Source: Patescibacteria group bacterium (lineage in GTDB: Bacteria > Patescibacteriota > Minisyncoccia > Phycocordibacterales > JAKFXT01). From it: a stretch of 64,000 nucleotides of DNA. The position numbers and the translations under genes were made by a program. Positions within the stretch are counted from its first letter, which is position 1, and each line of letters opens with the position of its first letter. The notes below the pieces were generated by a model that was not told the origin of the DNA, did no database searches, and saw only the letters and a list, made by a program, of their open reading frames with translations. The stretch covers positions 14,889 through 78,888 of the forward strand of contig JAKFXT010000015.1 of the NCBI GenBank assembly GCA_021731245.1. The letters run 5' to 3'. Positions 1 to 64,000 of this stretch are shown piece after piece.

Positions 1-1
1 C

Positions 2-850
2 TATTTATTTTTAAGTCAAAAAGAAGATAGAGAAAAATATTTTTTTGGTTTAGCGCTTCTCCTCACTCCTTTTTTGACTTTGAATCAACAGATTCTCACG
101 GGCAAAGTTATGCAACCAGCGCATTACCATTGGTATTTTCACAGGACAATTGCTGTAATCTTGGTTTTAGCGACAATTTTTTATCTTTTCAATCGATATG
201 GTTTACATTTATATAAAAAAATATTAGCAGTTCTTATTATTGTTATTAGTATGTCTATTGGCTCATTTGTCCAAATGACTTCTTACTATCAAGACCAAGG
301 AGATGGACTTTATGGGGCTCTTAAAGAACAGAAGTATTCCCCAGTTATGAGTTGGTTAAACGAAAATGCAGAGAAAGAATCTGTTGTTTTAGGCACAGAT
401 GTTCCCTCGTTACTTACAACGATTTATACTCCACTTAATGTTTTTTATCACAGGGGGGGAATGCTGACTCTTCCTGCTACAAAAGAGAGGCTTATGGAAG
501 TAATGTTTACTTTTTATAGACTAAAAGGTGTTACAGGTGAAGTTGCTCGCGAAGCTTTTTTTAAGGATAGAGGAAATATTTCCTTAAATTTATACGCAAT
601 ACACTATCGTGATCTGATCGGATCTTATGAGGATATTCCGGATCAAGAAATCGAAGATTTCACTAAGGCCTATAAAGACACTCTTTCTATTTCTACTACA
701 GAGTGGCTGAAAAAAATGTTTATAAAATATGAAGTTGAATACATAATTTGGGACAAGATAGAAGATCCTTCTTGGGAGCTTGATAAGTATTCTTTTCTAA
801 AAAAGGAAGTCGATTTTGAAGGGGTTTCAATATATACATTTAATCCATGA
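2..850 (+). CDS. hypothetical integral membrane protein, 5'-truncated by the window edge (frame is open back to position 2). Possibly the C-terminal part of a GT-C-type membrane glycosyltransferase.
   Basis: The ORF track lists 74..850 from a TTG, but the reading frame has no stop back to nt 2. The product has hydrophobic TM-like segments followed by a soluble C-terminal domain. It is 4-nt coupled to the downstream GT4 gene. Confidence 0.45.
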   Translation, partial: YLFLSQKEDREKYFFGLALLLTPFLTLNQQILTGKVMQPAHYHWYFHRTIAVILVLATIFYLFNRYGLHLYKKILAVLIIVISMSIGSFVQMTSYYQDQGDGLYGALKEQKYSPVMSWLNENAEKESVVLGTDVPSLLTTIYTPLNVFYHRGGMLTLPATKERLMEVMFTFYRLKGVTGEVAREAFFKDRGNISLNLYAIHYRDLIGSYEDIPDQEIEDFTKAYKDTLSISTTEWLKKMFIKYEVEYIIWDKIEDPSWELDKYSFLKKEVDFEGVSIYTFNP

Positions 851-2091
851 AGGTAGTTTTTTTACAAGATGATTTTCCTCCAGAAAGTTTTGGAGGAGCT
901 GGTATTTCTACTTTTGAAATTGCTTTGCAGATGAAGAAGTGTGGCCATGAAGTTTCTGTCATTACTACTTGCAGAAAAAAGGATGATGTTGGAGAAGGGG
1001 AGTACGAAGGATTAAAAGTTTTTAAGATACATAGTAATTATCATGAGAGATGGCGTGCCTATAAAAGTCTATATAATAGAAAAGTTGTAAAAGGACTAGA
1101 AAAGAAACTAGAAGAAATAAAACCTGACTTAGTTCACGTTAATAATGTTCATTTTCATCTCTCCTACCATTCTATAAAAGTGGCTAAAAAATATGCGAGT
1201 GTAGTTATTTTTACTGCACGTGATGTAATGTCTTTCAACTATGGAGGACTAAAGACAAGACGTTTCTTGGAACATTTTGATTATAAAACTACCTGGATAG
1301 ACCATTTACGACAAGCGGGGAAGAGGTGGAATCCTTTGCGTAATATTATAATTAAAAATTATTTAAAATATGCCGATAAAATTCTTGCTGTTAGCGATGC
1401 TTTAAAAGAAGCTCTTAATAAAAATGGTATTAATAATGTGGAGGTGTTGCGCACAGGCATTGATGTAAGTAGGTGGACCTTGGATGAAGAAAAGATAATA
1501 AAGTTCCGCAAAAAATATAATTTAGAAAATAAGAAGATAGTTTTTTTTGGTGGTCGTCTAAGCGAGGCCAAGGGAGGGGGGAAAATAATTCAGACAATTG
1601 CTAGAGTTTCTGAAAAAGTTCCAAACACTGTTCTTTTGGTGGCAGGTAAGACTGATTCTTATGTAGATAAAATGAAACACAGTGGTGACAAGTTGTCTTT
1701 GCAAGATAGGATTGTTTTTACAGGATGGATTTCTGGGGATGAACTTAAGGCCGCCTATCACGCAAGTGATGTTGTGTGCGTACCAACTCTTTATTTCGAT
1801 TCTTTACCAAGAACAGTTATTGAAGGTATGGCAGTAGGTAAGCCTGTTATTGGCACTTGCTTTGGCGGTGCAAAAGAAGCCATTGAGGACTCTGTTACTG
1901 GTCATGTAATTAACCCTTTCAATGTTCAGGATTTGGCGGAGCGTATAGAAGAAATTCTCTTGGATGAAGAAAAGGCAAAACGTCTTGGAGAGGCTGGCCT
2001 AGAGAGAGTGAAAACTAAATTTAATATCGATGATAAGGTGAATCAGGCGATTTCTTTATATAAAGAGTTAAGCGCTCAAAAAAACCGATAG
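847..2091 (+). CDS. glycosyltransferase, GT-B fold (family 4-like)
   Basis: C-terminal motif EGMAVGKPVIGTCFGGAKEAIEDSVTGHVINP with an E-x7-E-like donor-binding region typical of GT1/GT4. The N-terminal part has a glycine-rich GGAGIST motif. Confidence 0.8.
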   Translation: MKVVFLQDDFPPESFGGAGISTFEIALQMKKCGHEVSVITTCRKKDDVGEGEYEGLKVFKIHSNYHERWRAYKSLYNRKVVKGLEKKLEEIKPDLVHVNNVHFHLSYHSIKVAKKYASVVIFTARDVMSFNYGGLKTRRFLEHFDYKTTWIDHLRQAGKRWNPLRNIIIKNYLKYADKILAVSDALKEALNKNGINNVEVLRTGIDVSRWTLDEEKIIKFRKKYNLENKKIVFFGGRLSEAKGGGKIIQTIARVSEKVPNTVLLVAGKTDSYVDKMKHSGDKLSLQDRIVFTGWISGDELKAAYHASDVVCVPTLYFDSLPRTVIEGMAVGKPVIGTCFGGAKEAIEDSVTGHVINPFNVQDLAERIEEILLDEEKAKRLGEAGLERVKTKFNIDDKVNQAISLYKELSAQKNR

Positions 2092-3234
2092 AGTTTCTTC
2101 GGTGGCTTTTTTCCAAGAAAATATTTTGGCACGCTCGTATCCTTTTTGAATTAAATTTTTGCGTAAATTATTATCTGTCAAAACTTTCTCTATTTCTTTT
2201 GCAAGATTTTCTGCATTATTTGTTTCAAATAAAATTCCAGCATCACCAACGACTTCCGCTATACTCGTGTTATTGGCAGCAATTACCGGCAGTCCATTTT
2301 GGAAGGCTTCTATTATGGGAAGGCCAAAACCTTCAAAGTTAGATGGAAAAACTAATGCCTTTGCTTGTTTATAAAGTGAAGAAAGATCTTTATCTCTTAC
2401 ATACCCTAAAAATAACACTCGATCTTTTAAATTTTCTGACTCCGCAATCAATTCTAAATCTTTTTTAAATAACCCACCCTTACTCATGCCTGTGAACACT
2501 AAACATAATTGAGGAAAACGATTTTTTAGAATTCCCAATGCTCCAATAAGGATTTTGTGATTTTTATGTGGCCACAGGGCAGCCGGATACAATAGAAAAT
2601 CTTTGGGGGCGGGGAAAGGGGTTGGCTCGGAATCTATTTTTTGTGGACCAAAATAAATCACTTTTATTTTTTCTGGAGAAATTTTATATTTATCCTCGAG
2701 ACTTTTTTTAGTATAGTTTGATATTGCTATTAAACGACTTGAGTTTTTAGTTGCGTATAAACAGTCACTCCTTCTTTTTTCAAGGTATTTAGGTAAAAAA
2801 TTCTCTGGGAAGTATTCAAATTGAAGATCTAGTATAGTTGTTACGAACTTAATATTTTCAAGCCCTTGAGGGTATATTGTTTGGGCAGGTGAAAAATAAA
2901 TACTCACATTATTTTTCTGTAAGTAATCAGCAACTTCTTCCTTGATAATACCTTCGCGAAGAGAATAATTGCGTCTTATTTTTGCCCATAATTTTCTCGT
3001 AGCTCTAAAAGGACTTAAGAAAAAATCACGTTTTATGCTGACTGAATAGAATTTAATATTTGGGAGGTTGCCATATAAAGATTTAAAGTAACCAATACTT
3101 TCCGGTTCTCCTATAAGGTAATAGGAATTATTTTTATCAATTTCAAAAAGAGAGGGGAGAATATTTTGAATGTAGACAAAGGCACCAGTAACACTTTTGG
3201 GAGAAGTCAGAAAAAGATTTACAGCTATTTTCAT
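2068..3234 (-). CDS. glycosyltransferase, GT-B fold (family 4-like)
   Basis: Motif FPSNFEGFGLPIIEAFQNGLPVIAANNTSIAEVVGD is the classic GT4 EX7E region. Confidence 0.8.
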   Translation of the reverse strand: MKIAVNLFLTSPKSVTGAFVYIQNILPSLFEIDKNNSYYLIGEPESIGYFKSLYGNLPNIKFYSVSIKRDFFLSPFRATRKLWAKIRRNYSLREGIIKEEVADYLQKNNVSIYFSPAQTIYPQGLENIKFVTTILDLQFEYFPENFLPKYLEKRRSDCLYATKNSSRLIAISNYTKKSLEDKYKISPEKIKVIYFGPQKIDSEPTPFPAPKDFLLYPAALWPHKNHKILIGALGILKNRFPQLCLVFTGMSKGGLFKKDLELIAESENLKDRVLFLGYVRDKDLSSLYKQAKALVFPSNFEGFGLPIIEAFQNGLPVIAANNTSIAEVVGDAGILFETNNAENLAKEIEKVLTDNNLRKNLIQKGYERAKIFSWKKATEETLSVFLSA

Positions 3235-3962
3235 TATTTTTTATAACCAATGGCTATAATATTTCCAGAAAACATTAAGGGGTATTCTGAGCCAAGGAGT
3301 TTTGCTAATATTTTTTGTCCCAACTTGATAAAAGGGTTTCGTCTCATAGGTTGATACATTATTTTTATATTTCCGAATCCAGCAATACTCAATATCTGAA
3401 TTAGGAGTTTTCGGCTGAAAGCAAATTCATGAGTCAAATCAGAAAAGAGGGTTTTGACGCCAAGTGGACTATCAGCATTTGGAACTTCAATTATAAAAAA
3501 GCCACCAGATTTTACTTTTTTATTTATAAGATTTATAAGGTACTGCACCTTATCTTTTTTAATATGCTCGACAATGTTGAAAGCGGTAATAATATCAAAA
3601 TGATTGTCGTTTTTTGATTCTAGGAAATTGAACACATCTCCTTGAATAATGTTTTTTAAATCAAGTTCTTTGTTTGCATAGTTAACGAATTTATCAATTT
3701 GCTCTACGCCTTCATAATTTACATAGCCTAATTTTTTGCAAGTATCTAAGAAAAGTCCATAACCACATGCCAAATCAACTATTTTTATAGACCTGTCTTT
3801 AGGGAAAAAGGGGTCAATAAATCTCGTTTTATATTCAATGAATCTCCTTTTTTTTAATGCCTCATCAGGTTGGGAATAGAATTCTTCCACCCCATTAGAA
3901 AGTTTTACTGATGATGTTTTATCATCTTTTGATTTATTCTCTTCGTCTTCAATTATTATCAT
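3234..3962 (-). CDS. class I SAM-dependent methyltransferase
   Basis: Motif I VDLACGYGLF is present. Acidic/hydrophobic motifs II/III (DIITAFNIVEHI) fit the Methyltransf_11/12-type fold. Confidence 0.8.
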   Translation of the reverse strand: MIIIEDEENKSKDDKTSSVKLSNGVEEFYSQPDEALKKRRFIEYKTRFIDPFFPKDRSIKIVDLACGYGLFLDTCKKLGYVNYEGVEQIDKFVNYANKELDLKNIIQGDVFNFLESKNDNHFDIITAFNIVEHIKKDKVQYLINLINKKVKSGGFFIIEVPNADSPLGVKTLFSDLTHEFAFSRKLLIQILSIAGFGNIKIMYQPMRRNPFIKLGQKILAKLLGSEYPLMFSGNIIAIGYKK

Positions 3963-4015
3963 ATTTTTAAGTTTTGATGACTTTCTAACGGGACAAGTAA
4001 TTTTTCTAGTATGGG

Positions 4016-4876
4016 TTATTTAGTAATTAGAATGCAAGCAATGGCGGAGGCAGCAGCCGGCAAACTCGAGTCTTTTTTTGCCCGATCAGAAGTTATATAT
4101 TCAGCAGTAGAAGATGGTTCCTCGGCACATATTTGCCAGCCATTATTAGTATACTTATAAAATGTAATTTGGCATTTGTCGGTACCAAAAGTAGATATTA
4201 TTTTATTTATCATACTTTTATCAAACTGTTGGAAAAAACCGAAATTGTGATATTTCCCAAAGGGAACAGTTATTAATAGTTTTCCGTTTGGTTTTAACAC
4301 CCTTTTTAATTCATTTATAGCAATAAGATAATCTTCGGTTTTATTTTCTTTATATTTGGAATTGCTGGTATAAATTTCCGTATTATCCATACCAATGTGT
4401 TCAATGGTAGAAATAGAAGTGATTACATCAAAGTAGTCAGAAGTGAATGGAAGATTACGTAAATCATCAAATATATAAGATATACCTAGATGCCAAAAAC
4501 AATTTGCCTCCGGATTTAAAGTAACAATTGTAGTTTTTTTATTCTTTATTTTTTCATGCGAAAGTATCGCTTCGAAGTTTAAAGCTGACCCAGCATCCAA
4601 CAACTTCGCTGGTTCTTTGTTTATGTGAGATAGCATCCAAGGGTATTCAACAACGCGCTCATCTATTCCAATGCCAAAATTTGCCGGTAAGAGATCTTTT
4701 TTTATGAAAAGCTGAATAATTTCGTGGTCATTGATATATTTTTTAATCATTTTCCACTTATATTCAAAATACCCTCGACGCCATGGCTTTTGCCCATGCA
4801 ATTTATAGGAGATAAGGTTCTTTTGGTAAATCAAGTTTTTAGCAAGACGAAGGGATAGGCCGATTAGAGATTTCAT
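4016..4876 (-). CDS. putative SAM-dependent methyltransferase-like protein
   Basis: LLDAGSALNF ... FDVITSISTIEHIG ... LKPNGKLLITVP is a methyltransferase-like motif order. Confidence 0.5.
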   Translation of the reverse strand: MKSLIGLSLRLAKNLIYQKNLISYKLHGQKPWRRGYFEYKWKMIKKYINDHEIIQLFIKKDLLPANFGIGIDERVVEYPWMLSHINKEPAKLLDAGSALNFEAILSHEKIKNKKTTIVTLNPEANCFWHLGISYIFDDLRNLPFTSDYFDVITSISTIEHIGMDNTEIYTSNSKYKENKTEDYLIAINELKRVLKPNGKLLITVPFGKYHNFGFFQQFDKSMINKIISTFGTDKCQITFYKYTNNGWQICAEEPSSTAEYITSDRAKKDSSLPAAASAIACILITK

Positions 4877-4991
4877 ATATGTATTATAATATACAGTGTA
4901 TCTATTATTAACTTTCTAGATTAAGTGACAAAGTGGCCATGTGTATGGTTATATACTAATTATAAGAAAAATTTTTAAATAATTCATAATT

Positions 4992-5945
4992 ATGCGTTGG
5001 AAAGTCCTCATGTCTAGTTCTCATATGCAGTCGCGGCTGAGCCAGTACCGTGATCTTTTGGAGAAAAATAATATAGAAGTTGATATTATTACTCGTCCAC
5101 AGTTCGTACCAGAAATTGATCTGCTCGATATTGTAGAGCCTTACCACGCTATTGTTTGTAGTGATGATGAGATTACTGATCGAGTCTTTACAAAAGCCAA
5201 GAATTTAAAATTAATTTCCAAATGGGGTGTAGGTATAAATAGTATTGATCTTGAGTCATCTAAGCGGCACGGTATCACTGTCTATAATTCACCAGGGGCT
5301 CTTTCAGAAAGTTGCGCAACGATGATTTTTTCTTATATGTTGCATTTTGCCCGCCGAGCAATTGATCAAGACAAATCAATTCGTAATGGTGAATGGAAAC
5401 ATGTACCGGGTATCGCACTTGCTGGTAAAACCATTGGTATTATTGGTGTTGGAGGTAATGGAAAGGCCGTGGCTAAACGAGCTGCCGCTTTTGATATGAA
5501 TATTTTAGGTTGTGACATTAAGGAAATAGACCCTGTTTTTTTACAAACCTACGGTATGTCCATGACTAGTAAAGAGGATCTTTTATCCCAGTCTGATTTT
5601 GTGGTACTAGAGCCAGATTTAAATCCTACAAGCTTCCATTTGATAGGGGCTACTGAACTTTCTCTAATGAAACCAACTGCCTTTCTTTTGAACACTTCTC
5701 GTGGTCCTGTTATTGATGAAAAAGCTTTAGTTAATGCTTTGCAGAATAAAATGATTGCTGGGGCGGGATTAGATGTTTTTGAAATTGAGCCACTACCAGA
5801 AAATAGCCCCTTACGCCAAATGGACAATGTCATTCTTACTCCTCACAACGCTTATAATACAGTCGAAGCAGAAAATTATGTCCATGACAATACAATAAAG
5901 AATTTAATTGAAGGTCTTAAAAAAGTATTGTCCAAACAAAAATGA
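4992..5945 (+). CDS. D-isomer-specific 2-hydroxyacid dehydrogenase (PGDH/glycerate dehydrogenase family)
   Basis: Rossmann motif GKTIGIIGVGGNGKAVAKRA. The catalytic-domain signature LLNTSRGPVIDEKAL and the C-terminal LTPHNAY are also present. Confidence 0.8.
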   Translation: MRWKVLMSSSHMQSRLSQYRDLLEKNNIEVDIITRPQFVPEIDLLDIVEPYHAIVCSDDEITDRVFTKAKNLKLISKWGVGINSIDLESSKRHGITVYNSPGALSESCATMIFSYMLHFARRAIDQDKSIRNGEWKHVPGIALAGKTIGIIGVGGNGKAVAKRAAAFDMNILGCDIKEIDPVFLQTYGMSMTSKEDLLSQSDFVVLEPDLNPTSFHLIGATELSLMKPTAFLLNTSRGPVIDEKALVNALQNKMIAGAGLDVFEIEPLPENSPLRQMDNVILTPHNAYNTVEAENYVHDNTIKNLIEGLKKVLSKQK

Positions 5946-6937
5946 AGGTTGTAAATATAGGATTGAGTACATCCTCATTTGGATACAGTATGGGTAATGC
6001 CGGTAAAAATACAGACAGGAAAAATACAAATCCTTGGACGATTGAGGATTTTGTTGACTTTACCAATCAGAATGGTTTTGGGGGCATTGAAGCACCTCTA
6101 ATGCGTTTTATTCCAAATTTAGAACGGGATCGCCTTAAAAAGTTGCGTGCCAAGCTTTTAGAGCGTGACATGTTTTTCATAATTGATTCTGAAGAAGCCC
6201 TTAATATTGAGCAAATAAAGACTCTCATGCCGATTGCTAAGGAATTCGGATCTCCTATTATTAGAATAAAAAGTAGCAATATTCTTGGTTGCGAGCGTAA
6301 AAAACTTGGTAAGTCCTGGAAAGAACATGTTGAGTCTTGTATATCTACATTGCGTGTCATAGCGCCAGATCTTCGAAGAGATCATTTAAAGATTGCCATT
6401 GAAAATCATCAAGACCTCGATTCAAATGATTTACTACAAATAATTGAGAGTGTGGGCGAAGATGTTGTTGGAGTAAATTTTGATATAGGTAACGCATTGT
6501 CCACCTGCGAAGATCCTTTAGAGTTTGCCAAAAAACTTGGTCCTTTTATTCTAAATATTCATTTAAAAGATTATAAGATTTTTAAGAGTGAAGATGGTTT
6601 TCGTCTTGCCCGTTGTCCATTAGGGGAAGGTTCTGTTGATTTTAAAAATGTACTATCAATTCTTGTTAAAAGTTCTCCGAATGTTAGAATGGTCGTTGAA
6701 CTTGGAGCCCTTGAAGCAAGAAATGTTGGCTGGATGAAGCCAGATTTTTGGCAGGAGATACAATCTCGCACACACTTAGAACTAATTCCCTTTTTTCAAT
6801 TACTCGAAGAGAAAGTAATACGAGATAAAGATCATTCCTGGAAGACACCCTGGGAGATGGGTGCAGAAGGGTCTAATGTGACTTTTTATGAGATCAACGA
6901 GTTGAAAACTAGTGTAAATTATTTATCAAAACTATGA
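5942..6937 (+). CDS. sugar phosphate isomerase/epimerase (xylose-isomerase-like TIM barrel)
   Basis: IAIENHQD ... IHLKDY ... ELGALEA resemble the AP-endonuclease-2/xylose-isomerase-like TIM barrel metal-site pattern. ATGA overlap with the upstream gene. Confidence 0.6.
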   Translation: MKVVNIGLSTSSFGYSMGNAGKNTDRKNTNPWTIEDFVDFTNQNGFGGIEAPLMRFIPNLERDRLKKLRAKLLERDMFFIIDSEEALNIEQIKTLMPIAKEFGSPIIRIKSSNILGCERKKLGKSWKEHVESCISTLRVIAPDLRRDHLKIAIENHQDLDSNDLLQIIESVGEDVVGVNFDIGNALSTCEDPLEFAKKLGPFILNIHLKDYKIFKSEDGFRLARCPLGEGSVDFKNVLSILVKSSPNVRMVVELGALEARNVGWMKPDFWQEIQSRTHLELIPFFQLLEEKVIRDKDHSWKTPWEMGAEGSNVTFYEINELKTSVNYLSKL

Positions 6938-7971
6938 AAGCCCTTGTACGATTTGACCCAAAACCCGAAACCCTAGAATTTCAAGAAGTAGCCAAGCCTT
7001 TGGTGGATGAGACACATGCAATTTTGCGAGTAGAGGCAGTGGGTATATGTGGCCGTGATTTGGAACACTTCCGTGAAGAACTTTCTCCAAATAAAGTCCC
7101 TTTTATTCCGGGCCATGAATTTTCTGGCACTATTATTGAATTACCTTCTGGTGTGGAAAATTTTAAAGTAGGAGACAGGGTTACCGCAGAAACTGTAGAT
7201 TCTGTATGTGGAAAATGTGATGCTTGTAAAAATGAAAATTATAATATATGCAAAAAAAGAAAAAATATTGGAGGGGGAATGAATGGTGCTTATGCTCCTT
7301 TTATAAAAGTGCCGCTCAAATATATTCATAAATTATCCGAAAATATGAGTTTTGAGGAAGGGGCAATGGTTGAACCAGTTTGCGTGACTTATAACGCAGT
7401 TCTTGTTAATAGTGATCCTAAAGAAGGTGAATTAACAGTAATAATTGGTGCTGGAACAGTTGGCCTTCTTTGTCTTCAGATGGCGAAATTACGTGACGCT
7501 AAAGTTGCGCTCATAGGATTGCCACAAGACGCTAGTAGAATGGAAGTTGGTAAAGAATTGGGGGCCGATTATTTAATTGATGCGACTGATGACCCAGTCA
7601 AAAAGATTATGGATATTACAAACCAAAATGGTGCCCCCCTTATCATTGATACTGTTGGTGGTTCGTCCAAAACCATTGATCAAGCTCTCGAAATGGTAAG
7701 TCCAGGCGGTCAAATTACAAAAGTTGGTTGGTTTATGAAAACTACCAACACTTCACTTGATACTTTAATTAGAAAAAATATTCGTCTTCAGGGTAGTTTT
7801 AGTCATACATATGATATGTGGGAAAAATGCATTGATTTGATTTCAAGTGGAAAAATTAATGTAAAAAAAATGATTTCTAAAACCCTTCCTTTAGAAAGAT
7901 GGCGAGAAGGATTTGAATTAGGTTTTAATCGTGAGGCTATTAAAGTTATTCTTAGACCAGGACAGGATTAA
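6934..7971 (+). CDS. zinc-dependent alcohol/polyol dehydrogenase (MDR family; threonine/sorbitol dehydrogenase-like)
   Basis: Catalytic-zinc motif GHEFSGTIIE, the structural-Zn cysteine cluster CGKCDACKNENYNIC, and the Rossmann motif GAGTVGLL are all present. Confidence 0.8.
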   Translation: MKALVRFDPKPETLEFQEVAKPLVDETHAILRVEAVGICGRDLEHFREELSPNKVPFIPGHEFSGTIIELPSGVENFKVGDRVTAETVDSVCGKCDACKNENYNICKKRKNIGGGMNGAYAPFIKVPLKYIHKLSENMSFEEGAMVEPVCVTYNAVLVNSDPKEGELTVIIGAGTVGLLCLQMAKLRDAKVALIGLPQDASRMEVGKELGADYLIDATDDPVKKIMDITNQNGAPLIIDTVGGSSKTIDQALEMVSPGGQITKVGWFMKTTNTSLDTLIRKNIRLQGSFSHTYDMWEKCIDLISSGKINVKKMISKTLPLERWREGFELGFNREAIKVILRPGQD

Positions 7972-7972
7972 T

Positions 7973-8698
7973 ATGAGGCGTTTTATAAAAAGAATTTTAT
8001 ATAAACTAGCCGGGATTAAGGACCAACTATATCCAGTAAGACGAGAACATTTTTTCGATATCTTTTTTTCGATGGTAAATCACAGGGGTTTCTTTTTTGT
8101 CCAAATTGGTGCCTGTGATGGGAAGAGACACGATCCTATTTATCCATATGTAACGAATTATAATTTTGCGGGAATTGCTATCGAACCAATGCCACACGAA
8201 TTCAAGGAGCTTAAAAATAACTACAGAGACAATTCACGTGTTCAGTGTGTTAATGTGGCCATTGGGAAAGAAACCGGATCTTTTCCTTTCTACACTGTAA
8301 TTGATTCATACAAAAAGGATCCGTCATCAATTACCTCCGTCTCATCATTTGATATGGAAACTTTGAAGAAATGTATTATCGGAGACCTAAAAAAGAGAAA
8401 GGTCTACAATGTAAATCCAGACAAATATATTAAGGAAATATTAGTGAAGACTCTCTGCCTTAATGATTTAGTACGTATATATGACATCAAAAATATTGAC
8501 CTACTTCAAATTGACTGTGAGGGGTATGATTATGAAATATTAAAGACATTTGACTTTAGTAAATTTTCACCTAAAATTATTAATTTTGAGAGTGTTCACT
8601 TATCTGAAAGAGACTGGCAGGAATGTGAAAAATTGCTAAAATCAAAAGGATATACTTTTTTTAACAGTGGGAACGATACATGTGCCTATAAGTTATAA
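7973..8698 (+). CDS. FkbM-family methyltransferase
   Basis: FVQIGACDGKRHDP ... IDLLQIDCEGYDYEIL is the Methyltransf_21 (FkbM) signature. The start was chosen at the ATG directly after the upstream stop; the ORF track lists 7931. Confidence 0.7.
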   Translation: MRRFIKRILYKLAGIKDQLYPVRREHFFDIFFSMVNHRGFFFVQIGACDGKRHDPIYPYVTNYNFAGIAIEPMPHEFKELKNNYRDNSRVQCVNVAIGKETGSFPFYTVIDSYKKDPSSITSVSSFDMETLKKCIIGDLKKRKVYNVNPDKYIKEILVKTLCLNDLVRIYDIKNIDLLQIDCEGYDYEILKTFDFSKFSPKIINFESVHLSERDWQECEKLLKSKGYTFFNSGNDTCAYKL

Positions 8699-8704
8699 GA
8701 TAAT

Positions 8705-9457
8705 ATGAAAGAGATGCAAACATTTTTAGGTAAAGTTGCCATCGTTACTGGTGGCGGATCCGGTATTGGCAAGGCCACTGCTAATTTATTTTTTGAACGC
8801 GGCGCATCAGTAGTTGTTGCAGGCCGCGGTGAAAAAATTAAAGCAACAGCCAAGGAGATTGATCCATCAGGCAAACGTGTTTTTGGAGTTGAACTCGATT
8901 TATCAAGAGAAGAAGAAGTTAAAAAAATGGTGGAAGAAACCATTAAGAAATTTGGTCAAGTTGATATTTTGGTCAATACGGCTGGTACTTCATCGGGTGG
9001 CAAAATTGATGAAATCACAGTTGAACAGTGGGATATGATAAATCGGAATAATGGTCTTGCAACATTTCTTTGCTGCAAATATGCGATTGCCGAAATGAAA
9101 AAAAGAAAGTACGGAAAAGTGGTCAATGTTTCTTCTATTGCTGGTCGTTTCCGTGGTATGACCTCTGGCCTCCATTATGCATACGCTAAATCTGGCATCA
9201 TCGGCTTTACTAGACAACTTGGTGCTGAGGTCGCTAAATTCGGCATTAACGTTAATGTTATGGCACCGTCACAAACAATGACCCCAATGCTTCGCGCGCT
9301 AATCAATGACGATATTGAAAAAGAACTTAATGCCAAAATTCCTCTTGGATATATCGCTAAGCCGGAACAACAAGCTGAGGTAATTCTTTTTCTTAGTTCC
9401 GATGCTGCAAGCTATATGGTTGGTGCTACTATTGACGTCAATGGAGGACAATTCTAG
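8705..9457 (+). CDS. SDR-family oxidoreductase
   Basis: TGGGSGIGKA cofactor motif, catalytic YAYAKSG (YxxxK) and NVNVMAPS are present. Confidence 0.85.
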   Translation: MKEMQTFLGKVAIVTGGGSGIGKATANLFFERGASVVVAGRGEKIKATAKEIDPSGKRVFGVELDLSREEEVKKMVEETIKKFGQVDILVNTAGTSSGGKIDEITVEQWDMINRNNGLATFLCCKYAIAEMKKRKYGKVVNVSSIAGRFRGMTSGLHYAYAKSGIIGFTRQLGAEVAKFGINVNVMAPSQTMTPMLRALINDDIEKELNAKIPLGYIAKPEQQAEVILFLSSDAASYMVGATIDVNGGQF

Positions 9458-9478
9458 GATGTACACTTAATTATTAAT

Positions 9479-10228
9479 ATGAAAACAGTTGCCATTATTC
9501 CAGCTCGTATGGGGTCTTCACGCTTTCCTGGCAAGCCTCTCGTCGATATTCTCGGAAAAACTATGATTGAGCATGTTTGGTGTCGTACCAATATGTGTAA
9601 ACTTTTAGATGAGACTTGGGTGGCTACTCCCGATAAGGAAATTTTTGAAGTAGTAGAAAAATTTGGTGGAAAAGCAATTATGACTAGACCCGACCACATT
9701 ATGGCAATGGATCGTTTGGCTGAAGCTAATGAAACTATCAAAGCCGATCTTGTGGTCAATGTTCAGGGAGACGAACCCTTGATTTACCCAGATATGATAG
9801 AAGCCATAACCAAACCAATGCAGGAGGATGATTCTTATGCCTGTGGAACTTTAGTACAAAGAATAACCGATCTTTCCGAGATTGAAGATCGGAATCGTGT
9901 TAAAGTAGTTTGGGATCTTGTGGGTGATGCCTTGTTTTACTCTCGAGAGCCAATTCCTTCAAAGGCAAAAACCAAAATACCATTAGACTACTATAAAATG
10001 GTCTGTGTTTACCCGCTTCGTAAACAAAGTTTGCGTGATTTTAGCGACTGGGGCATGAGCCCACTTGAAAAAATAGAATCAATTGATCTTCTGCGCTTCC
10101 TTGAACACCGAACTAAAGTTAAGGTGGTCGAAACAGCACAAGAAACGTTCAACGTCGATACTCCTGAGGATTTGATTCGGGTGAGGGAAATAATGAAGAA
10201 TGATCCATTATTTAAAACATATAAATGA
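9479..10228 (+). CDS. sugar-acid cytidylyltransferase (KdsB/NeuA family, CMP-sugar synthetase)
   Basis: The N-terminus MKTVAIIPARMGSSRFPGKPL is the hallmark of CMP-Kdo / CMP-NeuAc-type cytidylyltransferases. Confidence 0.75.
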   Translation: MKTVAIIPARMGSSRFPGKPLVDILGKTMIEHVWCRTNMCKLLDETWVATPDKEIFEVVEKFGGKAIMTRPDHIMAMDRLAEANETIKADLVVNVQGDEPLIYPDMIEAITKPMQEDDSYACGTLVQRITDLSEIEDRNRVKVVWDLVGDALFYSREPIPSKAKTKIPLDYYKMVCVYPLRKQSLRDFSDWGMSPLEKIESIDLLRFLEHRTKVKVVETAQETFNVDTPEDLIRVREIMKNDPLFKTYK

Positions 10229-19226: not shown

Positions 19227-19440
19227 GTAAGTGAGTGCTAACACAATCTTGTTGGTTCTAACGAATGTCTGCGAAAGAGCCCCTAAGGGAAACCTTGTGG
19301 GGCCTTTTCGTGCCCGCACATAGGCTTTTTGTTATACTTCGACTGAAGTCCTGATTATTCTTATGTATGGCTCCCGGCCTGCGCTCACTTAAGACATTAG
19401 TTTTGGAGCTAGCACCCGGGGGCCATATATCGGTGTAATT
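19227..19440 (+). ncRNA. candidate structured RNA: murB leader/riboswitch-like element, or an independent sRNA (for example 6S-like)
   Basis: Starts about 6 nt after the -10. The 5' segment GUAAGUGAGUGC (19227-38) pairs with GCGCUCACUUAA (19381-92) to close a roughly 165-nt domain. Inside is a hairpin GCCCCUAAGG-GAAA-CCUUGUGGGGC. It is followed by a short hairpin plus UAAUUUUUAUUU (terminator/attenuator-like) before murB. Confidence 0.3.
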
Positions 19441-19447
19441 TTTATTT

Positions 19448-19512
19448 ATCCCGTTAGAGAAAAATTAAATTTAATACAATAACTCATGCTCACAGACCTC
19501 TCTAATGGGATG
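19448..19512 (+). promoter_or_regulatory. bipartite inverted-repeat leader motif (copy B) at the murB start: ATCCCGTTAGAGA ... TCTCTAATGGGAT(G)
   Basis: Forms a 13-bp helix with one G.U and a 39-nt loop. It carries a compensatory change (AGA/TCT here, AAA/TTT in the other copies). Confidence 0.5.
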
Positions 19513-20523
19513 CAAGAAAACGTTTCTCTGAAATCTTTGACTACATTTCGTATTGGTGGGCAGGCCCGCTTTTTTTGTTTGATAAACAATATAGAGGATT
19601 TAAAGAAAGCGACCCTTTTTGCTAAAGATAAAGGACTTAATATTTTTGTGCTCGGGGGCGGTTCAAATATCCTAGTTTCCGACGATGGATTTGATGGGTT
19701 GGTTGTGAAAATTGATATAGAAGGTATTGAAATTAAAGAACAAGGAGAAGATTTTTCAGTTTCGGTTGGAGCTGGAGTTGTCTGGGATAATTTTGTTGAG
19801 GAGATGGTTTCAAAAGAAATATTTGATCTTGAGAATTTATCAGGAATTCCAGGCAGTGTCGGCGCCGCTCCAATTCAAAATATCGGCGCTTATGGAAAAG
19901 AAGTAAAAGAGGCGATTCTTTCGGTTGAGGTTTTTGATTTAGAAAATTTAAAAGAAATTAAACTTAGTAATGAAGAATGCCAGTTTTCTTATAGAGATAG
20001 TATTTTCAAAAAGAAAGAAGGGAAAAAACTTGTTGTAACTAAGGTTAATTTTTTATTAAAAAAAATCTTCAGTCCGGACATAAGTTATAAAGATATAAAA
20101 GAATACTTTTCAGGGCGTGATTTGGAAGTTACCCCACTTAATCTTCGTGAAGCTGTTATTTCTATAAGAAAAAACAAACTACCTGATCTTGAAATGTATG
20201 GGAGTGCGGGGTCTTTTTTTAAAAACCCAATAATAGATGAGACCCTGGCTGTTTCTTTACTAAAAACTTACCCCAATGTGCCTAATTGGAAGGATTATAG
20301 CGGGAAGACGAAGATTTCGGCCGCCTTTCTTATAGATAAGGTGTGCGGATTTGGTCATGAAAGTGTGGGGGATGCTTCTGTTTGGGAAAAACAGAATCTA
20401 GTTCTAATAAATAAAGGAAATGGAACAGCAAAAGATGTTTTAGACCTAGCAGAAAGAATTCAAAATTGTGTAAAAGAAAAAACAGGGCTTAATTTAGAAA
20501 GGGAAGTTCAATTTATTTCTTAA
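19510..20523 (+). CDS. murB: UDP-N-acetylenolpyruvoylglucosamine reductase
   Basis: FAD-binding domain LTTFRIGGQARFF ... VLGGGSNIL, and the MurB C-terminal domain. The start was placed at the ATG of the conserved TAATGGGATG motif; an in-frame ATG at 19486 is the alternative. Confidence 0.85.
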   Translation: MQENVSLKSLTTFRIGGQARFFCLINNIEDLKKATLFAKDKGLNIFVLGGGSNILVSDDGFDGLVVKIDIEGIEIKEQGEDFSVSVGAGVVWDNFVEEMVSKEIFDLENLSGIPGSVGAAPIQNIGAYGKEVKEAILSVEVFDLENLKEIKLSNEECQFSYRDSIFKKKEGKKLVVTKVNFLLKKIFSPDISYKDIKEYFSGRDLEVTPLNLREAVISIRKNKLPDLEMYGSAGSFFKNPIIDETLAVSLLKTYPNVPNWKDYSGKTKISAAFLIDKVCGFGHESVGDASVWEKQNLVLINKGNGTAKDVLDLAERIQNCVKEKTGLNLEREVQFIS

Positions 20524-20796
20524 ATATTTATTTAATTTTAAGAAAATAAATAATAATTAATTATTATTTATGAATTTTTTGTGAAATATTTAAAATTTAA
20601 GGAAGCGAAGTTATCCACATTTAAATGTGAAAAATAATTGTTAAAGTATTTTATTAGCGGGATAATACTAATTAGAAGTAACAGTTTGTTGTTTCACTTT
20701 TTTTGGAAAAACATCTGATAATTTTTTTAAAATTATCAATGCCGAAAAAAGAGGTCGGCAACATCTGTGAATTATAAAGTAGTTCTAACACTGAAC

Positions 20797-20859
20797 ATGG
20801 CAAAGAAAAAGAAGGCCTCAAAAAAGAAGGCCAAGAAGTCAAAGAAAAAGAAGATGTAA
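20797..20859 (+). CDS. 20-aa lysine-rich micro-ORF (MAKKKKASKKKAKKSKKKKM); coding status uncertain
   Basis: ATG...TAA followed 28 nt later by a strong terminator. No clear SD. Located in the AT-rich spacer upstream of secA. Confidence 0.2.
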   Translation: MAKKKKASKKKAKKSKKKKM

Positions 20860-20886
20860 ATCTTCTTTTAAGGACTTCTCACTTAA

Positions 20887-20929
20887 GACAAAAGACTCTC
20901 TTCGCAAGAACAGGGTCTTTTGTCTTTTT
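20887..20929 (+). terminator. rho-independent terminator
   Basis: GACAAAAGAC ... GTCTTTTGTC 10-bp stem followed by TTTTT. Confidence 0.7.
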
Positions 20930-20960
20930 AGGCCTATTTTTAGGGTCCAAATGTGCTAAA

Positions 20961-23441
20961 ATGCCCATCATGTTTAATTGGCTTAAAGGCTTTGCTGATA
21001 GTGGACAAGGCGCCTTAAAGGAGGCGCAGAAAGATCTTCAAAAGGTTAATTCTTTTGAGACGAGCATATCTGCACTAACTGATGATGCTTTAAAAGCAAA
21101 AACCATAGAATTTAAAGAGCGTTTTCAAAAAGGAGAAACTCTGGATGAATTACTTCCTGAAGCCTTTGCTCTTGTTCGTGAAGCAGCCAAGCGCCTCCGT
21201 GGTGAACGACATTACGATGTGCAAATAGTGGGCGGAATCATTCTTCATCGTAAAGGAATTGCTGAAATGAGGACGGGTGAAGGTAAAACCTTGGTTGCAA
21301 CTCTTCCTGCTTACCTAAACGCCTTATCGGGTAAAGGGGTGCACGTCGTTACAGTAAATGATTATCTTTCTCGACGTGATGCTGTTTGGATGGGGGAAAT
21401 ATATTCTTTTTTGGGATTATCGATTGGAATTTTAAATCATGACTCTTCTTTTCTTTATGATCCAACGCACAAAGAGCTTGATAAAGAAAGAGACGAGCTC
21501 GGCTCATTTAAAGTGCTACATGAATTTTTGCGACCATGTAATAGGCAAGAGGCATACAGAGCAGATATAACTTATGGAACAAATAGCGAATTTGGTTTTG
21601 ATTATTTGCGCGATAATCTTGAATACAGTAAGGACTCTCTTCGCCAAAGACCACATTCTTTTGCAATAGTGGACGAAATCGATTCTATTTTGATAGATGA
21701 AGCCAGAACACCTTTGATCATTTCCGCCCCATCTTCAGAAAGCGCCGAGCTTTATAATGTTTTTGCCAAGATTTCTCGCCAAATGAAGAAGGATGAGGAT
21801 TTTCTTGTTGATGAGAAATTAAAAGCCATAACTTTGACTGATGATGGAATAACCAAAGCAGAAAAGATGTTGGGAGTTTCTAATATTTATACAGAAAAAG
21901 GTATTAAATATGTGCACCACCTAGAAACGGCTATTAAGGCCTCCGCTATTTTTGAAAAAGATAAAGAATATGTGGTAAAAAACGATGAGATTGTCATAGT
22001 GGATGAGTTCACAGGGCGTCTTCAGCCCGGTCGTCGCTGGAGCGAAGGTCTTCACCAGGCCATTGAAGCTAAAGAAGGGGTGTCTGTACAAAAAGAGTCT
22101 CGCACATTTGCTTCAATTACTTATCAGAACTATTTTCGTCTTTACGAAAAGCTCTCTGGTATGACAGGAACAGCTATAACTTCATCTGAAGAATTTTATA
22201 AAGTTTATGGACTTCAAGTTGTGGCTATTCCTACCAATAGACCCTCCGCAAGAAAAGATTTTGAAGATCAGATTTTCCAAACAGAGAAAGGAAAGTTTAA
22301 AGCAATAGCTGTTCGAGTCAAAGAACTTCACGAAAGGGGACAACCGGTTTTGATAGGAACTGTTTCAATTGAAAAAAATGAATTACTTTCTGCTTACTTA
22401 AAACAAGAGGGAATTCCGCACGAAATATTGAATGCTAAGAATCACGAACGGGAAGGAGAAATAATTGCCCAAGCTGGAAAAAATGGCCAAGTAACTATTG
22501 CGACAAACATGGCTGGGCGTGGCGTGGATATAAAGTTGGGCGGGAATCCAGCAACAAATGAAGAGTATGAAGAAGTGAAAAAGAATGGTGGGCTTTTTGT
22601 TTTAGGAACGGAAAGACATGAGGCTCGTCGCATAGATAATCAGCTTCGCGGTCGCTCCGCTCGTCAGGGAGACCCAGGCGCTACACTATTCTTCGTTTCA
22701 CTTGAGGATTCACTTATGAGAGTTTTTGCGTCCGATACCATTAAATCAATGATGGGGCGATTTGGTATTCCAGAAGACCAGCCAATTGAAAATCGTCTCA
22801 TAACTCGCTCATTGGAATCTGCTCAAACAAAGATTGAAGGATTTCACTTTGACTCTAGAAAACATGTCCTTGAATACGATGATATTTTGAATCATCAAAG
22901 AACAATAATGTATGCGCGTAGAAGGGATATGCTTTTGGGGGAAACTGAGACAGTAGATAAATTTTTGGAAGAAGTTATTTTGGGAGATGAAAGTTTGACT
23001 ACTAAAGTAAAAGAGCTTAAAGAAAAAATAGGGGCCGATAATTTTTATTTGAATTTGCGCCGTTTGGTTTTGCAAACTATAGACCTATTTTGGATAGATC
23101 ACCTTGAAGCGATGGATTATCTGCGTTCATCTGTAAATCTGCGCGCTTATGGTCAGCGTGACCCATTGGTGGAGTATAAAAAGGAAGGATTGAAATTATT
23201 TAAAGAAATGGAAGAAGGAATGTTTAATGAAATTACTAGATTACTTCCAATTTTGGCAGAAGGTGCAATTGCAATGGAAAAACAATCAAATTTAACTGAA
23301 ATTAAAGATGGAGCAGAATCAATAACATCATCTACTTCTGTAACAAGCAATACTGATAATTCCGGTGTGTCGAAAGTAGGTAGAAACGAACCGTGCCCGT
23401 GTGGAAGCGGTAAGAAGTATAAGCATTGCCATGGCAAGTAA
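20961..23441 (+). CDS. secA: preprotein translocase ATPase SecA
   Basis: DEAD-like motor motifs (MRTGEGKTLVATLPAYLNAL, VTVNDYLSRRD) and the C-terminal zinc-binding tail CPCGSGKKYKHCHGK. Confidence 0.92.
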   Translation: MPIMFNWLKGFADSGQGALKEAQKDLQKVNSFETSISALTDDALKAKTIEFKERFQKGETLDELLPEAFALVREAAKRLRGERHYDVQIVGGIILHRKGIAEMRTGEGKTLVATLPAYLNALSGKGVHVVTVNDYLSRRDAVWMGEIYSFLGLSIGILNHDSSFLYDPTHKELDKERDELGSFKVLHEFLRPCNRQEAYRADITYGTNSEFGFDYLRDNLEYSKDSLRQRPHSFAIVDEIDSILIDEARTPLIISAPSSESAELYNVFAKISRQMKKDEDFLVDEKLKAITLTDDGITKAEKMLGVSNIYTEKGIKYVHHLETAIKASAIFEKDKEYVVKNDEIVIVDEFTGRLQPGRRWSEGLHQAIEAKEGVSVQKESRTFASITYQNYFRLYEKLSGMTGTAITSSEEFYKVYGLQVVAIPTNRPSARKDFEDQIFQTEKGKFKAIAVRVKELHERGQPVLIGTVSIEKNELLSAYLKQEGIPHEILNAKNHEREGEIIAQAGKNGQVTIATNMAGRGVDIKLGGNPATNEEYEEVKKNGGLFVLGTERHEARRIDNQLRGRSARQGDPGATLFFVSLEDSLMRVFASDTIKSMMGRFGIPEDQPIENRLITRSLESAQTKIEGFHFDSRKHVLEYDDILNHQRTIMYARRRDMLLGETETVDKFLEEVILGDESLTTKVKELKEKIGADNFYLNLRRLVLQTIDLFWIDHLEAMDYLRSSVNLRAYGQRDPLVEYKKEGLKLFKEMEEGMFNEITRLLPILAEGAIAMEKQSNLTEIKDGAESITSSTSVTSNTDNSGVSKVGRNEPCPCGSGKKYKHCHGK

Positions 23442-24057
23442 GAAAATAAATTTAAATGTTGCGGATAAAATGGTTGATCTTGGGAAATTGGTTTTGCAAT
23501 TTGCACGGGTAAATAGAATTACCTATCACGAAGATGACATTACACTAGAATCCGATACAGACCACACTGTATTGCTCTCAATTATTGCTTGCGCTTTTGC
23601 GTCAGATTATAAAAAAAGCTTGAATTTGGGATTGGTTGCCCAATTTGCTTTAGTTCATGATTTGGTAGAAGTTTACGCAGGGGACACCCCTCATTTGCAC
23701 GGTAAAGGCATAGATAAAAGAATGTTGGATAAAGAAAAAAGAGAGAAAAAGGCTTTAATTAGAATAAAAAAGGAATTTGGAAAAACTTTCCCCTGGCTTC
23801 ATAAGACAATAGAAAAATATGAAAAATTAGATACTTCCGAAGCTAGATTTGTAAAAATATTAGATAAAGCTATGCCTAAGATAACCCACTCCCTTAACAG
23901 GGTTAGAGTTTTAAAGAAACATGGATATACCAGAGAAATGTCAAAAGTTGCTTTTGAAAAACAGATTTTAGAAATTAGTAAAAGTTACGGTAAAGATCAA
24001 AAGGAGGCATTGGAAATAATGAGATTGTTAGCAAAGAAGGCCGTTTTGGCTTATTGA
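23431..24057 (+). CDS. HD-domain phosphohydrolase (YfbR-like 5'-deoxynucleotidase family)
   Basis: H...HD...AE(V)..GD.P pattern (HTVLLS ... VHDLVEVYAGDTP). The start was taken at the ATG overlapping the secA stop. Confidence 0.65.
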   Translation: MASKKINLNVADKMVDLGKLVLQFARVNRITYHEDDITLESDTDHTVLLSIIACAFASDYKKSLNLGLVAQFALVHDLVEVYAGDTPHLHGKGIDKRMLDKEKREKKALIRIKKEFGKTFPWLHKTIEKYEKLDTSEARFVKILDKAMPKITHSLNRVRVLKKHGYTREMSKVAFEKQILEISKSYGKDQKEALEIMRLLAKKAVLAY

Positions 24058-24100
24058 TTTTTCTTGCCAAAGAAACAGAAAGTATGAGAAACTAGACGGA

Positions 24101-24685
24101 ATGTCTTCTGAAGAAAAAAAAGATTTTATAGTTATAGGTGTGACGGGAGAACCATCAGCAGGTAAAGACTATTTTGCAGAATATATTGAAAGTAAAGGAT
24201 TCCCCCATATTTCTTTGGGAGATTATTTAAGAAAAGAAGCACCTAAACACGGCTTTTCTTTAGATAGACCTGGCCTTTCCGCTTTCGTAAGTAAAATCAG
24301 AATGGAAAGAGGTTATCAATATCCAGTAGATGAAGTTTCAGAGAATATAAAAGGAGATACAATCCTTTCTGGTTTTAGAAACAGAAAGGAGAGTGAATTT
24401 TTGAAGAATAAATTTGGGAGCAGGTTTGTTTTTGTCGGTGTTACTGCTAGGCCAGAAATTAGATATGAGAGAATGAAAAAAAGAGGGCGTATTGGAGATA
24501 ATTTAAGTTTTGATGAATTTCAAAGACAAGACATAGAAGATAGGAAAAATGCAACAGGAACTCACGAAGTAGATAAAGTGGTAGAAAGCGCTGATTACAA
24601 AATAGATAATAGTGGGGGAGAGGAAGAATTTAAAAAGAAAATTGATGAATGGTTTCTAGAAAATATCTCTAGTTTAAATAAATAA
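24101..24685 (+). CDS. P-loop nucleoside/nucleotide kinase-like protein (dNMP-kinase / CoaE-like)
   Basis: Walker A IGVTGEPSAGKD at the N-terminus in a 194-aa protein, with an arginine-rich lid-like region (RYERMKKRGR). Confidence 0.45.
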   Translation: MSSEEKKDFIVIGVTGEPSAGKDYFAEYIESKGFPHISLGDYLRKEAPKHGFSLDRPGLSAFVSKIRMERGYQYPVDEVSENIKGDTILSGFRNRKESEFLKNKFGSRFVFVGVTARPEIRYERMKKRGRIGDNLSFDEFQRQDIEDRKNATGTHEVDKVVESADYKIDNSGGEEEFKKKIDEWFLENISSLNK

Positions 24686-24743
24686 ATGTTTGTTAGGTTT
24701 TAGTCCTTGCAATTGAAGGCCGTCAATACGAAAATATAAGGGA

Positions 24744-26642
24744 ATGAAGGTCTCTTTTAAAAAACTTTTGCTAGTTGGTGAGCTCCCAATTTGGTTGGAT
24801 ACTATTTTTATTACTTTCACCGTAGCTGTATTGATTATTCGCTACGCAAATATTTTTGCAGAAAATATAATAAATCCATTTCTTATTGGAATTTCCATAA
24901 TAGCCAACATTCCTGTTGCAATAGCCGTATTCAATTCTTTTAAAGAAAGGCGTATTACAGCAGATATTCTTGCGGGAATTGCTTTAATTTTTTCTTTTAT
25001 AGCGCAGGAATGGGCATCAGCCGCCTTTATCACCCTGATGCTTGCTTTTGCAAGAATGCTTCATACTTGGAGTGATTCTAAAGCCAATAATGCACTAAAT
25101 AGTTTAGCAAAACTTAAACCTAAGTATGCAAGGGTAAGACATGGAAACACAATAGTAGAGATTCCAATTAATAAAGTTAAATTGGGAGATACTGTGGTTG
25201 TTTCTCTAGGAGAAAGTGTTCCGGTAGATGGAAAAATTATTGAAGGTTCAGGTCTTCTCAATCAATCCTCTATTACAGGAGAGTCTATTCCCGTTTATAA
25301 AAAAGAAGAAGATAAAATCTTGAGTGGTTCAATTGTTGTACAAGGAAATTTTGAAATTGTGGCCCAAAAAGTGGGGAAGTACTCAACAATAGAAAGAATA
25401 ATTTCTTTAGTGGAGTCAGCGGCAGAGCAGAAAGCACCAATTGTTAAAATTGCAGATAAATTGTCGGCTTACTATATTGGAGGGGCTTTTTTGGTTTCGA
25501 TTATTGTTTATGCTGTAAGTCAGGATGTCTCTTTGGTTCTAAGTATTCTCTTGGTTGTTTGTGCTGACGAAATAGCAGTGGCGATTCCACTGGCATTCTT
25601 AATGGCAGTAGCAATTTCAGCTAAAAGAGGAGTCATAATAAGAGGCGCTGAATTTTTGGAAGGTCTTTCTCGACTTAATACTTTGGTTGTAGATAAAACA
25701 GGGACATTAACTATGGGAAAGCTCGGTGTTGCGGGTTGTGTAATAGGTAAAGGAATTGATAGTGATGATTTTTTTGAAGCGGCATCTTTGACTTCTTCTA
25801 TTTCAAAACACCCAGCCTCTCGTGCAATTGAGAAATATGTTTCTAAATTTACTAAGCAGAAGTCGCCGGACTCATATGAAGAAAAAGTAGGAAAAGGAGT
25901 TGTTGCACGTTTTAAAGGTGGACATTTCTTTTTAGGGAGAAGAAGTTTCATGGAAGAGATGCATGCGTCACTCTCTAAAGATTTATTGGAGCGTATGAGG
26001 GAAGCAGAACTCCTTGGTTTTAATATAACCTATATCGGTAAAGGAAAAGAAGTTCTAGGATTTTTTATTGTTTCTGATGAATTAAAGAAAAATGTTAAGA
26101 ACGACATTGATCATTTGAAATTATTGGGTGTTAAAGAAATTTTGATGCTAACAGGAGACAATGCAATGGTGGCTCACCGTATTGGACTTGAAGCCGGCGT
26201 TACACAAGTTAGGGCGAATTTGTTGCCAGAAGATAAAGTTAAAGAAGTTGAAAAGTTTTTACACAAAAGTCCTAAAGATATGCTTGCAGTAGTGGGTGAT
26301 GGAGTGAATGATGCGGCTGCATTAAAAAGAGCGCCGATCGGGATTGTTATGGGAGCCGTCGGCTCTGATGTGTCAATTGAGGCAGCTGATGTTATTTTGA
26401 TGCACGATGATTTCTCGAAAATTCCTGAAACGGTAGATTTGTCACGTTTTGTTATGCAAATTGCAAAGCAAAACTTTATGTGGTGGATTGTTATAAATGG
26501 AGTCGGTCTTTACCTAGTTTTTACCCATGTGCTGAACCCAACTTCTGCCGCTGCTTTTAATTTCCTGACGGACTTTATACCACTTCTCAATGCCTTAAGG
26601 GTTATGAGATTTAAAAGGTCACCAATCTTTCGTCAATTGTGA
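24744..26642 (+). CDS. P-type cation-transporting ATPase (P1B-like; no N-terminal metal-binding domain)
   Basis: DKTGTLT phosphorylation motif, MLTGDN and VGDGVNDAAAL hinge motifs. TM helices flank the cytoplasmic domains. Confidence 0.8.
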   Translation: MKVSFKKLLLVGELPIWLDTIFITFTVAVLIIRYANIFAENIINPFLIGISIIANIPVAIAVFNSFKERRITADILAGIALIFSFIAQEWASAAFITLMLAFARMLHTWSDSKANNALNSLAKLKPKYARVRHGNTIVEIPINKVKLGDTVVVSLGESVPVDGKIIEGSGLLNQSSITGESIPVYKKEEDKILSGSIVVQGNFEIVAQKVGKYSTIERIISLVESAAEQKAPIVKIADKLSAYYIGGAFLVSIIVYAVSQDVSLVLSILLVVCADEIAVAIPLAFLMAVAISAKRGVIIRGAEFLEGLSRLNTLVVDKTGTLTMGKLGVAGCVIGKGIDSDDFFEAASLTSSISKHPASRAIEKYVSKFTKQKSPDSYEEKVGKGVVARFKGGHFFLGRRSFMEEMHASLSKDLLERMREAELLGFNITYIGKGKEVLGFFIVSDELKKNVKNDIDHLKLLGVKEILMLTGDNAMVAHRIGLEAGVTQVRANLLPEDKVKEVEKFLHKSPKDMLAVVGDGVNDAAALKRAPIGIVMGAVGSDVSIEAADVILMHDDFSKIPETVDLSRFVMQIAKQNFMWWIVINGVGLYLVFTHVLNPTSAAAFNFLTDFIPLLNALRVMRFKRSPIFRQL

Positions 26643-26688
26643 TCTTAAGTCAAGATGCCGATTTTCGTTTTTAATATATAATAGCCAA

Positions 26689-27366
26689 ATGAATAATGGT
26701 TTTTATTGGATAATAGGCGTAATAGTTATTTTTATAGGGCTACTCGCAGGAGCGGCTTTATATAAAAATAAAAGTGCTACAGGACTTCCTGTTCCTACAG
26801 AAGAAATTTCTCTTTCTGATTGGACAGTTGGTACAAGCACTTCTGTTGTTTTAATGGAATACAGTGATTTCCAATGTCCTGCATGTAGAAGCTATTTTCC
26901 AATGGTTGAACAAATTGTTGCAGAATACAAAAATCGTATTACTTTTGTTTATAGACATTTTCCTCTACCACAACACTTGAATGCCATGGCCGCATCTCGT
27001 GCGTCAGAAGCTGCGGGGCGACAAGGAAAGTTCTGGGAAATGTATGTAATGCTTTTCCAAAATCAAGACGCTTGGGCGACTGTTTCAAAGCCACTTGATA
27101 AATATAAAGAATACGCGACGGAGTTAGGCCTTGATATTGAAAGATTTGAAAATGATTACAATGACCCAGCACTTAAAGGTAAGGTTCAGAATGATTATAA
27201 AAGTGGTGTGAAATTGGGAGTGGAAGCAACTCCAACTTTTTTCATAAACGGTAAGAAGATTAGTAATCCTCAAGGAAATACAGTGGAAGAAATAATGGCA
27301 GGATTTAGAAAAGAATTAGACGCGGCATTTATTCCCAATGTACAAGTGACATTGCCAGTTCAATAA
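26689..27366 (+). CDS. DsbA-like thiol:disulfide oxidoreductase (membrane-anchored)
   Basis: N-terminal TM helix, then thioredoxin-fold CxxC (FQCPACRSY), then the DsbA-type helical insertion. Confidence 0.75.
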   Translation: MNNGFYWIIGVIVIFIGLLAGAALYKNKSATGLPVPTEEISLSDWTVGTSTSVVLMEYSDFQCPACRSYFPMVEQIVAEYKNRITFVYRHFPLPQHLNAMAASRASEAAGRQGKFWEMYVMLFQNQDAWATVSKPLDKYKEYATELGLDIERFENDYNDPALKGKVQNDYKSGVKLGVEATPTFFINGKKISNPQGNTVEEIMAGFRKELDAAFIPNVQVTLPVQ

Positions 27367-27372
27367 GAGTTT

Positions 27373-27849
27373 ATGTCAGGAGATATGAAATTGCTTACAT
27401 TGGTTGTTGTTCATCAGCATCCCAAGGTTCTTTTGGCTATGAAAAAAAGAGGTTTTGGCGCGGGGCGCTGGAATGGTTTTGGTGGGAAAGTTAATCAAGG
27501 TGAAGAAATAGAAGAGGCAGCCAAAAGAGAGATAAGTGAAGAGTCGGGGATTGAAGTAGAAAATTTAGAAAAATTAGGAATTTTGAATTTTGAATTTAAG
27601 GTGGATGGAAAACTTTTACAAGTTCATATTTTTAAAGCTCGTGATTATAGAGGGGAGCCAAAGGAAACGGAAGAAATGAATCCGAAATGGTTTTTTGTTG
27701 ATGAAATTCCTTTTATGGAAATGTGGGCAGCTGATAAATTTTGGATACCATTGTTTTTAAAGGACAGGAAGTTCAAAGGTAAAATTCTTTTTGGAGAAGG
27801 GGATGTTGTTTTAGAGAAAAATGTTGAAGAAGTGTCTTCTCTAACTTAA
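27373..27849 (+). CDS. NUDIX hydrolase
   Basis: Nudix box GGKVNQGEEIEEAAKREISEESGI. Confidence 0.8.
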   Translation: MSGDMKLLTLVVVHQHPKVLLAMKKRGFGAGRWNGFGGKVNQGEEIEEAAKREISEESGIEVENLEKLGILNFEFKVDGKLLQVHIFKARDYRGEPKETEEMNPKWFFVDEIPFMEMWAADKFWIPLFLKDRKFKGKILFGEGDVVLEKNVEEVSSLT

Positions 27850-27861
27850 CTATAATTATCT

Positions 27862-28503
27862 GTGATACAAAATCTACTTACTTTTATTGAAAACATTATT
27901 ATTACCCATGGGGCCTGGGGTATTTTCTGGGCTGGATTTTTGGAAGAAATTTTAGCCTTTGTTCCTTCAACTTTAGTAATAATGACAAGTGGGTTTTTTA
28001 TGCTTGGAAATGATCCAGTAATTTTTTCTTCTTTTTTAAAATTATTTATGAAAGTTGTTATTCCAGTTTCACTGGGGCTTACTCTTGGATCACTGGTTGC
28101 TTATTACATTTTCTATTTTATTGGAGAACCAGCCATTAAAATTTTCGGTAAATATGTGGGAGTTAGTTTAAGTGATATAGAAAAAATAAAAGAAAGAACT
28201 TCAAAAGGGGTTAGAGACGAGGTTCTTATTTTTTTAGCTCGTGCCACTCCATTTTTTCCCATAATGCTCGTTAATGTATTTTGTGGCTTGATTAAATATC
28301 CTCTGACTAAATTCATTTACATCTCATTTCTGGGTGTTTTAGTAAGAGCTACAATTGTAGGTTTCTTGGGCTGGCAACTCGGTACTTTTTATAAAGATAT
28401 TTCTTCGAAGTTTCAAACAGTGGAGACAATCTTCGCGCTAATTATAGTTTTTGGTATTTTTTATTTAATATATAAAAACAGAAATAAAGGAAATGAAAGA
28501 TAG
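27862..28503 (+). CDS. DedA-family membrane protein
   Basis: TM topology and conserved G..F.E....F.P motifs (FWAGFLEEILAFVPS) of the SNARE-associated/DedA family. Confidence 0.7.
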   Translation: MIQNLLTFIENIIITHGAWGIFWAGFLEEILAFVPSTLVIMTSGFFMLGNDPVIFSSFLKLFMKVVIPVSLGLTLGSLVAYYIFYFIGEPAIKIFGKYVGVSLSDIEKIKERTSKGVRDEVLIFLARATPFFPIMLVNVFCGLIKYPLTKFIYISFLGVLVRATIVGFLGWQLGTFYKDISSKFQTVETIFALIIVFGIFYLIYKNRNKGNER

Positions 28504-28558
28504 TGAAACAGGTAAAATTGTCTAAAAACGGTCTATTTTTCATGATATAATTAGAAAT

Positions 28559-37613: not shown

Positions 37614-38309
37614 ATGATTGAGATAATTCCTGCCATAATGCCAAGTGACTTTGCTGATTTGTCGTCCAAAGTTGCACGGGTTGCACCTTTTGTTTCATCT
37701 GTTCAGCTAGATATTATGGACGGTGATTTTGTGCCAGAAAAAACTTGGCCATATCACGGAGAAATTATGGATTTTAAAAAGTTGCAGAGAGAAGCCCTCG
37801 GTCTTCCTGAATGGGAAAAAATAAATTATGAAATTGATTTGATGGTATCAAGTCCTGATAGGGATGCACTTGAATGGATTAAGATTGGAGCCTCTAGAAT
37901 AATCTTGCATTTTGAAAGTCACCCAGAAATAAAAAGTATAATTGAGAAAATTCGCCAAGAATATGGCAGAAAGTCAGATAATTATTCTGCACCCGAAATA
38001 GGGCTCGCAATTGGTACAGAGATTCCGCTTGAAAAAATAGACTCTTTAATTCCATTAGTTGATTTCGTGCAACAGATGGGAATTGAAAAAATTGGTTATC
38101 AGGGTGAAGCCTTTTCTCCAAAAGTAATACCGAGGATAAAAGAATTGAGAAAGAAATATCCTAACCTTATAATAAGCATTGATGGTGCAGTGAATGAGGA
38201 AACGGCGCCTGTTTTAGTAAGTGCAGGAGTAACGAGACTTGTTTCTGGTTCTTATGTTTTCAATGCAGTGGATATAAAACAATCAATTGATACTTTGAAA
38301 AATATATAA
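37614..38309 (+). CDS. rpe: ribulose-phosphate 3-epimerase
   Basis: IIPAIMPSDFADL ... LDIMDG are conserved. The start was taken at the first ATG; the ORF track starts at a TTG at 37569. Confidence 0.8.
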   Translation: MIEIIPAIMPSDFADLSSKVARVAPFVSSVQLDIMDGDFVPEKTWPYHGEIMDFKKLQREALGLPEWEKINYEIDLMVSSPDRDALEWIKIGASRIILHFESHPEIKSIIEKIRQEYGRKSDNYSAPEIGLAIGTEIPLEKIDSLIPLVDFVQQMGIEKIGYQGEAFSPKVIPRIKELRKKYPNLIISIDGAVNEETAPVLVSAGVTRLVSGSYVFNAVDIKQSIDTLKNI

Positions 38310-38318
38310 AAATTTAAA

Positions 38319-39188
38319 ATGGATATTTTAAATGATAAAAAAATAGAAGAGTTAGAACTAAAAGCGAATGACATTCGTGAATCTATTATTGAAATGCTTT
38401 TGGAAGCCAAGTCGGGTCACACGGCAGGACCTCTTGGAATGGCGGACATATTTACGGCACTTTATTTTCATATTTTAAAACATGATCCAAAGAATCCAAT
38501 TTGGGAGGAGCGCGACAGATTAGTTTTGTCCAACGGCCACATTTGCCCAGTTTTGTACGCCACCATGGCACACTCTGGATATTTTGAAGTTGAGGAATTA
38601 AAAACATTAAGAAAATTTGGCTCTCGTTTACAGGGGCATCCTCATCGAGAATGGCTTCCAATGCTTGAAACATCTAGTGGGCCACTTGGTAGTGGTCTTT
38701 CACAAACTGTCGGTATGGCTTTGGCTGACAGAATTGATAATGGACGGGCAACTCAAAAGTTTTTCTATTGTTTAATGGGGGACGGAGAACTTGATGAAGG
38801 ACAAAATTGGGAGGCGATAATGCTTGCGGGGAAAGAGAAATTGCATAATTTGATAGCAATTGTCGATAGAAATAATATTCAAATAGATGGTTTTACAGAA
38901 GATATTATGCCACTTGAAAATTTGAGACAGAAATGGGAATCATTCAATTGGCATGTAGAAGAAATAGACGGACACAATTTCCCGCAAATAATTTCTGCAA
39001 TTGAGCATGCCAAAGCTATTTTTGAAAAGCCGTCAGTTATTATTGCTCACACAATTCCAGGAAAAGGCGTAAAAGAATTTGAGAGAAAATATGAGTGGCA
39101 CGGCAAACCACCAAATAAAGAGGAGGGGGCTATGGCTCTTGCAGAATTAAGAACTCTAGGAGGAAAAATAAAAAGCGAACATGAGTGA
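38319..39188 (+). CDS. transketolase, N-terminal (TPP-binding) subunit
   Basis: GHTAGPLGMADIFTALY and GDGELDEGQNWEA are TPP-binding motifs. The protein ends after the PP domain. Confidence 0.9.
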   Translation: MDILNDKKIEELELKANDIRESIIEMLLEAKSGHTAGPLGMADIFTALYFHILKHDPKNPIWEERDRLVLSNGHICPVLYATMAHSGYFEVEELKTLRKFGSRLQGHPHREWLPMLETSSGPLGSGLSQTVGMALADRIDNGRATQKFFYCLMGDGELDEGQNWEAIMLAGKEKLHNLIAIVDRNNIQIDGFTEDIMPLENLRQKWESFNWHVEEIDGHNFPQIISAIEHAKAIFEKPSVIIAHTIPGKGVKEFERKYEWHGKPPNKEEGAMALAELRTLGGKIKSEHE

Positions 39189-39411
39189 TATTCAGACGAT
39201 TATTTTTTATATACTTTTTGCACTATCTCTTTTTGCTTACTATCGCTTTCTTAAAGATCTAGTTGCTGAATTTTCTCAAATGTCAGTAAGTCGTAAAATA
39301 TTAAATGTAATTGCGGCCATCATATTTCTACCAACTGCTTATTTTTTAGCAATTCCCGGTATGCTGGTTCTTTTGTCTATATTTTATGTAGGAATTGGGA
39401 TGATAACATAA
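39181..39411 (+). CDS. small two-TM membrane protein, located between the two transketolase subunit genes
   Basis: A 76-aa ORF, ATGA-coupled to the upstream gene, with two clear hydrophobic helices. Coding status is unverified. Confidence 0.35.
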   Translation: MSDIQTIIFYILFALSLFAYYRFLKDLVAEFSQMSVSRKILNVIAAIIFLPTAYFLAIPGMLVLLSIFYVGIGMIT

Positions 39412-39417
39412 TAGAAA

Positions 39418-40407
39418 ATGCTTAATTCTGAACAAAAATTAAATATGAAATTGTTCGACAAAGATGTTGAACAAACGCCAATAAGAAAAGGATTTGGCGA
39501 AGGGCTTTTGATAGCAGGAGAAGCCGATAAAAATGTAGTGGGACTTTGTGCGGACTTAACCGAGTCCACGCAAATGCATTTTTTTAAAAACAAATTTCCT
39601 GAAAGATTTATTCAAATAGGAGTTGCAGAACAAAATTTAGCATCAGTTGCATCCGGCATGGCAGCGATGGGGAAAGTTCCTTTCATTACATCTTATGCAA
39701 TGTTTAGTCCAGGACGTAATTGGGAGCAAATTCGTACTACAATTTGCTATAACGATAGAAATGTAAAAATCGCAGGAAGCCACGCTGGAGTATCTGTCGG
39801 ACCTGATGGTGGAACACATCAAGCGATTGAAGACATTGCTATTACTAGAGTAATTCCGCGACTTACAGTAATTTCCCCGTGTGATTCTGTTGAAGCTAAG
39901 AAAGCAACTATTGCTGCCGCTAAAATTAATGGGCCTGTTTATATTCGTTTGGCGAGAGAAAAAACTCCAATAATAACGACAGAGGAGACTCCTTTTGAAA
40001 TTGGAAAGGCGCAAATATTTTGGAAAGGAGAGAAGCCCGTCGCGACAATTGTCGCGACGGGGGTCCTTGTTCATAAAGCGTTAGTTGCAGCAAAAGAGTT
40101 GGAAGAAGATGGAATTCAAACAATTGTTGTTAATCTTTCAACAATAAAACCATTTGATGAAAAAACTATACTGGACGTTGCAAAGCGAACCGGAAAAGTG
40201 GTGACTATAGAAGAGCATCAAGCGAAAGGGGGAATGGGAAGTGCTGTTTCAGAATTTCTTTCTCAAAATCATCCAGTTAAAATGAAAATAATTGGCATAA
40301 ATGATGAATTTGGGCAATCAGGAACACAGGATGAACTTCTAGAACATTACGGACTTAGCGTTTCTAGTATAAAAACCGCCGTAAAAGGACTCATTGAAAA
40401 TTCATGA
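39418..40407 (+). CDS. transketolase, C-terminal (pyrimidine-binding + C-terminal domain) subunit
   Basis: GVAEQNLASVASGMA ... GSHAGVSVGPDGGTHQAIEDIA are conserved. Confidence 0.9.
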   Translation: MLNSEQKLNMKLFDKDVEQTPIRKGFGEGLLIAGEADKNVVGLCADLTESTQMHFFKNKFPERFIQIGVAEQNLASVASGMAAMGKVPFITSYAMFSPGRNWEQIRTTICYNDRNVKIAGSHAGVSVGPDGGTHQAIEDIAITRVIPRLTVISPCDSVEAKKATIAAAKINGPVYIRLAREKTPIITTEETPFEIGKAQIFWKGEKPVATIVATGVLVHKALVAAKELEEDGIQTIVVNLSTIKPFDEKTILDVAKRTGKVVTIEEHQAKGGMGSAVSEFLSQNHPVKMKIIGINDEFGQSGTQDELLEHYGLSVSSIKTAVKGLIENS

Positions 40408-40431
40408 AGTAATTGATATATTGTTACGTCT

Positions 40432-41412
40432 ATGACACCAAAAACAACCGCCAAGGATTTTTTCGTCTATCTCGGCACAGTAATACTCCTATATGTTTCT
40501 TTTGGTTCTCTCCTCAATCTTCTTTTCAATTACATAAATTATTTTTTCCCAGACCTTCTTACAGATAGTGTTTATTACTATGATCCGTATACAGCCGCGG
40601 TTAGATTTTCTTTAGCAGTACTCATAATTTTGTTCCCAGTGTTTTGGTTTGCAACTTACTATACAAATAAAGATTTAAGAGCTCATCCAGAAAAACAAGA
40701 GCTTGGAATTAGAAAATGGTTGCTCTATCTTACAATTTTTGTTGCATCCATCATTGTCATAGGAGATTTGGTAACACTAGTAAATGTTTTTCTAAACGGT
40801 GAAATTACCACTCGATTTATATTAAAAGTTGGTACGGTATTGATTCTAACGGGACTAACTCTTCTTTACTACACTTGGGATTTGAAAGGGAAATATATAG
40901 AGAAGCCAATGGTAGGGCGCTCCCTTGGAGTCTTGATGGCTGTAATTGTTGCGGCTTCAATTATTGGCGGATTCTTTGTTATAGGATCTCCCGCAAGTCA
41001 AAGACAAATTCGTTTTGATCAGCAAAAGTTGAGTGATCTCCAAAATATTCAATGGCAAATAGTTAATTATTGGCAACAGAAATCAAAAATGCCAAAGACG
41101 CTTTCTGATTTAGCCGACCCAATAAGTGGTGCTGTAATACCAAAAGATAAGGAAACAGGAAAAGATTATGAGTACACTTTAGGAGTTGGCACAAGCTTTA
41201 AACTTTGCGCTGTCTTCAATAAAGAAAGCAATGAAAGAAGTTACCCAGACCCATATGGAGGAAAAGGAGGTGGAATAGGGTTAAGTGAGCCTTCCATGAC
41301 GTATCCATATCCTGGTCTTGGAATAGATGAAAATTGGAAGCACCCTGCTGGAAATTATTGTTTTGAAAGAAAGATTGATCCAGAGAGATATAAGCCTTAT
41401 CCGAAAATATAA
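40432..41412 (+). CDS. hypothetical membrane protein (4 N-terminal TM helices plus an extracytoplasmic domain)
   Basis: Topology only. No recognisable catalytic motif. Confidence 0.45.
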   Translation: MTPKTTAKDFFVYLGTVILLYVSFGSLLNLLFNYINYFFPDLLTDSVYYYDPYTAAVRFSLAVLIILFPVFWFATYYTNKDLRAHPEKQELGIRKWLLYLTIFVASIIVIGDLVTLVNVFLNGEITTRFILKVGTVLILTGLTLLYYTWDLKGKYIEKPMVGRSLGVLMAVIVAASIIGGFFVIGSPASQRQIRFDQQKLSDLQNIQWQIVNYWQQKSKMPKTLSDLADPISGAVIPKDKETGKDYEYTLGVGTSFKLCAVFNKESNERSYPDPYGGKGGGIGLSEPSMTYPYPGLGIDENWKHPAGNYCFERKIDPERYKPYPKI

Positions 41413-41414
41413 AG

Positions 41415-41445
41415 AAAAAACCTCCCATTCGATGGGAGGTTTTTT
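41415..41445. terminator. bidirectional rho-independent terminator between convergent genes
   Basis: AAAAAA-CCTCCCA-ttcga-TGGGAGG-TTTTTTCTTTT. Confidence 0.8.
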
Positions 41446-41460
41446 CTTTTCACTTTATTC

Positions 41461-42471
41461 CTATTCAACTATTTTCTGTGGCTTATAGCTCTCTGGTTTG
41501 TGATTTAAATAATTTTCTAAATCACCTCGATGGAGCAATCCTTTTTGGGCTCCCACTTGTTGAACAACAGACATTGAATTAATTGGCCCCCATGAGAGCG
41601 CTTCAGGAATTGATTTTCCAAGAGCTAGCGCGCAAGCAAAAGTGGAGGCAAAAGCATCTCCCGCACCTGTTCTTTCATATGGTGGCTTTGGATCAGGGTA
41701 AGGTGGCATGAACCAAGCCTCTTTCCCATCGTATGCATAAGCCCCTCTTGGTCCATCAGTTACTACTACAATTTTTGGTCCTTCTTGATGCATTAGGTGA
41801 AGTAGGCGACCCACTTTATGTTCGTCTGTGTTTAATATTCTTTTAGCTTCTTCTACATTGCAGAAAAAAACTTCTGTGAGCAAATAAATTTCTCGAAGTT
41901 TGGCAATTCCCAATTTCATTTGGAATGTCCCTGGCTGAAAGGCCAATTTAATACTTGGGTGTGCTTTTAAATAATTTATTATTTCTTTGTGATAGGGAAG
42001 AGATTGTTCTCCGAGGGATGAAAGATAAAGCCACTTAGGGTTTCCAATATCAGGAAATTTGTAAGGATAATCAAAATGTTTTACTAAAATTGTTCTATCA
42101 TCTTCAAACCAAAGCACGTAGTGGTAATTACTTTTCATACCATCGTGCAAATTTACAAAAGAAGTGTCTATATTATTGCTCTTGAGTGTTGTGATTGTTT
42201 CCTCTGCTACTTTGTCATCGCCCAAATCAGTAACAAGGGCAGTTTTTAAACCAAGCCGAGAAGCAGATACAGCGGCATTTGGACTATTTCCAACTCCTGC
42301 TAAAACTTCTACAAATTCGTAAGGGATTTTATCCCCAAAGCGCATTGAGATTTGGCAGTTTTCTTTATCTACATCACAGTGGACGGAAGCGTCTTTCAAA
42401 CGAATGAATGCATCTGTCACAATGTCGCCAACAGCAACAAAATCAAATTCCTTTTTCTCTCCAAGATTCAT
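41461..42471 (-). CDS. PfkB-family carbohydrate/nucleoside kinase
   Basis: The C-terminal TGAGDAFASTFACALALG motif (the PfkB anion hole) and N-terminal GG-like motifs. Confidence 0.8.
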   Translation of the reverse strand: MNLGEKKEFDFVAVGDIVTDAFIRLKDASVHCDVDKENCQISMRFGDKIPYEFVEVLAGVGNSPNAAVSASRLGLKTALVTDLGDDKVAEETITTLKSNNIDTSFVNLHDGMKSNYHYVLWFEDDRTILVKHFDYPYKFPDIGNPKWLYLSSLGEQSLPYHKEIINYLKAHPSIKLAFQPGTFQMKLGIAKLREIYLLTEVFFCNVEEAKRILNTDEHKVGRLLHLMHQEGPKIVVVTDGPRGAYAYDGKEAWFMPPYPDPKPPYERTGAGDAFASTFACALALGKSIPEALSWGPINSMSVVQQVGAQKGLLHRGDLENYLNHKPESYKPQKIVE

Positions 42472-42517
42472 TGAAAAATTATATCACAGCACGTGTTATA
42501 ATTTTTAATAATAAAAT

Positions 42518-43378
42518 ATGAAAACTTATAGAGAATACATAAAAGACGCGCAAAGTCGCGGAGTGGCCATAGGACATTTTAATATTTCTAACATTGAAGT
42601 TTTTTGGGCGGTGGTGAATGCGGGAAGAAAACTTAATTTGCCAGTAATTATTGGAGTTTCTGAAGGAGAAAGGGATTTTATAGGAATAAAGGAGGCGCGA
42701 GCGCTTGTGACAAGCGCTCGCGAAGAGTTTAATCACCCAATTTTCCTAAACGCTGACCACACTTATTCATTTGAAAGAGTGAAAGAAGTGATCGATGAGG
42801 GTTACGACAGTGTGATTTTTGATGGAGCTAAACTTTCATTTGAAGAAAATGCAAAAATTGCTAAGCAGTGTGTAGATTATGCAAGAAAAGTGAACCCGGA
42901 AATATTAGTTGAAGCAGAACTCGGCTACATTGGCATGTCCTCCAAGGTGTTGGACGAAATACCTGAAGGAGTTTCCCTTTCAAATTTAACTACGGGAGTG
43001 GATGCTAAAAGATTTGTGGATGAAACAGGTGTGGATTTGTTTGCTCCATCGGTTGGGAATATTCATGGCATGCTTAGAAATACTAAAGACCCAAGACTTA
43101 ATATTGAAAGAGTAAAAGAAATAAGTGAAGCGACAGGAAGGCCTCTCGTGCTTCACGGTGGCTCTGGCACAGAGGATGAGGATTTTGTTAATGCTATAAA
43201 AGCTGGGGTCGCCATAGTCCACATAAGTACAGAACTTCGCGTTGCCTATCATGACGCTCTGAAAAAGAGTATGGATGATAATCCAAATGAGGTGGCGCCG
43301 TATAAAATGATGAAACCGGTGATTGAAGCTGTGCAAATAGTAGTAGAAAAGCGCTTAAGTCTTTTCAATGGTATGTAG
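42518..43378 (+). CDS. fba: class II fructose-/tagatose-bisphosphate aldolase
   Basis: GHFNISN ... LNADH ... LVLHGGSG are metal-binding motifs of class II FBA. Confidence 0.85.
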   Translation: MKTYREYIKDAQSRGVAIGHFNISNIEVFWAVVNAGRKLNLPVIIGVSEGERDFIGIKEARALVTSAREEFNHPIFLNADHTYSFERVKEVIDEGYDSVIFDGAKLSFEENAKIAKQCVDYARKVNPEILVEAELGYIGMSSKVLDEIPEGVSLSNLTTGVDAKRFVDETGVDLFAPSVGNIHGMLRNTKDPRLNIERVKEISEATGRPLVLHGGSGTEDEDFVNAIKAGVAIVHISTELRVAYHDALKKSMDDNPNEVAPYKMMKPVIEAVQIVVEKRLSLFNGM

Positions 43379-43425
43379 GGCGTAAGGAATTGCCTTTTAA
43401 GGCAAAATCAGTATACTAGTCCCTT

Positions 43426-44112
43426 ATGTCAGCGGAACAGTTTACACTTACAATACAACCTAGAGAAATACTCGGGAAAACTTCAAAACGCCTACCAAAA
43501 GACCAAATGGCGGCTGTTTATTATGGCCACAAAGAAAAATCAACACCAGTTGTTTTGCTTAGAAGTGAATTTACTAAAGTTTTCAAAAAGGCAGGGGAGT
43601 CCAGTGTTGTAATTCTTGATAATGGAGGTAAAAAGTTGGAAGCCCTTATACACGAAGTTGATTTTGACCCTGTGAAGGGAGATGTGCGTCATGCAGATTT
43701 TTATATTCTAGAAAAAGGAAAAAAGGTGCAAATTGATATACCCCTTGATTTTGAAGGAGAGTCTGAAGCTGTGAAAAGCTTGGGCGGTATTTTGGTTAAG
43801 GTTATGCGTGAGATTGAAATTGAAGCAGAACCAAAAGATTTACCACACTCAATTGCAGTTGATATAAGCGCCCTTACAAATTTGGATAGTCAAATTACTA
43901 TTGCTGATTTGAAATTACCGGCTGGTGTTCGTGCTACAGGCGATGTAACTGAGGTGGTTGTTTCCATTACTGTTGCTAAAGAAGAAGTTGTGGAAGAACC
44001 AGTAGATCTCTCAACAATTGAAGTAGAAAAGAAAGGTAAAGTTGTAGAAGAAGGAGCAGAGGGCGAAGCTGCTGAAGCACCACAAGGAGAAAAAAAGTCA
44101 GAAAAGAAATAA
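43426..44112 (+). CDS. rplY: 50S ribosomal protein L25 (Ctc form)
   Basis: L25/TL5 beta-barrel N-domain plus an acidic C-terminal extension. Confidence 0.8.
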   Translation: MSAEQFTLTIQPREILGKTSKRLPKDQMAAVYYGHKEKSTPVVLLRSEFTKVFKKAGESSVVILDNGGKKLEALIHEVDFDPVKGDVRHADFYILEKGKKVQIDIPLDFEGESEAVKSLGGILVKVMREIEIEAEPKDLPHSIAVDISALTNLDSQITIADLKLPAGVRATGDVTEVVVSITVAKEEVVEEPVDLSTIEVEKKGKVVEEGAEGEAAEAPQGEKKSEKK

Positions 44113-44173
44113 TTTCTGTTATTTCTTAATTTAAATGCCCTAAAATGGGCATGTTATAATTACATTTATAGAT

Positions 44174-45520
44174 ATGAGACGAACCATTTCAATTTCGTTG
44201 TTTTTTATTTTTTGCTTTTTCACTATAGGAGTCGCAGAAGCTCAGGTAAGTGGGCAGCTAAGTCCAGAAAGAAGAGCCGAGCTTGAAAGGCAACTTCAGG
44301 ATGTTGAAAAGCAAATAGCCGATCAACAAAAAGTACTTGAATCAAGACAAAAAGAATCAGTTTCTCTTGAAAGAGATGTGGCTATTTTGAATGCAAAAAT
44401 TAGTGAAGCCAAACTTTCTATAAAGGCGCGTAATTTAACTATTGAAAGACTGTCGGACGAAGTAAAGCAGAAAACAAAAGTTATAGGTGGACTTTCGGAT
44501 AAATTATTTAGAGAAAGGCAGTCTCTTTCTCAGATTTTGCGAAAAACCGATGAGATAGACGACTATTCTGTGGTAGAAATGGTTCTTGCCAACAAAACCA
44601 TTTCAGAATTTTTTTCGGATATTGATTCTTTTAAATCCGTAAATGATGCACTACAGACTTCTCTTGGTGTTGTAAAAGAAACTAAAGGAGAAACAGAAGA
44701 GGAGAGATCTACACTTGAAGAAAAAAAGAGGTCTCAAGCAGAACTTCTTCATTTACAAGAATTAGAAAAAAAGAAAATAGAGCAACAAGAAAAAGACAAG
44801 AAGACCATTTTAAGTCTTTCAAAAGGTCTTGAAAAAGAATATCAGAAAATCCTTGTTGAAAAACAATTAACTGCAGCGCAAATTAAATCGGAACTATTTC
44901 AATTGGTTGGTTCCGCCGCTATTCCATTTGAGACGGCTTACAAATATGCAAAGGAGGTGGAAGTAAAACTTGGAGTGCGACCAGCTTTTCTTTTAGCGGT
45001 TTTCCGTGAGGAATCTAATTTGGGACAAAATGTGGGAACGGGTAATTGGAGAGTAGATATGCATCCAACGAGAGATCAGCCAATTTTCGATGATTTAACA
45101 AGGGATTTGAATATTAACCCAGATACTGTACCTGTTTCGAAAAAGGTTTGGTATGGATACGGAGGTGCTATGGGTCCAGCTCAATTTATACCCTCTACTT
45201 GGGTCCTTTATGCCGGCTACAGCGAATCATCTAAGGGGTCTGGTGTTTGGACCTATAATTCATCTAAAGACCGAATAGGCGAATTGACGGGCAATAATCC
45301 ACCTAATCCGTGGAATCCAAGGGATGCCTTTTTTGCGTCTGGCCTTTTGCTTAGAGATAATGGCGCGGCCAAAGGGACGCGCGCTGCGGAACGCTTGGCG
45401 GCTCTTCGATATCTAGCCGGGTGGGCGAATGCTAGTAAGTCGGCTTATGCCTTTTATGGAAATGATGTGATGGAATTTGCCGATGAATATCAGGCTCAAA
45501 TCAATATTTTGAATAGGTAA
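44174..45520 (+). CDS. secreted coiled-coil protein with C-terminal lytic-transglycosylase-like domain
   Basis: Signal peptide, about 230 aa of coiled coil, then an MltB/SLT-like motif GAMGPAQFIPSTW. Confidence 0.5.
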   Translation: MRRTISISLFFIFCFFTIGVAEAQVSGQLSPERRAELERQLQDVEKQIADQQKVLESRQKESVSLERDVAILNAKISEAKLSIKARNLTIERLSDEVKQKTKVIGGLSDKLFRERQSLSQILRKTDEIDDYSVVEMVLANKTISEFFSDIDSFKSVNDALQTSLGVVKETKGETEEERSTLEEKKRSQAELLHLQELEKKKIEQQEKDKKTILSLSKGLEKEYQKILVEKQLTAAQIKSELFQLVGSAAIPFETAYKYAKEVEVKLGVRPAFLLAVFREESNLGQNVGTGNWRVDMHPTRDQPIFDDLTRDLNINPDTVPVSKKVWYGYGGAMGPAQFIPSTWVLYAGYSESSKGSGVWTYNSSKDRIGELTGNNPPNPWNPRDAFFASGLLLRDNGAAKGTRAAERLAALRYLAGWANASKSAYAFYGNDVMEFADEYQAQINILNR

Positions 45521-45566
45521 AATAGGTCTTGTTTTTTGTGATTACTTGGGGTAAAGTGTCAATTCA

Positions 45567-45806
45567 ATGAAAGCTGATATACATCCTAAATTTTTTACAG
45601 AGGCGAATGCAACCTGCGTTTGTGGAGCTGCCTTTGTTATTGGTTCTACAACCGAAAAAATAAAAGTAGAAATTTGCAGTAACTGCCACCCTTTTTATAC
45701 TGGAAACGATAAGATATTGGATACTGCTGGACGTGTTGAGAAGTTTAAGACTCGTGCCGCCGCTGCTAAGCCAACTAAGGCTCCAAAGAAAAAAAGTTCA
45801 AAATAA
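45567..45806 (+). CDS. rpmE: 50S ribosomal protein L31
   Basis: MKADIHPKF ... the C..C ... [10 protein letters not shown] zinc ribbon. Confidence 0.85.
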
Positions 45807-45817
45807 CTTAAGAAGCG

Positions 45818-45853
45818 TCCCGTGAACAGGAATCCTGTTCACGGGGCTATTTT
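45818..45853 (+). terminator. rho-independent terminator
   Basis: CCCGTGAACAGG-aatc-CTGTTCACGGG followed by GCTATTTT. Confidence 0.75.
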
Positions 45854-45868
45854 GCTACAATTAAATTA

Positions 45869-46843
45869 ATGAGCGAAGAACGCCTAAAAGAATTTAAAGA
45901 AAATTATAAGACCTCCTATTTGGCAGGTCGTTTTGAGCAATTGAAAAAACAAGAAGAAGAATTGTTGGAAATGAATAAGGACGAAAGTCTACAATCAATG
46001 GTGGAAGAAGAATTGAAGACATTGAGAGAAGAAATAAATACAGCTTGGAACCAGATGGAGAATATAGTTAAAGAAGAAGAAACTGAAGATAAGTTTCCTA
46101 ATGAAATAATTTTAGAAGTGCGTGCGGGAACAGGCGGTGAGGAAGCGGCTCTTTTTGCCTGGCAACTTGCAAGAATGTATGAGCGATATGCGCAAAAAGT
46201 TGGTTGGCAATTTAAAAATGTTTACGAATCAAAAAGTCCACTGGACGGATACAAAGAAGCAGCTTTTGAAGTAACAGGACAAGATGTTTATAAAAAACTT
46301 AGATTTGAAACAGGGGTTCATAGAGTTCAGAGAATCCCTGCGACAGAAAAGTCAGGACGCCTCCATACTTCTACGTCTAGTGTTGTTATTTTGCCAATAG
46401 TAAAAAAATCAAAAATAGTAATAAATCCAGTTGATTTGGAAATGGAATTTTCTCGCTCAGGTGGAGCAGGCGGTCAAAATGTTAACAAAGTAGAAACTGC
46501 TGTAAGACTTATTCATAAGCCAACAGGTATTGATGTGCGTTGTACATCTGAAAGAAGCCAGCAGAAAAATAGAGAAAAAGCTTTGGCGATTCTTTCGGCA
46601 AAATTACAAGTTCTTCAAGATGAGGAAGAGGCGAAAAAAGAATCAGGAAATAGAAAGGGTCAAATAGGAACAGGAAACAGAAATGAAAAAATAAGAACCT
46701 ACAATTTCCCGCAAGACAGAGTCACCGATCACAGAATAAAAGAAAGTTGGCACAATTTGCCAGCGATTTTAGAAGGCGGAATTGAAGACATCGTTGATTT
46801 ATTGCAAACCAAAGAGCACGGGGAAGTGGTTGATCAAGATTAA
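45869..46843 (+). CDS. prfA: peptide chain release factor 1
   Basis: GGQ motif ([12 protein letters not shown]) and RF1-type PAT tripeptide. Confidence 0.9.
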
Positions 46844-46852
46844 ATATAAAAT

Positions 46853-46878
46853 AAAAACCCCGCGTGAGCGGGGTTTTG
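46853..46878. terminator. bidirectional rho-independent terminator (serves prfA and the minus-strand GC-rich gene)
   Basis: AAAAA-CCCCGC-gtga-GCGGGG-TTTTG. Confidence 0.8.
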
Positions 46879-46895
46879 AAAACTGGGGCGGAGAG

Positions 46896-47417
46896 TTACT
46901 TCGCCGCCAGAACATCCTTGTCGATCTGCAGTAGCTTGGCGTGCTTTTCGACGCTTGTGTAGTTCATCGCGCCGATTGGCATTTGCCGTATTTGCCGAAG
47001 ATCACTGACCGTCAGCGCCCAGAAGTAGGGATAGAAGAACTGGCGGTTTTGATCTCCCACCTTATCCGCGAACTCCTTGAGCGCGTAGGTCTTGCCGTCG
47101 ATTCGAACACCTGGCCTTTCCTTCGAGATGTCGACCTCGAGGCTGACCAGAACATATGTAGCGAAAACGCTCCGCATGTTTTCTTTTTCTCGGACGAGGA
47201 AGCCTTCGTAGCTCCGGCAGTAGGTGCAGTCCCCACTGCTCAAGTAGATGAACAGCTGCTTTTTTTCTTCTTTCGCCGTCTTGATTGCGGACGTGAGGTC
47301 GAAGACCTTGCGTCCAGATTCAATCGCAGGCACGACCTTGATCGGCTTGAAATCTTCCGGCATACCTGCGAACGCCGGAAAAACAACTGCAACCAGCAGA
47401 AGCAAAAATGCTTTCAT
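46896..47417 (-). CDS. secreted thioredoxin-fold protein with CxxC (CTYC) motif; G+C-rich, foreign-composition gene
   Basis: Signal peptide MKAFLLLLVAVVFPAFAG and redox motif LSSGDCTYCRSYEG. The ORF is GC-rich with G/C-ending codons. It has its own consensus promoter, a 5' hairpin, an AAGGAG RBS 8 nt before the ATG, and a terminator. Confidence 0.6.
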   Translation of the reverse strand: MKAFLLLLVAVVFPAFAGMPEDFKPIKVVPAIESGRKVFDLTSAIKTAKEEKKQLFIYLSSGDCTYCRSYEGFLVREKENMRSVFATYVLVSLEVDISKERPGVRIDGKTYALKEFADKVGDQNRQFFYPYFWALTVSDLRQIRQMPIGAMNYTSVEKHAKLLQIDKDVLAAK

Positions 47418-47467
47418 GGAAAGATCTCCTTATATCGGCGTTGCGAAAGCAACGCTATCTATTGTCT

Positions 47468-47496
47468 ATTATACTCCAATAAAAGCCAAAAGTCAA
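47468..47496 (-). promoter_or_regulatory. consensus promoter on the minus strand: TTGACT - 17 nt - TATAAT
   Basis: Plus-strand agtcaa (47491-96) and attata (47468-73). The 5'-UTR hairpin GCGTTGC-uuuc-GCAACGC is at 47438-55. Confidence 0.6.
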
Positions 47497-47536
47497 TATG
47501 AAATGAGAAGAAGTAAAATAATGGCCTATTTTATAG

Positions 47537-49216
47537 TTATTTCTTCTCTAAGCAATAAATTTCATTAGCAAATGTTGGAACAAAAAATCTTTTTGTTTTT
47601 TCATTGTAAGCAATTTTATTAACAATTCTTTCTACTGATTGGAATATGCCCGTGTTTTTTCCAGTTTGAGTATTAATTTCATACAATCTAGCATCATTTG
47701 ATCCAATATATAATTTGCCTTCTATTACTGTAGGACTAGCAAAAATTCTTCCTTGCGTCTCGAATTTCCATATTAACTTAAAATTATCCAAATCAAGACA
47801 GTAAAGATGTTTGTTAAGAGACGCAAAGAAAATTTTGTTTTCGTAAATAAAAGGAGATGAATATATGACCATTCCTGTATCATAAGTGTGGGCAACATCG
47901 CCTGTTTTTATTTTTAAAATATAAAGTTTCCCATCATGTGAACCGAATGTTACAAGCCCTCTTTTTTCATCAAAGGCAAAGGAAGCTTTTACCTCGCCCC
48001 CTGTTTGGAATTTCCAAACTATTTCGCCTGTTTTTGCTTTAAAACAATAAACTCCACCATCGTTTGAACCGATTACAACTAACTTATCTTTTTTGTAATA
48101 TGCGGGGGAACCGTGTGTTAAACCGTCAAATTTATGTTCCCAGCACTTTTTTCCTGTTTCAGCATTAAGTGCCACAATACCACCTCTTTTTTTCCAAAAT
48201 CCAAATTCAAGTCCAACATAAACAAGTTCCAAATCTTCTGCTATAGCGGGGGAGGAGCCTATCCAATCAGCCTCCATAAATATCCATTTTTTCTTACCGG
48301 TTTCTTTGTCTAATGCATAGAAATTGCCATCATAGGCCCCAAAATAGACTGAACCTTTATACAGAGATGGGGAAGAAAAAATGCTTTTTCCCTGTGCTCC
48401 AAATCCCAGAATTTTAAAACGCCAAACTTCTTTGCCGTCTTCTTGATCAAGCGCCCAGAAAGTTCCATTATCACTACCAAAAAATATTTTATTTTCATCA
48501 ATTGCTGGGGCTGATTTTGGAACAACGTATAAATAAGTTGGATTGGGTATTTTTACTTGCCATTTGATTTCAAATGGGAAGTTTATTTTTTCTTTATCTT
48601 TTTCAATTAGGTTTGAAATATCCAAAGAGTCTTTGAAATCATCAAGTGTAAATAAAGAAAATATTTTTATCCCCTTGTCATTTAAATATTTATAGTAGGA
48701 AATATCACGAAAACGTAAAACGGCGCAAACAGCAACAACTTTTTTTCCAAGAGACTCTAGAATTTCTATTTGCCTTACGAATCCAAGCCCCCTGTTCATC
48801 AAATCGTCTACCAAGACAACGGGGTCGTTTGTTAGGTTTCCCTCAATCATATTTTGGAGATCAGTTTTCTCGCGAGACTTACGAATATAGAAACCAGATA
48901 TATCTTTTTCTTTTGATTTTAAAACTAGGGAAGTAATAATAGGAATTGAGGCTGTTTCTAATCCACCAATTTGAAATTTAGGTAAATCTTTTAGTTTTTC
49001 TAAAAATAAATCAGAAATTTGGTTTAAAATTTCAGCATTAAAGAGAATTTTTCTAAAATCAAACACCCAGTCAACCTTTCTGTTGTTTTCATCGATGATT
49101 TTAGCAACATCTTTACTTATAAAGACTTGATTTTCTATTATTTTCTTTAAGTTTGGTAAAGTTTTATCCACAAAATTGAAAGCGCAATAGGTTCCCCTAG
49201 AGCTATACTTTAACAA
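47537..49216 (-). CDS. fusion protein: type I phosphoribosyltransferase domain + PQQ-like beta-propeller
   Basis: N-terminal PRTase PRPP-binding motif VVLVDDLMNRGLGF. The C-terminus has at least 6 PQQ/BamB-like repeats (G.FYALD..TGK..W.F). Confidence 0.6.
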   Translation of the reverse strand: MLKYSSRGTYCAFNFVDKTLPNLKKIIENQVFISKDVAKIIDENNRKVDWVFDFRKILFNAEILNQISDLFLEKLKDLPKFQIGGLETASIPIITSLVLKSKEKDISGFYIRKSREKTDLQNMIEGNLTNDPVVLVDDLMNRGLGFVRQIEILESLGKKVVAVCAVLRFRDISYYKYLNDKGIKIFSLFTLDDFKDSLDISNLIEKDKEKINFPFEIKWQVKIPNPTYLYVVPKSAPAIDENKIFFGSDNGTFWALDQEDGKEVWRFKILGFGAQGKSIFSSPSLYKGSVYFGAYDGNFYALDKETGKKKWIFMEADWIGSSPAIAEDLELVYVGLEFGFWKKRGGIVALNAETGKKCWEHKFDGLTHGSPAYYKKDKLVVIGSNDGGVYCFKAKTGEIVWKFQTGGEVKASFAFDEKRGLVTFGSHDGKLYILKIKTGDVAHTYDTGMVIYSSPFIYENKIFFASLNKHLYCLDLDNFKLIWKFETQGRIFASPTVIEGKLYIGSNDARLYEINTQTGKNTGIFQSVERIVNKIAYNEKTKRFFVPTFANEIYCLEKK

Positions 49217-49239
49217 AAAGGGTAATTTAAATCACTTAT

Positions 49240-49662
49240 ATGAATGAGAGAATAAAATACATATTTATAGTATCTGCCACCTTTTTGTTAACGCTCGTTT
49301 TGATTTATGGGACACCCCTTAGATACACAGATTTATTAGAGCCTAAAATTAAAGATGTTGATCCATCTGTTTTTTATCAAAAATATTCTCAAAATCCAGA
49401 TAAATATGTGTTTATAGATGTGAGACCCTTGGAGGCTTATAAAAATATACACGCGAAAGGATCGGTAAGTAAGCCACTCCATACTTTATATGATGAGCGT
49501 CATACATTGCCCAAAGATGATAAAGAAATTATACTAATATGTAGTGGAGGTCGTGCGTCAGGAGTAGGTTTTTTCTATCTTCAGCATTACGGCTTTACTA
49601 ACATAAGTCGTGTAGAAGGAGGAATAGAGAATTGGATAGAGAAAGGATTACCTACTGAATAA
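49240..49662 (+). CDS. rhodanese-domain protein (membrane-anchored)
   Basis: N-terminal TM and the rhodanese active-site loop ILICSGGRAS (Cys-x5-R). Confidence 0.7.
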   Translation: MNERIKYIFIVSATFLLTLVLIYGTPLRYTDLLEPKIKDVDPSVFYQKYSQNPDKYVFIDVRPLEAYKNIHAKGSVSKPLHTLYDERHTLPKDDKEIILICSGGRASGVGFFYLQHYGFTNISRVEGGIENWIEKGLPTE

Positions 49663-49671
49663 TATTTACAT

Positions 49672-49926
49672 ATGAAGAAAATATACAAAATTACGTTTTA
49701 TATTTTAACAACGATTGTGGTATTACCTGTCTTTTCATTATTTATTGATAATCAAAAAGACGATTCTGTTTTTGTAAACACTGTCTCTGCCGATGTCCCG
49801 GCTGTTGTTGTTCCACCTCAACCAGCCCCCTACGATTATTCGGGTGGTGGATCATCAGGTGATGGTTCTTGTGATAGTGGTGGAGCTGATGGTGGTGGTG
49901 GAAGCGGTTGTGATGGTGCTTGGTAA
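49672..49926 (+). CDS. small secreted/anchored Cys- and Gly-rich peptide, paralog 1
   Basis: N-terminal hydrophobic segment, ADVP motif, then the G/S/D-rich tail GGGSSGDGSCDSGGADGGGGSGCDGAW. Confidence 0.5.
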   Translation: MKKIYKITFYILTTIVVLPVFSLFIDNQKDDSVFVNTVSADVPAVVVPPQPAPYDYSGGGSSGDGSCDSGGADGGGGSGCDGAW

Positions 49927-49957
49927 GTATTTTTTATATTAAAAATTTATAGTAGAT

Positions 49958-51058
49958 ATGGATACTGAAAAACAAGACGATTTAGGAAAGTTGATAAAAA
50001 TTGGACTTCCCATTTTAATTTTAGGAGCTTTAGTTTTTGTTTTTTTTATAAATAGAGATTATTTTTTTAAAAAAGATGGAGTAGTAATGAAAGGTGCATC
50101 AAGTAGACAAGATTTGTCAAAGAAGAATAGTGATTTTGCTAAAGCAGAGTCACTCCTTAGAAATAATCCTAGCGAAGCTTTAATTTCATATAAAGAGGCT
50201 TTAGGTAATGCGTCTTCTCAAGAAGATTCAGATAGTATTTCTTTTAGAATAGCACTCGCAACATATAGAAGTGGTCAATTAAGTGAAGGTATTAATCTGT
50301 TTAAGAAACTTGTTTCTTCAAAGGATGTCTCTAATGTAACAAAAGCATATTCTATACAGTTTTTTGTTCAAGAATATTTTGCTACTAATAGTCAATCTTT
50401 GTTTGATTTAATATTCTCTGATGATCCATACAAGAGTTTTCTAAAAGATAATAATAAAGAAGGTGCAATAAGAGAGTTGGTTGAGTATGGTAAATCACTT
50501 CTTCCATTACCGTTACTAACCCTTAGATCAGCAGATTATAAAGCAAAAGATCTTATTATCTTCAAAAATGAATCAGATATAACCAAAGAAACACTTCTTT
50601 CAGGGATAAGTAATGATTTGAATATGGCGGAGGCGGGTATTGAAGCTCTAAGAGGAACACCAAATATAGATCAGTTGCCTGTTATATACAATAGAAAAAT
50701 GGTCCTTTTTACAAATTTAAAGCGAGCAGGATACATAATGGGGGATCCGGCAGATTCTTATGAAAAAGGAGTTAGTTTCTCTAATCTTTACAATGACAAG
50801 GAAACTTTGATGTTCTTACATTTAAATTACGCTATTTATTTGTTAATAGAAAATTCAGAAGCTAATGAAGAAAAGATACGTTCTATCTTAAAAAATATAG
50901 TTGAAGAAAAAGATAGAGACCTTAATGTTTTTCAATATTTAAAAAATAAAGCAAGTTCTAATAAGAATACAGATGAGTTTGTTAAGTTTATAATGGTTTT
51001 GGTTGACGTAGACGAATCATTCAAAGATTTACTCACGACATTAGGTTGGAAGTTCTAA
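49958..51058 (+). CDS. hypothetical membrane-anchored protein (helical repeat)
   Basis: One N-terminal TM helix, then an alpha-helical TPR-like domain. It is flanked by the two small peptide genes. Confidence 0.45.
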   Translation: MDTEKQDDLGKLIKIGLPILILGALVFVFFINRDYFFKKDGVVMKGASSRQDLSKKNSDFAKAESLLRNNPSEALISYKEALGNASSQEDSDSISFRIALATYRSGQLSEGINLFKKLVSSKDVSNVTKAYSIQFFVQEYFATNSQSLFDLIFSDDPYKSFLKDNNKEGAIRELVEYGKSLLPLPLLTLRSADYKAKDLIIFKNESDITKETLLSGISNDLNMAEAGIEALRGTPNIDQLPVIYNRKMVLFTNLKRAGYIMGDPADSYEKGVSFSNLYNDKETLMFLHLNYAIYLLIENSEANEEKIRSILKNIVEEKDRDLNVFQYLKNKASSNKNTDEFVKFIMVLVDVDESFKDLLTTLGWKF

Positions 51059-51063
51059 TCAAA

Positions 51064-51297
51064 ATGAAGAAAACTATTAAAAAAGCCATTTATATTATTG
51101 GTTTGGTTTTTGTTTTCCCAATGATTTCAATTTTTCTTAACAAAGAAGATAAAGTTGTTGACGTTGTAAAAATTGTCTTAGCGGATGTGCCAGTTAACAA
51201 TAATGTTCAAGATTATTATGGGGATTCCTCTAGTCTAGGGGGTGGTTGCGATGGGGCTGGGAGTGATGGTGGAAGTGGCTGCGACGGTTCTTGGTGA
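51064..51297 (+). CDS. small secreted/anchored Cys- and Gly-rich peptide, paralog 2
   Basis: MKKTIKKAIYIIGLVFVFPMISIF ... ADVP ... GGGCDGAGSDGGSGCDGSW. Same architecture as 49672..49926. The start was taken at the internal ATG, 4-nt coupled to the upstream gene. Confidence 0.5.
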   Translation: MKKTIKKAIYIIGLVFVFPMISIFLNKEDKVVDVVKIVLADVPVNNNVQDYYGDSSSLGGGCDGAGSDGGSGCDGSW

Positions 51298-51370
51298 TTA
51301 TTTTAGAAAAAAGAAAAGGCGCGATGGACTTTTTCAAGTCGTTGCGCCTTTTTGTTTGCCGTCCAAACAC

Positions 51371-52000
51371 TTACTTCATTTCACTTGTTTCACCACAGGC
51401 AATGAGTTGATGTATTTCTTCCGGACCGCCGCTACGATCGACGAATTTCATCATTACGTAACGTTTGATCTTGGAGTCAGTCGGAAACCAAGCGATTTGC
51501 ACCATGCTACTGGAGTAACCACTTGAGAGTCGGTAGGTCGTTACAACCTCGATTTTTATGGTGTCGAAAATACCAGCCGGAACTCTCACACCTTTTTCAA
51601 AGACGGAACTCGCCACGCTACTTTCAGCGTAGACCGTCACTCCCTGTTGCCGCGGATGGGGGTAGCTAAACTTTCCTCCCCCTGTAATTCCAGCCTTTAG
51701 CGGGTAATTCGGCATTACAAAAGCAGGTGAATACTTGATTCCATCACGCTCTAAAAGCTGATGGTCGTTGTTGTATATCCTAGTTGATAATCCTCGCCCA
51801 TCTTTCACTAAGAGCTTAAATCCGCCATCAGGAAAAATTTCGACAAACTCCTGTTGGACGATCCCAGCGACACGAGAATTACTCTCATAGTCGCATCGAT
51901 AACCCTTGTTGTAATCCGGTTTTGGAAATTCTTGCGACAGGGAGTTTCCAACAAGGAATGTAAGGAAAAGGCTCAGAATCAAAGCCACCGGCGTTTTCAT
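51371..52000 (-). CDS. secreted hypothetical protein; G+C-rich, foreign-composition gene
   Basis: Signal peptide MKTPVALILSLFLTFLVGNSLSQE. The start was set at the ATG that has a TAAGGAG RBS 9 nt upstream; the ORF track's longer start lacks an RBS. It has its own promoter, a 5' hairpin and an imperfect terminator at about 51300-51350. Confidence 0.55.
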   Translation of the reverse strand: MKTPVALILSLFLTFLVGNSLSQEFPKPDYNKGYRCDYESNSRVAGIVQQEFVEIFPDGGFKLLVKDGRGLSTRIYNNDHQLLERDGIKYSPAFVMPNYPLKAGITGGGKFSYPHPRQQGVTVYAESSVASSVFEKGVRVPAGIFDTIKIEVVTTYRLSSGYSSSMVQIAWFPTDSKIKRYVMMKFVDRSGGPEEIHQLIACGETSEMK

Positions 52001-52062
52001 CGAAGAGCGCTCCTTAATCTTTGAGTTTGGGGGCAAAATTGCCCATAAATCAATCCAATTCG

Positions 52063-52092
52063 ATTATAATAACAAAAAATCTATTCTGTCAA
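52063..52092 (-). promoter_or_regulatory. consensus promoter on the minus strand: TTGACA - 17/18 nt - (T)TATAAT
   Basis: Plus-strand tgtcaa (52087-92) and attataa (52063-69). The 5'-UTR hairpin GGGCA-aaau-UGCCC is at 52031-44. Confidence 0.6.
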
Positions 52093-52144
52093 ATCTTGTT
52101 AAAAATATATTTTTTGATTTGTGTTGAGATGATATGCTTCTTTT

Positions 52145-52846
52145 ATGAGTAGGAAAGTTTTACATATTTTCACTTTTTTTGTTTTGGCGGTAGTTGTTTT
52201 AAGTATTTCAAGAGAAAACGTTTATTTTAGTATAGGGAGCTATTATTTTGGAGGTGGGGGATATGATTTAAAAAAGGCAGAAAAATATTTTAGGAAAGTT
52301 GTTTCAATAGAAGAAGATTATCCAAGAGTTCATTATCAGTTGGCAAGAATCAATTTTTTGAATGCTAGGTTTGCTGAAGCGAAATCGGAAATAAATAAAG
52401 AAATAAGTTTATATCCAGATTTCCATAAATCTTATTATATGGAGGGTTTGATTGCAGGCTATGCAGGGGATTTTGATACTGCAATTAATGGTTTTAAAGA
52501 ATTTCAAAAGTACGATTCTTTTAATTGGGCAGCGTACAATGACTTGTCTTGGATATATTTTCAAAAAGGAGATTTTGAATTAGCTAAAGATGTGGCAATT
52601 GACGGTTTAGAACATGCTCCAAATAATCCTTGGCTTTATAATTCTTTGGGTATTGCGCTACTTAATTTAAAAGAAATGTCTGAAGCGAAGATTGCTTTTG
52701 AAAAAGCGCTCCAAAATATTGATAAAACAACACCAGAGCAGTGGGGCAAGTCCTATCCAGGGAACGACCCTAAAATATATAAAGATGGTTATTTGGCCAC
52801 CAAAGAATCAATAGTTTATAATCTGGAGCTTTTAAAGCAATACTAG
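52145..52846 (+). CDS. TPR-repeat protein with N-terminal membrane anchor
   Basis: TM helix followed by about 5 TPR-like repeats (W..Y.L..AL...G.Y..A). Confidence 0.6.
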   Translation: MSRKVLHIFTFFVLAVVVLSISRENVYFSIGSYYFGGGGYDLKKAEKYFRKVVSIEEDYPRVHYQLARINFLNARFAEAKSEINKEISLYPDFHKSYYMEGLIAGYAGDFDTAINGFKEFQKYDSFNWAAYNDLSWIYFQKGDFELAKDVAIDGLEHAPNNPWLYNSLGIALLNLKEMSEAKIAFEKALQNIDKTTPEQWGKSYPGNDPKIYKDGYLATKESIVYNLELLKQY

Positions 52847-52908
52847 GAAATATTTAGTGTGGATAAGGAATTAGAAAAGCTTTAGGCTATAGTGCTAACA
52901 TAGTATTA

Positions 52909-53805
52909 ATGGAGAAAAATTTAACCTCTTTTGCTAAGAATAATTTATACGCTTTAATATTTTTATTTGTTTTGGGCATATCTCTTTTGATTGGAACTTT
53001 AATTAAAAATGGTGGAGCCCCCATTAAGTCTTCAGAGTTTTCTTTTTATAGCTTATCTCCAAATGGTGAGCTCGGTGGGCGTAGCGTACCAGCTTCATGC
53101 CCATCTGATTTACACGATGACCCTACTTATGGAACAGCGTGCCAGTCGGCCCCGAATTCTTGTGGAGCAAGAGGTAATGGAACTTATCAATGTGGAGGAG
53201 TTTGTAATGCGACAGCTCCTGTTGCGGCAAATAATTATGGACAAGCTTGCTCATCAACAAATGCATGTGGCATAAGTGGGTCAGGAACATACAGCTGTTC
53301 TGGCACTTGCAGTGCCAACCCAGCGTTGCCTGCAGGATACGGACAATATTGCCAATCGCAACCAAATAATTGCGGTGTTTTTGGTCAGGGATACAGAGGA
53401 TGTAATGGAAGTTGTCCCGCCATTAGACCAGCTGATGATACAGATTGTAGTGATGTAGAAATTGAAGTTGGAACGACAACGACTATTACTATCCCACCTA
53501 ATTGTGAAATCGGAGGACCTGATTGTGAGGTTGTGACTACAATAATTCCACGCGACTCAGAGTTTGTTTCCCCTGGATCATCCTGTTCGATTTATTGGGA
53601 TGCAAGTCCTGCAACAAGATGTACTATAGTGGGACCAAGTGTAAATAGGCAAAATGAGCCACCATCAGGGTTGTTTGTAACACCAAGAATAGGAGTAGAT
53701 ACTCCAGGATCAGCCACTTACACCATAACTTGTTATAACGGAAACACTCTTGCTGCAGAGAGAAGATTCTCTTGTCGCTTGAATCCTAATTTCCAAGAAG
53801 TATAA
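52909..53805 (+). CDS. secreted/anchored cysteine-rich repeat protein
   Basis: N-terminal TM, then at least three repeats of C(Q/S)S.PN.CG..G.G(T)Y.C.G.C.A, followed by a C-terminal Cys-containing beta-rich region. Confidence 0.5.
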   Translation: MEKNLTSFAKNNLYALIFLFVLGISLLIGTLIKNGGAPIKSSEFSFYSLSPNGELGGRSVPASCPSDLHDDPTYGTACQSAPNSCGARGNGTYQCGGVCNATAPVAANNYGQACSSTNACGISGSGTYSCSGTCSANPALPAGYGQYCQSQPNNCGVFGQGYRGCNGSCPAIRPADDTDCSDVEIEVGTTTTITIPPNCEIGGPDCEVVTTIIPRDSEFVSPGSSCSIYWDASPATRCTIVGPSVNRQNEPPSGLFVTPRIGVDTPGSATYTITCYNGNTLAAERRFSCRLNPNFQEV

Positions 53806-53890
53806 GATTCTTATAAGGAAAAGTGTCTAAAACGAAGAGCTTTTTAAGTATTGCTAAACCCAAATTCTTTTGTTAGAGTAAGTCGCTATT

Positions 53891-54619
53891 ATGGCAGTAG
53901 AAACAGGAGAAATAGAAAACCCAACCATAGAACGACTCTTTAAAGCGGGTGTTCAATACGCCTACTCTAAATCACGAAGACATCCATCTGTGTCGCCTTT
54001 TATATTTGGTTCTAAAAATCGCGTTGAAATCTTCAATCTAGAAACTGTCTTCGGGGCTCTTACACTCTCTAAAGAATTCGTTAAAAGTCTTGGAAAAGAA
54101 AGAAAGGTTGTTTTAATAGTTGGAGGAAAACAAGAAGCTAGAGAAATAGTAGAGAGAGCCGCGGATTCTATTGGTATGCCAAGAGTTGCGGGAAGATTTA
54201 TTGGAGGCAGTCTTACTAATTTTCCTCAAATCAGAAAGCGTGTAGAAAAATTGGAAAAATTCTTGGAAGAAAAAGAGTCCGGTGAACTCAATCGCTATAC
54301 AAAAAAAGAACGATTACTTATTGATAGAGAAATCGCTCGTCTAACTCATAATTTCGGTGGAATTAGAACTATGAAAGCGCTTCCCGCAGCTCTCATTGTT
54401 ATTGATTCAAAGCGCGAGAATATCGCTGTTAAAGAAGCCAAAGATTTGGGAATTCCAGTTATAGCTCTACTTAACTCAGATTGTAATTTAAAAGAAGTGG
54501 CTTACCCTGTGCCAGGCAATGACTCACTTAAGAGCAGTATCTCCATTTTCCTTGAGGAAATGACTGAGGCTTATAAAGAAGGACAGAAAAGTATAACAAC
54601 TAGCCCAGAACTTTCTTAA
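53891..54619 (+). CDS. rpsB: 30S ribosomal protein S2
   Basis: LFKAGVQYAYSKSRRHP ... VLIVGGKQEA ... IPVIALLNSDCN are conserved. Confidence 0.9.
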   Translation: MAVETGEIENPTIERLFKAGVQYAYSKSRRHPSVSPFIFGSKNRVEIFNLETVFGALTLSKEFVKSLGKERKVVLIVGGKQEAREIVERAADSIGMPRVAGRFIGGSLTNFPQIRKRVEKLEKFLEEKESGELNRYTKKERLLIDREIARLTHNFGGIRTMKALPAALIVIDSKRENIAVKEAKDLGIPVIALLNSDCNLKEVAYPVPGNDSLKSSISIFLEEMTEAYKEGQKSITTSPELS

Positions 54620-54662
54620 AGTTTTTTAGTTTTTAAGTGGTTCCTTTTAATATTTTTTTATT

Positions 54663-55241
54663 ATGATTACAACTGAACAAATAAAGCAATTGCGTGATCA
54701 GACAGGTATTTCTGTAATGCAGTGTAAAAAAGCACTTGAAGAGGCGGGCGGGGATATGGAAAAGGCTTTAATAATTTTAAGAAAAAAAAGTAGTGACATT
54801 GCTGCTAAAAAGGGAGATAGAGAACTTGGTTCTGGTGCTATTGGTTCATATTTGCACAATAGCGGCACAATTGGTGCCATGGTGGTTCTCCAAAGTGAAA
54901 CAGATTTCGTATCAAAAAATGAAGAGTTTAGAAAGTTGGCATATGATATCGCCATGCATGTTGCAGCGAGTAATCCAACTTATCTTTCTATGCAAGATAT
55001 TCCAGAAAACGACATGAAAAAAGCTGGGGAAGTTTTTGAAAAAGAGGCGGAAGGAAAACCAGCCGAAATGCGCGAAAAGATAGTAAAAGGGAAATTAGAA
55101 GCATACTTTAAAGATAAGGTTTTGCTTGAACAGCCGTTTATAAAGAATCCTGATGTGACCATTAACACTCTGCTTTCTGAAGCGGTGCAAAAGTTCGGTG
55201 AACGCGTGGCCATCTCTACCTTCACAAGATTAAGCGCTTAG
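54663..55241 (+). CDS. tsf: elongation factor Ts (short form)
   Basis: N-terminal UBA-like LRDQTGISVMQCKKALEEAGGDMEKA and the dimerisation core. Confidence 0.85.
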   Translation: MITTEQIKQLRDQTGISVMQCKKALEEAGGDMEKALIILRKKSSDIAAKKGDRELGSGAIGSYLHNSGTIGAMVVLQSETDFVSKNEEFRKLAYDIAMHVAASNPTYLSMQDIPENDMKKAGEVFEKEAEGKPAEMREKIVKGKLEAYFKDKVLLEQPFIKNPDVTINTLLSEAVQKFGERVAISTFTRLSA

Positions 55242-55433
55242 TCACAACAAATCAATTCTCGCTTTTTTGACGAGAATTAATTTGAGGTGCGGAAAGGGGG
55301 TCGGGGAAAACTTTAGGTTTCCCCGTGGAGGAAAGCAGCGAGTAAAGCGAGCGTTGAGAACCGAGGGATTCTCAAAAATAAAATATCTAATTGGATTTCT
55401 ACGAGATATTTTATTTTTGCTATAATTAGTAAT

Positions 55434-55868
55434 ATGGGACTTATTTATATATTTTTTTCGTCGCTAGCTGGGATACTAATTTTGATATCTCTTAAAGCTT
55501 GGGAGCTACATCGTGGAGCTAAGCCTTTTTCTGTTTTGCGTTATAGGCTAGATATTATTGTCAGGAGAAGTGTAGAAAATATTAAATTACACGCTCGTTA
55601 TATAAGTTGGACAACCGCTCGTATTACACTTGCTTTTATTGTGGCAAAGATTGTTGATTTCCTGACTTTAATTTGGCAAAAACTTACTAATTCAGAATTC
55701 TTCAAATTAATTAGAGGTAAAGTTATTCCTAAAGCGTCCGGCCCCGTTTCTGCATTCCTTAAAGATGTAGCTGAATTCAAAAGCGCTGGAGTTGTGGGAA
55801 GTGAGGAAATGAAAAAAGAGTTTGAAAAGGAGGTTGAAAAATCTGTTGAGGTTGATTTAAAAAAGTAG
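55434..55868 (+). CDS. hypothetical membrane protein
   Basis: N-terminal TM plus an amphipathic/charged C-terminus. No recognisable domain. Confidence 0.4.
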   Translation: MGLIYIFFSSLAGILILISLKAWELHRGAKPFSVLRYRLDIIVRRSVENIKLHARYISWTTARITLAFIVAKIVDFLTLIWQKLTNSEFFKLIRGKVIPKASGPVSAFLKDVAEFKSAGVVGSEEMKKEFEKEVEKSVEVDLKK

Positions 55869-55911
55869 ATATTTTGCCATTTTGTAAGTATTTGTTAGAG
55901 TAGGCACTATT

Positions 55912-55987
55912 GCCGGGATAGCTCAGTTGGTAGAGCAACGGTTTTGTAAACCGTAGGTCGGAGGTTCGAACCCTCTTCCCGGCTCCA
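55912..55987 (+). tRNA. tRNA-Thr (anticodon UGU), CCA encoded
   Basis: Manually folded cloverleaf: acceptor GCCGGGA/TCCCGGC, D-arm GCTC-AGTTGGTA-GAGC, anticodon stem ACGGT/ACCGT with loop TTTGTAA, T-arm GGAGG-TTCGAAC-CCTCT, discriminator T plus CCA. 76 nt. Confidence 0.85.
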
Positions 55988-55997
55988 ATTTTTTAAA

Positions 55998-56026
55998 AAC
56001 ACCCGAGTTTTCTGGGTGTTTTTTTG
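55998..56026 (+). terminator. rho-independent terminator after the tRNA
   Basis: AACACCC-gagttttct-GGGTGTT followed by TTTTTT. Confidence 0.7.
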
Positions 56027-56056
56027 ATATAATTATGGAAATTAATTTTAATAAAA

Positions 56057-57232
56057 ATGGAGAGCCATCCCAGTCAATCAAATTCTTCTAGTAATTTTCC
56101 AAAAGGCTTTCTCTGGGGTTCTGCCACTGCTTCTTATCAAGTGGAAGGTGGAATAGAAAATAACGATTGGGCCAAGGCGGGAAGAGAGGGAAAGGTTCCT
56201 CCTGCGGGCATATCCTCCGATCATTACAATAGATATGAGAAGGATTTCGATATTGCTCAATCTCTCTCTCAAAACACTCACAGATTATCAATTGAGTGGG
56301 CGAGAATTGAACCCCATGAAGGGCAATTTGACGAAAAAGAAATAGAGCATTACAGAAGAGTCATTCAGTCCTTGAAACGGCGTGGACTTGAGCCTTTTGT
56401 AACACTTTGGCATTTTACCTTGCCGATTTGGTTTGCCGATAAGGGTGGCTTTGAAAATGAAGAATCTCCAAAGATTTTTGCTAGATATTGTAAATATGTC
56501 GTTAGTAAATTAGGGGATGAGGCAGAATTTTGGATGACTATAAACGAACCTCTGATTTGGGCGTCCGGTAGTTATTTTAGAGGTAAGTGGCCACCTTTTA
56601 AGAAAAATATTTTCAAATTTATTAGAGTACAGTCGTCTTTAGTTGAGTCTCACACTCTAGCTTTTAAAAGTATGAAAGAAATAAATTCAAATTTGAAAAT
56701 TGGAATAGCAAAAAATAATATGTATTTTGGAGCGGATAATAAAGTATGGAACATAATTGCTAAAAACTTTATGAATTGGTTTTGGAATGAAAGGTTTTTG
56801 GATAAAATATCGGGTCACCAAGATTTTATAGGATTGAATCATTATTTTTATGTGAAATTTGGCGATAAAGATAAATTGCCAAAAACAGATATGAATTGGG
56901 ATATATTTCCAGAGGCAATTTACAAATGTTTAGTTCAATTAAAAAAATATAATAAACCAATTTATATTACAGAAAATGGCATTGCCGATGAAAAGGATGT
57001 AATGAGAGGGGATTTTATAAAAGATTATTTAAAATTTGTTAAAAAGGCGATTGATGAAGGGGTGGATGTGAAAGGGTATTTTCACTGGTCACTACTGGAT
57101 AATTTTGAATGGTCATTTGGTTTTGATAAAAAATTTGGTTTAGTAGAAATAGTCCCGAAAACACTTGAAAGAAAAATAAGATCGTCTGCTTATATTTATA
57201 AAAAGATAGCCGAAAATAATTCAATTGTATGA
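56057..57232 (+). CDS. GH1-family beta-glucosidase (short form)
   Basis: FLWGSATASYQVEGG, the acid/base TINEP and the nucleophile ITENG. Confidence 0.85.
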   Translation: MESHPSQSNSSSNFPKGFLWGSATASYQVEGGIENNDWAKAGREGKVPPAGISSDHYNRYEKDFDIAQSLSQNTHRLSIEWARIEPHEGQFDEKEIEHYRRVIQSLKRRGLEPFVTLWHFTLPIWFADKGGFENEESPKIFARYCKYVVSKLGDEAEFWMTINEPLIWASGSYFRGKWPPFKKNIFKFIRVQSSLVESHTLAFKSMKEINSNLKIGIAKNNMYFGADNKVWNIIAKNFMNWFWNERFLDKISGHQDFIGLNHYFYVKFGDKDKLPKTDMNWDIFPEAIYKCLVQLKKYNKPIYITENGIADEKDVMRGDFIKDYLKFVKKAIDEGVDVKGYFHWSLLDNFEWSFGFDKKFGLVEIVPKTLERKIRSSAYIYKKIAENNSIV

Positions 57233-58134
57233 ATCCCGATTTAGCTTTTACTATTTCAATAGCATTTGTTCTAGTTGGGCAGATTCTTAATGCTGCGATA
57301 GTCCTAATAGATAAATACATAGTTACCAAAACCACTATTAGTAGTCCTGGGGCATACGCCTTCTTTGTGAGTCTTATGTCTGGAGTTGTTCTCATATTGG
57401 TTCCATTTGGAGTTATAGGACTACCTGATTATGAAACCATATGGCTTTCTTTGGATATTGGTCTTATTTTTGTCGCATCCATAGTTCTTCTTTATAGGGC
57501 ACTTAAACATGCTAACGCAACGGATGTTGTCGCATGGCTTACAGCAATTTCTACTATAACCACATTCATTTTTGGTGTTATTTTTCTGGACGAACAGTTA
57601 CCAAAGAATTTTCCATATGCCATGGCACTTTTCATACTAGGTATTCTTTTTGTGGGTCATTTTCGTTTTTACGCTCTTTCCTTTATTCAAGTGGTAGTGT
57701 CCGGAATACTTTTCGGTTTGTCCGCTGTTCTTTTGAAAGTTCTTTTTTCTCATGCCAGTTTTATTGATGGATTTTTTTGGTCACGTATGGGAAATTTGGT
57801 CGCTGCTTTAGCCCTACTAATTCTTCCATCTATTAGGAGTCATGTGTTTACCACATCTAAAAACACAACTCATAAAACTGGTTTTCTGGTTATAGCGAAT
57901 AGAATTTTGGGTGGAGTGGCATTCCTTTGTATATTATATGCAATTCAACTTGGTTCGGTTTCAGTGGTCAATGCGCTTTCATCTTTGCAATTCGTTTTTA
58001 TTTTCCTACTGATACTTTTCTTTGCCAAGAAACTGCCTGATTTGTACCATCACGAGTTCCGTCCGGGACACATTCTTCATAAAGTTGTAGCTATGCTATT
58101 TATAGTTCTTGGTTTTGCAGTACTATTCCTATGA
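57229..58134 (+). CDS. DMT-superfamily (EamA-like) transporter
   Basis: About 10 TM helices in two homologous halves, 301 aa. Confidence 0.5.
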   Translation: MNPDLAFTISIAFVLVGQILNAAIVLIDKYIVTKTTISSPGAYAFFVSLMSGVVLILVPFGVIGLPDYETIWLSLDIGLIFVASIVLLYRALKHANATDVVAWLTAISTITTFIFGVIFLDEQLPKNFPYAMALFILGILFVGHFRFYALSFIQVVVSGILFGLSAVLLKVLFSHASFIDGFFWSRMGNLVAALALLILPSIRSHVFTTSKNTTHKTGFLVIANRILGGVAFLCILYAIQLGSVSVVNALSSLQFVFIFLLILFFAKKLPDLYHHEFRPGHILHKVVAMLFIVLGFAVLFL

Positions 58135-59129
58135 TTTTTTTAAAGAAAATATTTAAGTTTTTTTTGGGAGTCATTTTTTTGATAGTTTTTATCGTGGCTA
58201 TTTTTTCTTTTCGTAAAACGCCAGATAATATATCTTATGGAGTTTCTTTCAGTAAGTATCGTGCCGATGAACTGGGTCTACCTTATAGAGAAACATTTAT
58301 ATCAATTCTCGATGATTTGAAAGTAAGGGATTTTAGATTATCAGCTCACTGGCCAATGATTGAACCTGAAAAGGATGTTTTTAATTTTATCGATTTAGAC
58401 TTTCAAATAGAAGAAGCAAAAAAAAGAAAAGCTGAAGTTATTTTGGCTATAGGAAGAAGACTTCCGAGTTGGCCAGAGTGCCACATTCCAGGATGGGCCA
58501 GAGATTTATCTTGGGAAGATCAGAAAAAAGAAATTCTTTCTTATTTAGAGAAAACAGTAGAAAGATATAAGGGATATGAAAATATAAAATACTGGCAAGT
58601 AGAAAACGAGCCTTATCTTTCCATTTTTGCTAAAGAACATTGTGGGGAATTAGACAAGGAGTTTTTAAAAGAAGAAATAGCTTTAGTTAAAAAATTAGAC
58701 CCAGAAAGAAAAGTTCTAGTCACAGATAGTGGTAATTTGGGGCTTTGGTACGGAGCTTGGAAATCAGGAGATGTCTTTGGTACCAGTGTTTATATATATC
58801 TTTGGAATCCAGAAATTGGACAAGTTAAAACTATTTACAGGCCATTCGTTTACAAAGCAAAAACAAATATTTCTGAGTTTTTCTTTGGTAAAAAAGACTC
58901 ACTTTTGATAGAGCTTGCACTAGAGCCTTGGTTAATTGAGCCTATAACGACCGCAAGTATTGAGACTCAAATAAATAGAATGGATATAGCAAAATTTGAT
59001 GAAATAATAAATTTTTCAAAAAAGACAGGCTTTTCTGAACAATACCTTTGGGGGGTTGAGTGGTGGTATTGGATGAAAAATAAAGGTCATAGTGAGTATT
59101 TTGATAAAGCGAAAGAAATTTTTGAATAA
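58131..59129 (+). CDS. membrane-anchored glycoside hydrolase (clan GH-A, GH5-like)
   Basis: N-terminal TM. The WQVENEP acid/base-type motif and a TIM-barrel-like layout. Confidence 0.45.
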   Translation: MIFLKKIFKFFLGVIFLIVFIVAIFSFRKTPDNISYGVSFSKYRADELGLPYRETFISILDDLKVRDFRLSAHWPMIEPEKDVFNFIDLDFQIEEAKKRKAEVILAIGRRLPSWPECHIPGWARDLSWEDQKKEILSYLEKTVERYKGYENIKYWQVENEPYLSIFAKEHCGELDKEFLKEEIALVKKLDPERKVLVTDSGNLGLWYGAWKSGDVFGTSVYIYLWNPEIGQVKTIYRPFVYKAKTNISEFFFGKKDSLLIELALEPWLIEPITTASIETQINRMDIAKFDEIINFSKKTGFSEQYLWGVEWWYWMKNKGHSEYFDKAKEIFE

Positions 59130-59199
59130 TAGGATATTTTAAAAGTTCTAGATTTATCTTCTTTTTCTTGCTAAATTGCCCATACTTAATATTGATTAA

Positions 59200-60738
59200 A
59201 TGGATTACAAAGATACAGAGTATTTTAAGGTCGGTCGCGCAAGCGACTTGTCTGGTATAGACAGATTTGTCTATAGATGTCTTGAAATACTGCCCGGATT
59301 TCTTTCTTGGGGCACTATTATTATGACAGTCGTACTCTCTTTTTATGCGCCAGTTGCAGCGGCATATTTTATTATAGCTTTTGACATATACTGGTTACTT
59401 AAAACAGTCTATCTTTCATTCCACCTGCAATATAACTGGAGACGCTTGAAGCACAATATTTCCGCCGACTGGTCTTTAATGCTTTCGAAGTTAAAGTATG
59501 AACAGGTGTATCATCTCATCGTCTTACCTTTTTATAAGGAGGATATTGAAGTTGTAGAACAGAGTTTAAAAAGTATAGTTGATTCAAAGTACGATAAGAA
59601 AAAAATATCGGTTGTTTTGGCAACAGAGGAAAGGGCGGGAGACGGTGCGCAAAAAATAGCCAGAACAATAGAAGAAAAATATGCTAATTTTTTCGGTAGT
59701 TTTTTAATCACCAAACACCCTGAAGACGTTGCTGGAGAAATCGCTGCAAAGGGTTCAAACATAACTTATGCAACGGAAGAAGCGAGAGTTAATATTTTAG
59801 ATAAAAATAAAATACCTTATGAAAATGTTTTGGTGTCTGCTTTTGATATAGACACTGTTGTTTATAAACATTACTTCTCATGTCTCACTTGGCATTTTCT
59901 GACCGTGCCAGATCCATACAAAGTCTCATTCCAGCCTGTACCATTTTATAATAATAATATTTGGCGAGCCCCAGCACTCTCTCGTGTTGCAGCAGGTTCC
60001 AGTACTTTTTGGCAAATGATGCAACAAGAAAGACCAGAAAAATTGGCAACCTTCTCCTCTCATTCTGTGGCGTTTAAATCTCTTTATGAAATAGGTTATT
60101 GGCAAAAAAATATGGTCAACGAAGACTCAAGAATATTTTGGAATTTATTTTTATCCAGAAACGGTGATTACTCGGTAGTGCCTCTATCTTATCCAGTATC
60201 AATGGATGCCAACGTAGCCCCAACGCTTTGGCAAACAGTAAAAAATGTTTACCGACAGCATAGACGTTGGACATATGGTGCAGAAAATCTTCCTTACATA
60301 CTTTTTGGTTTCATTAAAAATAAAAAAATACCACTTTGGACAAAAATAAAAACATCGTTTGTTCAGATTGAAGGTTTTTGGTCTCTTGCAACAAACCCAA
60401 TACTAATTTTCCTTTTGGGATGGCTCCCTGTAATTATTGGGGGATATAAATTTAATGAAACATTGCTCTCGTATAATTTGCCGATTTTGACTAGAAACAT
60501 AATGATTGTGGCGATGCTTGGCCTTATTATGTCATCTATTATATTCATATCGCTTCTACCAGAGCCCCCAAGAGATAGAAATAAACCATCAAAGTTTGCC
60601 TTGGTTTTACAGTGGATTCTAGTTCCTTTCACCATACTATTTTTCGGAGCCTTTCCTGGACTTGATGCTCAGACTAGACTAATGTTTGGTAAATATATGG
60701 GTTTTTGGGTTACACCAAAACATAGGGATAAAATATAA
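59200..60738 (+). CDS. processive family-2 glycosyltransferase (cellulose-synthase-like beta-glycan synthase)
   Basis: N- and C-terminal TM bundles flank a GT-A domain with D, D.D-like residues (VVLATEE...AFDIDT) and the Q..RW motif (QHRRWTYG). Confidence 0.6.
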   Translation: MDYKDTEYFKVGRASDLSGIDRFVYRCLEILPGFLSWGTIIMTVVLSFYAPVAAAYFIIAFDIYWLLKTVYLSFHLQYNWRRLKHNISADWSLMLSKLKYEQVYHLIVLPFYKEDIEVVEQSLKSIVDSKYDKKKISVVLATEERAGDGAQKIARTIEEKYANFFGSFLITKHPEDVAGEIAAKGSNITYATEEARVNILDKNKIPYENVLVSAFDIDTVVYKHYFSCLTWHFLTVPDPYKVSFQPVPFYNNNIWRAPALSRVAAGSSTFWQMMQQERPEKLATFSSHSVAFKSLYEIGYWQKNMVNEDSRIFWNLFLSRNGDYSVVPLSYPVSMDANVAPTLWQTVKNVYRQHRRWTYGAENLPYILFGFIKNKKIPLWTKIKTSFVQIEGFWSLATNPILIFLLGWLPVIIGGYKFNETLLSYNLPILTRNIMIVAMLGLIMSSIIFISLLPEPPRDRNKPSKFALVLQWILVPFTILFFGAFPGLDAQTRLMFGKYMGFWVTPKHRDKI

Positions 60739-60741
60739 TAA

Positions 60742-61623
60742 ATGGAACCACTTTCACGAAGAAAAAGAGTATCGTATTTTGTCATTCTCACTATTGTTTT
60801 TTTTATAGTGTCTCCACTTTTAATTCTATATGCCAAGGGGTACCGTCCAAATTTCGGAGAAGTCTTCAAGCTGGCTTTAACAGGAGGACTTTATATAAGC
60901 GCCGATGAGGCGGGAGTTTCTATTTATGTGAATGATAATTTAGTTAGAAAAACAAATATTGTGCAGAAAAGTATTTTCGTACAAGATTTAAAACCTGGGA
61001 CTTATGAAATAAAAGTTTCCAAAGATGACCAGCAATCTTGGAGTAAGTCTCTAAAAGTTTTTCCAGAGCTGGTAACAGAGGCAAGACCTTTTCTTGTAGA
61101 TACAGAAATTACAATTGAAGAAATTACAAGATTTTTAAATACTAGTAATACTGCAACTACAAGCTCATCAACAAAACCTTTAGCTAAGAATCCTGAGTAT
61201 GAAAATGTGAATTTAATTTTTACAACAATTCCTTTAAAAGCAACTACAACTAAGGCCACAAGCACTCCACCTAACGCTAAATCTATAAGAAGGGTCACTG
61301 TGGAAAACAAAGCGGGAGAGTTACATGTTTCTTGGGCAGGGGAAGAAGATTCAATCCCTTATTATTTTTGTGAGAATATTGATTGTAAAAAAGAAATTAT
61401 TATTAAAACACCATCACTTGTTAAATCTCATGATTTTTTCCCAGGACGTGATGATCTTTTAATTGTTAGATTAGAGGATGGAATTTATGTAATTGAAATT
61501 GATGATAGATCAAAGCAAAATATCCAAAAATTGGTTTCTGGGGGCGAATTTGATTTTAAAATTATAGATGGTGGTAATTTGTATATAAAGAGTGGTCTCA
61601 AGATTTATTCAGTGTCCTTATAA
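60742..61623 (+). CDS. PEGA-domain protein (membrane-anchored)
   Basis: N-terminal TM and a PEGA-like beta-sandwich (VSIYVNDNLV...LKPGTYEIKV). It is 4-nt coupled to the GT2 gene. Confidence 0.45.
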   Translation: MEPLSRRKRVSYFVILTIVFFIVSPLLILYAKGYRPNFGEVFKLALTGGLYISADEAGVSIYVNDNLVRKTNIVQKSIFVQDLKPGTYEIKVSKDDQQSWSKSLKVFPELVTEARPFLVDTEITIEEITRFLNTSNTATTSSSTKPLAKNPEYENVNLIFTTIPLKATTTKATSTPPNAKSIRRVTVENKAGELHVSWAGEEDSIPYYFCENIDCKKEIIIKTPSLVKSHDFFPGRDDLLIVRLEDGIYVIEIDDRSKQNIQKLVSGGEFDFKIIDGGNLYIKSGLKIYSVSL

Positions 61624-61652
61624 ATAAGACTTAATTTGAGTATAATTTAAAT

Positions 61653-62402
61653 ATGAAAGACGAAGGCAAAGAAAAAAATAAGAAAGGTCACTTACACCCC
61701 ATGACTTTAATGGTCAATGATATCGCTACTATTTTTCGTAAAATGGGTTTTGCTATTGCAGAAGGACCTGAAATAGAGACAGAACATTATAATTTTGACG
61801 CTTTGAATATTCCCGAATGGCATCCAGCACGCGATATGTGGGATACTTTTTGGCTGAAACCTCTTAAAGATAGAAAGTTGCTTAGAACCCATACAAGTCC
61901 AGTACAGCTTCGTTATATGGAGAAAATGGGAGCGCCCCTCAGAGTTGTTGTCCCAGGGAAGGTTTATAGACACGAAGCAACTGACGCAACGCACGAAGCA
62001 CAATTTTATCAATTAGAAGGATTAATGATTGAAGAAAATTGTAGCTTAGCTCACTTTAAAGGGGTGTTGGAGCAATTTTTCAGTGAATTTTTTAATACTA
62101 AAGTTTCCATGCGTCTTCGACCCTCTTATTTTCCATTCGTGGAGCCAGGAGTAGAGGCTGATATAACTTGTATAAAATGTGAGGGCATTGGATGTTCTAT
62201 GTGTAAACAGACAGGCTGGATTGAGCTTATGGGGGCAGGAATGGTTCACCCTAAGGTTTTAGAGTGGGGCGGTATTGATTCAAAAAAATATAAAGGATTT
62301 GCTTTTGGAGCTGGGATAGATAGATTGGGCGTTTTGAAATACGGAATAGATAATATTCGCATTTCTTATAATGGAGATCTTCGCCTCACGAATCAATTTT
62401 AA
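61653..62402 (+). CDS. pheS: phenylalanine--tRNA ligase alpha subunit (short form)
   Basis: Class II core motifs (FRxE-like, GxGxGxxR: FAFGAGIDRL) and FPFVEPGVE. Confidence 0.9.
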   Translation: MKDEGKEKNKKGHLHPMTLMVNDIATIFRKMGFAIAEGPEIETEHYNFDALNIPEWHPARDMWDTFWLKPLKDRKLLRTHTSPVQLRYMEKMGAPLRVVVPGKVYRHEATDATHEAQFYQLEGLMIEENCSLAHFKGVLEQFFSEFFNTKVSMRLRPSYFPFVEPGVEADITCIKCEGIGCSMCKQTGWIELMGAGMVHPKVLEWGGIDSKKYKGFAFGAGIDRLGVLKYGIDNIRISYNGDLRLTNQF

Positions 62403-62405
62403 AAT

Positions 62406-64000
62406 ATGAAAATATCTAGAAATTGGTTACAAACTTTTTTTGAAAGTAATTTACCACCAACTGACAAATTGGCTGATGGCCTTACTATGCACGCCTTTGA
62501 AATTGAAGGTGTAGAGAAAAAGGAGGGAGATGAAATTTTGGATGTAAAAGTCCTTCCAAATCGCTCTCATGATTGCCTCTGTCATTATGGCATTGCTAAA
62601 GAAGTAAGTTCTATTTTTGAATTACCCTTGTCAAAGAAACCTTTTGAAGAAAAACCGAGAACATTTCCTCAATCAAATGAATTTTCAGTTGAAATTGATA
62701 CTGATAAGGTGAAGCGTTTTAAAGCCCTTGTAATTCACGGAGTAAAAGTTGCTCCGTCTCCAAAGTGGCTACAGGAAGCGATTATTTCTATGGGAGGTCG
62801 TTCAATAAATAATATTGTAGATATAACAAACTTTGTGATGTTTGAATTGGGCCAGCCAATGCACGCTTTCGATATGAATAAATTTGGTTCCAAAGATAAT
62901 AAATCTTTTGTCGTTCGTGAATCTAAAGAAGTAGAAAAAGTTACTACTCTTGATGGAATAGAAAGAGAATTAAAAGACGGGGCTCTGCTTATAACGGATG
63001 GAGAAAATAAAGGCAAAACAATATTAGGTATTGCTGGAATTAAGGGTGGGTCATCTTCAGAAATTACAGACAAGACAACAGATATTATTCTAGAAGCAGC
63101 TACCTTTGATGCTCCGACCATAAGAAAACACTCTAAATTATTGGGAATTAGAACAGACGCTTCTATTCGTTTTGAAAATGATATTTCAAGTGAACTCCCG
63201 CCCTACGCTATTTCCTATGCACTTGACTTGATAGAGAAATTAGCAAAAGGAGAGAATTTTCAAGTAGAGGGGGAGTTTGATTTTAAAAAGGGGGATTACA
63301 AAGAAAAAAAGATAAGCATTTCTCTAAAAGAAATAAACAATATTCTTGGGACAAAATTAAGCGACAGAGAAGTCAGTGCCATATTATCTCGACTAATGTT
63401 TTCTTTTGAAGAGAAAGGAGGAGAGTTTGAAGTTACAGCACCCTTTGAAAGATTAGATTTAGAAATCCCTGAGGACATAGCCGAAGAAGTCGGCCGTATT
63501 TATGGTTTGGAACACATAGAATCTATTTTGCCAGAAAAGTTTGAAAAGGAAGTTGAAATTAATCAAGATTTCTATAAGTTACAAAAGATTCGCCAAAAAT
63601 TGATTGAAGATGGTTTTTCGGAAGTTTATACATACTCTATGAGAGGTGATGGTGAAATAGAAATAGAAAATCCAATAGCGAGCGACAAATCTTTTATGCG
63701 AGGAAACTTGAGTGACGGAGTTAAATTAGCTTTAGAATTAAATATTAGAAATGCTCCAATTCTTGGTCTTAAGGATATAAAGATATTCGAAATTGGAGTA
63801 GTTTTTCAGAAAGACAAAGAAGAAGTGCGTTTGTGTATCGGAACCTCAAATAAAGGAAAAATAAACATAGAAGAACTTAATCTTAAAGAGGTTTATGAAA
63901 AGTTTCCTGTATCAGATTTAAATGAAGAGGAAATAAATAAAATAAAACTTGATAAAAAAGAAATAAAATATAAATCAATTTCACCTTATCCATTTGCATT
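62406..64000 (+). CDS. pheT: phenylalanine--tRNA ligase beta subunit, 3'-truncated by the window edge
   Basis: Not in the ORF track because there is no stop within the window. The frame is open from the ATG at 62406 to 64000. N-terminus MKISRNWLQTFFE... and the B3/B4 domain motifs are typical of PheT. Confidence 0.8.
   Translation, partial: MKISRNWLQTFFESNLPPTDKLADGLTMHAFEIEGVEKKEGDEILDVKVLPNRSHDCLCHYGIAKEVSSIFELPLSKKPFEEKPRTFPQSNEFSVEIDTDKVKRFKALVIHGVKVAPSPKWLQEAIISMGGRSINNIVDITNFVMFELGQPMHAFDMNKFGSKDNKSFVVRESKEVEKVTTLDGIERELKDGALLITDGENKGKTILGIAGIKGGSSSEITDKTTDIILEAATFDAPTIRKHSKLLGIRTDASIRFENDISSELPPYAISYALDLIEKLAKGENFQVEGEFDFKKGDYKEKKISISLKEINNILGTKLSDREVSAILSRLMFSFEEKGGEFEVTAPFERLDLEIPEDIAEEVGRIYGLEHIESILPEKFEKEVEINQDFYKLQKIRQKLIEDGFSEVYTYSMRGDGEIEIENPIASDKSFMRGNLSDGVKLALELNIRNAPILGLKDIKIFEIGVVFQKDKEEVRLCIGTSNKGKINIEELNLKEVYEKFPVSDLNEEEINKIKLDKKEIKYKSISPYPFA

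Follow-up and report, generated by a model that had tools for sequence, protein, structure and literature searches.

The inverted repeat at a Patescibacteria murB start codon is probably one copy of a short palindromic, MITE-like mobile element

Rickettsia palindromic elements (RPEs) are short palindromic repeats that are inserted in frame in protein-coding genes and are translated with the product (PMC10969869). The Correia/NEMIS elements of Neisseria and ERIC are MITEs with terminal inverted repeats that are found directly upstream of genes and are co-transcribed with them, forming long RNA hairpins and being able to carry promoters (PMC10969869). piggyBac transposons have CCC/GGG ends and duplicate a TTAA target; their prokaryotic relatives are the IS1380 transposases (PMC7351741, PMC10140906). 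REPs bear a GTAG or CGTC tag (PMC3733652). Here we analyze an inverted repeat that runs into the start codon of murB in a 64-kb window (i.e., the whole stretch of DNA under analysis) and that we consider likely to be one copy of a short palindromic MITE-like mobile element.

The two arms of this repeat, ATCCCGTTAGAGA (19448-19460) and TCTCTAATGGGAT (19499-19511), are mutually complementary but for a single G/T position, and the ATG at 19510-19512 stands directly 3' of the second arm, exactly as described in the first-pass annotation of this DNA. The parts of the murB copy (hereafter copy B) are as follows:

19444..19449, + strand: upstream start-codon duplicate, decayed (ATTTAT, once ATGCAT)
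19447..19460, + strand: 5' arm, the left terminal inverted repeat (core CCCGTTAGA at 19450-19458, inner GA)
19461..19498, + strand: A/T-rich interior of 38 nt
19475-19480, + strand: interior TACAAT box
19480-19482, + strand: interior in-frame TAA
19486-19488, + strand: interior in-frame ATG
19499..19512, + strand: 3' arm (core TCTAATGGG at 19501-19509) and ancestral murB ATG (19510-19512)

In total, the window holds four copies of the palindromic element (A-D). Three had been counted previously, with spacers of 90, 39 and 40 nt. Copies are present, as claimed, ahead of gap (35178-35239) and of the Wzy_C/TPR (O-antigen-ligase-like) gene (16716-16827), but the murB spacer between the 13-nt arms measures 38 nt and a fourth copy at 3888-3998 (- strand) had been missed. 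In a pattern search, the two arms with a flexible gap match 4 times in the window versus 0 times in 100 dinucleotide shuffles, and no further copy was found in the window with up to 2 mismatches allowed per arm. The other copies and a solitary half-site are listed below:

3888..3998, - strand: copy D, SAM-methyltransferase gene (ACTTGT flank 3998-3993, 102-nt element 3992-3891, GTG 3890-3888)
16693..16701, + strand: extended -10-like box TGATATAGT of copy A, 8 nt upstream of the first ATGAAT
16710..16833, + strand: copy A, Wzy_C/TPR gene (ATGAAT, 112-nt element 16716-16827, ATGAAT)
35172..35242, + strand: copy C, gap (ACTTGT flank, 62-nt element 35178-35239, ATG 35240)
40845..40853, - strand: orphan CCCGTTAGA half-site in an ORF, partner arm absent within 140 nt

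The core arms of copy D occupy 3992-3984 and 3899-3891 and are followed by the GTG at 3890; the element has no stops throughout, is in frame with the SAM-methyltransferase gene and contains an interior ATG (3962-3960). The interior of copy C contains TGTATAAT (35202-35209), 30 nt upstream of the ATG. The orphan half-site at 40845-40853 is probably a chance match. Folding each window copy as RNA, a check suggested along with the original observation, yields a predicted helix of 13-15 bp in all four cases, with z-scores of -1.9 to -3.3.

An exact two-arm scan recovered at least 120 loci in genome contigs, at least 120 in metagenome contigs and 23 in viral contigs, and arms of the form Y-CCCGTTAGA-NNN / NNN-TCTAAYGGG-R are present at hundreds of loci. 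The carriers are mostly Patescibacteria and also include Planctomycetota, Omnitrophota, Desulfobacterota and viral contigs. The arms adjoin start codons, and the genes located 3' of the copies are unrelated housekeeping genes (EF-P, bS21, uL4, GatC, SHMT, an aminoacyl-tRNA synthetase and many others). When 1,252 ORFs from 120 of the listed loci were clustered all against all, only housekeeping families emerged, and no protein family is enriched near copies. Nearly every locus consists of a single isolated pair of arms, and half-sites standing alone, which the first-pass annotation had named as evidence that would count against a paired structure, are seldom seen.

The terminal inverted repeat spans 13-14 bp and is composed of one variable Y/R pair, an invariant 9-bp core and three variable complementary pairs. 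The core (CCCGTTAGA / TCTAAYGGG) shows CCC/GGG in 156 of 194 pairs that were chosen on the hexamer alone. Watson-Crick pairing is seen at the outer pair (-1) in 94% of copies (T-A 178, C-G 94), and the inner pairs 10-12 are Watson-Crick in 93, 92 and 80%, respectively, compared with 45-49% when partners are shuffled; from position 13 onward, pairing between the arms is at background. The interior ranges from a few to about 125 nt, for an element length of 24-143 nt, and the centre-to-centre spacing of the arms varies from 15 to ~134 bp without helical phasing. Minimal copies are bare hairpins with 6-12-nt loops, and some copies are nested within other copies. Interiors are mostly unrelated in sequence (82 clusters from 85 copies), a diversity not usually seen in MITE families that spread by copy-and-paste. 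An apparent rule that element length equals 1 modulo 3 held in 7 of 7 early cases and gave 33/23/32 in an unbiased sample; it was dismissed as a small-sample fluke.

No transposase was found beside orphan arms, and neither the copies nor the orphan arms had an autonomous element with the same ends nearby. Neither the window nor 12 loci matched any Rfam 15 family at gathering score. A literature text search for the arm sequences returned unrelated primer matches only, literature on Patescibacteria/CPR with palindromes, MITEs or leaderless mRNAs contained nothing relevant, and 2026 preprints on non-coding element discovery make no mention of the palindromic element. Start-codon elements of this kind appear to be undescribed so far.

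Evidence for insertion comes from the flanks of the copies and from orthologous sites. The 4-nt flanks are identical in 56 of 155 copies (6.2 expected); the identical flanks are TNNA in 43 of these 56, typically the TGAA of ATGAA, and the direct-repeat signal is restricted to register 6. Within the ATG-anchored sample, the upstream flank is most often ATGAAT (51 copies), followed by ATGAGT (14) and ATGGAT (8), and at least five of its six positions agree with the downstream hexamer in 78 of 88 copies. The element's terminal purine and the duplicated TG together rebuild ATG or GTG right after the 3' arm, and a gene struck at its start codon therefore stays intact. Both states of the Wzy site were recovered: relative L244 has a single ATGAAT (CACTT-ATGAAT-ATAGCT), and the window and relative L241 have ATGAAT, the element and ATGAAT again. 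The murB genes of L272, L273 and L244 are without the element, as is the region upstream of gap in four relatives (L245-L248, 77-91% identity). The comparison of orthologous sites shows the copies before the Wzy-like gene and murB to be insertions. Terminal inverted repeats, target-site duplication and presence or absence at orthologous sites, which are among the features by which a MITE is recognized, are found here, in a small, transposase-free and dispersed element (4 copies in the 64 kb; more than 260 loci in three collections).

The history of the murB copy can be followed in its relatives. The element-free junction reads ...GTAATTTC / ATGCAAGAAAAT in L272 and ...CTATTCT / ATGCAGGAAAAT in L273, and the murB start in both is ATGCAAGAAAA. 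Because L272 and L273 show this to be the ancestral murB start, we place the insertion at the murB start codon; a reading based on L244, in which ATG 19510 is derived and the insertion occurred after codon 4, is ruled out by the same two relatives. The alignments indicate that the murB copy is old, being common to a relative whose MurB is 72% identical, and that decay has turned the ATG of its upstream duplicate into ATT (L241 has ATTCAT at the position of ATTTAT, 19444..19449). They also indicate that the relative sharing the in-frame ATG at 19486 has lost the original murB ATG. This interior ATG is located exactly 8 codons upstream of the ancestral murB start in the window and in L241 alike. 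The deposited protein P0241 (345 aa) uses 19486 as its start, and translation from there would read the 3' arm as L-S-N-G. Between the window and L241, the murB copy differs at ~3 of 27 positions in the arms and at ~18 of 42 in the interior (counted by hand from the alignments). The slower change of the arms could reflect host-level selection on them or gene conversion between copies; the next-closest MurB is 57% identical and without the element, and the lineage is sparsely sampled for in-place covariation.

Reading frames suggest how genes tolerate the element. Where the upstream duplicate retains its ATG, no stop codon interrupts the interior in that frame in 52 of 88 copies, compared with 15 and 16 for the other frames and 15 for shuffles, and the bias persists with one representative per interior cluster (48 of 82 versus 11 and 13, p = 6e-20). 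Termination of the open frame falls at the arm TAA in 20 copies and at ATGA in 21, whereas in 11 copies the frame continues beyond the rebuilt ATG (no stop in the 12 nt examined); stops inside the element occur in 37% of copies having an upstream ATG. A TANNNT box is located 6-9 nt upstream of 35 of the 85 upstream ATGs. Furthermore, six different insertions lie in frame inside genes; each has a length divisible by 3 and is read in the PVR...SNG frame. The hosts are SecA (L220) and a RecJ-like gene (L117), both read by eye, and ORFs in L012, L065, L067 and L179. As for the host, a Shine-Dalgarno-like motif was seen at 3 of 56 genes of the window genome, and TATAAT stands 6 nt upstream of the ATG in several genes.

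From these reading-frame statistics we infer a re-initiation model. In this genome, nearly without Shine-Dalgarno sequences and rich in leaderless-type genes, ribosomes would initiate at the upstream duplicate ATG of a young copy, read through the element and hold its hairpin open. Termination at the 3'-arm TAA or at the ATGA overlap would then permit re-initiation at the rebuilt ATG, and ribosomes would continue directly into the protein when the element length is a multiple of three. Copy A matches this model exactly: its -10-like box TGATATAGT (kept in L241 and L244) precedes ATGAAT and an open frame of 37 codons that runs from the upstream ATG (16710) to a TAA in the 3' arm (16821-16823), followed after 4 nt by the gene ATG (16828). 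A conserved promoter and a structured leader are located 5' of the 5' arm of the murB copy, and both arms are probably part of the murB mRNA, in which the helix would bury ATG 19510 and the loop would display ATG 19486. In many family members both arms would lie within translated mRNA, so that the RNA could form a hairpin around the start codon.

Such a hairpin is also the core of the proposal made in the first-pass annotation, namely a selected RNA helix enclosing the start codon that acts as a shared translational operator co-regulating murB, the O-antigen-ligase-like gene and gap. The arms do pair in the four window copies with the AUG buried in the helix, the two arms of the murB copy are 3' of the conserved promoter and leader, and the imperfect pair is G.T in gene-sense orientation in 4 of 4 window copies. 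Beyond the window, G-C is the norm at this position (core position 4 of the unbiased sample: G-C 116, G.T 10 and A.C 3, i.e., G-C in 116 of 129) and the orthologous murB copy of L241 has a C, so that the G.U described as common to all copies holds for the window and fails in the family. Elsewhere in the helix, gene-sense mismatches are A.C in 20 cases and G.U in 7, which is the opposite of the prediction from selection on sense RNA. The change from AAA/UUU to AGA/UCU, put forward as compensatory, is a true inner A-T versus G-C difference. Nevertheless, because positions 10-12 vary (all four Watson-Crick pair types occur across the family) and the 9-bp core is invariant in sequence, beyond mere pairing, it amounts to ordinary terminal-inverted-repeat variation rather than to the signature of a selected RNA. 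The 5' arm of the L241 murB copy has in addition decayed without compensation. Moreover, the genes that follow the arms, in hundreds of genomes spread over several phyla, are unrelated and do not form a set of cell-wall, glycan and glycolysis genes, the orthologous Wzy and murB sites are empty in relatives, gap is without the element there, and Rfam 15 gives no match to region 19150-19560 even at E<=1. Conservation among orthologues, a strand-specific G.U signature and a match to a curated family, which would mark a cis-regulatory RNA, were not found. The operator reading is largely refuted by the distribution of the element, and we regard it as highly unlikely. A palindrome acting at the DNA level, either as half-sites of a dimeric transcription factor looping out the promoter or as invertible-promoter recombination sites, would agree with the sequence conservation of the core, with the -10-like boxes between the arms of copies B, C and D and with the fact that 2 of the 4 genes behind the window copies are surface-glycan genes. 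Free spacing without helical phasing, minimal loops unable to invert or loop, in-frame copies within essential genes, and target duplications with empty sites that signify insertion all speak against it, and regulator or recombinase genes are not enriched near copies; this explanation has next to no chance of being correct.

Two further alternatives accept mobility and differ from the MITE-like reading in mechanism or in later fate. The same element might travel as a hairpin of single-stranded DNA, mobilized by a tyrosine HUH enzyme (REP/RAYT-like or IS200/IS605-like) rather than by a cut-and-paste DDE transposase. Inner arm pairs that are complementary copy by copy, as a hairpin requirement predicts, bare-hairpin minimal copies and nested copies all fit this mechanism, as do the many insertions at promoter-proximal, transiently single-stranded starts of leaderless genes, and the excess of A.C over G.U on the sense strand hints at folding of the other strand. 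However, the 4-nt duplication is clear here and REP and IS200/IS605 elements are not known to make one, the GTAG/CGTC tag is absent and a Y1 transposase was not seen nearby, which leaves the mechanism improbable. A somewhat better, though still small, chance goes to domestication, in which an element of mobile origin has been co-opted by the host in the ACTTGT / G.U subfamily (C, D and possibly all 4 of the T-bearing window copies), one possibility being a start-codon hairpin that silences read-through transcripts (cf. IS10 fold-back) and another a portable promoter/short-leader cassette. Copies C and D both belong to the subfamily with an ACTTGT flank and a T in the 3' arm, and have no visible target duplication. 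The ACTTGT flank occurs in 34 copies, 27 of them with the 3'-arm T, without target duplication and nearly all directly before the ATG. Every departure from a perfect palindrome in this subfamily is a G.U wobble in sense RNA, and TGT/AUG and G/U pair solely as such RNA wobbles, which leaves room for an RNA role. A TANNNT box is found 6-11 nt before the ATG in 18 of the 34, compared with 24 of 113, the TGTATAAT of copy C is at the distance of the gap promoter box of its relatives, and the arms of the murB copy are more conserved than its interior. On the other hand, a single master copy could pass on the subfamily traits, the T in 4 of 4 copies here is explicable by gene conversion or coding-strand CpG deamination, and an internal promoter would put the 5' arm outside the main transcript, leaving no RNA helix; promoter scans are also at chance level. 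Candidate -35 boxes, either TTGTCC (in ACTTGTCC) or the arm TTAGAA, were rejected, as their spacing to the -10-like boxes varies across the subfamily and scans are at chance level.

We therefore retain a MITE-like insertion as the likely origin of the murB repeat. Tentatively, and with the odds against the full picture, the data may describe a cross-phylum family of tiny palindromic transposable elements specialized in start codons. Such elements would enter a TGAA-type tetranucleotide of ATGAA, rebuild ATG or GTG, stay 'translation-transparent' and make leaderless Patescibacteria genes two-step (leader ORF, then re-initiation); old copies would donate starts, as at murB 19486, and some may be domesticated (C and D). 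For annotation, hundreds of start-codon inverted repeats in Patescibacteria and other uncultivated phyla should be considered copies of one mobile family, not riboswitches or operators, and start-codon calls are shifted by the element, as in the choice between 19486 and 19510 for murB. In the latter case, the insertion seems to have supplied a new start codon that replaced the original in a sister lineage. If true, an element that lands on start codons, rebuilds the codon and is kept readable from the upstream ATG would represent an unusual selfish-DNA lifestyle in very compact genomes, and would provide indirect evidence on translation initiation in organisms without Shine-Dalgarno sequences.

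Compared with the known systems, the element resembles RPEs in its in-frame PVR...SNG insertions in SecA, the RecJ-like gene and other ORFs and in the strong selection against host-frame stops. It differs in length (24-143 nt versus ~150 bp), in its typical site, a start codon with a 4-nt duplication rebuilding ATG/GTG, and in its range over several phyla (Patescibacteria and other environmental ones) rather than the single genus Rickettsia. Its sequence is not known to be related to RPE families. Correia elements, which are confined to one genus, have 26-bp repeats of another sequence, conserved interiors and a TA duplication, whereas interiors here are mostly unrelated and copies span several phyla, and RNase III cleavage has been shown for Correia elements. 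With the REP/REPIN sequences mobilized by RAYT, the element shares abundant extragenic hairpin palindromes, inverted unit pairs around a spacer and the lack of an internal transposase. REPs are species-specific, tend to stay out of coding sequence and are not known to duplicate their target, whereas the present family has no tag, a duplication, a range of several phyla and in-frame coding copies. Arrays and integrons were considered and rejected: nearly all loci are single isolated pairs, unlike a CRISPR array or tandem hairpin units as a source of direct repeats, and an attC site encloses its variable part in the order 5'-RYYYAAC ... GTTRRRY-3', whereas GTTAGA ... TCTAAC on both strands is the reversed topology.

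By analogy, the CCC...GGG ends and the 4-bp T..A target duplication recall piggyBac/IS1380-type transposons, and the 13-bp piggyBac repeat CCCTAGAAAGATA resembles CCCGTTAGAAAT. The duplication here is TNNA or TGNN (TNNA in 43 of 56), not strictly TTAA, and one variable base pair stands ahead of CCC. We consider this resemblance a lead only, but for transposon biology piggyBac-like ends in bacteria may be a concrete one. Finally, the predicted effect on expression has precedents. In IS10 fold-back inhibition, transcripts that carry a complementary segment at the 5' side have their start codon buried by it, and in leader-ORF coupling, upstream translation opens a helix and termination beside the AUG permits re-initiation. 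What would set the present family apart is that the same arrangement appears to be made by the insertion itself and to recur at hundreds of unrelated genes.

The inverted repeat at the start of murB is one copy of a short palindromic repeat in which two complementary arms (core CCCGTTAGA-type and TCTAAYGGG) surround a variable interior. As described in the first-pass annotation, the murB arms, ATCCCGTTAGAGA (19448-19460) and TCTCTAATGGGAT (19499-19511), are reverse complements except at one G/T position, ATG 19510 directly follows the 3' arm, and further copies precede the Wzy_C/TPR gene and gap. A fourth copy, on the minus strand before a SAM-methyltransferase gene, had been missed. Pfam agrees with the gene identities at the copies, which are as follows:

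16710-16833: copy A, Wzy_C/TPR gene
19444-19512: copy B, murB
35172-35242: copy C, gap
3888-3998, minus strand: copy D, SAM-methyltransferase gene
3992-3984 and 3899-3891, minus strand: core arms of copy D, then GTG 3890

A pattern search for the two arms with a flexible gap recovered exactly these four copies in the window and none in 100 shuffles, and a relaxed scan of the window added no further copies. Each copy folds as RNA into the expected 13-15 bp helix (z-scores -1.9 to -3.3), with an inner pair that is G-C in the murB copy and A-T in the other three.

The exact two-arm pattern was found at at least 120 loci in the species-representative genome collection. Among the matches listed, about 60% are Patescibacteria (Saccharibacteria, Parcubacteria/Paceibacterota and others), and the rest include Pirellulales, Phycisphaerae, Omnitrophota, Desulfobacterota, Cloacimonadota and Stahlbacteria. 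By our own estimate about 1,000 matches are expected by chance in 596 Gb; nearly all of the listed matches carry features absent from the search pattern, namely a helix that is longer inward and outward and short flanking direct repeats, and a few resemble chance (e.g., Photobacterium, Aequorivita). A second scan, of metagenomes, was anchored on an ATG after the arm with no bias at the G/T position and also gave at least 120 loci. In addition, 23 stretches of viral-classified contigs (IMG/VR; L249-L271) match the two-arm pattern, most with typical family flanks (e.g., attcat...attcat) and a few chance-like, which is consistent with horizontal spread or misclassified host contigs. Read from N-terminal sequences, the downstream genes are unrelated (EF-P, bS21, uL4, GatC, SHMT, aminoacyl-tRNA synthetase, together with GAPDH and MurB of the window), so that the proposed translational operator of a cell-wall, glycan and glycolysis regulon is not supported. 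The neighbourhoods of the copies showed no enriched protein family. The copies represent a very large family and not a local regulon.

Arm conservation was assessed in 194 pairs chosen by the shared hexamer [AG]TTAGA / TCTAA[CT] alone. The nine core positions are conserved as sequence, with CCC/GGG in 156 of the 194 pairs and a compensated variant of it in only one. A single pair covaries outside the core (T-A 178, C-G 94) and three covary inward of it, where all four pair types are seen; Watson-Crick pairing at these three positions is found in 93, 92 and 80% of copies (45-49% with shuffled partners) and is at background from position 13 inward. Interior lengths span 6 to about 125 nt and peak near 45 and 85 nt; most interiors are unrelated to one another (82 clusters among 85), while some sub-families have conserved interiors that are sometimes GC-rich and structured. 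The smallest copies amount to a bare hairpin with a 6-12 nt loop, and the mobile unit may be no more than the two arms. Some copies are nested within copies, so the element is evidently able to insert into itself (nested or bare-hairpin copies: L110, L048, L057, L029, L034, L078, L112). At another locus (L079, 2146-2259, minus strand), an entire tRNA gene lies between the arms on the opposite strand, and a 12-nt stretch, ACCAACTGAGCT, occurs again immediately beyond the 3' arm; either cargo capture or insertion in a tRNA gene with partial duplication could account for this.

The flanks carry the signature of insertion. Six bases per side match as direct repeats at a single register only: the base adjoining each arm is part of the inverted repeat and the next four are the duplicated target. 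Flanking 4-mers are identical in 56 of 155 copies (6.2 expected), and the duplicate is TNNA in 43 of these 56 (TGAA, TTCA, TTGA, TCAA, TAAA). In the ATG-anchored sample, the upstream hexamer (ATGAAT in 51 copies, ATGAGT in 14, ATGGAT in 8) tracks the downstream one at positions 1-5, position 6 always being T. Therefore, the target is A|TGAA|N, and the terminal A (or G) of the element joined to the duplicated TG rebuilds an ATG (or GTG) right after the 3' arm. Orthologous sites are found both filled and empty. At the Wzy-like gene, the window and a syntenic relative (L241, 80% identity) read ATGAAT[element]ATGAAT and a third genome (L244, 65% protein identity) reads CACTT-ATGAAT-ATAGCT. At murB, the element is present in the window and L241 and absent from L272 (...TAATTTC-ATGCAAGAAAAT; 57% identity, syntenic), L273 (...CTATTCT-ATGCAGGAAAAT; 55% identity) and L244. 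At gap, it is absent from four relatives with 77-91% identity.

Several of these relatives show further features. The element at the ATGAAT site of the Wzy-like gene in L241 (9776-9926) has different arms, CCTGTTAGTAGAAAATGGCAT ... ATGCCATTTTTCACTACAGG, and an unalignable interior, being either a heavily diverged copy, in which core position 3 would also have undergone a compensated change from C-G to T-A, or an independent related insertion at a hot spot. In L244, the murB start region (9205-9225; gcgcAATGGGAATTAAAATAGAA) contains AATGGGA, the end of the element's 3' arm, which may be chance or the remnant of an imprecisely lost copy; the ancestral ATG there is now ATA and a new ATG lies four codons upstream. 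A reverse-transcriptase gene (RVT_1; L245, 321-1463) lies directly upstream of gap in the 91% relative, and a 23S_rRNA_IVP/bAvd-like gene adjoins rpiB in L247 (2997-3362); these neighbours hint at a diversity-generating retroelement or an intervening-sequence protein.

The murB repeat had been taken for a selected RNA helix on account of a compensatory change and a conserved G.U pair. The change falls at position 11 of the family's repeat, which is A-T in 164 and G-C in 85 copies family-wide, and the G.U argument fails, as core position 4 is mostly G-C when copies of the unbiased sample are oriented by the gene that follows them (G-C 116, G.T 10, A.C 3). In the first sample, start codons abutting the arm give the G.U orientation 23 times, the A.C orientation 9 times and perfect copies 4 times, and mismatches of the inner variable helix in gene-sense orientation are A.C in 20 cases versus G.U in 7. 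The murB copy in L241 has C at the G/T position, making the T of the window a derived C-to-T change at CpG, and its 5' arm has decayed (CCAGTTTAGAGA) with no compensation. On these observations, arm complementarity belongs to the DNA palindrome and is not a sign of selection on the sense transcript. The T shared by all four window copies could reflect concerted evolution, coding-strand deamination or selection.

The element is selected to stay readable. Among the 88 copies whose upstream duplicate (the target copy before the 5' arm) still starts with ATG, the interior is stop-free in the frame of that ATG in 52, compared to 15 and 16 in the other two frames, 15 in mononucleotide shuffles and 16-25 in reverse-strand frames; when each interior cluster is represented once, the figures become 48 of 82 versus 11 and 13 (p = 6e-20). 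Nearly all upstream ATGs lie outside any longer ORF, and in 35 of 85 a TANNNT box ends 6-9 nt upstream, a leaderless-gene architecture. Of the open frames, 20 are closed by the TAA in the 3' arm and 21 by a TGA overlapping the rebuilt ATGA, and 11 continue beyond the rebuilt ATG, stop-free over the 12 nt examined. Six different copies (L220, L117, L179, L012, L065 and L067) lie in frame within long ORFs, all with lengths that are multiples of three and encoding PVR...SNG peptides of 19-35 residues. The hosts, identified by eye, include SecA (...EMMR[PVRSLARAEGASPQDLGEATSNG]MRQLE, ATGCGT duplication), a RecJ-like DHH protein, a HemK-like methyltransferase and a response-regulator-like protein. 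One sub-family has the conserved peptide PVRS(L/H)ARA(E/K)G(A/T)SP(Q/K)DLGE(A/D)TSNG.

Shine-Dalgarno-like (GGAG-like) motifs are rare in the genome of the window, preceding 3 of 56 genes, and in several genes a TATAAT box stands exactly 6 nt ahead of the ATG, again a leaderless mRNA architecture. In others the box is TGnTATAAT, placed 25-35 nt upstream, and an A/T-rich leader follows it (examples of start architecture: genes starting at 4876 (minus), 26689, 32371, 42471 (minus) and 61653). We infer a plausible model in which ribosomes would initiate on the upstream ATG, which would often lie close to or at the mRNA 5' end, and translate through the element, keeping the arms from pairing; they would then terminate a few nucleotides from the rebuilt start and re-initiate, or continue in frame. 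A premature stop would allow the hairpin to form across the start codon, and this would account for stops being selected against. The sequence of copy A fits this model exactly: a TGATATAGT box, kept in both relatives, is followed after 8 nt by ATGAAT, from which an open frame of 37 codons crosses the element and ends at TAA 16821, and the ATG of the gene lies 4 nt beyond.

Copies C and D are members of a 34-copy sub-family with an ACTTGT/ACCTGT flank, in which the 3' arm has T in 27 of 34 copies, target duplication is found in 0 of 34 and TANNNT boxes are enriched 6-11 nt before the ATG. The interior of copy C contains TGTATAAT 30 nt before the ATG, and relatives have TGTTATAAT 26-36 nt before gap. 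In copy D the whole element is open in the reading frame of the gene, and an ATG occurs within it at 3962. This sub-family may have been domesticated as a hairpin, may be a promoter cassette, or may be no more than a lineage of copies.

Copy B is an old insertion at the ancestral murB start codon. Its upstream duplicate has decayed from ATGCAT to ATTCAT in L241 and ATTTAT in the window, and TAA 19480 closes the reading frame that begins there. Both genomes have, exactly 8 codons ahead of the ancestral ATG, an in-frame ATG within the element (19486 in the window). In L241 the ancestral ATG is lost (now ATA), so the interior ATG must be the start there, and the deposited MurB proteins of both genomes start at it; a start codon donated by the element is one consequence of insertion. 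Because the 5' arm is preceded by a promoter-like box and a long structured leader, both conserved, the two arms are probably transcribed; the helix would bury AUG 19510 and show AUG 19486 in a 38-nt A/U-rich loop. The strongly structured, very conserved upstream region (window 19225-19445, L241 12320-12535, L244 8925-9208, L272 405-600) comprises:

about 19225-19315: small hairpin-plus-terminator-like module
19334-19342: TGTTATACT box
19357-19440: 34-pair hairpin

The hairpin is about 93% identical between genomes with proteins only 65-80% identical, the leader fold has a z-score of -5.0, and an Rfam search of the leader at E<=1 gave no match. This region, which is unrelated to the palindromic element, is a candidate small RNA or cis-regulatory leader of murB.

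We conclude with high confidence that the element is a mobile palindromic element. It is small and occurs in many copies, has inverted repeats and a target duplication, is present at orthologous sites in some genomes and absent in others, and is a MITE-like element with an unusual habit, inserting at start codons and rebuilding them in several phyla. A cognate autonomous element was not found in the copy neighbourhoods. We rejected a REP/REPIN (no tag, duplication present), an attC site (topology reversed), a CRISPR array and a curated RNA family (no Rfam model). The literature on the arm sequences or topic yielded no prior description of the family; this coverage is incomplete and an earlier description is possible. 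The CCC...GGG ends and 4-bp T..A duplication resemble those of piggyBac, which has TTAA and CCC/GGG ends and prokaryotic relatives in the IS1380 transposases (PMC7351741, PMC10140906); we regard this likeness as a lead and not as a claim of membership. The closest functional analogues are the Rickettsia palindromic elements, which are palindromic and translated in frame (PMC10969869), followed by Correia/ERIC-type MITEs, which are located upstream of genes and transcribed together with them, fold into hairpins and are able to carry promoters (PMC10969869).

Follow-up and report, generated by a model that had tools for sequence, protein, structure and literature searches.

Atypical GC content is routinely used as a clock of recent horizontal transfer. 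Among described single-gene units, the phage morons of Hendrix and Juhala consist of one ORF served by a sigma-70 promoter and a factor-independent terminator of its own (PMC4378225). Most single-gene transfers into Patescibacteria are reported to come from other Patescibacteria, and Pseudomonadota are among the documented donors to groundwater Patescibacteria; in the same study, the GC signature was assumed to be lost in old transfers (PMC12455944). Here, a GC-rich single-gene unit, termed cassette 2, was analysed in the window, i.e., the whole 64,000-nucleotide stretch of DNA from an ultra-small bacterium of the Paceibacteria (Patescibacteria). Cassette 2 is probably an autonomous, moron-like chromosomal unit that encodes an exported thioredoxin-fold oxidoreductase, was acquired from outside long ago and has a composition that is apparently maintained.

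Cassette 2 occupied positions 46844-47496 of the minus strand and comprised a promoter, a leader hairpin, a Shine-Dalgarno sequence, an ORF of 173 codons and a strong intrinsic terminator. Its features, together with a nearby gene for a candidate partner, were as follows:

47468..47496, minus strand: sigma-70-type promoter TTGACT-17-TATAAT, matching the consensus at 11 of 12 positions
47438..47455, minus strand: leader stem-loop GCGUUGC-UUUC-GCAACGC with a 7-bp stem, from the MFE structure of the leader
47426..47431, minus strand: Shine-Dalgarno sequence AAGGAG, 8 nt 5' of the ATG at 47417
46896..47417, minus strand: ORF of 522 nt for a 173-aa thioredoxin-fold pre-protein, predicted to be exported
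47364..47417, minus strand: signal-peptide coding region MKAFLLLLVAVVFPAFAG, predicted cleavage after AFA, n, h and c regions assigned by inspection
47217..47231, minus strand: active-site motif D63-C64-T-Y-C67, both Cys at least 90% conserved in 28 sequences
47028..47030, minus strand: codon of Pro130, a putative cis-proline, invariant in 28 sequences
46844..46877, minus strand: intrinsic terminator AAAACCCCGC-UCAC-GCGGGGUUUU plus U-run, with a 10-bp stem, between the convergent prfA and cassette 2 ORFs
49240..49662, plus strand: native membrane-anchored rhodanese, candidate partner, Pfam Rhodanese E 2e-12

The promoter, leader hairpin, Shine-Dalgarno sequence and ORF were each recovered where the first-pass annotation had placed them on the minus strand. 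Its terminator was borne out as well; the minus-strand loop is UCAC, of which the 'gtga' given there is the plus-strand reading. The -35 element TTGACT (47496-47491) and the -10 element TATAAT (47473-47468) were separated by a 17-nt spacer, and such consensus promoters occur natively in Paceibacteria. The leader of 44 nt folded at -12.6 kcal/mol (z -2.8). Its stem-loop began approximately 5-6 nt from the predicted transcript start and may act as an mRNA stabiliser. The terminator hairpin of 24 nt, with 6 GC pairs in its stem, was followed by UUUUUAUUUUAU, as in intrinsic terminators. It folded at -16.5 kcal/mol (z -4.6), and none of 200 shuffles folded equally well. The U-run was on the cassette strand, unmistakably so in the ortholog from contig L084, and the terminator possibly serves prfA as well. 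The convergent prfA gene was located on one side of the cassette and the PRTase-PQQ gene on the other, and the surroundings were cellular (rplY, rpmE, prfA, rpsB and tsf). The arrangement of signals in the DNA supports an autonomous monocistronic unit. No match at the Rfam gathering thresholds was found for the leader or the unit, and the sub-threshold matches were driven by the terminator; a known RNA family was rejected (e.g., RsmY scored 28.8 bits against 57). Terminal inverted repeats as a mark of mobility were also rejected, with one 13-nt AT-rich pair around the cassette that was probably due to chance.

The product had been described as a thioredoxin-fold protein with a signal peptide and a CxxC motif. 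The alignment and the structure model supported this description, with export as a prediction. The protein would be exported via a Sec-type signal peptide, which was read by inspection as MK / AFLLLLVAVVFP / AFA-G and had an equivalent region in all family members. It was followed by an I/M-P-x-x-F/Y-x-P motif that was conserved across the family alignment. The N-terminus had no lipobox cysteine, and residues 1-20 had low pLDDT in the structure model. A sequence search of the PDB gave weak matches only (E>=0.016 for the thioredoxin part); hence, the fold was assigned from the structure model. According to the model, the mature domain of approximately 155 aa has a thioredoxin fold in the DsbD-gamma/Thioredoxin_7 structural neighbourhood, and its beta-alpha-beta-alpha-beta-beta-alpha core resembled solved thioredoxin folds. 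C64 and C67 were at the N-terminal end of the first long helix (residues 65-76), and Pro130, the cis geometry of which is putative, was directly before strand 131-135. The position of the CxxC motif at the start of helix 1, together with the invariant proline, indicated that the product is most likely an extracytoplasmic thiol:disulfide oxidoreductase. The dipeptide within the motif was TY in the window, SW in L084 and PP in most family members.

The family comprised 61 HMMER representatives with a top identity of 39%, in which the signal peptide, CxxC, Pro130 and Trp133 were conserved, and a word-indexed homolog search with the cassette 2 protein returned nothing but the protein itself. A relation to Thioredoxin_7 (Pfam PF13899), which had been raised as a question, held at the family level, where 25 of 28 members matched at E<0.01 (best 7.5e-8), but not for the protein's own score of 23.7 bits (E 5e-5), which was below the gathering threshold of 27. 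The protein is a subfamily related to Thioredoxin_7 and not a curated member.

An exported rhodanese was proposed as a partner because other bacteria have fusions of this thioredoxin family with rhodanese domains. In family members P0008 and P0013, the thioredoxin domain was fused to a rhodanese/TIGR03865 domain (196 bits against a cutoff of 128), and their N-terminal module was 33-38% identical to the cassette 2 protein over residues 1-164. The rhodanese of the window, encoded 1.8 kb from cassette 2, carried a hydrophobic anchor at its N-terminus and a CSGGRAS loop, and was a single-domain PspE/GlpE-like protein, not TIGR03865. By association, it is a candidate partner or substrate of the cassette 2 protein. 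The neighbouring 'PQQ' protein had no signal peptide and was a cytoplasmic PRTase-propeller fusion; therefore, the association of thioredoxin and PQQ may be coincidental.

An orthologous unit was found in L084, a contig of the Hainich groundwater H41 MAG. It occupied the same slot, flanked by prfA and the PRTase-PQQ gene, and its promoter, leader hairpin and terminator were homologous to those of cassette 2. Independent Logan assemblies matched the L084 locus at 99.96-100%, and an assembly chimera was rejected on this basis. The L084 promoter was in the same position and read TTGACT-17-TTCAAT with a mostly conserved spacer, and the Shine-Dalgarno sequence was AAGAGGA at an unchanged distance from the ATG. 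The leader hairpin was kept, although its loop differed and a single A to G change on one side of the stem gave a U.G pair, and the terminator was conserved with one compensatory change from A-U to G-C. The 20 'compensatory' pairs from RNAalifold were set aside as evidence because the structure was fitted to the same two sequences. The cassette 2 protein was 53% identical to its ortholog at the amino acid level, and the flanking proteins were approximately 83% identical (73-88%), with flank dS of 1.0-3.5. Hence, the unit is older than the split between the window and L084 and is not a strain-specific recent insertion, although this timing, like the hairpin conservation, rests on two sequences. 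The reading of cassette 2 as a fresh foreign insertion did not stand, as the gene is conserved at the same slot in the one related genome. A recently acquired gene would be absent from close relatives, whereas this one was present in L084 and missing in more distant lineages only.

The dN of cassette 2 was 0.40, compared with 0.08-0.30 for the flanks, with dN/dS of approximately 0.17, and the protein evolved approximately 4x faster than its neighbours. The ends of the unit (promoter to codon 26, and the C-terminus) were far more conserved than the middle. Moreover, synonymous conservation was observed for codons 1-26 (p=6e-4), and the signal-peptide coding region had 83% identical codons versus 41% elsewhere in the ORF, an unusual degree of conservation at synonymous sites (p=6e-4).

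The cassette 2 ORF had 52% GC and a GC3 of 0.67, and the limits of the GC-rich block were 46857-47378 according to the cumulative GC walk. The atypical composition reported at first pass was evident, since the 64 host genes had a mean GC3 of 0.272 (sd 0.035, max 0.34), which gave a z of 11.4 for cassette 2. Codon adaptation of highly expressed genes was rejected as the cause of high GC3, because the ribosomal-protein and EF-Ts genes of the window had GC3 of 0.26-0.33. The build plan that cassette 2 was said to share with the cassette at 12.5 kb was confirmed, and a third such unit was present:

12487..13063, plus strand: cassette 1, with a 12/12 promoter, leader hairpin, 146-aa ORF (12565-13005) and terminator
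51305..52092, minus strand: cassette 3, with a 12/12 promoter, AAGGAG, 209-aa signal-peptide ORF (51371-52000) and terminator

The cassette 1 ORF, without a Pfam match, had a GC3 of 0.65 (z 10.6). Its homologs had GC3 of 0.68-0.87; those of L092, L093 and L175 shared its neighbourhood, and that of L174 was located elsewhere, in a cluster of similar kind. Cassette 3 had a GC3 of 0.47 (z 5.5) and an ortholog in the same slot of L084, with junctions 100% identical in two independent assemblies. A leader hairpin common to all units was rejected, as that of cassette 3 was not significant and was destroyed in the ortholog. Another unit, encoding DUF5680, was filled in L084 and empty (47 bp) in the window. 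Promoters with at least 11 of 12 matches were not enriched in the window overall (5 versus 3.0±1.5 simulated); the window had only three GC3-outlier ORFs, and three of these five promoters preceded them by 49-63 nt in the correct orientation.

The persistence of the composition was evaluated at 4-fold sites. Flank retention was r=0.41 per lineage, and the neutral-decay ceiling was therefore a GC4 of 0.57-0.61. The observed values for cassette 2 were 0.65 and 0.62, at or above the ceiling; with 78 sites, the excess was only approximately 1.5 SE per lineage. Cassette 1 provided the strong case: its family had GC3 of 0.65-0.87 in five lineages, with the tested flanks (window, L092 and L093) saturated at 4-fold sites. 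Near-saturating synonymous turnover did not erase the GC-richness, which is therefore not just the signature of a fresh donor. The cassette 2 transcript of the window had a folding z-score of -5.1, and its L084 counterpart had one of -3.8. In the CDS-only synonymous permutations, the mean z of the 8 cassette genes was -2.3, compared with -0.23 in 12 host genes and -0.52 in 15 GC-rich controls (Mann-Whitney p=0.002 in either comparison). Such z-scores can be inflated by heterogeneous composition along a gene, and the cassette 1 homolog in L174 had no excess folding (z +0.8). It appears that this GC-rich and strongly folding mRNA composition is under active maintenance and is not a fading donor signature.

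Ordinary horizontal transfer with unfinished neutral amelioration, from a donor with GC3 of approximately 0.9-1.0 and with arrival just before the window/L084 split, is an unlikely account of these data. The atypical composition and the lineage-restricted distribution agree with it, GC-rich relatives exist (family members on 62-63% GC contigs had GC3 of 0.81), and the narrow excess of cassette 2 GC4 over the ceiling is also in its favour. However, it requires approximately 100% GC at 4-fold sites at the time of the split, and the richest homolog seen had 0.81. Furthermore, the high GC3 of cassette 1 in five lineages, with saturated flanks in the three compared, is contrary to it, and excess folding over synonymous permutations is not predicted. 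Non-adaptive upkeep of the composition, by GC-biased gene conversion at accessory loci prone to recombination or by repeated allele replacement from GC-richer Paceibacteria via the conserved flanks and ends, was considered improbable. Paceibacteria genome GC spans 31-62%, published transfers into Patescibacteria are mostly of Patescibacteria origin (PMC12455944), and the greater conservation of the cassette ends and the variable presence of units such as that of DUF5680 also fit this explanation. However, no closer cassette 2 allele was found among 1.84 billion representatives, and the cassettes had no polymorphism among near-identical assemblies. Moreover, the id4 between the window and L084 was 0.47 for cassette 2 versus 0.41 for the flanks, as vertical descent predicts, and the excess folding would be left unexplained.

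The distribution of the gene was explored in other Patescibacteria. The gene was not found at 80 GTDB prfA loci (<=71% identity), where the PQQ gene was also missing downstream, and approximately 45 metagenome PQQ loci had neither the gene nor prfA nearby. The adjacency of prfA and PQQ was observed in two genomes only (window and L084), both with the cassette 2 gene. The empty-site comparison proposed in the first-pass annotation had no comparator: the gene was missing from approximately 125 distant loci, and an empty prfA|PQQ junction was not found among the 80 prfA and approximately 45 PQQ loci. A metagenome scan with the two-ortholog alignment gave no match. Phage or plasmid origin was rejected, since tblastn of 50,697 phage records, 72,556 plasmids and IMG/VR gave no cassette 2 homolog. 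The sole named family member found was from Limnohabitans, a betaproteobacterium, and the other placeable relatives were on GC-rich contigs or beside a BamE gene. Foreign origin is the best reading of this phyletic pattern, with donor taxonomy drawn from the one named member and contig GC. Of the foreign composition claimed at first pass, the outside origin is favoured by the pattern, while the simple equation of composition with a fresh donor does not hold.

A native Paceibacteria gene that was never transferred, with GC-richness that was purely selected, was judged quite improbable. Such a gene would be consistent with the native promoter type, the orthologous and syntenic gene in L084 and the persistent composition, but the gene was missing from the approximately 125 other loci and from all closer database entries, and its nearest relatives were <=39% identical, the placeable ones being the Limnohabitans member and those on GC-rich contigs or by the BamE gene. 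An artefact (chimera or contamination), or a non-coding RNA or the antisense ORF at 46941-47501(+) (186 aa; 180 aa in L084) as the real feature, is hardly credible despite the sharp GC jump, the open antisense frames and the unusually well-folding transcript, because the GC boundaries coincide with functional signals, the unit recurs in an independent MAG and Logan assemblies, the family, signal peptide, CxxC, confident fold and dN/dS of 0.17 fit the sense frame, GC-rich DNA is expected to contain open antisense frames and the Rfam matches were sub-threshold.

The preferred reading, an old, autonomous unit with maintained composition, would operate as follows. A host-type sigma-70 promoter would give a transcript of approximately 610 nt, which is probably shielded by its 5'-proximal stem-loop. 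Translation would start from the strong Shine-Dalgarno sequence, and the transcript would end at the intrinsic terminator. The 173-aa pre-protein would then be exported through its predicted signal peptide. The likely substrates or partners would be exported cysteine proteins, with the membrane-anchored rhodanese as one candidate by association. The gene would have come from an external source, prior to the divergence of this lineage from the Hainich H41 MAG, and would have been kept between prfA and the PRTase-PQQ gene since.

As a tentative extension, about which we remain doubtful, AT-rich Patescibacteria could carry a class of self-contained units whose GC-rich, well-folding mRNA is kept by selection, independent of host GC. 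Each unit may have a consensus promoter, a leader of approximately 50-60 nt, a strong Shine-Dalgarno sequence, one often exported or orphan ORF and a terminator. The members may include the units at 46.8-47.5, 12.5 and 52 kb of the window, the DUF5680 unit in L084, and further units in L129 and L011. Selection may favour, for instance, transcripts that persist in cells with very slow growth. The cassette 2 gene itself is a modest find, namely, a lineage-specific thioredoxin-like protein, predicted to be exported, of an uncharacterised family that is possibly rhodanese-linked. Several unrelated single-gene units hold GC3 of 0.6-0.9 in hosts with GC3 of 0.27-0.45 (0.6 in one richer host). If this is general, compositional HGT detectors would misdate such genes, and Patescibacteria would lend themselves naturally to testing whether mRNA composition or stability is under selection, or whether GC-biased conversion is at work. 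If selection is the true cause, atypical composition marks functional mRNA design and not the recency of transfer.

Compared with known systems, cassette 2 resembles integron gene cassettes in being a single-ORF accessory unit between other genes. It differs from them in having its own 11/12 promoter and, in place of attC, just the 10-bp terminator stem; neither an integrase nor a cassette array was present with it. The single-gene transfers of groundwater Patescibacteria (PMC12455944) are likewise one-gene acquisitions in streamlined genomes, but self-contained promoter/terminator units and persistent atypical composition were not described in that study. The encoded domain belongs to the structural neighbourhood of E. 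coli cDsbD (1vrs), H. pylori HP0377 (4fyb), and the B. fragilis (3f9u) and Xylella (3fk8) proteins. It differs from these solved DsbD-gamma/Thioredoxin_7 proteins by a sequence identity of just 13-16%, by standing alone, and by its added N-terminal strands and C-terminal helical extension. Its active-site dipeptide TY is unusual against the family consensus PP, and no DsbD-like membrane partner was seen within the 64-kb window. The fusions of thioredoxin and rhodanese of TIGR03865 ('PQQ-dependent catabolism-associated CXXCW motif protein') contain the same thioredoxin family, and the window likewise has, beside cassette 2, genes for an exported rhodanese and for a PQQ-repeat propeller protein; the thioredoxin domain of cassette 2, however, is a separate protein, and the nearby rhodanese is outside TIGR03865.

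With regard to morons, cassette 2 has a single ORF with its own promoter and terminator, and these signals are conserved in the ortholog. It is located between genes of what appears to be a conserved backbone and is unlike its neighbours in composition. Furthermore, the sister DUF5680 unit gives the classic pattern of a filled site in one genome and an empty site in the other. Unlike morons, cassette 2 is in a cellular chromosome, with prfA and a metabolic gene at its sides and no phage or IMG/VR homolog, i.e., not in a prophage. In addition, the composition of a moron is usually taken as a sign of recent acquisition, whereas cassette 2, with flank dS >1, is old and has retained its composition. 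On this comparison, cassette 2 appears to work like a moron, without being one in the strict sense.

The unit between prfA and the gene for a phosphoribosyltransferase-PQQ fusion (PRTase-PQQ), cassette 2 (c2), was read on the minus strand over 46600-47700. Its promoter, leader hairpin, SD sequence, ORF and terminator were exactly as the first-pass annotation described.

47496-47491 (-35) and 47473-47468 (-10), minus strand: promoter TTGACT-17 nt-TATAAT, by sequence reading
47455-47438, minus strand: stem-loop GCGUUGC-UUUC-GCAACGC at the start of a leader of about 44 nt
47431-47426, minus strand: SD sequence AAGGAG, 8 nt before the ATG at 47417
47417 to 46896, minus strand: ORF of 522 nt, 173 aa
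46877-46844, minus strand: terminator hairpin AAAACCCCGC-UCAC-GCGGGGUUUU, then a U-run

The promoter was the sole 11/12 match within the 6-kb neighbourhood, and the terminator followed the stop codon by 18 nt. The folding z values against shuffles were -4.6 for the terminator (0 of 200 shuffles as good) and -2.8 for the leader. A 13-nt AT-rich inverted repeat (12/13 complementary; 46841-46853 and 47527-47539) brackets c2 exactly, its arms lying at the stop codons of prfA and the PQQ gene; by eye it has no visible counterpart in L084, a MAG contig from Hainich groundwater, and it is probably a chance product of AT-rich spacers. Antisense ORFs overlie c2 (46941-47501, plus strand, 186 aa; a 180-aa equivalent is retained in L084) and the sister unit cassette 1 (12562-13071, minus strand, 169 aa). 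Since GC-rich DNA contains few stop codons, such ORFs are expected; they could mislead gene callers.

The composition of c2, earlier called foreign to the host, was measured. Host genes in the window had a third-position GC content (GC3) of 0.272±0.035 with a maximum of 0.34 (n=64), and the c2 ORF had GC1/2/3 values of 0.55/0.34/0.67, a GC3 z of 11.4. The GC-rich block (46857-47378) ran from the terminator to approximately codon 13; the promoter, leader and first codons were host-like. Promoter matches of at least 11/12 were not enriched across the window (5 observed vs 3.0±1.5 simulated). Three of the five lay 49-63 nt upstream of the window's only three GC3-outlier ORFs in the correct orientation, a position that is not chance placement. 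One of these ORFs belongs to cassette 1, the expected unit of the same build plan at 12.5 kb, and another to cassette 3, a third unit not previously listed with c2.

12487-13063, plus strand: cassette 1, whole unit
12487-12515, plus strand: 12/12 promoter of cassette 1
12565-13005, plus strand: ORF of cassette 1, GC3 0.65
51305-52092, minus strand: cassette 3, with 12/12 promoter TTGACA-18-TATAAT (52092-52063), AAGGAG, ORF (52000-51371) and terminator

The cassette 1 protein (146 aa; no Pfam match) belongs to a Patescibacteria family, and its exact sense sequence was not on record. The cassette 3 ORF encodes 209 aa with a predicted signal peptide (GC3 0.47; no Pfam match). Elsewhere in the window, an 11/12 promoter (TTGACT-16-TATAAT) precedes about 260 nt of GC-richer intergenic sequence that contains a terminator-like hairpin and leads into the ORF at 19486-20523; this region (19194-19485, plus strand) had no Rfam match even at E<=1 and is possibly a small RNA or leader not yet described.

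L084 (60 kb) was reached through a homolog of the cassette 3 protein. It was collinear with 42.5-61.6 kb of the window, with flanking proteins 61-88% identical (mostly 73-88%), and its slot between prfA and the PRTase-PQQ gene held an orthologous c2 unit. The promoter there was TTGACT-17-TTCAAT with a mostly conserved spacer; the leader hairpin kept its stem, a single A-to-G substitution leaving a U.G pair; the SD sequence lay at the same distance; the ORF encoded 174 aa with a GC3 of 0.66; and the homologous terminator carried one compensatory pair. Independent Logan assemblies reproduced the L084 locus at 99.96-100% identity and the cassette 3 junctions of the window at 100%, excluding an assembly artefact for these units. 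By the criterion set in the first-pass annotation, this ortholog at the same position refutes a recent insertion, and the unit predates the divergence of the two closest known lineages. The c2 proteins were 53% identical, vs 83% for both neighbours, with a dN of 0.40 vs 0.08-0.30 for the flanks and a dN/dS of approximately 0.17. The active-site dipeptide was TY in the window and SW in L084. Cassette 3 also had an ortholog in the same slot, broken there into a 144-aa part, which is on record on 13 contigs, and a 69-aa part in another frame. L084 carries an extra GC-rich single-gene unit between fba and pfkB (L084:19581-20090, plus strand; DUF5680, GC3 0.58, own terminator), and its window counterpart is only 47 bp (42472-42517), a filled-versus-empty site. 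A perfect palindrome with arms of about 20 bp follows that unit near L084:20206-20250. In 878 kb of AT-rich Patescibacteria loci, a crude scan turned up a few more units of the c2 plan, for example a lipoprotein gene on L129 that has a terminator and whose 12/12 promoter lies 61 nt upstream. GC3-outlier genes in other AT-rich Patescibacteria loci were as follows.

L129:9560-10390, plus strand
L129:3335-3757, plus strand
L011:865-1563, plus strand
L174:7410-8405, minus strand

Among these four are the lipoprotein gene and a 2-hydroxyacid dehydrogenase paralog (GC3 0.74 vs 0.45 for its host; folding z -2.5).

A GC-richness left over from the donor would be expected to fade; the persistence of the c2 composition was therefore evaluated via a neutral decay model with a host equilibrium GC at 4-fold sites (GC4) of 0.27-0.33. 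At the 4-fold sites of conserved codons, flanking genes were 41.2% identical vs 29.2% at saturation (n=1204); therefore, about 0.41 (CI 0.36-0.46) of ancestral states were retained per lineage. Decay from a 100% GC ancestor gave a present GC4 of at most 0.57-0.61, and the richest homolog observed anywhere (0.81) predicts approximately 0.5. The c2 orthologs had values of 0.65 and 0.62 (n=78 each), a modest excess over the ceiling of about 1.5 SE per lineage. The clear case came from cassette 1, through homologs in other lineages.

L092:4533-5009, cassette 1 homolog
L093:8001-8378, cassette 1 homolog
L174:6001-6426, cassette 1 homolog
L175:5827-6261, cassette 1 homolog

Those in L092, L093 and L175 lay directly upstream of the same gene of about 590 aa in the same polysaccharide-cluster neighbourhood, and the fourth lay elsewhere within the same kind of cluster. 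In the three lineages compared (window, L092 and L093), 4-fold sites of the genes flanking cassette 1 had reached saturation. GC3 nevertheless was 0.65, 0.68, 0.87, 0.73 and 0.72 in the five lineages (host GC3 0.27 to 0.62), indicating that the composition was being maintained. Within the few genes and lineages covered, GC-rich composition thus appears to be maintained long-term across several unrelated units.

Selection for a structured, stable mRNA is the leading candidate explanation of this maintenance. Compared with dinucleotide shuffles, the whole c2 transcript folded more strongly, at z -5.1 for the window and -3.8 for L084. Under permutations preserving protein and codon counts, the coding sequences of eight cassette genes had a mean z of -2.3, with seven at or below -1.7. 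The mean was -0.23 for 12 host genes and -0.52 for 15 GC-rich controls, among them c2-family homologs of other organisms; the cassettes differed from either set at p = 0.002 (Mann-Whitney). The c2 segment from promoter to codon 26 was about 88% identical in DNA between the window and L084, and 83% of its codons at conserved amino acids were identical, vs 41% elsewhere in the gene (p=6e-4). This synonymous conservation at the 5' end is a further sign of RNA-level constraint. GC-biased conversion would be an alternative means of maintaining the cassette composition. Recurrent allele replacement is another; the 4-fold identity of c2 (0.47) matched that of its flanks, which favours vertical descent over recent replacement.

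A word-indexed search found no relative of the 173-aa c2 protein. When 1.84 billion representatives were scanned exhaustively with HMMER, a small family of 61 proteins emerged (E<=1e-3), the best being 39% identical. The family alignment contained a signal peptide, followed at the N-terminus of the mature protein by the motif I/M-P-x-x-F/Y-x-P. The D-C-x-x-C motif is CPPC in most of the aligned proteins, Pro130 is invariant, and Trp133 is nearly so. Pfam Thioredoxin_7 was matched by 25 of 28 members at E<0.01; the c2 protein scored 23.7 bits, under the 27-bit threshold. An AlphaFold2 model from this alignment was confident (pLDDT 90.9, pTM 0.84) and placed CxxC at the start of helix 65-76. Its structural neighbours were thioredoxin folds without exception, including human AGR3, an ER-resident protein, and disulfide isomerases of Xylella and Bacteroides. 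Motifs, alignment and model neighbours therefore agree with the secreted CxxC thioredoxin-fold protein initially proposed, its export being predicted by inspection only. By its modelled structure and motifs it is a thioredoxin-fold protein of an uncharacterised subfamily, and the gene is a new, fast-evolving member of an uncharacterised, predicted-exported thioredoxin-like family. In two relatives, P0008 and P0013, the domain is fused to rhodanese domains scoring above the TIGR03865 cutoff, a membrane-anchored, catalytically competent-looking rhodanese is encoded 1.8 kb from c2, and several exported cysteine-containing proteins are encoded nearby. By association only, this points to a function outside the cytoplasm in disulfide handling or in a thioredoxin-rhodanese system.

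Several neighbouring products were also recorded. Paralogous small exported proteins of 84 and 83 aa (49672-49926 and 51046-51297, plus strand) have no Pfam match and glycine-rich C-termini ending C-D-(S/G)-G...G-C-D-G-(A/S)-W; they are possible disulfide-containing substrates of the c2 protein. A membrane-anchored 298-aa protein (52909-53805, plus strand; 78% identical in L084; no Pfam match) contains repeated C-x-n-C patterns, with about two dozen cysteines in all. The PRTase-PQQ gene (47537-49216, minus strand) joins an orotate-PRTase-like domain to a PQQ-repeat/BamB-like beta-propeller, a fusion conserved (40-61% identity) across about 45 metagenome loci of Patescibacteria (L095-L139), several with a membrane-anchored rhodanese within a few kb.

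The window is ordinary chromosome (rplY, rpmE, prfA, rpsB, tsf, sugar-nucleotide genes). The prfA neighbour matched only Patescibacteria of the Paceibacteria/Parcubacteria type, the best species representative being 71% identical. Many of these relatives have consensus sigma-70 promoters ahead of native genes, so this promoter type is native to the host. The c2 gene was absent from all 80 prfA loci of other species representatives and from all of the approximately 45 metagenomic loci with a PRTase-PQQ ortholog; prfA and the PQQ gene were adjacent in none of either set. The sole named family member was from Limnohabitans; other members lay on contigs of 52-63% GC, and one lay near a BamE gene. 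Searches for relatives in phages, plasmids and viral contigs found none. The foreign origin first proposed thus survives on these absences and on the distribution of the family. The most economical history is that the gene was acquired once, from a source outside the lineage, before the window and L084 separated, and then descended vertically at a fixed position while its protein evolved fast.

Single-gene transfers into groundwater Patescibacteria have been documented in a study that takes the GC signature of old transfers to be lost (PMC12455944). The unusual part here is the long-term maintenance of a GC-rich, strongly folding composition in several unrelated units. A literature search found no paper on persistent GC-rich autonomous units in Patescibacteria, an absence that is not proof of novelty. 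Because the unit lacks an attC site and carries its own promoter, it cannot be classed as an integron cassette. A phage moron is defined as a single ORF that has a promoter and terminator of its own, lies between genes of the backbone and deviates in composition (PMC4378225). Functionally, c2 fits this definition, but it is neither within a phage nor recent; it works like a moron without being one.

What the first reader, a model, noticed from the sequence alone, without database searches (positions are those of the whole stretch)
49672..51297. Twin small Cys/Gly-rich peptides (84 and 78 aa) bracketing a membrane helical-repeat gene: possible secreted or modified peptide system
Two paralogous peptides (N-terminal hydrophobic leader/anchor - ADVP - Gly/Ser/Asp-rich tail ending GCDGAW / GCDGSW, each with exactly two Cys in a GCDG context) flank a 366-aa membrane-anchored protein. 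The layout resembles precursor-peptide plus maturation/immunity arrangements (bacteriocin/RiPP-like), or a pair of disulfide-stapled surface peptides serviced by the nearby DsbA/VKOR genes. No known family is recognised from the sequence.
Basis: inference. Interest (0 to 1): 0.6.

Follow-up and report, generated by a model that had tools for sequence, protein, structure and literature searches.

The report
Exported Cys-pair peptides with TPR partner
The two small peptide genes are real members of an unannotated peptide family from tiny "candidate phyla radiation" bacteria that always sits next to the same membrane-anchored repeat protein; in some relatives it lies beside enzymes that make antibiotic-like thiazole peptides, but those enzymes are missing from this window.

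Summary
pepA (49672-49926) and pepB (51064-51297) are paralogues flanking a 366-aa membrane-anchored TPR solenoid. They are co-oriented with an upstream membrane-anchored rhodanese and followed by a strong terminator hairpin.

A peptide of the same design lies directly upstream of the TPR homologue in all 12 distinct loci I could read. The TPR family has 470 clusters, all unannotated. The design is a Lys-rich N-terminus, a 19-aa hydrophobic helix, a 14-31-aa spacer, [A/V/S]xA|DxP, then an acidic Gly/Ser/Asp tail, usually with two Cys. A profile built without the window peptides picks out only pepA and pepB among 976 window ORFs.

Three distant loci carry a SagD-type YcaO (PxPxP C-terminus) plus a SagB dehydrogenase in the same cluster. 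That is the azole-peptide (LAP) machinery already noted in CPR genomes. The window has neither enzyme in 64 kb, and the closest relative has neither within 10 kb either side.

The "twin" layout is unique to this window.

Best reading: a YcaO-less variant of a CPR-wide exported precursor-peptide system. The TPR protein would bind the peptide outside the cell. The Cys chemistry here would be thiol-based (disulfide or persulfide). Function is inferred, not shown.

The parts
49672..49926 (+). pepA, 84-aa precursor peptide. The leader is aa 1-40 (49672-49791): MKKIYK, a hydrophobic helix at aa 7-25, a spacer, then VSA. The predicted processing site is A40|D41. The core is aa 41-84 (49792-49923): DVPAVVVPPQPAPYDYSGGGSSGDGSCDSGGADGGGGSGCDGAW. 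It has net charge -6, no Lys/Arg and 2 Cys.
   Evidence: ORF and sequence. Paralogy with pepB. Family table. Leave-out HMM E = 1e-10 to 1.6e-15. An identical ORF is present on an independent Logan contig.
49958..51058 (+). 366-aa TPR-family protein. It has an N-terminal membrane helix (about aa 13-31) and an all-alpha TPR-like solenoid that is probably extracytoplasmic. It is the obligate genomic partner of the peptide.
   Evidence: The family has 470 50%-identity clusters, nearly all 350-400 aa. The AF2 model has pLDDT 93.5 and is all helical. The family profile matches consensus TPR proteins at E = 5e-32. Structural neighbours are peptide-binding TPRs, all weak with E >= 6e-3. Flank charges favour N-in in 81 versus 18 members.
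51064..51297 (+). pepB, 77-aa second precursor peptide, starting 6 nt after the TPR stop codon. The leader is aa 1-40 (51064-51183), ending VLA. The core is aa 41-77 (51184-51294): DVPVNNNVQDYYGDSSSLGGGCDGAGSDGGSGCDGSW. This copy is specific to the window.
   Evidence: E = 4e-8 to 4e-13. No counterpart follows the TPR gene in L002, L007, L013, L016 or L020.
49240..49662 (+). 140-aa single-domain rhodanese with an N-terminal membrane helix and the catalytic loop CSGGRAS. It is the first gene of the operon, ending 10 nt before pepA. It lacks the Cys-bearing C-terminal tail seen in its orthologues.
   Evidence: Pfam PF00581, 47.6 bits against a cut-off of 22.2. PspE/GlpE-like in NCBIfam. Orthologue comparison. 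Adjacent to the peptide-TPR pair in 8 of 12 loci.
51309..51357 (+). Strong hairpin flanked by an A-run and a U-run, directly after the pepB stop. It is a likely bidirectional intrinsic terminator that closes the rhodanese-pepA-TPR-pepB operon.
   Evidence: RNA fold of -22.9 kcal/mol, z = -3.4, with 0 of 200 shuffles folding as well. The simple terminator scan missed it.
47537..49216 (-). Cytoplasmic fusion of a phosphoribosyltransferase-like domain and a PQQ/BamB-type beta-propeller. It is transcribed divergently from the peptide operon. The true start is probably downstream of the TTG at 49216. In L018/L019 its orthologue is translationally coupled to YcaO-SagB.
   Evidence: Pfam and NCBIfam hits. 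Conserved beside the peptide operon in L002, L011, L013, L018 and L021, with a fragment in L010. Overlapping YcaO-SagB-propeller genes in L018.
46896..47417 (-). 173-aa secreted thioredoxin-like protein with a signal peptide and a CTYC motif. It is the nearest thiol-disulfide oxidoreductase to the peptides.
   Evidence: Weak Thioredoxin_7 and Thioredoxin_2 hits. Conserved at the same position in L002. In other loci a DsbA-like Thioredoxin_4 gene directly follows the TPR gene.
51371..52003 (-). Conserved secreted protein of about 210 aa with no known family, convergent on the peptide operon.
   Evidence: Homologues lie in L013, L016 and L018. The L002 copy is frameshifted. No Pfam hit.
52145..52846 (+). 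233-aa membrane-anchored canonical TPR protein. It is conserved downstream of the cluster in L002, L010, L013, L015 and L018.
   Evidence: Pfam TPR_2/8/17 hits. Neighbourhood tables.
52909..53805 (+). 298-aa membrane-anchored protein with three repeats of about 35 aa, each Cys-rich, in its extracytoplasmic part. It is an alternative client for the cluster's thiol oxidoreductases.
   Evidence: Sequence. Homologues in L002, L013 and L018.

Best explanation
pepA and pepB are two copies of a small exported precursor peptide that belongs to a conserved envelope gene cluster, apparently of CPR/Patescibacteria.

Each peptide is made with a 40-residue leader: a Lys-rich N-terminus, a signal-anchor helix, a spacer and an AxA site. 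It inserts N-in/C-out. It is probably cleaved after the AxA (A40|D41), by signal peptidase I or a dedicated protease. That would release or expose a 37-44-residue disordered tail that is strongly acidic, rich in Gly/Ser/Asp and carries two Cys near its end.

The co-transcribed 366-aa protein is a membrane-anchored TPR solenoid facing the same compartment. It most likely binds the peptide as a chaperone, receptor or presenter.

In distant relatives the same peptide-TPR module is clustered with a SagD-type YcaO and a SagB dehydrogenase. In those organisms the Cys (and perhaps Ser) residues are presumably converted to azoles, as in linear azol(in)e peptides.

This genome's clade has lost those enzymes from the locus but kept the Cys pair, the rhodanese, a secreted thioredoxin-like protein and the PRTase-propeller protein. 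I therefore propose that here the peptides are exported unheterocyclised. Their Cys pair would be handled as thiols, either oxidised to a disulfide or loaded with sulfane sulfur by the rhodanese.

Shown: the ORFs, their paralogy, family membership, the invariant peptide-TPR adjacency, the TPR fold, the YcaO/SagB association in relatives and their absence from this window.

Inferred: export, the cleavage site, TPR-peptide binding and all chemistry at the Cys residues.
For: - Family and design. Thirteen peptides from 12 loci share leader architecture, [A/V/S]xA|DxP, 0-1 Lys/Arg in the tail, net charge -3 to -14, 17-62% Gly, and Cys near the C-terminus. A leave-out HMM recovers only pepA and pepB in the window.
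- Obligate pairing. A peptide gene sits immediately upstream of the TPR gene in 12 of 12 loci, with TPR identity down to 24%. Several database TPR entries carry N-terminal 'extensions' that are out-of-frame readings of an upstream Gly-rich gene.
- TPR partner. AF2 pLDDT is 93.5. There is a TPR profile match. Nearest folds are peptide-binding TPRs such as LGN, Rap/Phr and PEX5. The family charge bias favours an N-in anchor, which puts the TPR domain outside.
- Operon. Gaps between genes are 10, 31 and 5 nt, followed by a strong terminator.
- LAP link in relatives. YcaO matches TIGR03604 at E = 1e-42 to 1e-49. SagB matches TIGR03605 above its cut-off. YcaO C-termini are PHPFP or PHPYT. The enzymes occur in three different arrangements, in L010, L013 and L018. 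LAP clusters were reported in 93 CPR genomes, with an 84-aa putative precursor (PMC7298704).
- Enzymes absent here. tblastn and HMM searches of all six frames find no YcaO or SagB. L002, the closest relative, also has none within 10 kb on either side.
- Thiol theme. A rhodanese with an intact catalytic loop is adjacent in 8 of 12 loci. Trx-like or DsbA-like genes lie in or next to the cluster. DsbA and VKOR are present in the genome.
- Not a recently acquired island. GC content is flat across the locus. The cluster lies between prfA and rpsB-tsf in the window, L002 and the distant L018.
Against: - Nothing shows expression, export or cleavage.
- The AxA site lies 14-31 residues beyond the hydrophobic segment. 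That is far for signal peptidase I, so the peptides may stay membrane-tethered or be cut by another protease.
- The window TPR protein's own flanking charges are ambiguous (3 versus 4 Lys/Arg), and so are those of the rhodanese. Their compartment is not settled.
- TPR-peptide binding is inferred from adjacency and fold alone.
- Only 12 of about 470 family clusters could be inspected, many on short contigs. The 3-of-12 YcaO frequency is therefore rough.
- YcaO/SagB could lie elsewhere in this genome. The window is 64 kb of an 84-kb contig of a MAG.
- The Trx/DsbA genes could serve the neighbouring Cys-rich repeat protein (52909-53805) rather than the peptides.
- Conserved synteny in small, vertically evolving genomes inflates apparent linkage for the outer cluster genes.
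Confidence: 0.45

Rival explanations
1. These are ordinary LAP (azole-modified RiPP) precursors. pepA and pepB would be heterocyclised in the cytoplasm by a YcaO/SagB pair encoded elsewhere in this genome, then exported and cleaved. The TPR protein would act in export, immunity or maturation.
For: - Orthologous peptides sit next to SagD-type YcaO and SagB in L010, L013 and L018.
- The L013 peptide (GSGCDGG...GGDCG) is very like the window peptides.
- The Gly/Ser/Cys-rich cores resemble microcin B17. L012 has at least 6 Cys in GCCGSCGAGSCGSGGC.
- The PRTase-propeller gene, which is co-operonic with YcaO-SagB in L018, is retained here.
- CPR LAP clusters are already reported (PMC7298704).
Against: - There is no YcaO or SagB in 64 kb, in any frame, nor within 10 kb on either side in the closest relative.
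- In every locus that has them, the enzymes are inside the cluster.
- No E1-like or ThiF-like RRE partner appears in any locus.
- Cys flanked by Asp (DCD in L007, L011 and L016) is an unusual context for cyclodehydration. This last point is from my own knowledge.
Confidence: 0.2
2. The peptides are uncleaved, membrane-tethered acidic peptides that bind a metal or display a redox-active Cys pair at the cell surface. The TPR protein would be a scaffold. There would be no RiPP chemistry in this lineage, and the YcaO association elsewhere would be a lineage-specific add-on.
For: - The hydrophobic segment is of full transmembrane length, 19 aa with mean Kyte-Doolittle hydropathy 1.4-2.4. The AxA lies far from it.
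- The tails are extremely acidic, lack Lys/Arg, and pair Cys with Asp (CDG/DCD), which are plausible metal ligands.
- The cluster looks like core genome rather than a mobile BGC.
Against: - The -3/-1/+1/+3 pattern ([A/V/S]xA|DxP) is invariant in 13 of 13 peptides, which argues for a processing or recognition site.
- There is no metal transporter or metallochaperone in the cluster.
- Cys number and spacing vary widely: 1 to at least 6 Cys, spaced 0-16 residues apart. That fits a defined metal site poorly.
Confidence: 0.15
3. This is a signalling cassette analogous to Rap/Phr (RRNPP) systems: a secreted, processed peptide sensed by its adjacent TPR receptor.
For: - A TPR protein of about 370 aa is encoded next to a small secreted peptide.
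- Rap/Phr structures are among the fold neighbours, at E = 0.06-0.08.
Against: - The TPR protein is membrane-anchored and has no HTH or phosphatase domain.
- The gene order is peptide first.
- There is no oligopeptide permease in the locus.
- The fold matches are no better than those to generic TPRs.
- The peptide tails are low-complexity and variable in length, unlike short specific pheromones.
Confidence: 0.07
4. The small ORFs are chance open frames in GGT-rich DNA or remnants of a broken larger gene.
For: Gene callers often miss or mis-frame these ORFs. In L015 the ORF was called in the wrong frame, and in L018 it was not called at all.
Against: - The architecture is conserved across 12 loci that have diverged to 24% TPR identity, including an invariant motif and retained Cys.
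- The leave-out HMM is significant.
- There are tight operon spacing and a terminator.
- No longer reading frame spans the ORFs.
Confidence: 0.01

Closest known systems
Linear azol(in)e-containing peptide (LAP/TOMM) precursors, e.g. microcin B17 McbA, and the LAP clusters reported in CPR genomes (Sharrar et al. 2020, PMC7298704)
   Same: - A small precursor with an N-terminal leader and a Gly/Ser/Cys-rich C-terminal core.
- In three related loci it is clustered with a SagD-type YcaO (PxPxP C-terminus) and a SagB dehydrogenase.
- The 84-aa size matches the putative CPR precursor mentioned in the paper.
   Different: - The window has no YcaO or SagB.
- There are only two Cys per peptide.
- The leader is a signal-anchor-like transmembrane segment with an AxA site, not a soluble RRE-binding leader.
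- No E1-like or ThiF-like partner is present.
- The conserved companions (TPR protein, rhodanese, PRTase-propeller) are not part of known LAP clusters.
- The cluster looks vertically inherited next to housekeeping genes.
Sec-dependent (signal-peptide) secreted peptides and bacteriocins
   Same: A positively charged n-region, a hydrophobic h-region, and small residues at -3/-1 (AxA) followed by Asp.
   Different: - The leaders are 40-58 aa.
- There are 14-31 residues between the hydrophobic segment and the AxA, much longer than a normal c-region.
- The mature part is low-complexity and acidic rather than an amphipathic bacteriocin.
Rap/Phr and other RRNPP peptide-TPR receptor cassettes
   Same: A TPR protein of about 370 aa is encoded beside a small exported peptide. 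Its fold is weakly similar to Rap and LGN peptide-binding TPRs.
   Different: The receptor here is membrane-anchored, probably faces outward, has no effector domain, and follows rather than precedes the peptide gene.
PspE/GlpE-type single-domain rhodaneses, and rhodanese genes next to YcaO-TfuA loci (Nayak et al. 2017, PMC5589413)
   Same: A single rhodanese domain with a six-residue catalytic loop, CSGGRA. Rhodanese genes have been noted beside YcaO loci as possible sulfur donors.
   Different: - It is membrane-anchored.
- It is linked to the peptide-TPR pair even where YcaO is absent.
- No TfuA is present.
- The companion dehydrogenase in relatives points to azoles rather than thioamides.

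Membership tests
LAP / TOMM azol(in)e RiPP system | YcaO (SagD-type) cyclodehydratase encoded with the precursor | tested here: not met
   There is no YcaO in any frame of the 64-kb window by tblastn or by an HMM built from three cluster YcaOs (best E = 3.2). It is present in the related loci L010, L013 and L018.
LAP / TOMM azol(in)e RiPP system | FMN-dependent SagB/McbC-type azoline dehydrogenase | tested here: not met
   No SagB homologue is in the window (best E = 0.66). In L010 and L013 it scores 100 and 111 bits against TIGR03605 (cut-off 78.4). L018 has a homologue by Pfam Nitroreductase and 42% identity to the L013 protein.
LAP / TOMM azol(in)e RiPP system | Precursor with a leader and a Cys/Ser/Thr-rich core | tested here: inconclusive
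   The bipartite design and Gly/Ser-rich cores are present. However, there are only 2 Cys per peptide, partly flanked by Asp. One relative, L012, has a classic poly-Cys core.
LAP / TOMM azol(in)e RiPP system | E1-like or Ocin-ThiF-like partner with an RRE for leader binding | tested here: not met
   No such domain appears in the Pfam annotations of any of the loci. The YcaOs have only an unassigned N-terminal region of 100-140 aa.
LAP / TOMM azol(in)e RiPP system | Azole or azoline heterocycles in the mature product | not testable with these tools
   This requires mass spectrometry of the native or heterologously produced peptide.
Sec signal peptide / signal peptidase I substrate | Positive n-region, hydrophobic h-region, and a c-region with small residues at -3/-1 close to the h-region | tested here: inconclusive
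   The n-region, h-region and AxA|D are present in 13 of 13 peptides. The AxA, however, is 14-31 residues past the hydrophobic segment. No signal-peptide predictor was available.
TPR repeat proteins (for the 366-aa protein) | Tandem helix-turn-helix repeats forming a solenoid, with a TPR sequence signature | tested here: met
   The AF2 model is an all-alpha solenoid with pLDDT 93.5. The family profile matches consensus TPR proteins at E = 5e-32. TPR_16 is hit in 23 of 70 members. The window protein on its own scores below the Pfam cut-offs.
RRNPP (Rap/Phr-like) quorum-sensing cassettes | Cytoplasmic TPR receptor with an effector domain (HTH or phosphatase), plus an adjacent pro-peptide that is re-imported | tested here: not met
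   The protein has an N-terminal transmembrane anchor, no effector domain and a predicted outward orientation. No permease is in the locus.
CDGSH (NEET) iron-sulfur motif | C-X-C-X2-(S/T)-X3-P-X-C-D-G-(S/A/T)-H, with 3 Cys and 1 His | tested here: not met
   CDG[AS]W only superficially resembles CDG[SAT]H. The peptides have 2 Cys and no His, and CDG is not conserved across the family. The motif definition is from my own knowledge.
Rhodanese sulfurtransferase (neighbour gene 49240-49662) | Rhodanese domain with a catalytic Cys in a six-residue loop | tested here: met
   PF00581 scores 47.6 bits against a cut-off of 22.2. The loop CSGGRA is conserved in orthologues. Enzyme activity was not tested.

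The most novel reading that the evidence does not exclude
The peptide-TPR-rhodanese module would be the core of a previously undescribed, vertically inherited envelope system of CPR bacteria. A signal-anchored, ribosomally made acidic peptide would be processed and held outside the cell by a dedicated TPR receptor, and used as a thiol, persulfide or (where YcaO/SagB are present) thiazole-bearing carrier or cofactor. It might serve sulfur or metal acquisition, or contact with the host cell, rather than act as an antibiotic. The PRTase-beta-propeller protein would be a new kind of YcaO partner, replacing the E1/ThiF-RRE component.
Probability: 0.15. Interest if true: 0.8.

Novelty: new variant of a known kind. 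Interest (0 to 1): 0.55.

Why it matters
CPR/Patescibacteria have tiny genomes and very few recognisable secondary-metabolite or surface systems. Here is a peptide family that is missing from Pfam and NCBIfam and is often missed or mis-framed by gene callers. It is paired in 12 of 12 inspected loci with one TPR protein family of about 470 sequence clusters.

That pairing gives a defined precursor candidate for the YcaO/SagB clusters that genome mining has flagged in CPR. It also shows that the peptide module persists without those enzymes, so its role is probably broader than making an azole antibiotic.

The work yields concrete, testable components for a group of organisms in which almost no envelope or host-interaction chemistry is understood:
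- a leader motif;
- a candidate processing site;
- a TPR partner;
- a rhodanese;
- a PRTase-propeller protein.

Tried and rejected
**Searches that led nowhere**
- A word-index search with pepA found only pepA itself.
- Scans of genome contigs and metagenome contigs with the three-sequence TPR alignment recovered only the one Hainich contig already in hand.
- A profile search through the word index was swamped by generic TPR candidates and returned 3 proteins.
- PADLOC gave nothing relevant.
- Rfam and tRNA scans found nothing in the locus.
- The consensus terminator scan missed the hairpin after pepB, which direct folding then found.
- Cluster look-ups gave no organism names beyond one 'Patescibacteria group bacterium'. 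The CPR assignment of the wider family therefore rests on that label and on synteny.

**Ideas considered and rejected**
- Fragments of a frameshifted gene. Rejected because of conservation as separate ORFs.
- A peptide-TPR gene fusion as a 'Rosetta stone'. The long N-termini of some homologues are out-of-frame readings of the upstream peptide gene.
- A CDGSH iron-sulfur motif.
- Type IV pilin, lipoprotein, sortase or exosortase sorting signals. None of these motifs is present in the sequences.
- A DsbA/VKOR 'service' role inferred from proximity. Those genes are 20-23 kb away.

I did not try to submit synthetic peptide-TPR fusions for structure prediction, because only window or database sequences are allowed.
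Full report
**1. What is in the window**

Four genes lie head to tail on the + strand:
- a 140-aa rhodanese, 49240-49662;
- pepA, 49672-49926, 84 aa;
- a 366-aa protein, 49958-51058;
- pepB, 51064-51297, 77 aa from its ATG.

The gaps between them are 10, 31 and 5 nt. Directly after pepB there is a hairpin of -22.9 kcal/mol flanked by an A-run and a U-run (z = -3.4). This is a likely bidirectional terminator shared with the convergent gene at 51371-52003.

pepA and pepB are paralogues (BLASTP E = 2e-7, 34% identity). At the DNA level they are not a recent copy.

- pepB is 77 aa.
- One of the four Cys is in an SCDS context rather than GCDG.
- The DsbA-like gene (26689-27366) and the VKOR gene (29010-29453) are 20-23 kb away.

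Base composition is flat across the locus.

**2. What organism**

The closest homologue of the 366-aa protein (61% identity) is labelled 'Patescibacteria group bacterium'. Its contig is syntenic with the window over about 20 kb. The shared order is rpmE, prfA, Trx-like, PRTase-propeller, rhodanese, peptide, TPR protein, a second TPR protein, a Cys-rich protein, rpsB, tsf and glycosidases. The window is therefore from a CPR bacterium. No other locus carried an organism name.

**3. The 366-aa protein**

Pfam and NCBIfam give nothing above their thresholds.

A profile search of 1.84 billion representatives finds 470 clusters at E <= 1e-3 and 295 at E <= 1e-10. Nearly all are 350-400 aa. Of 70 members scanned, 23 touch TPR_16 and none hits any enzyme family.

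AlphaFold2 with the 70-sequence alignment gives a confident all-helical solenoid behind an N-terminal helix (pLDDT 93.5). The family profile matches consensus TPR proteins (E = 5e-32). Foldseek neighbours are peptide-binding TPRs (LGN/Pins, Rap/Phr, PEX5) and LapB, all weak at E >= 6e-3.

Of the family members examined, 136 have an N-terminal hydrophobic segment. Lys/Arg are richer on the N-terminal flank in 81 members and on the C-terminal flank in 18. This suggests an N-in anchor with the TPR domain outside. The window protein on its own is ambiguous on this point.

**4. The peptides are a family, always paired with the TPR gene**

I read the neighbourhoods of twelve family members, with TPR identity to the window ranging from 61% down to 24%. 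In every one a small ORF of the same design lies immediately upstream of the TPR gene.

Public gene calls sometimes miss this ORF or read it in the wrong frame (L015, L018). Several database TPR entries have bogus N-terminal extensions that are out-of-frame readings of a Gly-rich upstream gene.

The 13 peptides share the following features:
- a Lys-rich N-terminus with a conserved aromatic residue;
- a 19-residue hydrophobic segment;
- a spacer of 14-31 residues;
- an invariant [A/V/S]-x-A | D-x(1-3)-P;
- a tail of 23-61 residues with 0-1 Lys/Arg, net charge -3 to -14 and 17-62% Gly;
- Cys near the end, usually two, spaced 0-16 residues apart. L010 has one and the partial L012 sequence has at least six.

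An HMM built without the window peptides and without their closest clade still picks out pepA (E = 1e-10) and pepB (E = 4e-8) among 976 window ORFs. The next hit has E = 0.4.

The ORFs are therefore real and conserved, and they are not fragments of a larger gene.

The C-terminal CDG[AS]W ending is confined to the window and L002 (CDSW). A second peptide after the TPR gene occurs only in the window. L015 instead has a tandem TPR copy.

**5. What travels with the pair**

- Rhodanese. A membrane-anchored rhodanese with an intact CSGGRA-type loop is adjacent in 8 of 12 loci. It lies upstream in some and downstream in others.
- PRTase-propeller. A cytoplasmic PRTase-like plus beta-propeller fusion is present wherever the contig reaches far enough (window, L002, L011, L013, L018, L021).
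- Thiol oxidoreductases. A DsbA-like Thioredoxin_4 gene directly follows the TPR gene in L010, L016 and L020 and lies near it in L011. In L011 and L016 a small multi-pass CxxC membrane protein accompanies it. The window and L002 have a secreted Trx-like protein instead.
- YcaO and SagB. Three loci carry a YcaO and a nitroreductase-fold gene inside the cluster, in three different arrangements:
  - L010, divergent from the peptide;
  - L013, downstream;
  - L018/L019, where YcaO-SagB-propeller form one overlapping operon divergent from the peptide.

The YcaOs match the SagD family (TIGR03604, E = 1e-42 to 1e-49, below the trusted cut-off). They end in PHPFP or PHPYT, the PxPxP motif that I know as typical of azoline-forming YcaOs. 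The L010 and L013 dehydrogenases exceed the SagB cut-off.

The peptide is the only small Cys-bearing ORF next to these enzymes. This fits the report of LAP clusters in 93 CPR genomes, which mentioned an 84-aa putative precursor (PMC7298704). I could not see that sequence to compare it.

**6. What is missing here**

Neither tblastn nor HMMs built from the three cluster YcaO and SagB proteins find anything in any frame of the 64-kb window. The same is true within 10 kb either side in L002. No E1-like or ThiF-like RRE partner appears in any locus.

The window rhodanese also lacks the Cys-containing C-terminal tail of its orthologues.

**7. Interpretation**

The defining LAP enzymes were tested for and are absent. 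I therefore do not file the window peptides as LAP precursors, although they clearly belong to a peptide family that serves as the likely LAP substrate in relatives.

The peptide-TPR pair is invariant and the rhodanese recurs. The flanking charges put the peptide tail outside and probably the TPR domain outside as well. Thiol oxidoreductases are present. Together these point to an exported peptide that is processed at AxA|D, bound by the TPR domain outside the cell, and chemically addressed at its Cys pair.

In this clade the chemistry would be thiol-based, either a disulfide or a rhodanese-derived persulfide. In YcaO-bearing relatives the Cys would become thiazoles before export.

I give this reading a confidence of 0.45. 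The rivals are:
- in-trans LAP maturation by enzymes elsewhere in the genome (0.2);
- an uncleaved, membrane-tethered metal- or redox-active peptide (0.15);
- a Rap/Phr-like signalling cassette (0.07);
- spurious ORFs (0.01).

**8. Novelty and score**

Azole RiPPs and Sec-exported peptides are known kinds, and CPR LAP clusters have been noted before. The new elements are:
- the definition of this peptide family and its leader and processing motif;
- its obligate TPR partner;
- the rhodanese and PRTase-propeller companions;
- its persistence without YcaO;
- its core-genome-like position between prfA and rpsB.

I rate it a new variant of a known kind, with interest 0.55.

Everything about function is inference from sequence and context. 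The decisive experiments are listed separately.

Noticed in passing
window 52909-53805 (+): A 298-aa membrane-anchored protein with three tandem Cys-rich modules of about 35 aa (pattern C..NSCG..G.GTY.C.G.C), followed by a C-terminal domain. It has no Pfam or NCBIfam hit. Homologues sit in the same position in L002 and L013, with N-terminal similarity in L018. It is an obvious alternative client for the cluster's Trx/DsbA genes.
   Followed up: partly
window 47537-49216 (-); L018 873-2501: A fusion of a phosphoribosyltransferase-like domain with a PQQ/BamB-type beta-propeller and no signal peptide. In L018/L019 it overlaps the stop of SagB, so it is in one operon with YcaO-SagB. It might be a new kind of YcaO partner. 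In the window it is retained without YcaO.
   Followed up: partly
L002 11175-11802 (-), versus window 51371-52003: In the closest relative, the orthologue of the conserved secreted protein of about 210 aa is split into 144-aa and 44-aa ORFs. This is either a frameshift or pseudogene, or an assembly error.
   Followed up: no
window 49240-49662, versus L002, L007, L011 and L013 rhodaneses: Orthologous rhodaneses carry an extra C-terminal tail of 20-35 aa ending in a Cys motif (SSLVIPC[AV][AS], QTCIL or VGCVPG). The window copy stops right after GLPTE and lacks the tail.
   Followed up: partly
L015 585-941; L018 about 4846-5145; P0064, P0034, P0100, P0042, P0116: Public gene calls mis-handle this peptide family. 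The ORF is called in the wrong frame in L015 and not called at all in L018. In several database entries the downstream TPR gene is extended upstream through an alternative frame of the Gly-rich region.
   Followed up: yes
L015 2-448 and 954-2069: Two tandem copies of the TPR-family gene flank the peptide gene. This mirrors the window's two peptides around one TPR gene and suggests that the peptide-TPR unit duplicates as a block.
   Followed up: no
L013 3153-5048; L016 154-2070: A large (about 630-aa) AMMECR1-domain protein lies directly upstream of the rhodanese/peptide genes in two loci (34% identical to each other). It is absent from the window.
   Followed up: no
L011 1109-1681 (-); L016 4362-4871 (+): A small multi-pass membrane protein with a CxxC inside a hydrophobic segment (GLSCISCGSL / GIGCLSCGSL) is paired with the DsbA-like gene. 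It has no Pfam hit. It may be a DsbB/VKOR-like reoxidase analogue.
   Followed up: no
window 24744-29453: This stretch holds a P-type ATPase (24744-26642), a DsbA-like protein (26689-27366), NUDIX, a VTT/DedA protein, an unassigned 146-aa ORF and VKOR (29010-29453), followed by an FMN reductase. These are the genome's general disulfide-forming genes, 20-23 kb from the peptides.
   Followed up: partly
window 30006-30719 (+): Two adjacent small genes both match Phage_holin_4_2, the four-transmembrane-segment holin superfamily IV (E = 7e-14 and 4e-31).
   Followed up: no

Follow-up and report, generated by a model that had tools for sequence, protein, structure and literature searches.

The closest described counterparts of the protein encoded at this locus belong to the DUF3108-like and DUF3108 families (PF21347 and PF11306), with the structures 4FVS (BDI_3050 of Parabacteroides distasonis) and 3FZX (BF2203 of Bacteroides fragilis), which carry the label "YmcC-like fold". 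In one paper DUF3108 is mentioned only as linked genes for YmcC-fold beta-barrel proteins (PMC4364669). Escherichia coli YmcC (2IN5), the LolA/LolB-type carriers and lipovitellin/MTP resemble the present protein at the level of the fold only, with no sequence similarity. The Lol machinery is not expected in CPR bacteria. Two further systems bear on the gene and not on its product. In the model of Lawrence and Ochman, compositionally atypical genes that were acquired horizontally undergo amelioration. Integron gene cassettes are small single-ORF accessory units with an imperfect 3' hairpin, as is the unit described here.

The locus lies in a stretch of 64,000 nt, called the window below, from the low-GC genome of an uncultivated Patescibacteria (CPR) bacterium. 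We consider it probable that it is an ordinary, well-insulated monocistronic gene of this genome, which encodes an exported YmcC-like barrel and has been inherited vertically. An earlier sequence-only reading had taken it for a GC-rich expression cassette inserted among its present neighbours. The loci of relatives are numbered L003 and so on, and the profile of the neighbouring TPR protein also served as a query for such loci; L003 comes from a Hainich groundwater Patescibacteria MAG, an independent assembly. The features of the locus are as follows.

52001..52144, no strand assigned: divergent intergenic control region in common with the TPR gene, with the promoter, an AT-rich upstream tract and a 5' UTR of about 56 nt
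52087..52092, minus strand: -35 hexamer TTGACA, invariant in the window, L003 and L011
52063..52068, minus strand: -10 hexamer TATAAT, invariant in the window, L003 and L011
52010..52016, minus strand: Shine-Dalgarno sequence TAAGGAG, followed after 9 nt by the ATG at 52000
51371..52000, minus strand: CDS, 630 nt including the stop codon, for a 209-aa precursor of a predicted exported DUF3108-like/YmcC-fold beta-barrel; dN/dS 0.11 against L003
52000-51935, minus strand: predicted signal peptide, about residues 1-22, with putative cleavage between MKTPVALILSLFLTFLVGNSLS and QE
within 51371..52000, minus strand: conserved Cys36 and Cys202
51307..51353, no strand assigned: bidirectional intrinsic terminator, made of an A-tract, a GC-rich imperfect hairpin (core 51348-51318) and a T-tract

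The earlier description of a stand-alone unit holds, in that the gene has its own promoter, Shine-Dalgarno sequence and terminator and is flanked by one divergent gene (TPR, start at 52145) and one convergent gene, for a Cys/Gly peptide, that ends at 51297. The list of open reading frames runs the CDS upstream to a TTG at 52036; the ATG at 52000 is preferred because of the placement of the Shine-Dalgarno sequence and the N-termini of the family members (MK...). Both the TAAGGAG 9 nt ahead of this ATG and the 630-nt ORF, as first read, were found in the sequence, and the Shine-Dalgarno sequence is kept in L003, with the counterparts GAGGAGG in L011 and AAGGAGG in L070. The 209 residues had been assigned to the mature protein; the number is right for the precursor, and the mature protein has about 187 residues after removal of the signal peptide. 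The signal sequence itself, also proposed before, was recognised by inspection as MK, a 14-residue hydrophobic core and SLS directly ahead of QE. An equivalent N-terminus is present in all 20 aligned family members, most of them with an A-x-A end before QE.

The promoter, which had been read as TTGACA-17/18-TATAAT at 52063-52092, consists of two perfect hexamers with an 18-nt spacer, a 12/12 match (52092..52063, minus strand) and the sole one in a scan of 46-56 kb. The whole 64-kb window holds two such 12/12 promoters, when 0.12 would be expected from block shuffles, and the second one, at 12487, precedes the first of the GC-rich cassettes named in the earlier reading. These scores are against the sigma-70 consensus, whose use in CPR bacteria is an assumption. 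The control region at 52001..52144 is 88% identical to that of L003, while most of the other intergenic regions compared range from 48 to 70%; the lone other region at 88% is the TPR-p298 spacer, over just 34 aligned nt. From the sequence we infer that the promoter is probably active and that the gene may be highly expressed.

At the other end of the gene, the terminator is common to this gene and the convergent Cys/Gly peptide gene. It can be called bidirectional because the hairpin has an A-tract on its upstream side and a T-tract on its downstream side, and the hairpin directly precedes the U-tract UUUUCUUUUUU. With the U-run it folds at a dG of -23.3 kcal/mol (z -4.5; none of 200 shuffles was equally stable), which bears out the imperfect bidirectional hairpin and T-run that had been placed at about 51300-51350. 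A simple terminator scan missed the hairpin because of its internal loop. A hairpin followed by a T-run is likewise present in L003 (dG -24.3), L011 and L070. In the mechanism that we propose, the consensus sigma-70-type promoter, the strong Shine-Dalgarno sequence and the intrinsic terminator would together drive production of the mature protein through Sec export. The hairpin in the 5' UTR fared less well. It does exist, at about 52044-52031, with the loop AUUU and not AAAU as first given (GGGCA-AUUU-UGCCC), but the UTR folds no better than its shuffles (dG -10.9, z -0.2), two substitutions disrupt the stem in L003 (dG -4.4, z +1.6), and a functional 5'-UTR hairpin was rejected as neither significant nor conserved. 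An Rfam search of the UTRs and loci gave no match.

The protein had been described as having no recognisable domain. This is true for direct scans, since the window protein matched nothing in Pfam, even at E <= 1, or in NCBIfam; family profiles and the fold, however, tell otherwise. The word-indexed homolog search gave one relative only, and an exhaustive HMMER search was needed, which found 24 matches among 1.84 billion representatives. PF21347 (DUF3108_like) was matched at E <= 1 by 14 of the 20 aligned family members, with a best value of 4.5e-8, and its gathering score of 27 bits was exceeded by P0019, in the alignment, and by P0037 and P0038, outside it. The window protein stays below every Pfam threshold, and its membership therefore rests on transitive homology and on the fold. 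Direct profile matches to 4fvs and 3fzx are weak (E of about 0.02). The alignment-based AlphaFold model has a pLDDT of 92.6 and matches 4FVS and 3FZX, with TM-scores of only about 0.5; the single-sequence model, at a pLDDT of 45, was unusable and was replaced by the alignment-based one. On this model, the window protein is predicted to have the same YmcC-like beta-barrel fold as 3FZX and 4FVS, and what emerged from the structure and profile check is a recognisable, if poorly understood, family of the DUF3108-like/YmcC fold. The mature protein would be a soluble barrel of the DUF3108-like superfamily.

Like the DUF3108-like structures, the window protein falls among all-beta barrels of about 200-215 aa with an N-terminal signal peptide. 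It differs from them in being only 10-12% identical and in its CPR host, and its subfamily has motifs of its own (VGEWCEY, PDGGY, FPLKVG, YPH and VTVPAGTFDTLRV) together with a Cys-Cys staple. Both Cys36 and Cys202 are present in 15 sequences, both are replaced by Trp/Phe in 5, and a cysteine is left unpaired in 1, a pattern which suggests that the two may form a disulfide. Such a bond would link the first and last strands and so staple the barrel. If the gene is the ordinary one that we take it to be, it adds to the DUF3108-like/YmcC beta-barrels a previously unannotated subfamily with a confident structure, placed in CPR bacteria.

Our best guess for the function is that the protein would bind or carry a hydrophobic or envelope ligand without acting as an enzyme, because the invariant residues are Gly, Pro and Ala, the neighbours in fold space are lipid-carrying barrels, and a GDSL lipase gene adjoins the family gene in one clade. 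CPR bacteria are presumed to lack an outer membrane, and they need partner cells to supply them with lipids and envelope precursors. Since the protein has no lipobox and the host presumably no outer membrane, a free or wall-associated exported protein would fit better than an outer-membrane-associated lipoprotein. If abundant, an exported barrel for hydrophobic ligands that is encoded near thiol-redox and lipase genes could reasonably be proposed to act at the symbiont-host interface.

The evidence for vertical inheritance comes from the relatives. L003 is collinear with the window over 42380-61911 at about 76% nucleotide identity, and its ortholog lies between the TPR and p366 genes. The gene has a dS of 1.34 against L003 with a dN/dS of 0.11, and its neighbours have dS values of 1.1-2.4 and dN/dS values mostly of 0.05-0.16. 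In L011 the order is p298-TPR and then the gene, and in L070 the gene converges with p366 and has TPR on its other side; both hold a family member in the same position. L012 and L013 read gene, p366, small peptide, rhodanese and PQQ, with downstream synteny in common for L012. More distant relatives show the same promoter-to-terminator layout at this position. The new element in comparison with L003 is the second Cys/Gly peptide gene (51046-51297) and not the GC-rich ORF. Vertical inheritance at the site would go back to the parting from the L003 lineage or earlier, and in lineages that are far more distant the family members appear to be placed at this site too. The site itself probably lies in a stretch of variable accessory genes, bounded by prfA and the TPR gene, many of which encode exported, Cys-containing or thiol-redox proteins, among them a secreted CxxC thioredoxin-like protein, a rhodanese, the Cys/Gly peptides and the Cys-rich p298.

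It is worth adding that the gene is sporadic. Among the 49 TPR-containing loci whose upstream sequence spans 1 kb or more, only 2 have a family member, and for this reason the gene may have been gained repeatedly at one site instead of residing there for long and then being lost. In the L003 ortholog the reading frame is shifted by one extra nucleotide (+1), as 13 contigs show, and the gene is therefore dispensable in at least one lineage. As to programmed frameshifting, inspection by eye revealed no slippery motif around the extra base, and the change was treated as a recent inactivating mutation.

The base composition of the gene, called atypical in the sequence-only reading, is indeed so once the profile is computed. 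The ORF has a GC content of 0.459 and a GC3 of 0.467, where 67 ORFs of the window average 0.367 (sd 0.043) and 0.284 (sd 0.075), respectively, so that its GC3 stands at about +2.4 sd; the only compositional outliers among the 67 are the three "cassette" ORFs. The rise in GC tracks the limits of the ORF, with promoter and UTR being AT-rich, and the shift runs across all codon classes and not the NNC codons only, in G as well as in C, four-fold sites included. The excess was found in every low-GC lineage examined, and the L003 ortholog is equally GC-rich. Between the window and L011, L012 and L014, the S/W states of third positions are uncorrelated (phi 0.06, 0.09 and -0.03), yet the GC3 of the gene stays at 0.41-0.63, so that an excess of about +0.15 to +0.25 survives the randomisation of synonymous sites. 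The nearest non-CPR homologs lie on contigs of 50-63% GC; there, the composition of 4 out of 5 is typical, and not one of the 5 is above its own flanks. In the NJ tree they form a clade of 100% bootstrap with the window's subgroup, and the CPR sequences are not monophyletic. The GC-richness, chiefly of third positions, would most likely have come from exchange with higher-GC bacteria, the home of these homologs, and today it appears to be a stationary property of the gene and not a fresh foreign signature. As a side observation, a DUF3047 gene beside the high-GC family carriers has its closest named relatives, at about 55-59% identity, in Nitrospirota and Desulfobacterota-type MAGs.

What keeps the GC high is the point on which the rival accounts part. 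One possible, though doubtful, answer is selection tied to very high expression or to mRNA stability; the contributors proposed are G/C-ending codons, resistance to AU-directed RNases, and the shielding of mRNA ends by flanking structures. The three GC3-outlier ORFs are exactly those that follow the two 12/12 promoters and one 11/12 promoter, and all three have a strong Shine-Dalgarno sequence and a strong terminator. The promoter is conserved across deep divergence, the GC excess is stationary, and several GC3-outlier genes of relatives likewise encode small exported proteins. However, GC3 is ordinary (0.26-0.33) in the genes for ribosomal protein S2 and EF-Ts, two proteins that are normally made at high levels, and translational codon selection was rejected on this ground as the sole cause. 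The shift is also one of composition and not of tRNA-matched codon choice, and the 5' hairpin lacks support.

A broader reading, which we put forward tentatively, is that the clade may own a class of short monocistronic genes, insulated from their surroundings and coding mostly for exported proteins, whose GC3 stays about 0.15-0.4 above the equilibrium of the genome although their synonymous sites have turned over completely, and which have its strongest consensus promoters. Candidate members are the present gene, the CxxC thioredoxin-like gene at 46896-47417, the 146-aa gene at 12565-13005, and outliers in relatives. If such a class is real, it would point to gene-specific selection on mRNA composition (stability, translation kinetics) or to an ongoing GC-biased exchange with partner or host bacteria of higher GC, and its members would form a compositional "caste" and not un-ameliorated foreign DNA. 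A GC3 excess that is actively maintained would offer a clean natural test of forces other than mutation bias on codon composition in AT-rich reduced genomes.

It is rather unlikely that the excess is a residue of a single old transfer into the ancestor of a CPR subclade, still ameliorating and with no special force at work. At the synonymous sites shared by the two genomes, the GC3 of the window copy is below that of the L003 copy (0.42 vs 0.52) and some memory of third positions is left (phi 0.24); for this pair alone, a GC3 that began at about 0.65-0.8 in the ancestor and has slowly decayed is arithmetically possible. But in L011, L012, L014 and L070, where third positions have been fully randomised, the excess is just as large. 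In the GC-rich thioredoxin-like neighbour, phi is 0.05 and GC3 is 0.60-0.63 in both the window and L003 over a background of 0.23-0.25, and pure decay would require an impossible ancestral GC3 above 1.

We hold it to be improbable that the gene, alone or together with its signals, arrived by recent horizontal insertion as a foreign cassette whose high GC is the un-ameliorated signature of a donor. As with ameliorating acquired genes, this one is a GC and GC3 outlier in a homogeneous genome, in all codon classes, is patchy among relatives, and has outgroup homologs of a different, higher GC; in addition, other GC-rich cassettes turn over among close relatives, as the DUF5680 gene that is present in L003 and missing at window positions 42472-42517. 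Unlike such genes, it shows an excess toward high GC in an AT-rich genome, undecayed after third positions have been fully randomised between lineages, and it is syntenic over deep divergence with a conserved AT-rich consensus promoter of the host type. Its location between the second Cys/Gly gene and the TPR gene was read correctly; the recent arrival is unsupported, because homologs with the same neighbourhood were found in related low-GC genomes, at the same site in L003, L011 and L070, with purifying selection and a dS like that of the neighbours in L003. No mobility genes or flanking repeats were noted, the neighbours being housekeeping or envelope genes with the nearest tRNA 4 kb off, and tblastn against phage and plasmid collections and viral contigs gave no match for the protein. 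An integron cassette was rejected on anatomy: here each unit has its own promoter, conserved for this gene, and the gene holds a fixed syntenic position; the 3' hairpins of the three units are ordinary U-tract terminators that are mutually unrelated in sequence, and neither an integrase gene nor a cassette array was noticed among the genes next to the locus. The lesson for method is that an outlier with textbook signals resembled a fresh insert or a construct, while synteny and synonymous sites show an old resident.

That the locus is an artefact, either an assembly chimera or a synthetic construct, can be set aside with near certainty: the layout looks designed, the SapI site is placed to leave an ATG overhang, and the other two cassettes have BglII sites in their 5' UTRs, but two Logan contigs are 100% identical to window positions 50282-52204 and 50949-52478, with the same junctions in these two further assemblies, and diverged natural orthologs that share this layout are present in metagenomes from groundwater and elsewhere. 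The SapI site itself (GAAGAGC at 52002, abutting the start codon and rightly called a curiosity at the outset) is one of 6 in the window, is missing from the L003 ortholog because of a 3-nt deletion, and is due to chance.

The sequence-only reading saw a stand-alone expression unit in the GC-rich gene studied here, and promoter, Shine-Dalgarno (SD) sequence, ORF and terminator were indeed all found. They are listed below, followed by two other GC-rich single-gene units of the window with the same layout.

52092-52063, minus strand: promoter TTGACA-18-TATAAT, by sequence scan
Between promoter and start codon, minus strand: 5' UTR of ~56 nt
52016-52010, minus strand: SD sequence TAAGGAG, 9 nt ahead of the ATG at 52000
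52000-51371, minus strand: studied ORF, 630 nt, ATG (52000) to TAA (51371)
51353-51307, minus-strand reading: terminator (A-tract, imperfect GC-rich hairpin, T-tract)
12487-13060, plus strand: GC-rich unit, 12/12 promoter at 12487, terminator dG -24.9
46854-47496, minus strand: GC-rich unit, 11/12 promoter, GC3 0.67

The promoter is the sole 12/12 match in 46-56 kb. Over the whole window and both strands, two perfect promoters were observed vs 0.12 expected from block shuffles; the other precedes the ORF at 12565, also GC-rich, and the 11/12 match belongs to the third such ORF. The imperfect hairpin and T-run noticed beyond the ORF fold well (-23.3 kcal/mol, z -4.5). The hairpin proposed in the 5' UTR carries less weight: its string exists, with the loop AUUU rather than AAAU (GGGCA-AUUU-UGCCC), but shuffled sequences fold as well as the UTR does (z -0.2), and its stem has been disrupted in the ortholog on L003, a contig of a Patescibacteria MAG from Hainich groundwater. 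The SapI site GAAGAGC is likewise present, but the window contains six such sites, and the ortholog lacks this one. BglII sites (AGATCT) lie in the 5' UTRs of both other GC-rich units (~12522-12531 and ~47424-47436); like the SapI site, they are probably a coincidence. A further near-consensus promoter, TTGACT-16-TATAAT (11/12; 19194-19221, plus strand), stands just past a gene ending at 19185, with the next ORF (19486) lying ~265 nt downstream, in a spacer that has no Rfam match.

The unit is natural. Two short contigs, from independent assemblies of SRR10388252 and SRR10388253, encode exactly the same 209-aa protein; they match window 50282-52204 and 50949-52478 at 100% identity and so cover both junctions. 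The proposal that the gene was inserted between the second Cys/Gly peptide gene and the divergent TPR gene gave way to the synteny comparison. Among 5.8 billion proteins, the sole close homolog is a 144-aa 'hypothetical protein' of the Hainich MAG, whose contig L003 and window 42380-61911 are collinear (~76% nucleotide identity), in the order (window orientation) prfA, thioredoxin-like, PQQ-propeller, rhodanese, Cys/Gly peptide, p366, studied gene, TPR, p298, rpsB, tsf. The ortholog thus sits at the same place, with promoter, SD and terminator as in the window and a similar excess (GC 0.49-0.52; GC3 0.54-0.64 vs a background GC3 of 0.31). It carries a +1-nt frameshift (ortholog L003 10001-10628, frameshift near L003 10416) that cuts its product to 144 aa; because the frame beyond is conserved (dN/dS 0.07) and 13 contigs from several samples encode the truncated product, the frameshift looks like a very recent, real inactivation in that population. 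With the extra base repaired, the two copies differ by dS 1.34 and dN 0.14 (dN/dS 0.11), indistinguishable from the neighbours (dS 1.1-2.4; dN/dS 0.05-0.16, except 0.46 for the small CG1 peptide); purifying selection has therefore acted on the gene while it diverged in step with its flanks. The shared position and neighbour-like dS argue against a recent insertion. Between the studied gene and TPR, the 144-nt divergent control region is 88% identical to L003, vs 48-70% for other intergenic regions, with the exception of the TPR-p298 spacer (88% over 34 aligned nt only).

The wider family is small. An exhaustive HMMER search of 1.84 billion representatives gave 24 proteins, nearly all of 204-234 aa and aligned end to end. 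In low- to mid-GC hosts, several members share synteny with the window. P0003 (41% identity, metagenome locus L011) has a divergent p298-TPR pair on one side and a convergent 387-aa gene on the other, with TTGACA-18-TATAAT, GAGGAGG, a terminator and GC3 of 0.48 vs 0.30-0.33 in its flanks. Downstream of P0008 (34% identity, L012/L013; GC3 0.59 vs 0.36-0.46) come convergent p366 and the small peptide, rhodanese and PQQ genes; P0009 (L014) and P0012 (L019) likewise exceed their flanks, by 0.19-0.25 in GC3. A TPR-protein profile search of metagenomes gave 79 loci with host GC from 0.34 to 0.59; where at least 1 kb was available upstream of TPR, a family member occurred in 2 of 49, namely the L003 genome itself and L070. 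The L070 member is very divergent (205 aa), yet it is in the same position, convergent with p366 and divergent from TPR, and has TTGACT-17-TATATT, AAGGAGG, a terminator and GC3 of 0.47 vs 0.30-0.35. Where the gene is present in this clade, it thus occupies the same site with the same architecture. The 5.3-kb prfA-TPR block is itself variable, because in L051 (2511-3612) prfA directly abuts TPR-p298-rpsB-tsf; together with the 2/49 occurrence, this makes the studied gene a sporadic accessory gene of the variable block. In the window this block (45869-52145) holds the thioredoxin-like gene, PQQ-propeller, rhodanese, Cys/Gly peptides, p366 and the studied gene.

Members outside this clade live in different company. 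P0006, P0007 and P0010 are on contigs of 60-63% GC among unrelated neighbours (DUF3047, redoxin, GST, YeeE-like), and P0004 and P0005 on contigs of ~50% GC; four of these five are compositionally typical of their contig, and P0004 is below its one neighbour in GC. An NJ tree (200 bootstraps) clusters the window, L003 and P0003 with the higher-GC sequences at 100% support, leaving the L012/L014/L019 group outside, which points to exchange between CPR bacteria and higher-GC bacteria, in either direction.

The protein is secreted, as had been supposed, judging by its typical Sec signal (predicted cleavage after SLS22; after A-x-A in most relatives), so its 209 aa are those of the precursor and not, as was stated, of the mature form. 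Neither lipobox nor sorting motif is found in its sequence. Direct Pfam and NCBIfam scans are empty, but the view that it has no recognisable domain had to be abandoned: PF21347 (DUF3108_like) is matched by 14 of 20 aligned relatives, and P0019, P0037 and P0038, scanned separately, exceed its gathering score. AlphaFold with the 20-sequence alignment gives a confident all-beta barrel (pLDDT 92.6, pTM 0.84), for which the only significant Foldseek matches in the PDB are 4FVS and 3FZX (E ~1e-6), structural-genomics representatives of this fold. The studied gene is an ordinary monocistronic gene whose protein, so far unannotated, is a new addition to a known fold family.

DUF3108 proteins have no known function (PMC4364669). 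Gly, Pro and Ala make up the invariant alignment columns, which include no conserved set of polar residues that looks catalytic. Fifteen sequences have both Cys36 and Cys202, 5 have Trp and Phe in place of both, and in 1 the pair is broken; that they occur or are replaced together suggests that the first and last strands are joined by a disulfide or, alternatively, by an aromatic contact. The neighbourhood encodes mostly exported or Cys-rich proteins and thiol-related proteins, and the adjoining gene upstream of the homolog in L012/L013 (L013 2-538 / L012 1-237), GC-rich too (0.51 vs host ~0.41) and with its own terminator, encodes a GDSL-like lipase/acylhydrolase. Our best guess is that this would be an abundant exported protein which, on the surface of a symbiotic CPR cell, binds or carries a hydrophobic or envelope ligand.

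What does stand out is composition, which had rightly been called atypical. The 67 ORFs of this low-GC window average GC 0.367 (sd 0.043) and GC3 0.284 (sd 0.075); the studied ORF (0.459 and 0.467) is one of only three outliers, with 46896-47417 and 12565-13005 (locus GC3 0.60, taken from the longer antisense ORF 12562-13071). Only the ORF and its terminator show the elevation; promoter and UTR are AT-rich. Third positions were then compared between two genomes, scoring the strong/weak (S/W) state at conserved residues encoded by the same codon family.

Third positions, window vs L003 (phi; GC3 at scored sites in window / L003)
Background genes: 0.15; 0.23 / 0.25
Studied gene: 0.24; 0.42 / 0.52
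Thioredoxin-like gene: 0.05; 0.63 / 0.60

Against L011, L012 and L014 the third positions of the studied gene are fully randomised (phi 0.06, 0.09 and -0.03), yet its GC3 is still 0.41-0.63, beside flanking genes at 0.18-0.29 (window and L011), 0.38-0.47 (L012) and 0.39-0.42 (L014). If the copies share one ancestor at the site, the excess would therefore be a stationary, gene-specific state and not a leftover donor signature. Alternatively, family members may have been acquired repeatedly at the same site. Slow decay of GC3 is possible for the studied gene on the window-L003 pair alone; for the thioredoxin-like gene, decay alone would imply an ancestor with GC3 above 1. Simple translational selection is disfavoured, because the shift is general (C among Y-ending two-fold codons 0.48 vs 0.23 in the background, G among R-ending codons 0.40 vs 0.29, G+C at four-fold sites 0.46 vs 0.28) and S2 and EF-Ts have ordinary values. 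The puzzle is that GC3 stays in excess in the studied gene and two other genes of the window, coupled with the best consensus promoters of the genome; this, rather than the cassette itself, might repay further work.

Regarding those two genes, 12565-13005 encodes 146 aa with no Pfam match, and 46896-47417 a protein of 173 aa with a signal peptide, a CxxC motif (CTYC) and weak matches to Thioredoxin_7, syntenic in L003 and of GC3 ~0.6 in both genomes despite its randomised third positions. L003 has an additional GC-rich unit between the aldolase and PfkB genes (19540-20260), with a TTGACA promoter, a DUF5680 ORF of GC3 0.58, a hairpin and T-run, and, after these, a perfect ~17-bp inverted repeat (~20205-20250); window 42472-42517 has only a ~46-nt spacer there. 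This is one example of how such units come and go between close relatives. Related Patescibacteria loci hold at least three further GC3 outliers, small signal-peptide ORFs at L063 499-939, L074 1238-1711 and L076 414-959 (0.16-0.27 above the locus median), with no Pfam matches.

Homologs of the second CPR subgroup have in common a ~90-nt 5' leader (L012 296-385, L014 33-124, L019 225-315), TTCACAT..CTT.AG.GT..CGAGCATGGCCAAAA...TGGAG, which may have a regulatory role; Rfam gives no match for it, and in three sequences only there is no covariation. The paralogous Cys/Gly peptides of ~84 aa (49672-49926 and 51046-51297, plus strand) have an N-terminal hydrophobic segment, a common ADVP motif and a Gly/Ser/Asp/Cys-rich tail ending GCDG(A/S)W, with no Pfam match. 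A small-peptide gene at the first position is conserved in L003 and L012; the second is missing from L003 and is therefore a window-lineage duplication next to the studied gene, the element that is new relative to L003. Judged by eye, the start region of the TPR gene (52101-52147, plus strand) lacks an SD sequence, and an extended -10-like TGATATGCT ends 6 nt before the ATG, so that the gene's mRNA may be leaderless. Adjoining it, p298 (52909-53805, plus strand; 298 aa) is Cys/Gly/Ser-rich with an unusually high GC2 of 0.57 and repeated C-x-G-x-G-x-Y-x-C-x-G-x-C-like units, and the TPR-p298 pair is conserved in many Patescibacteria loci.
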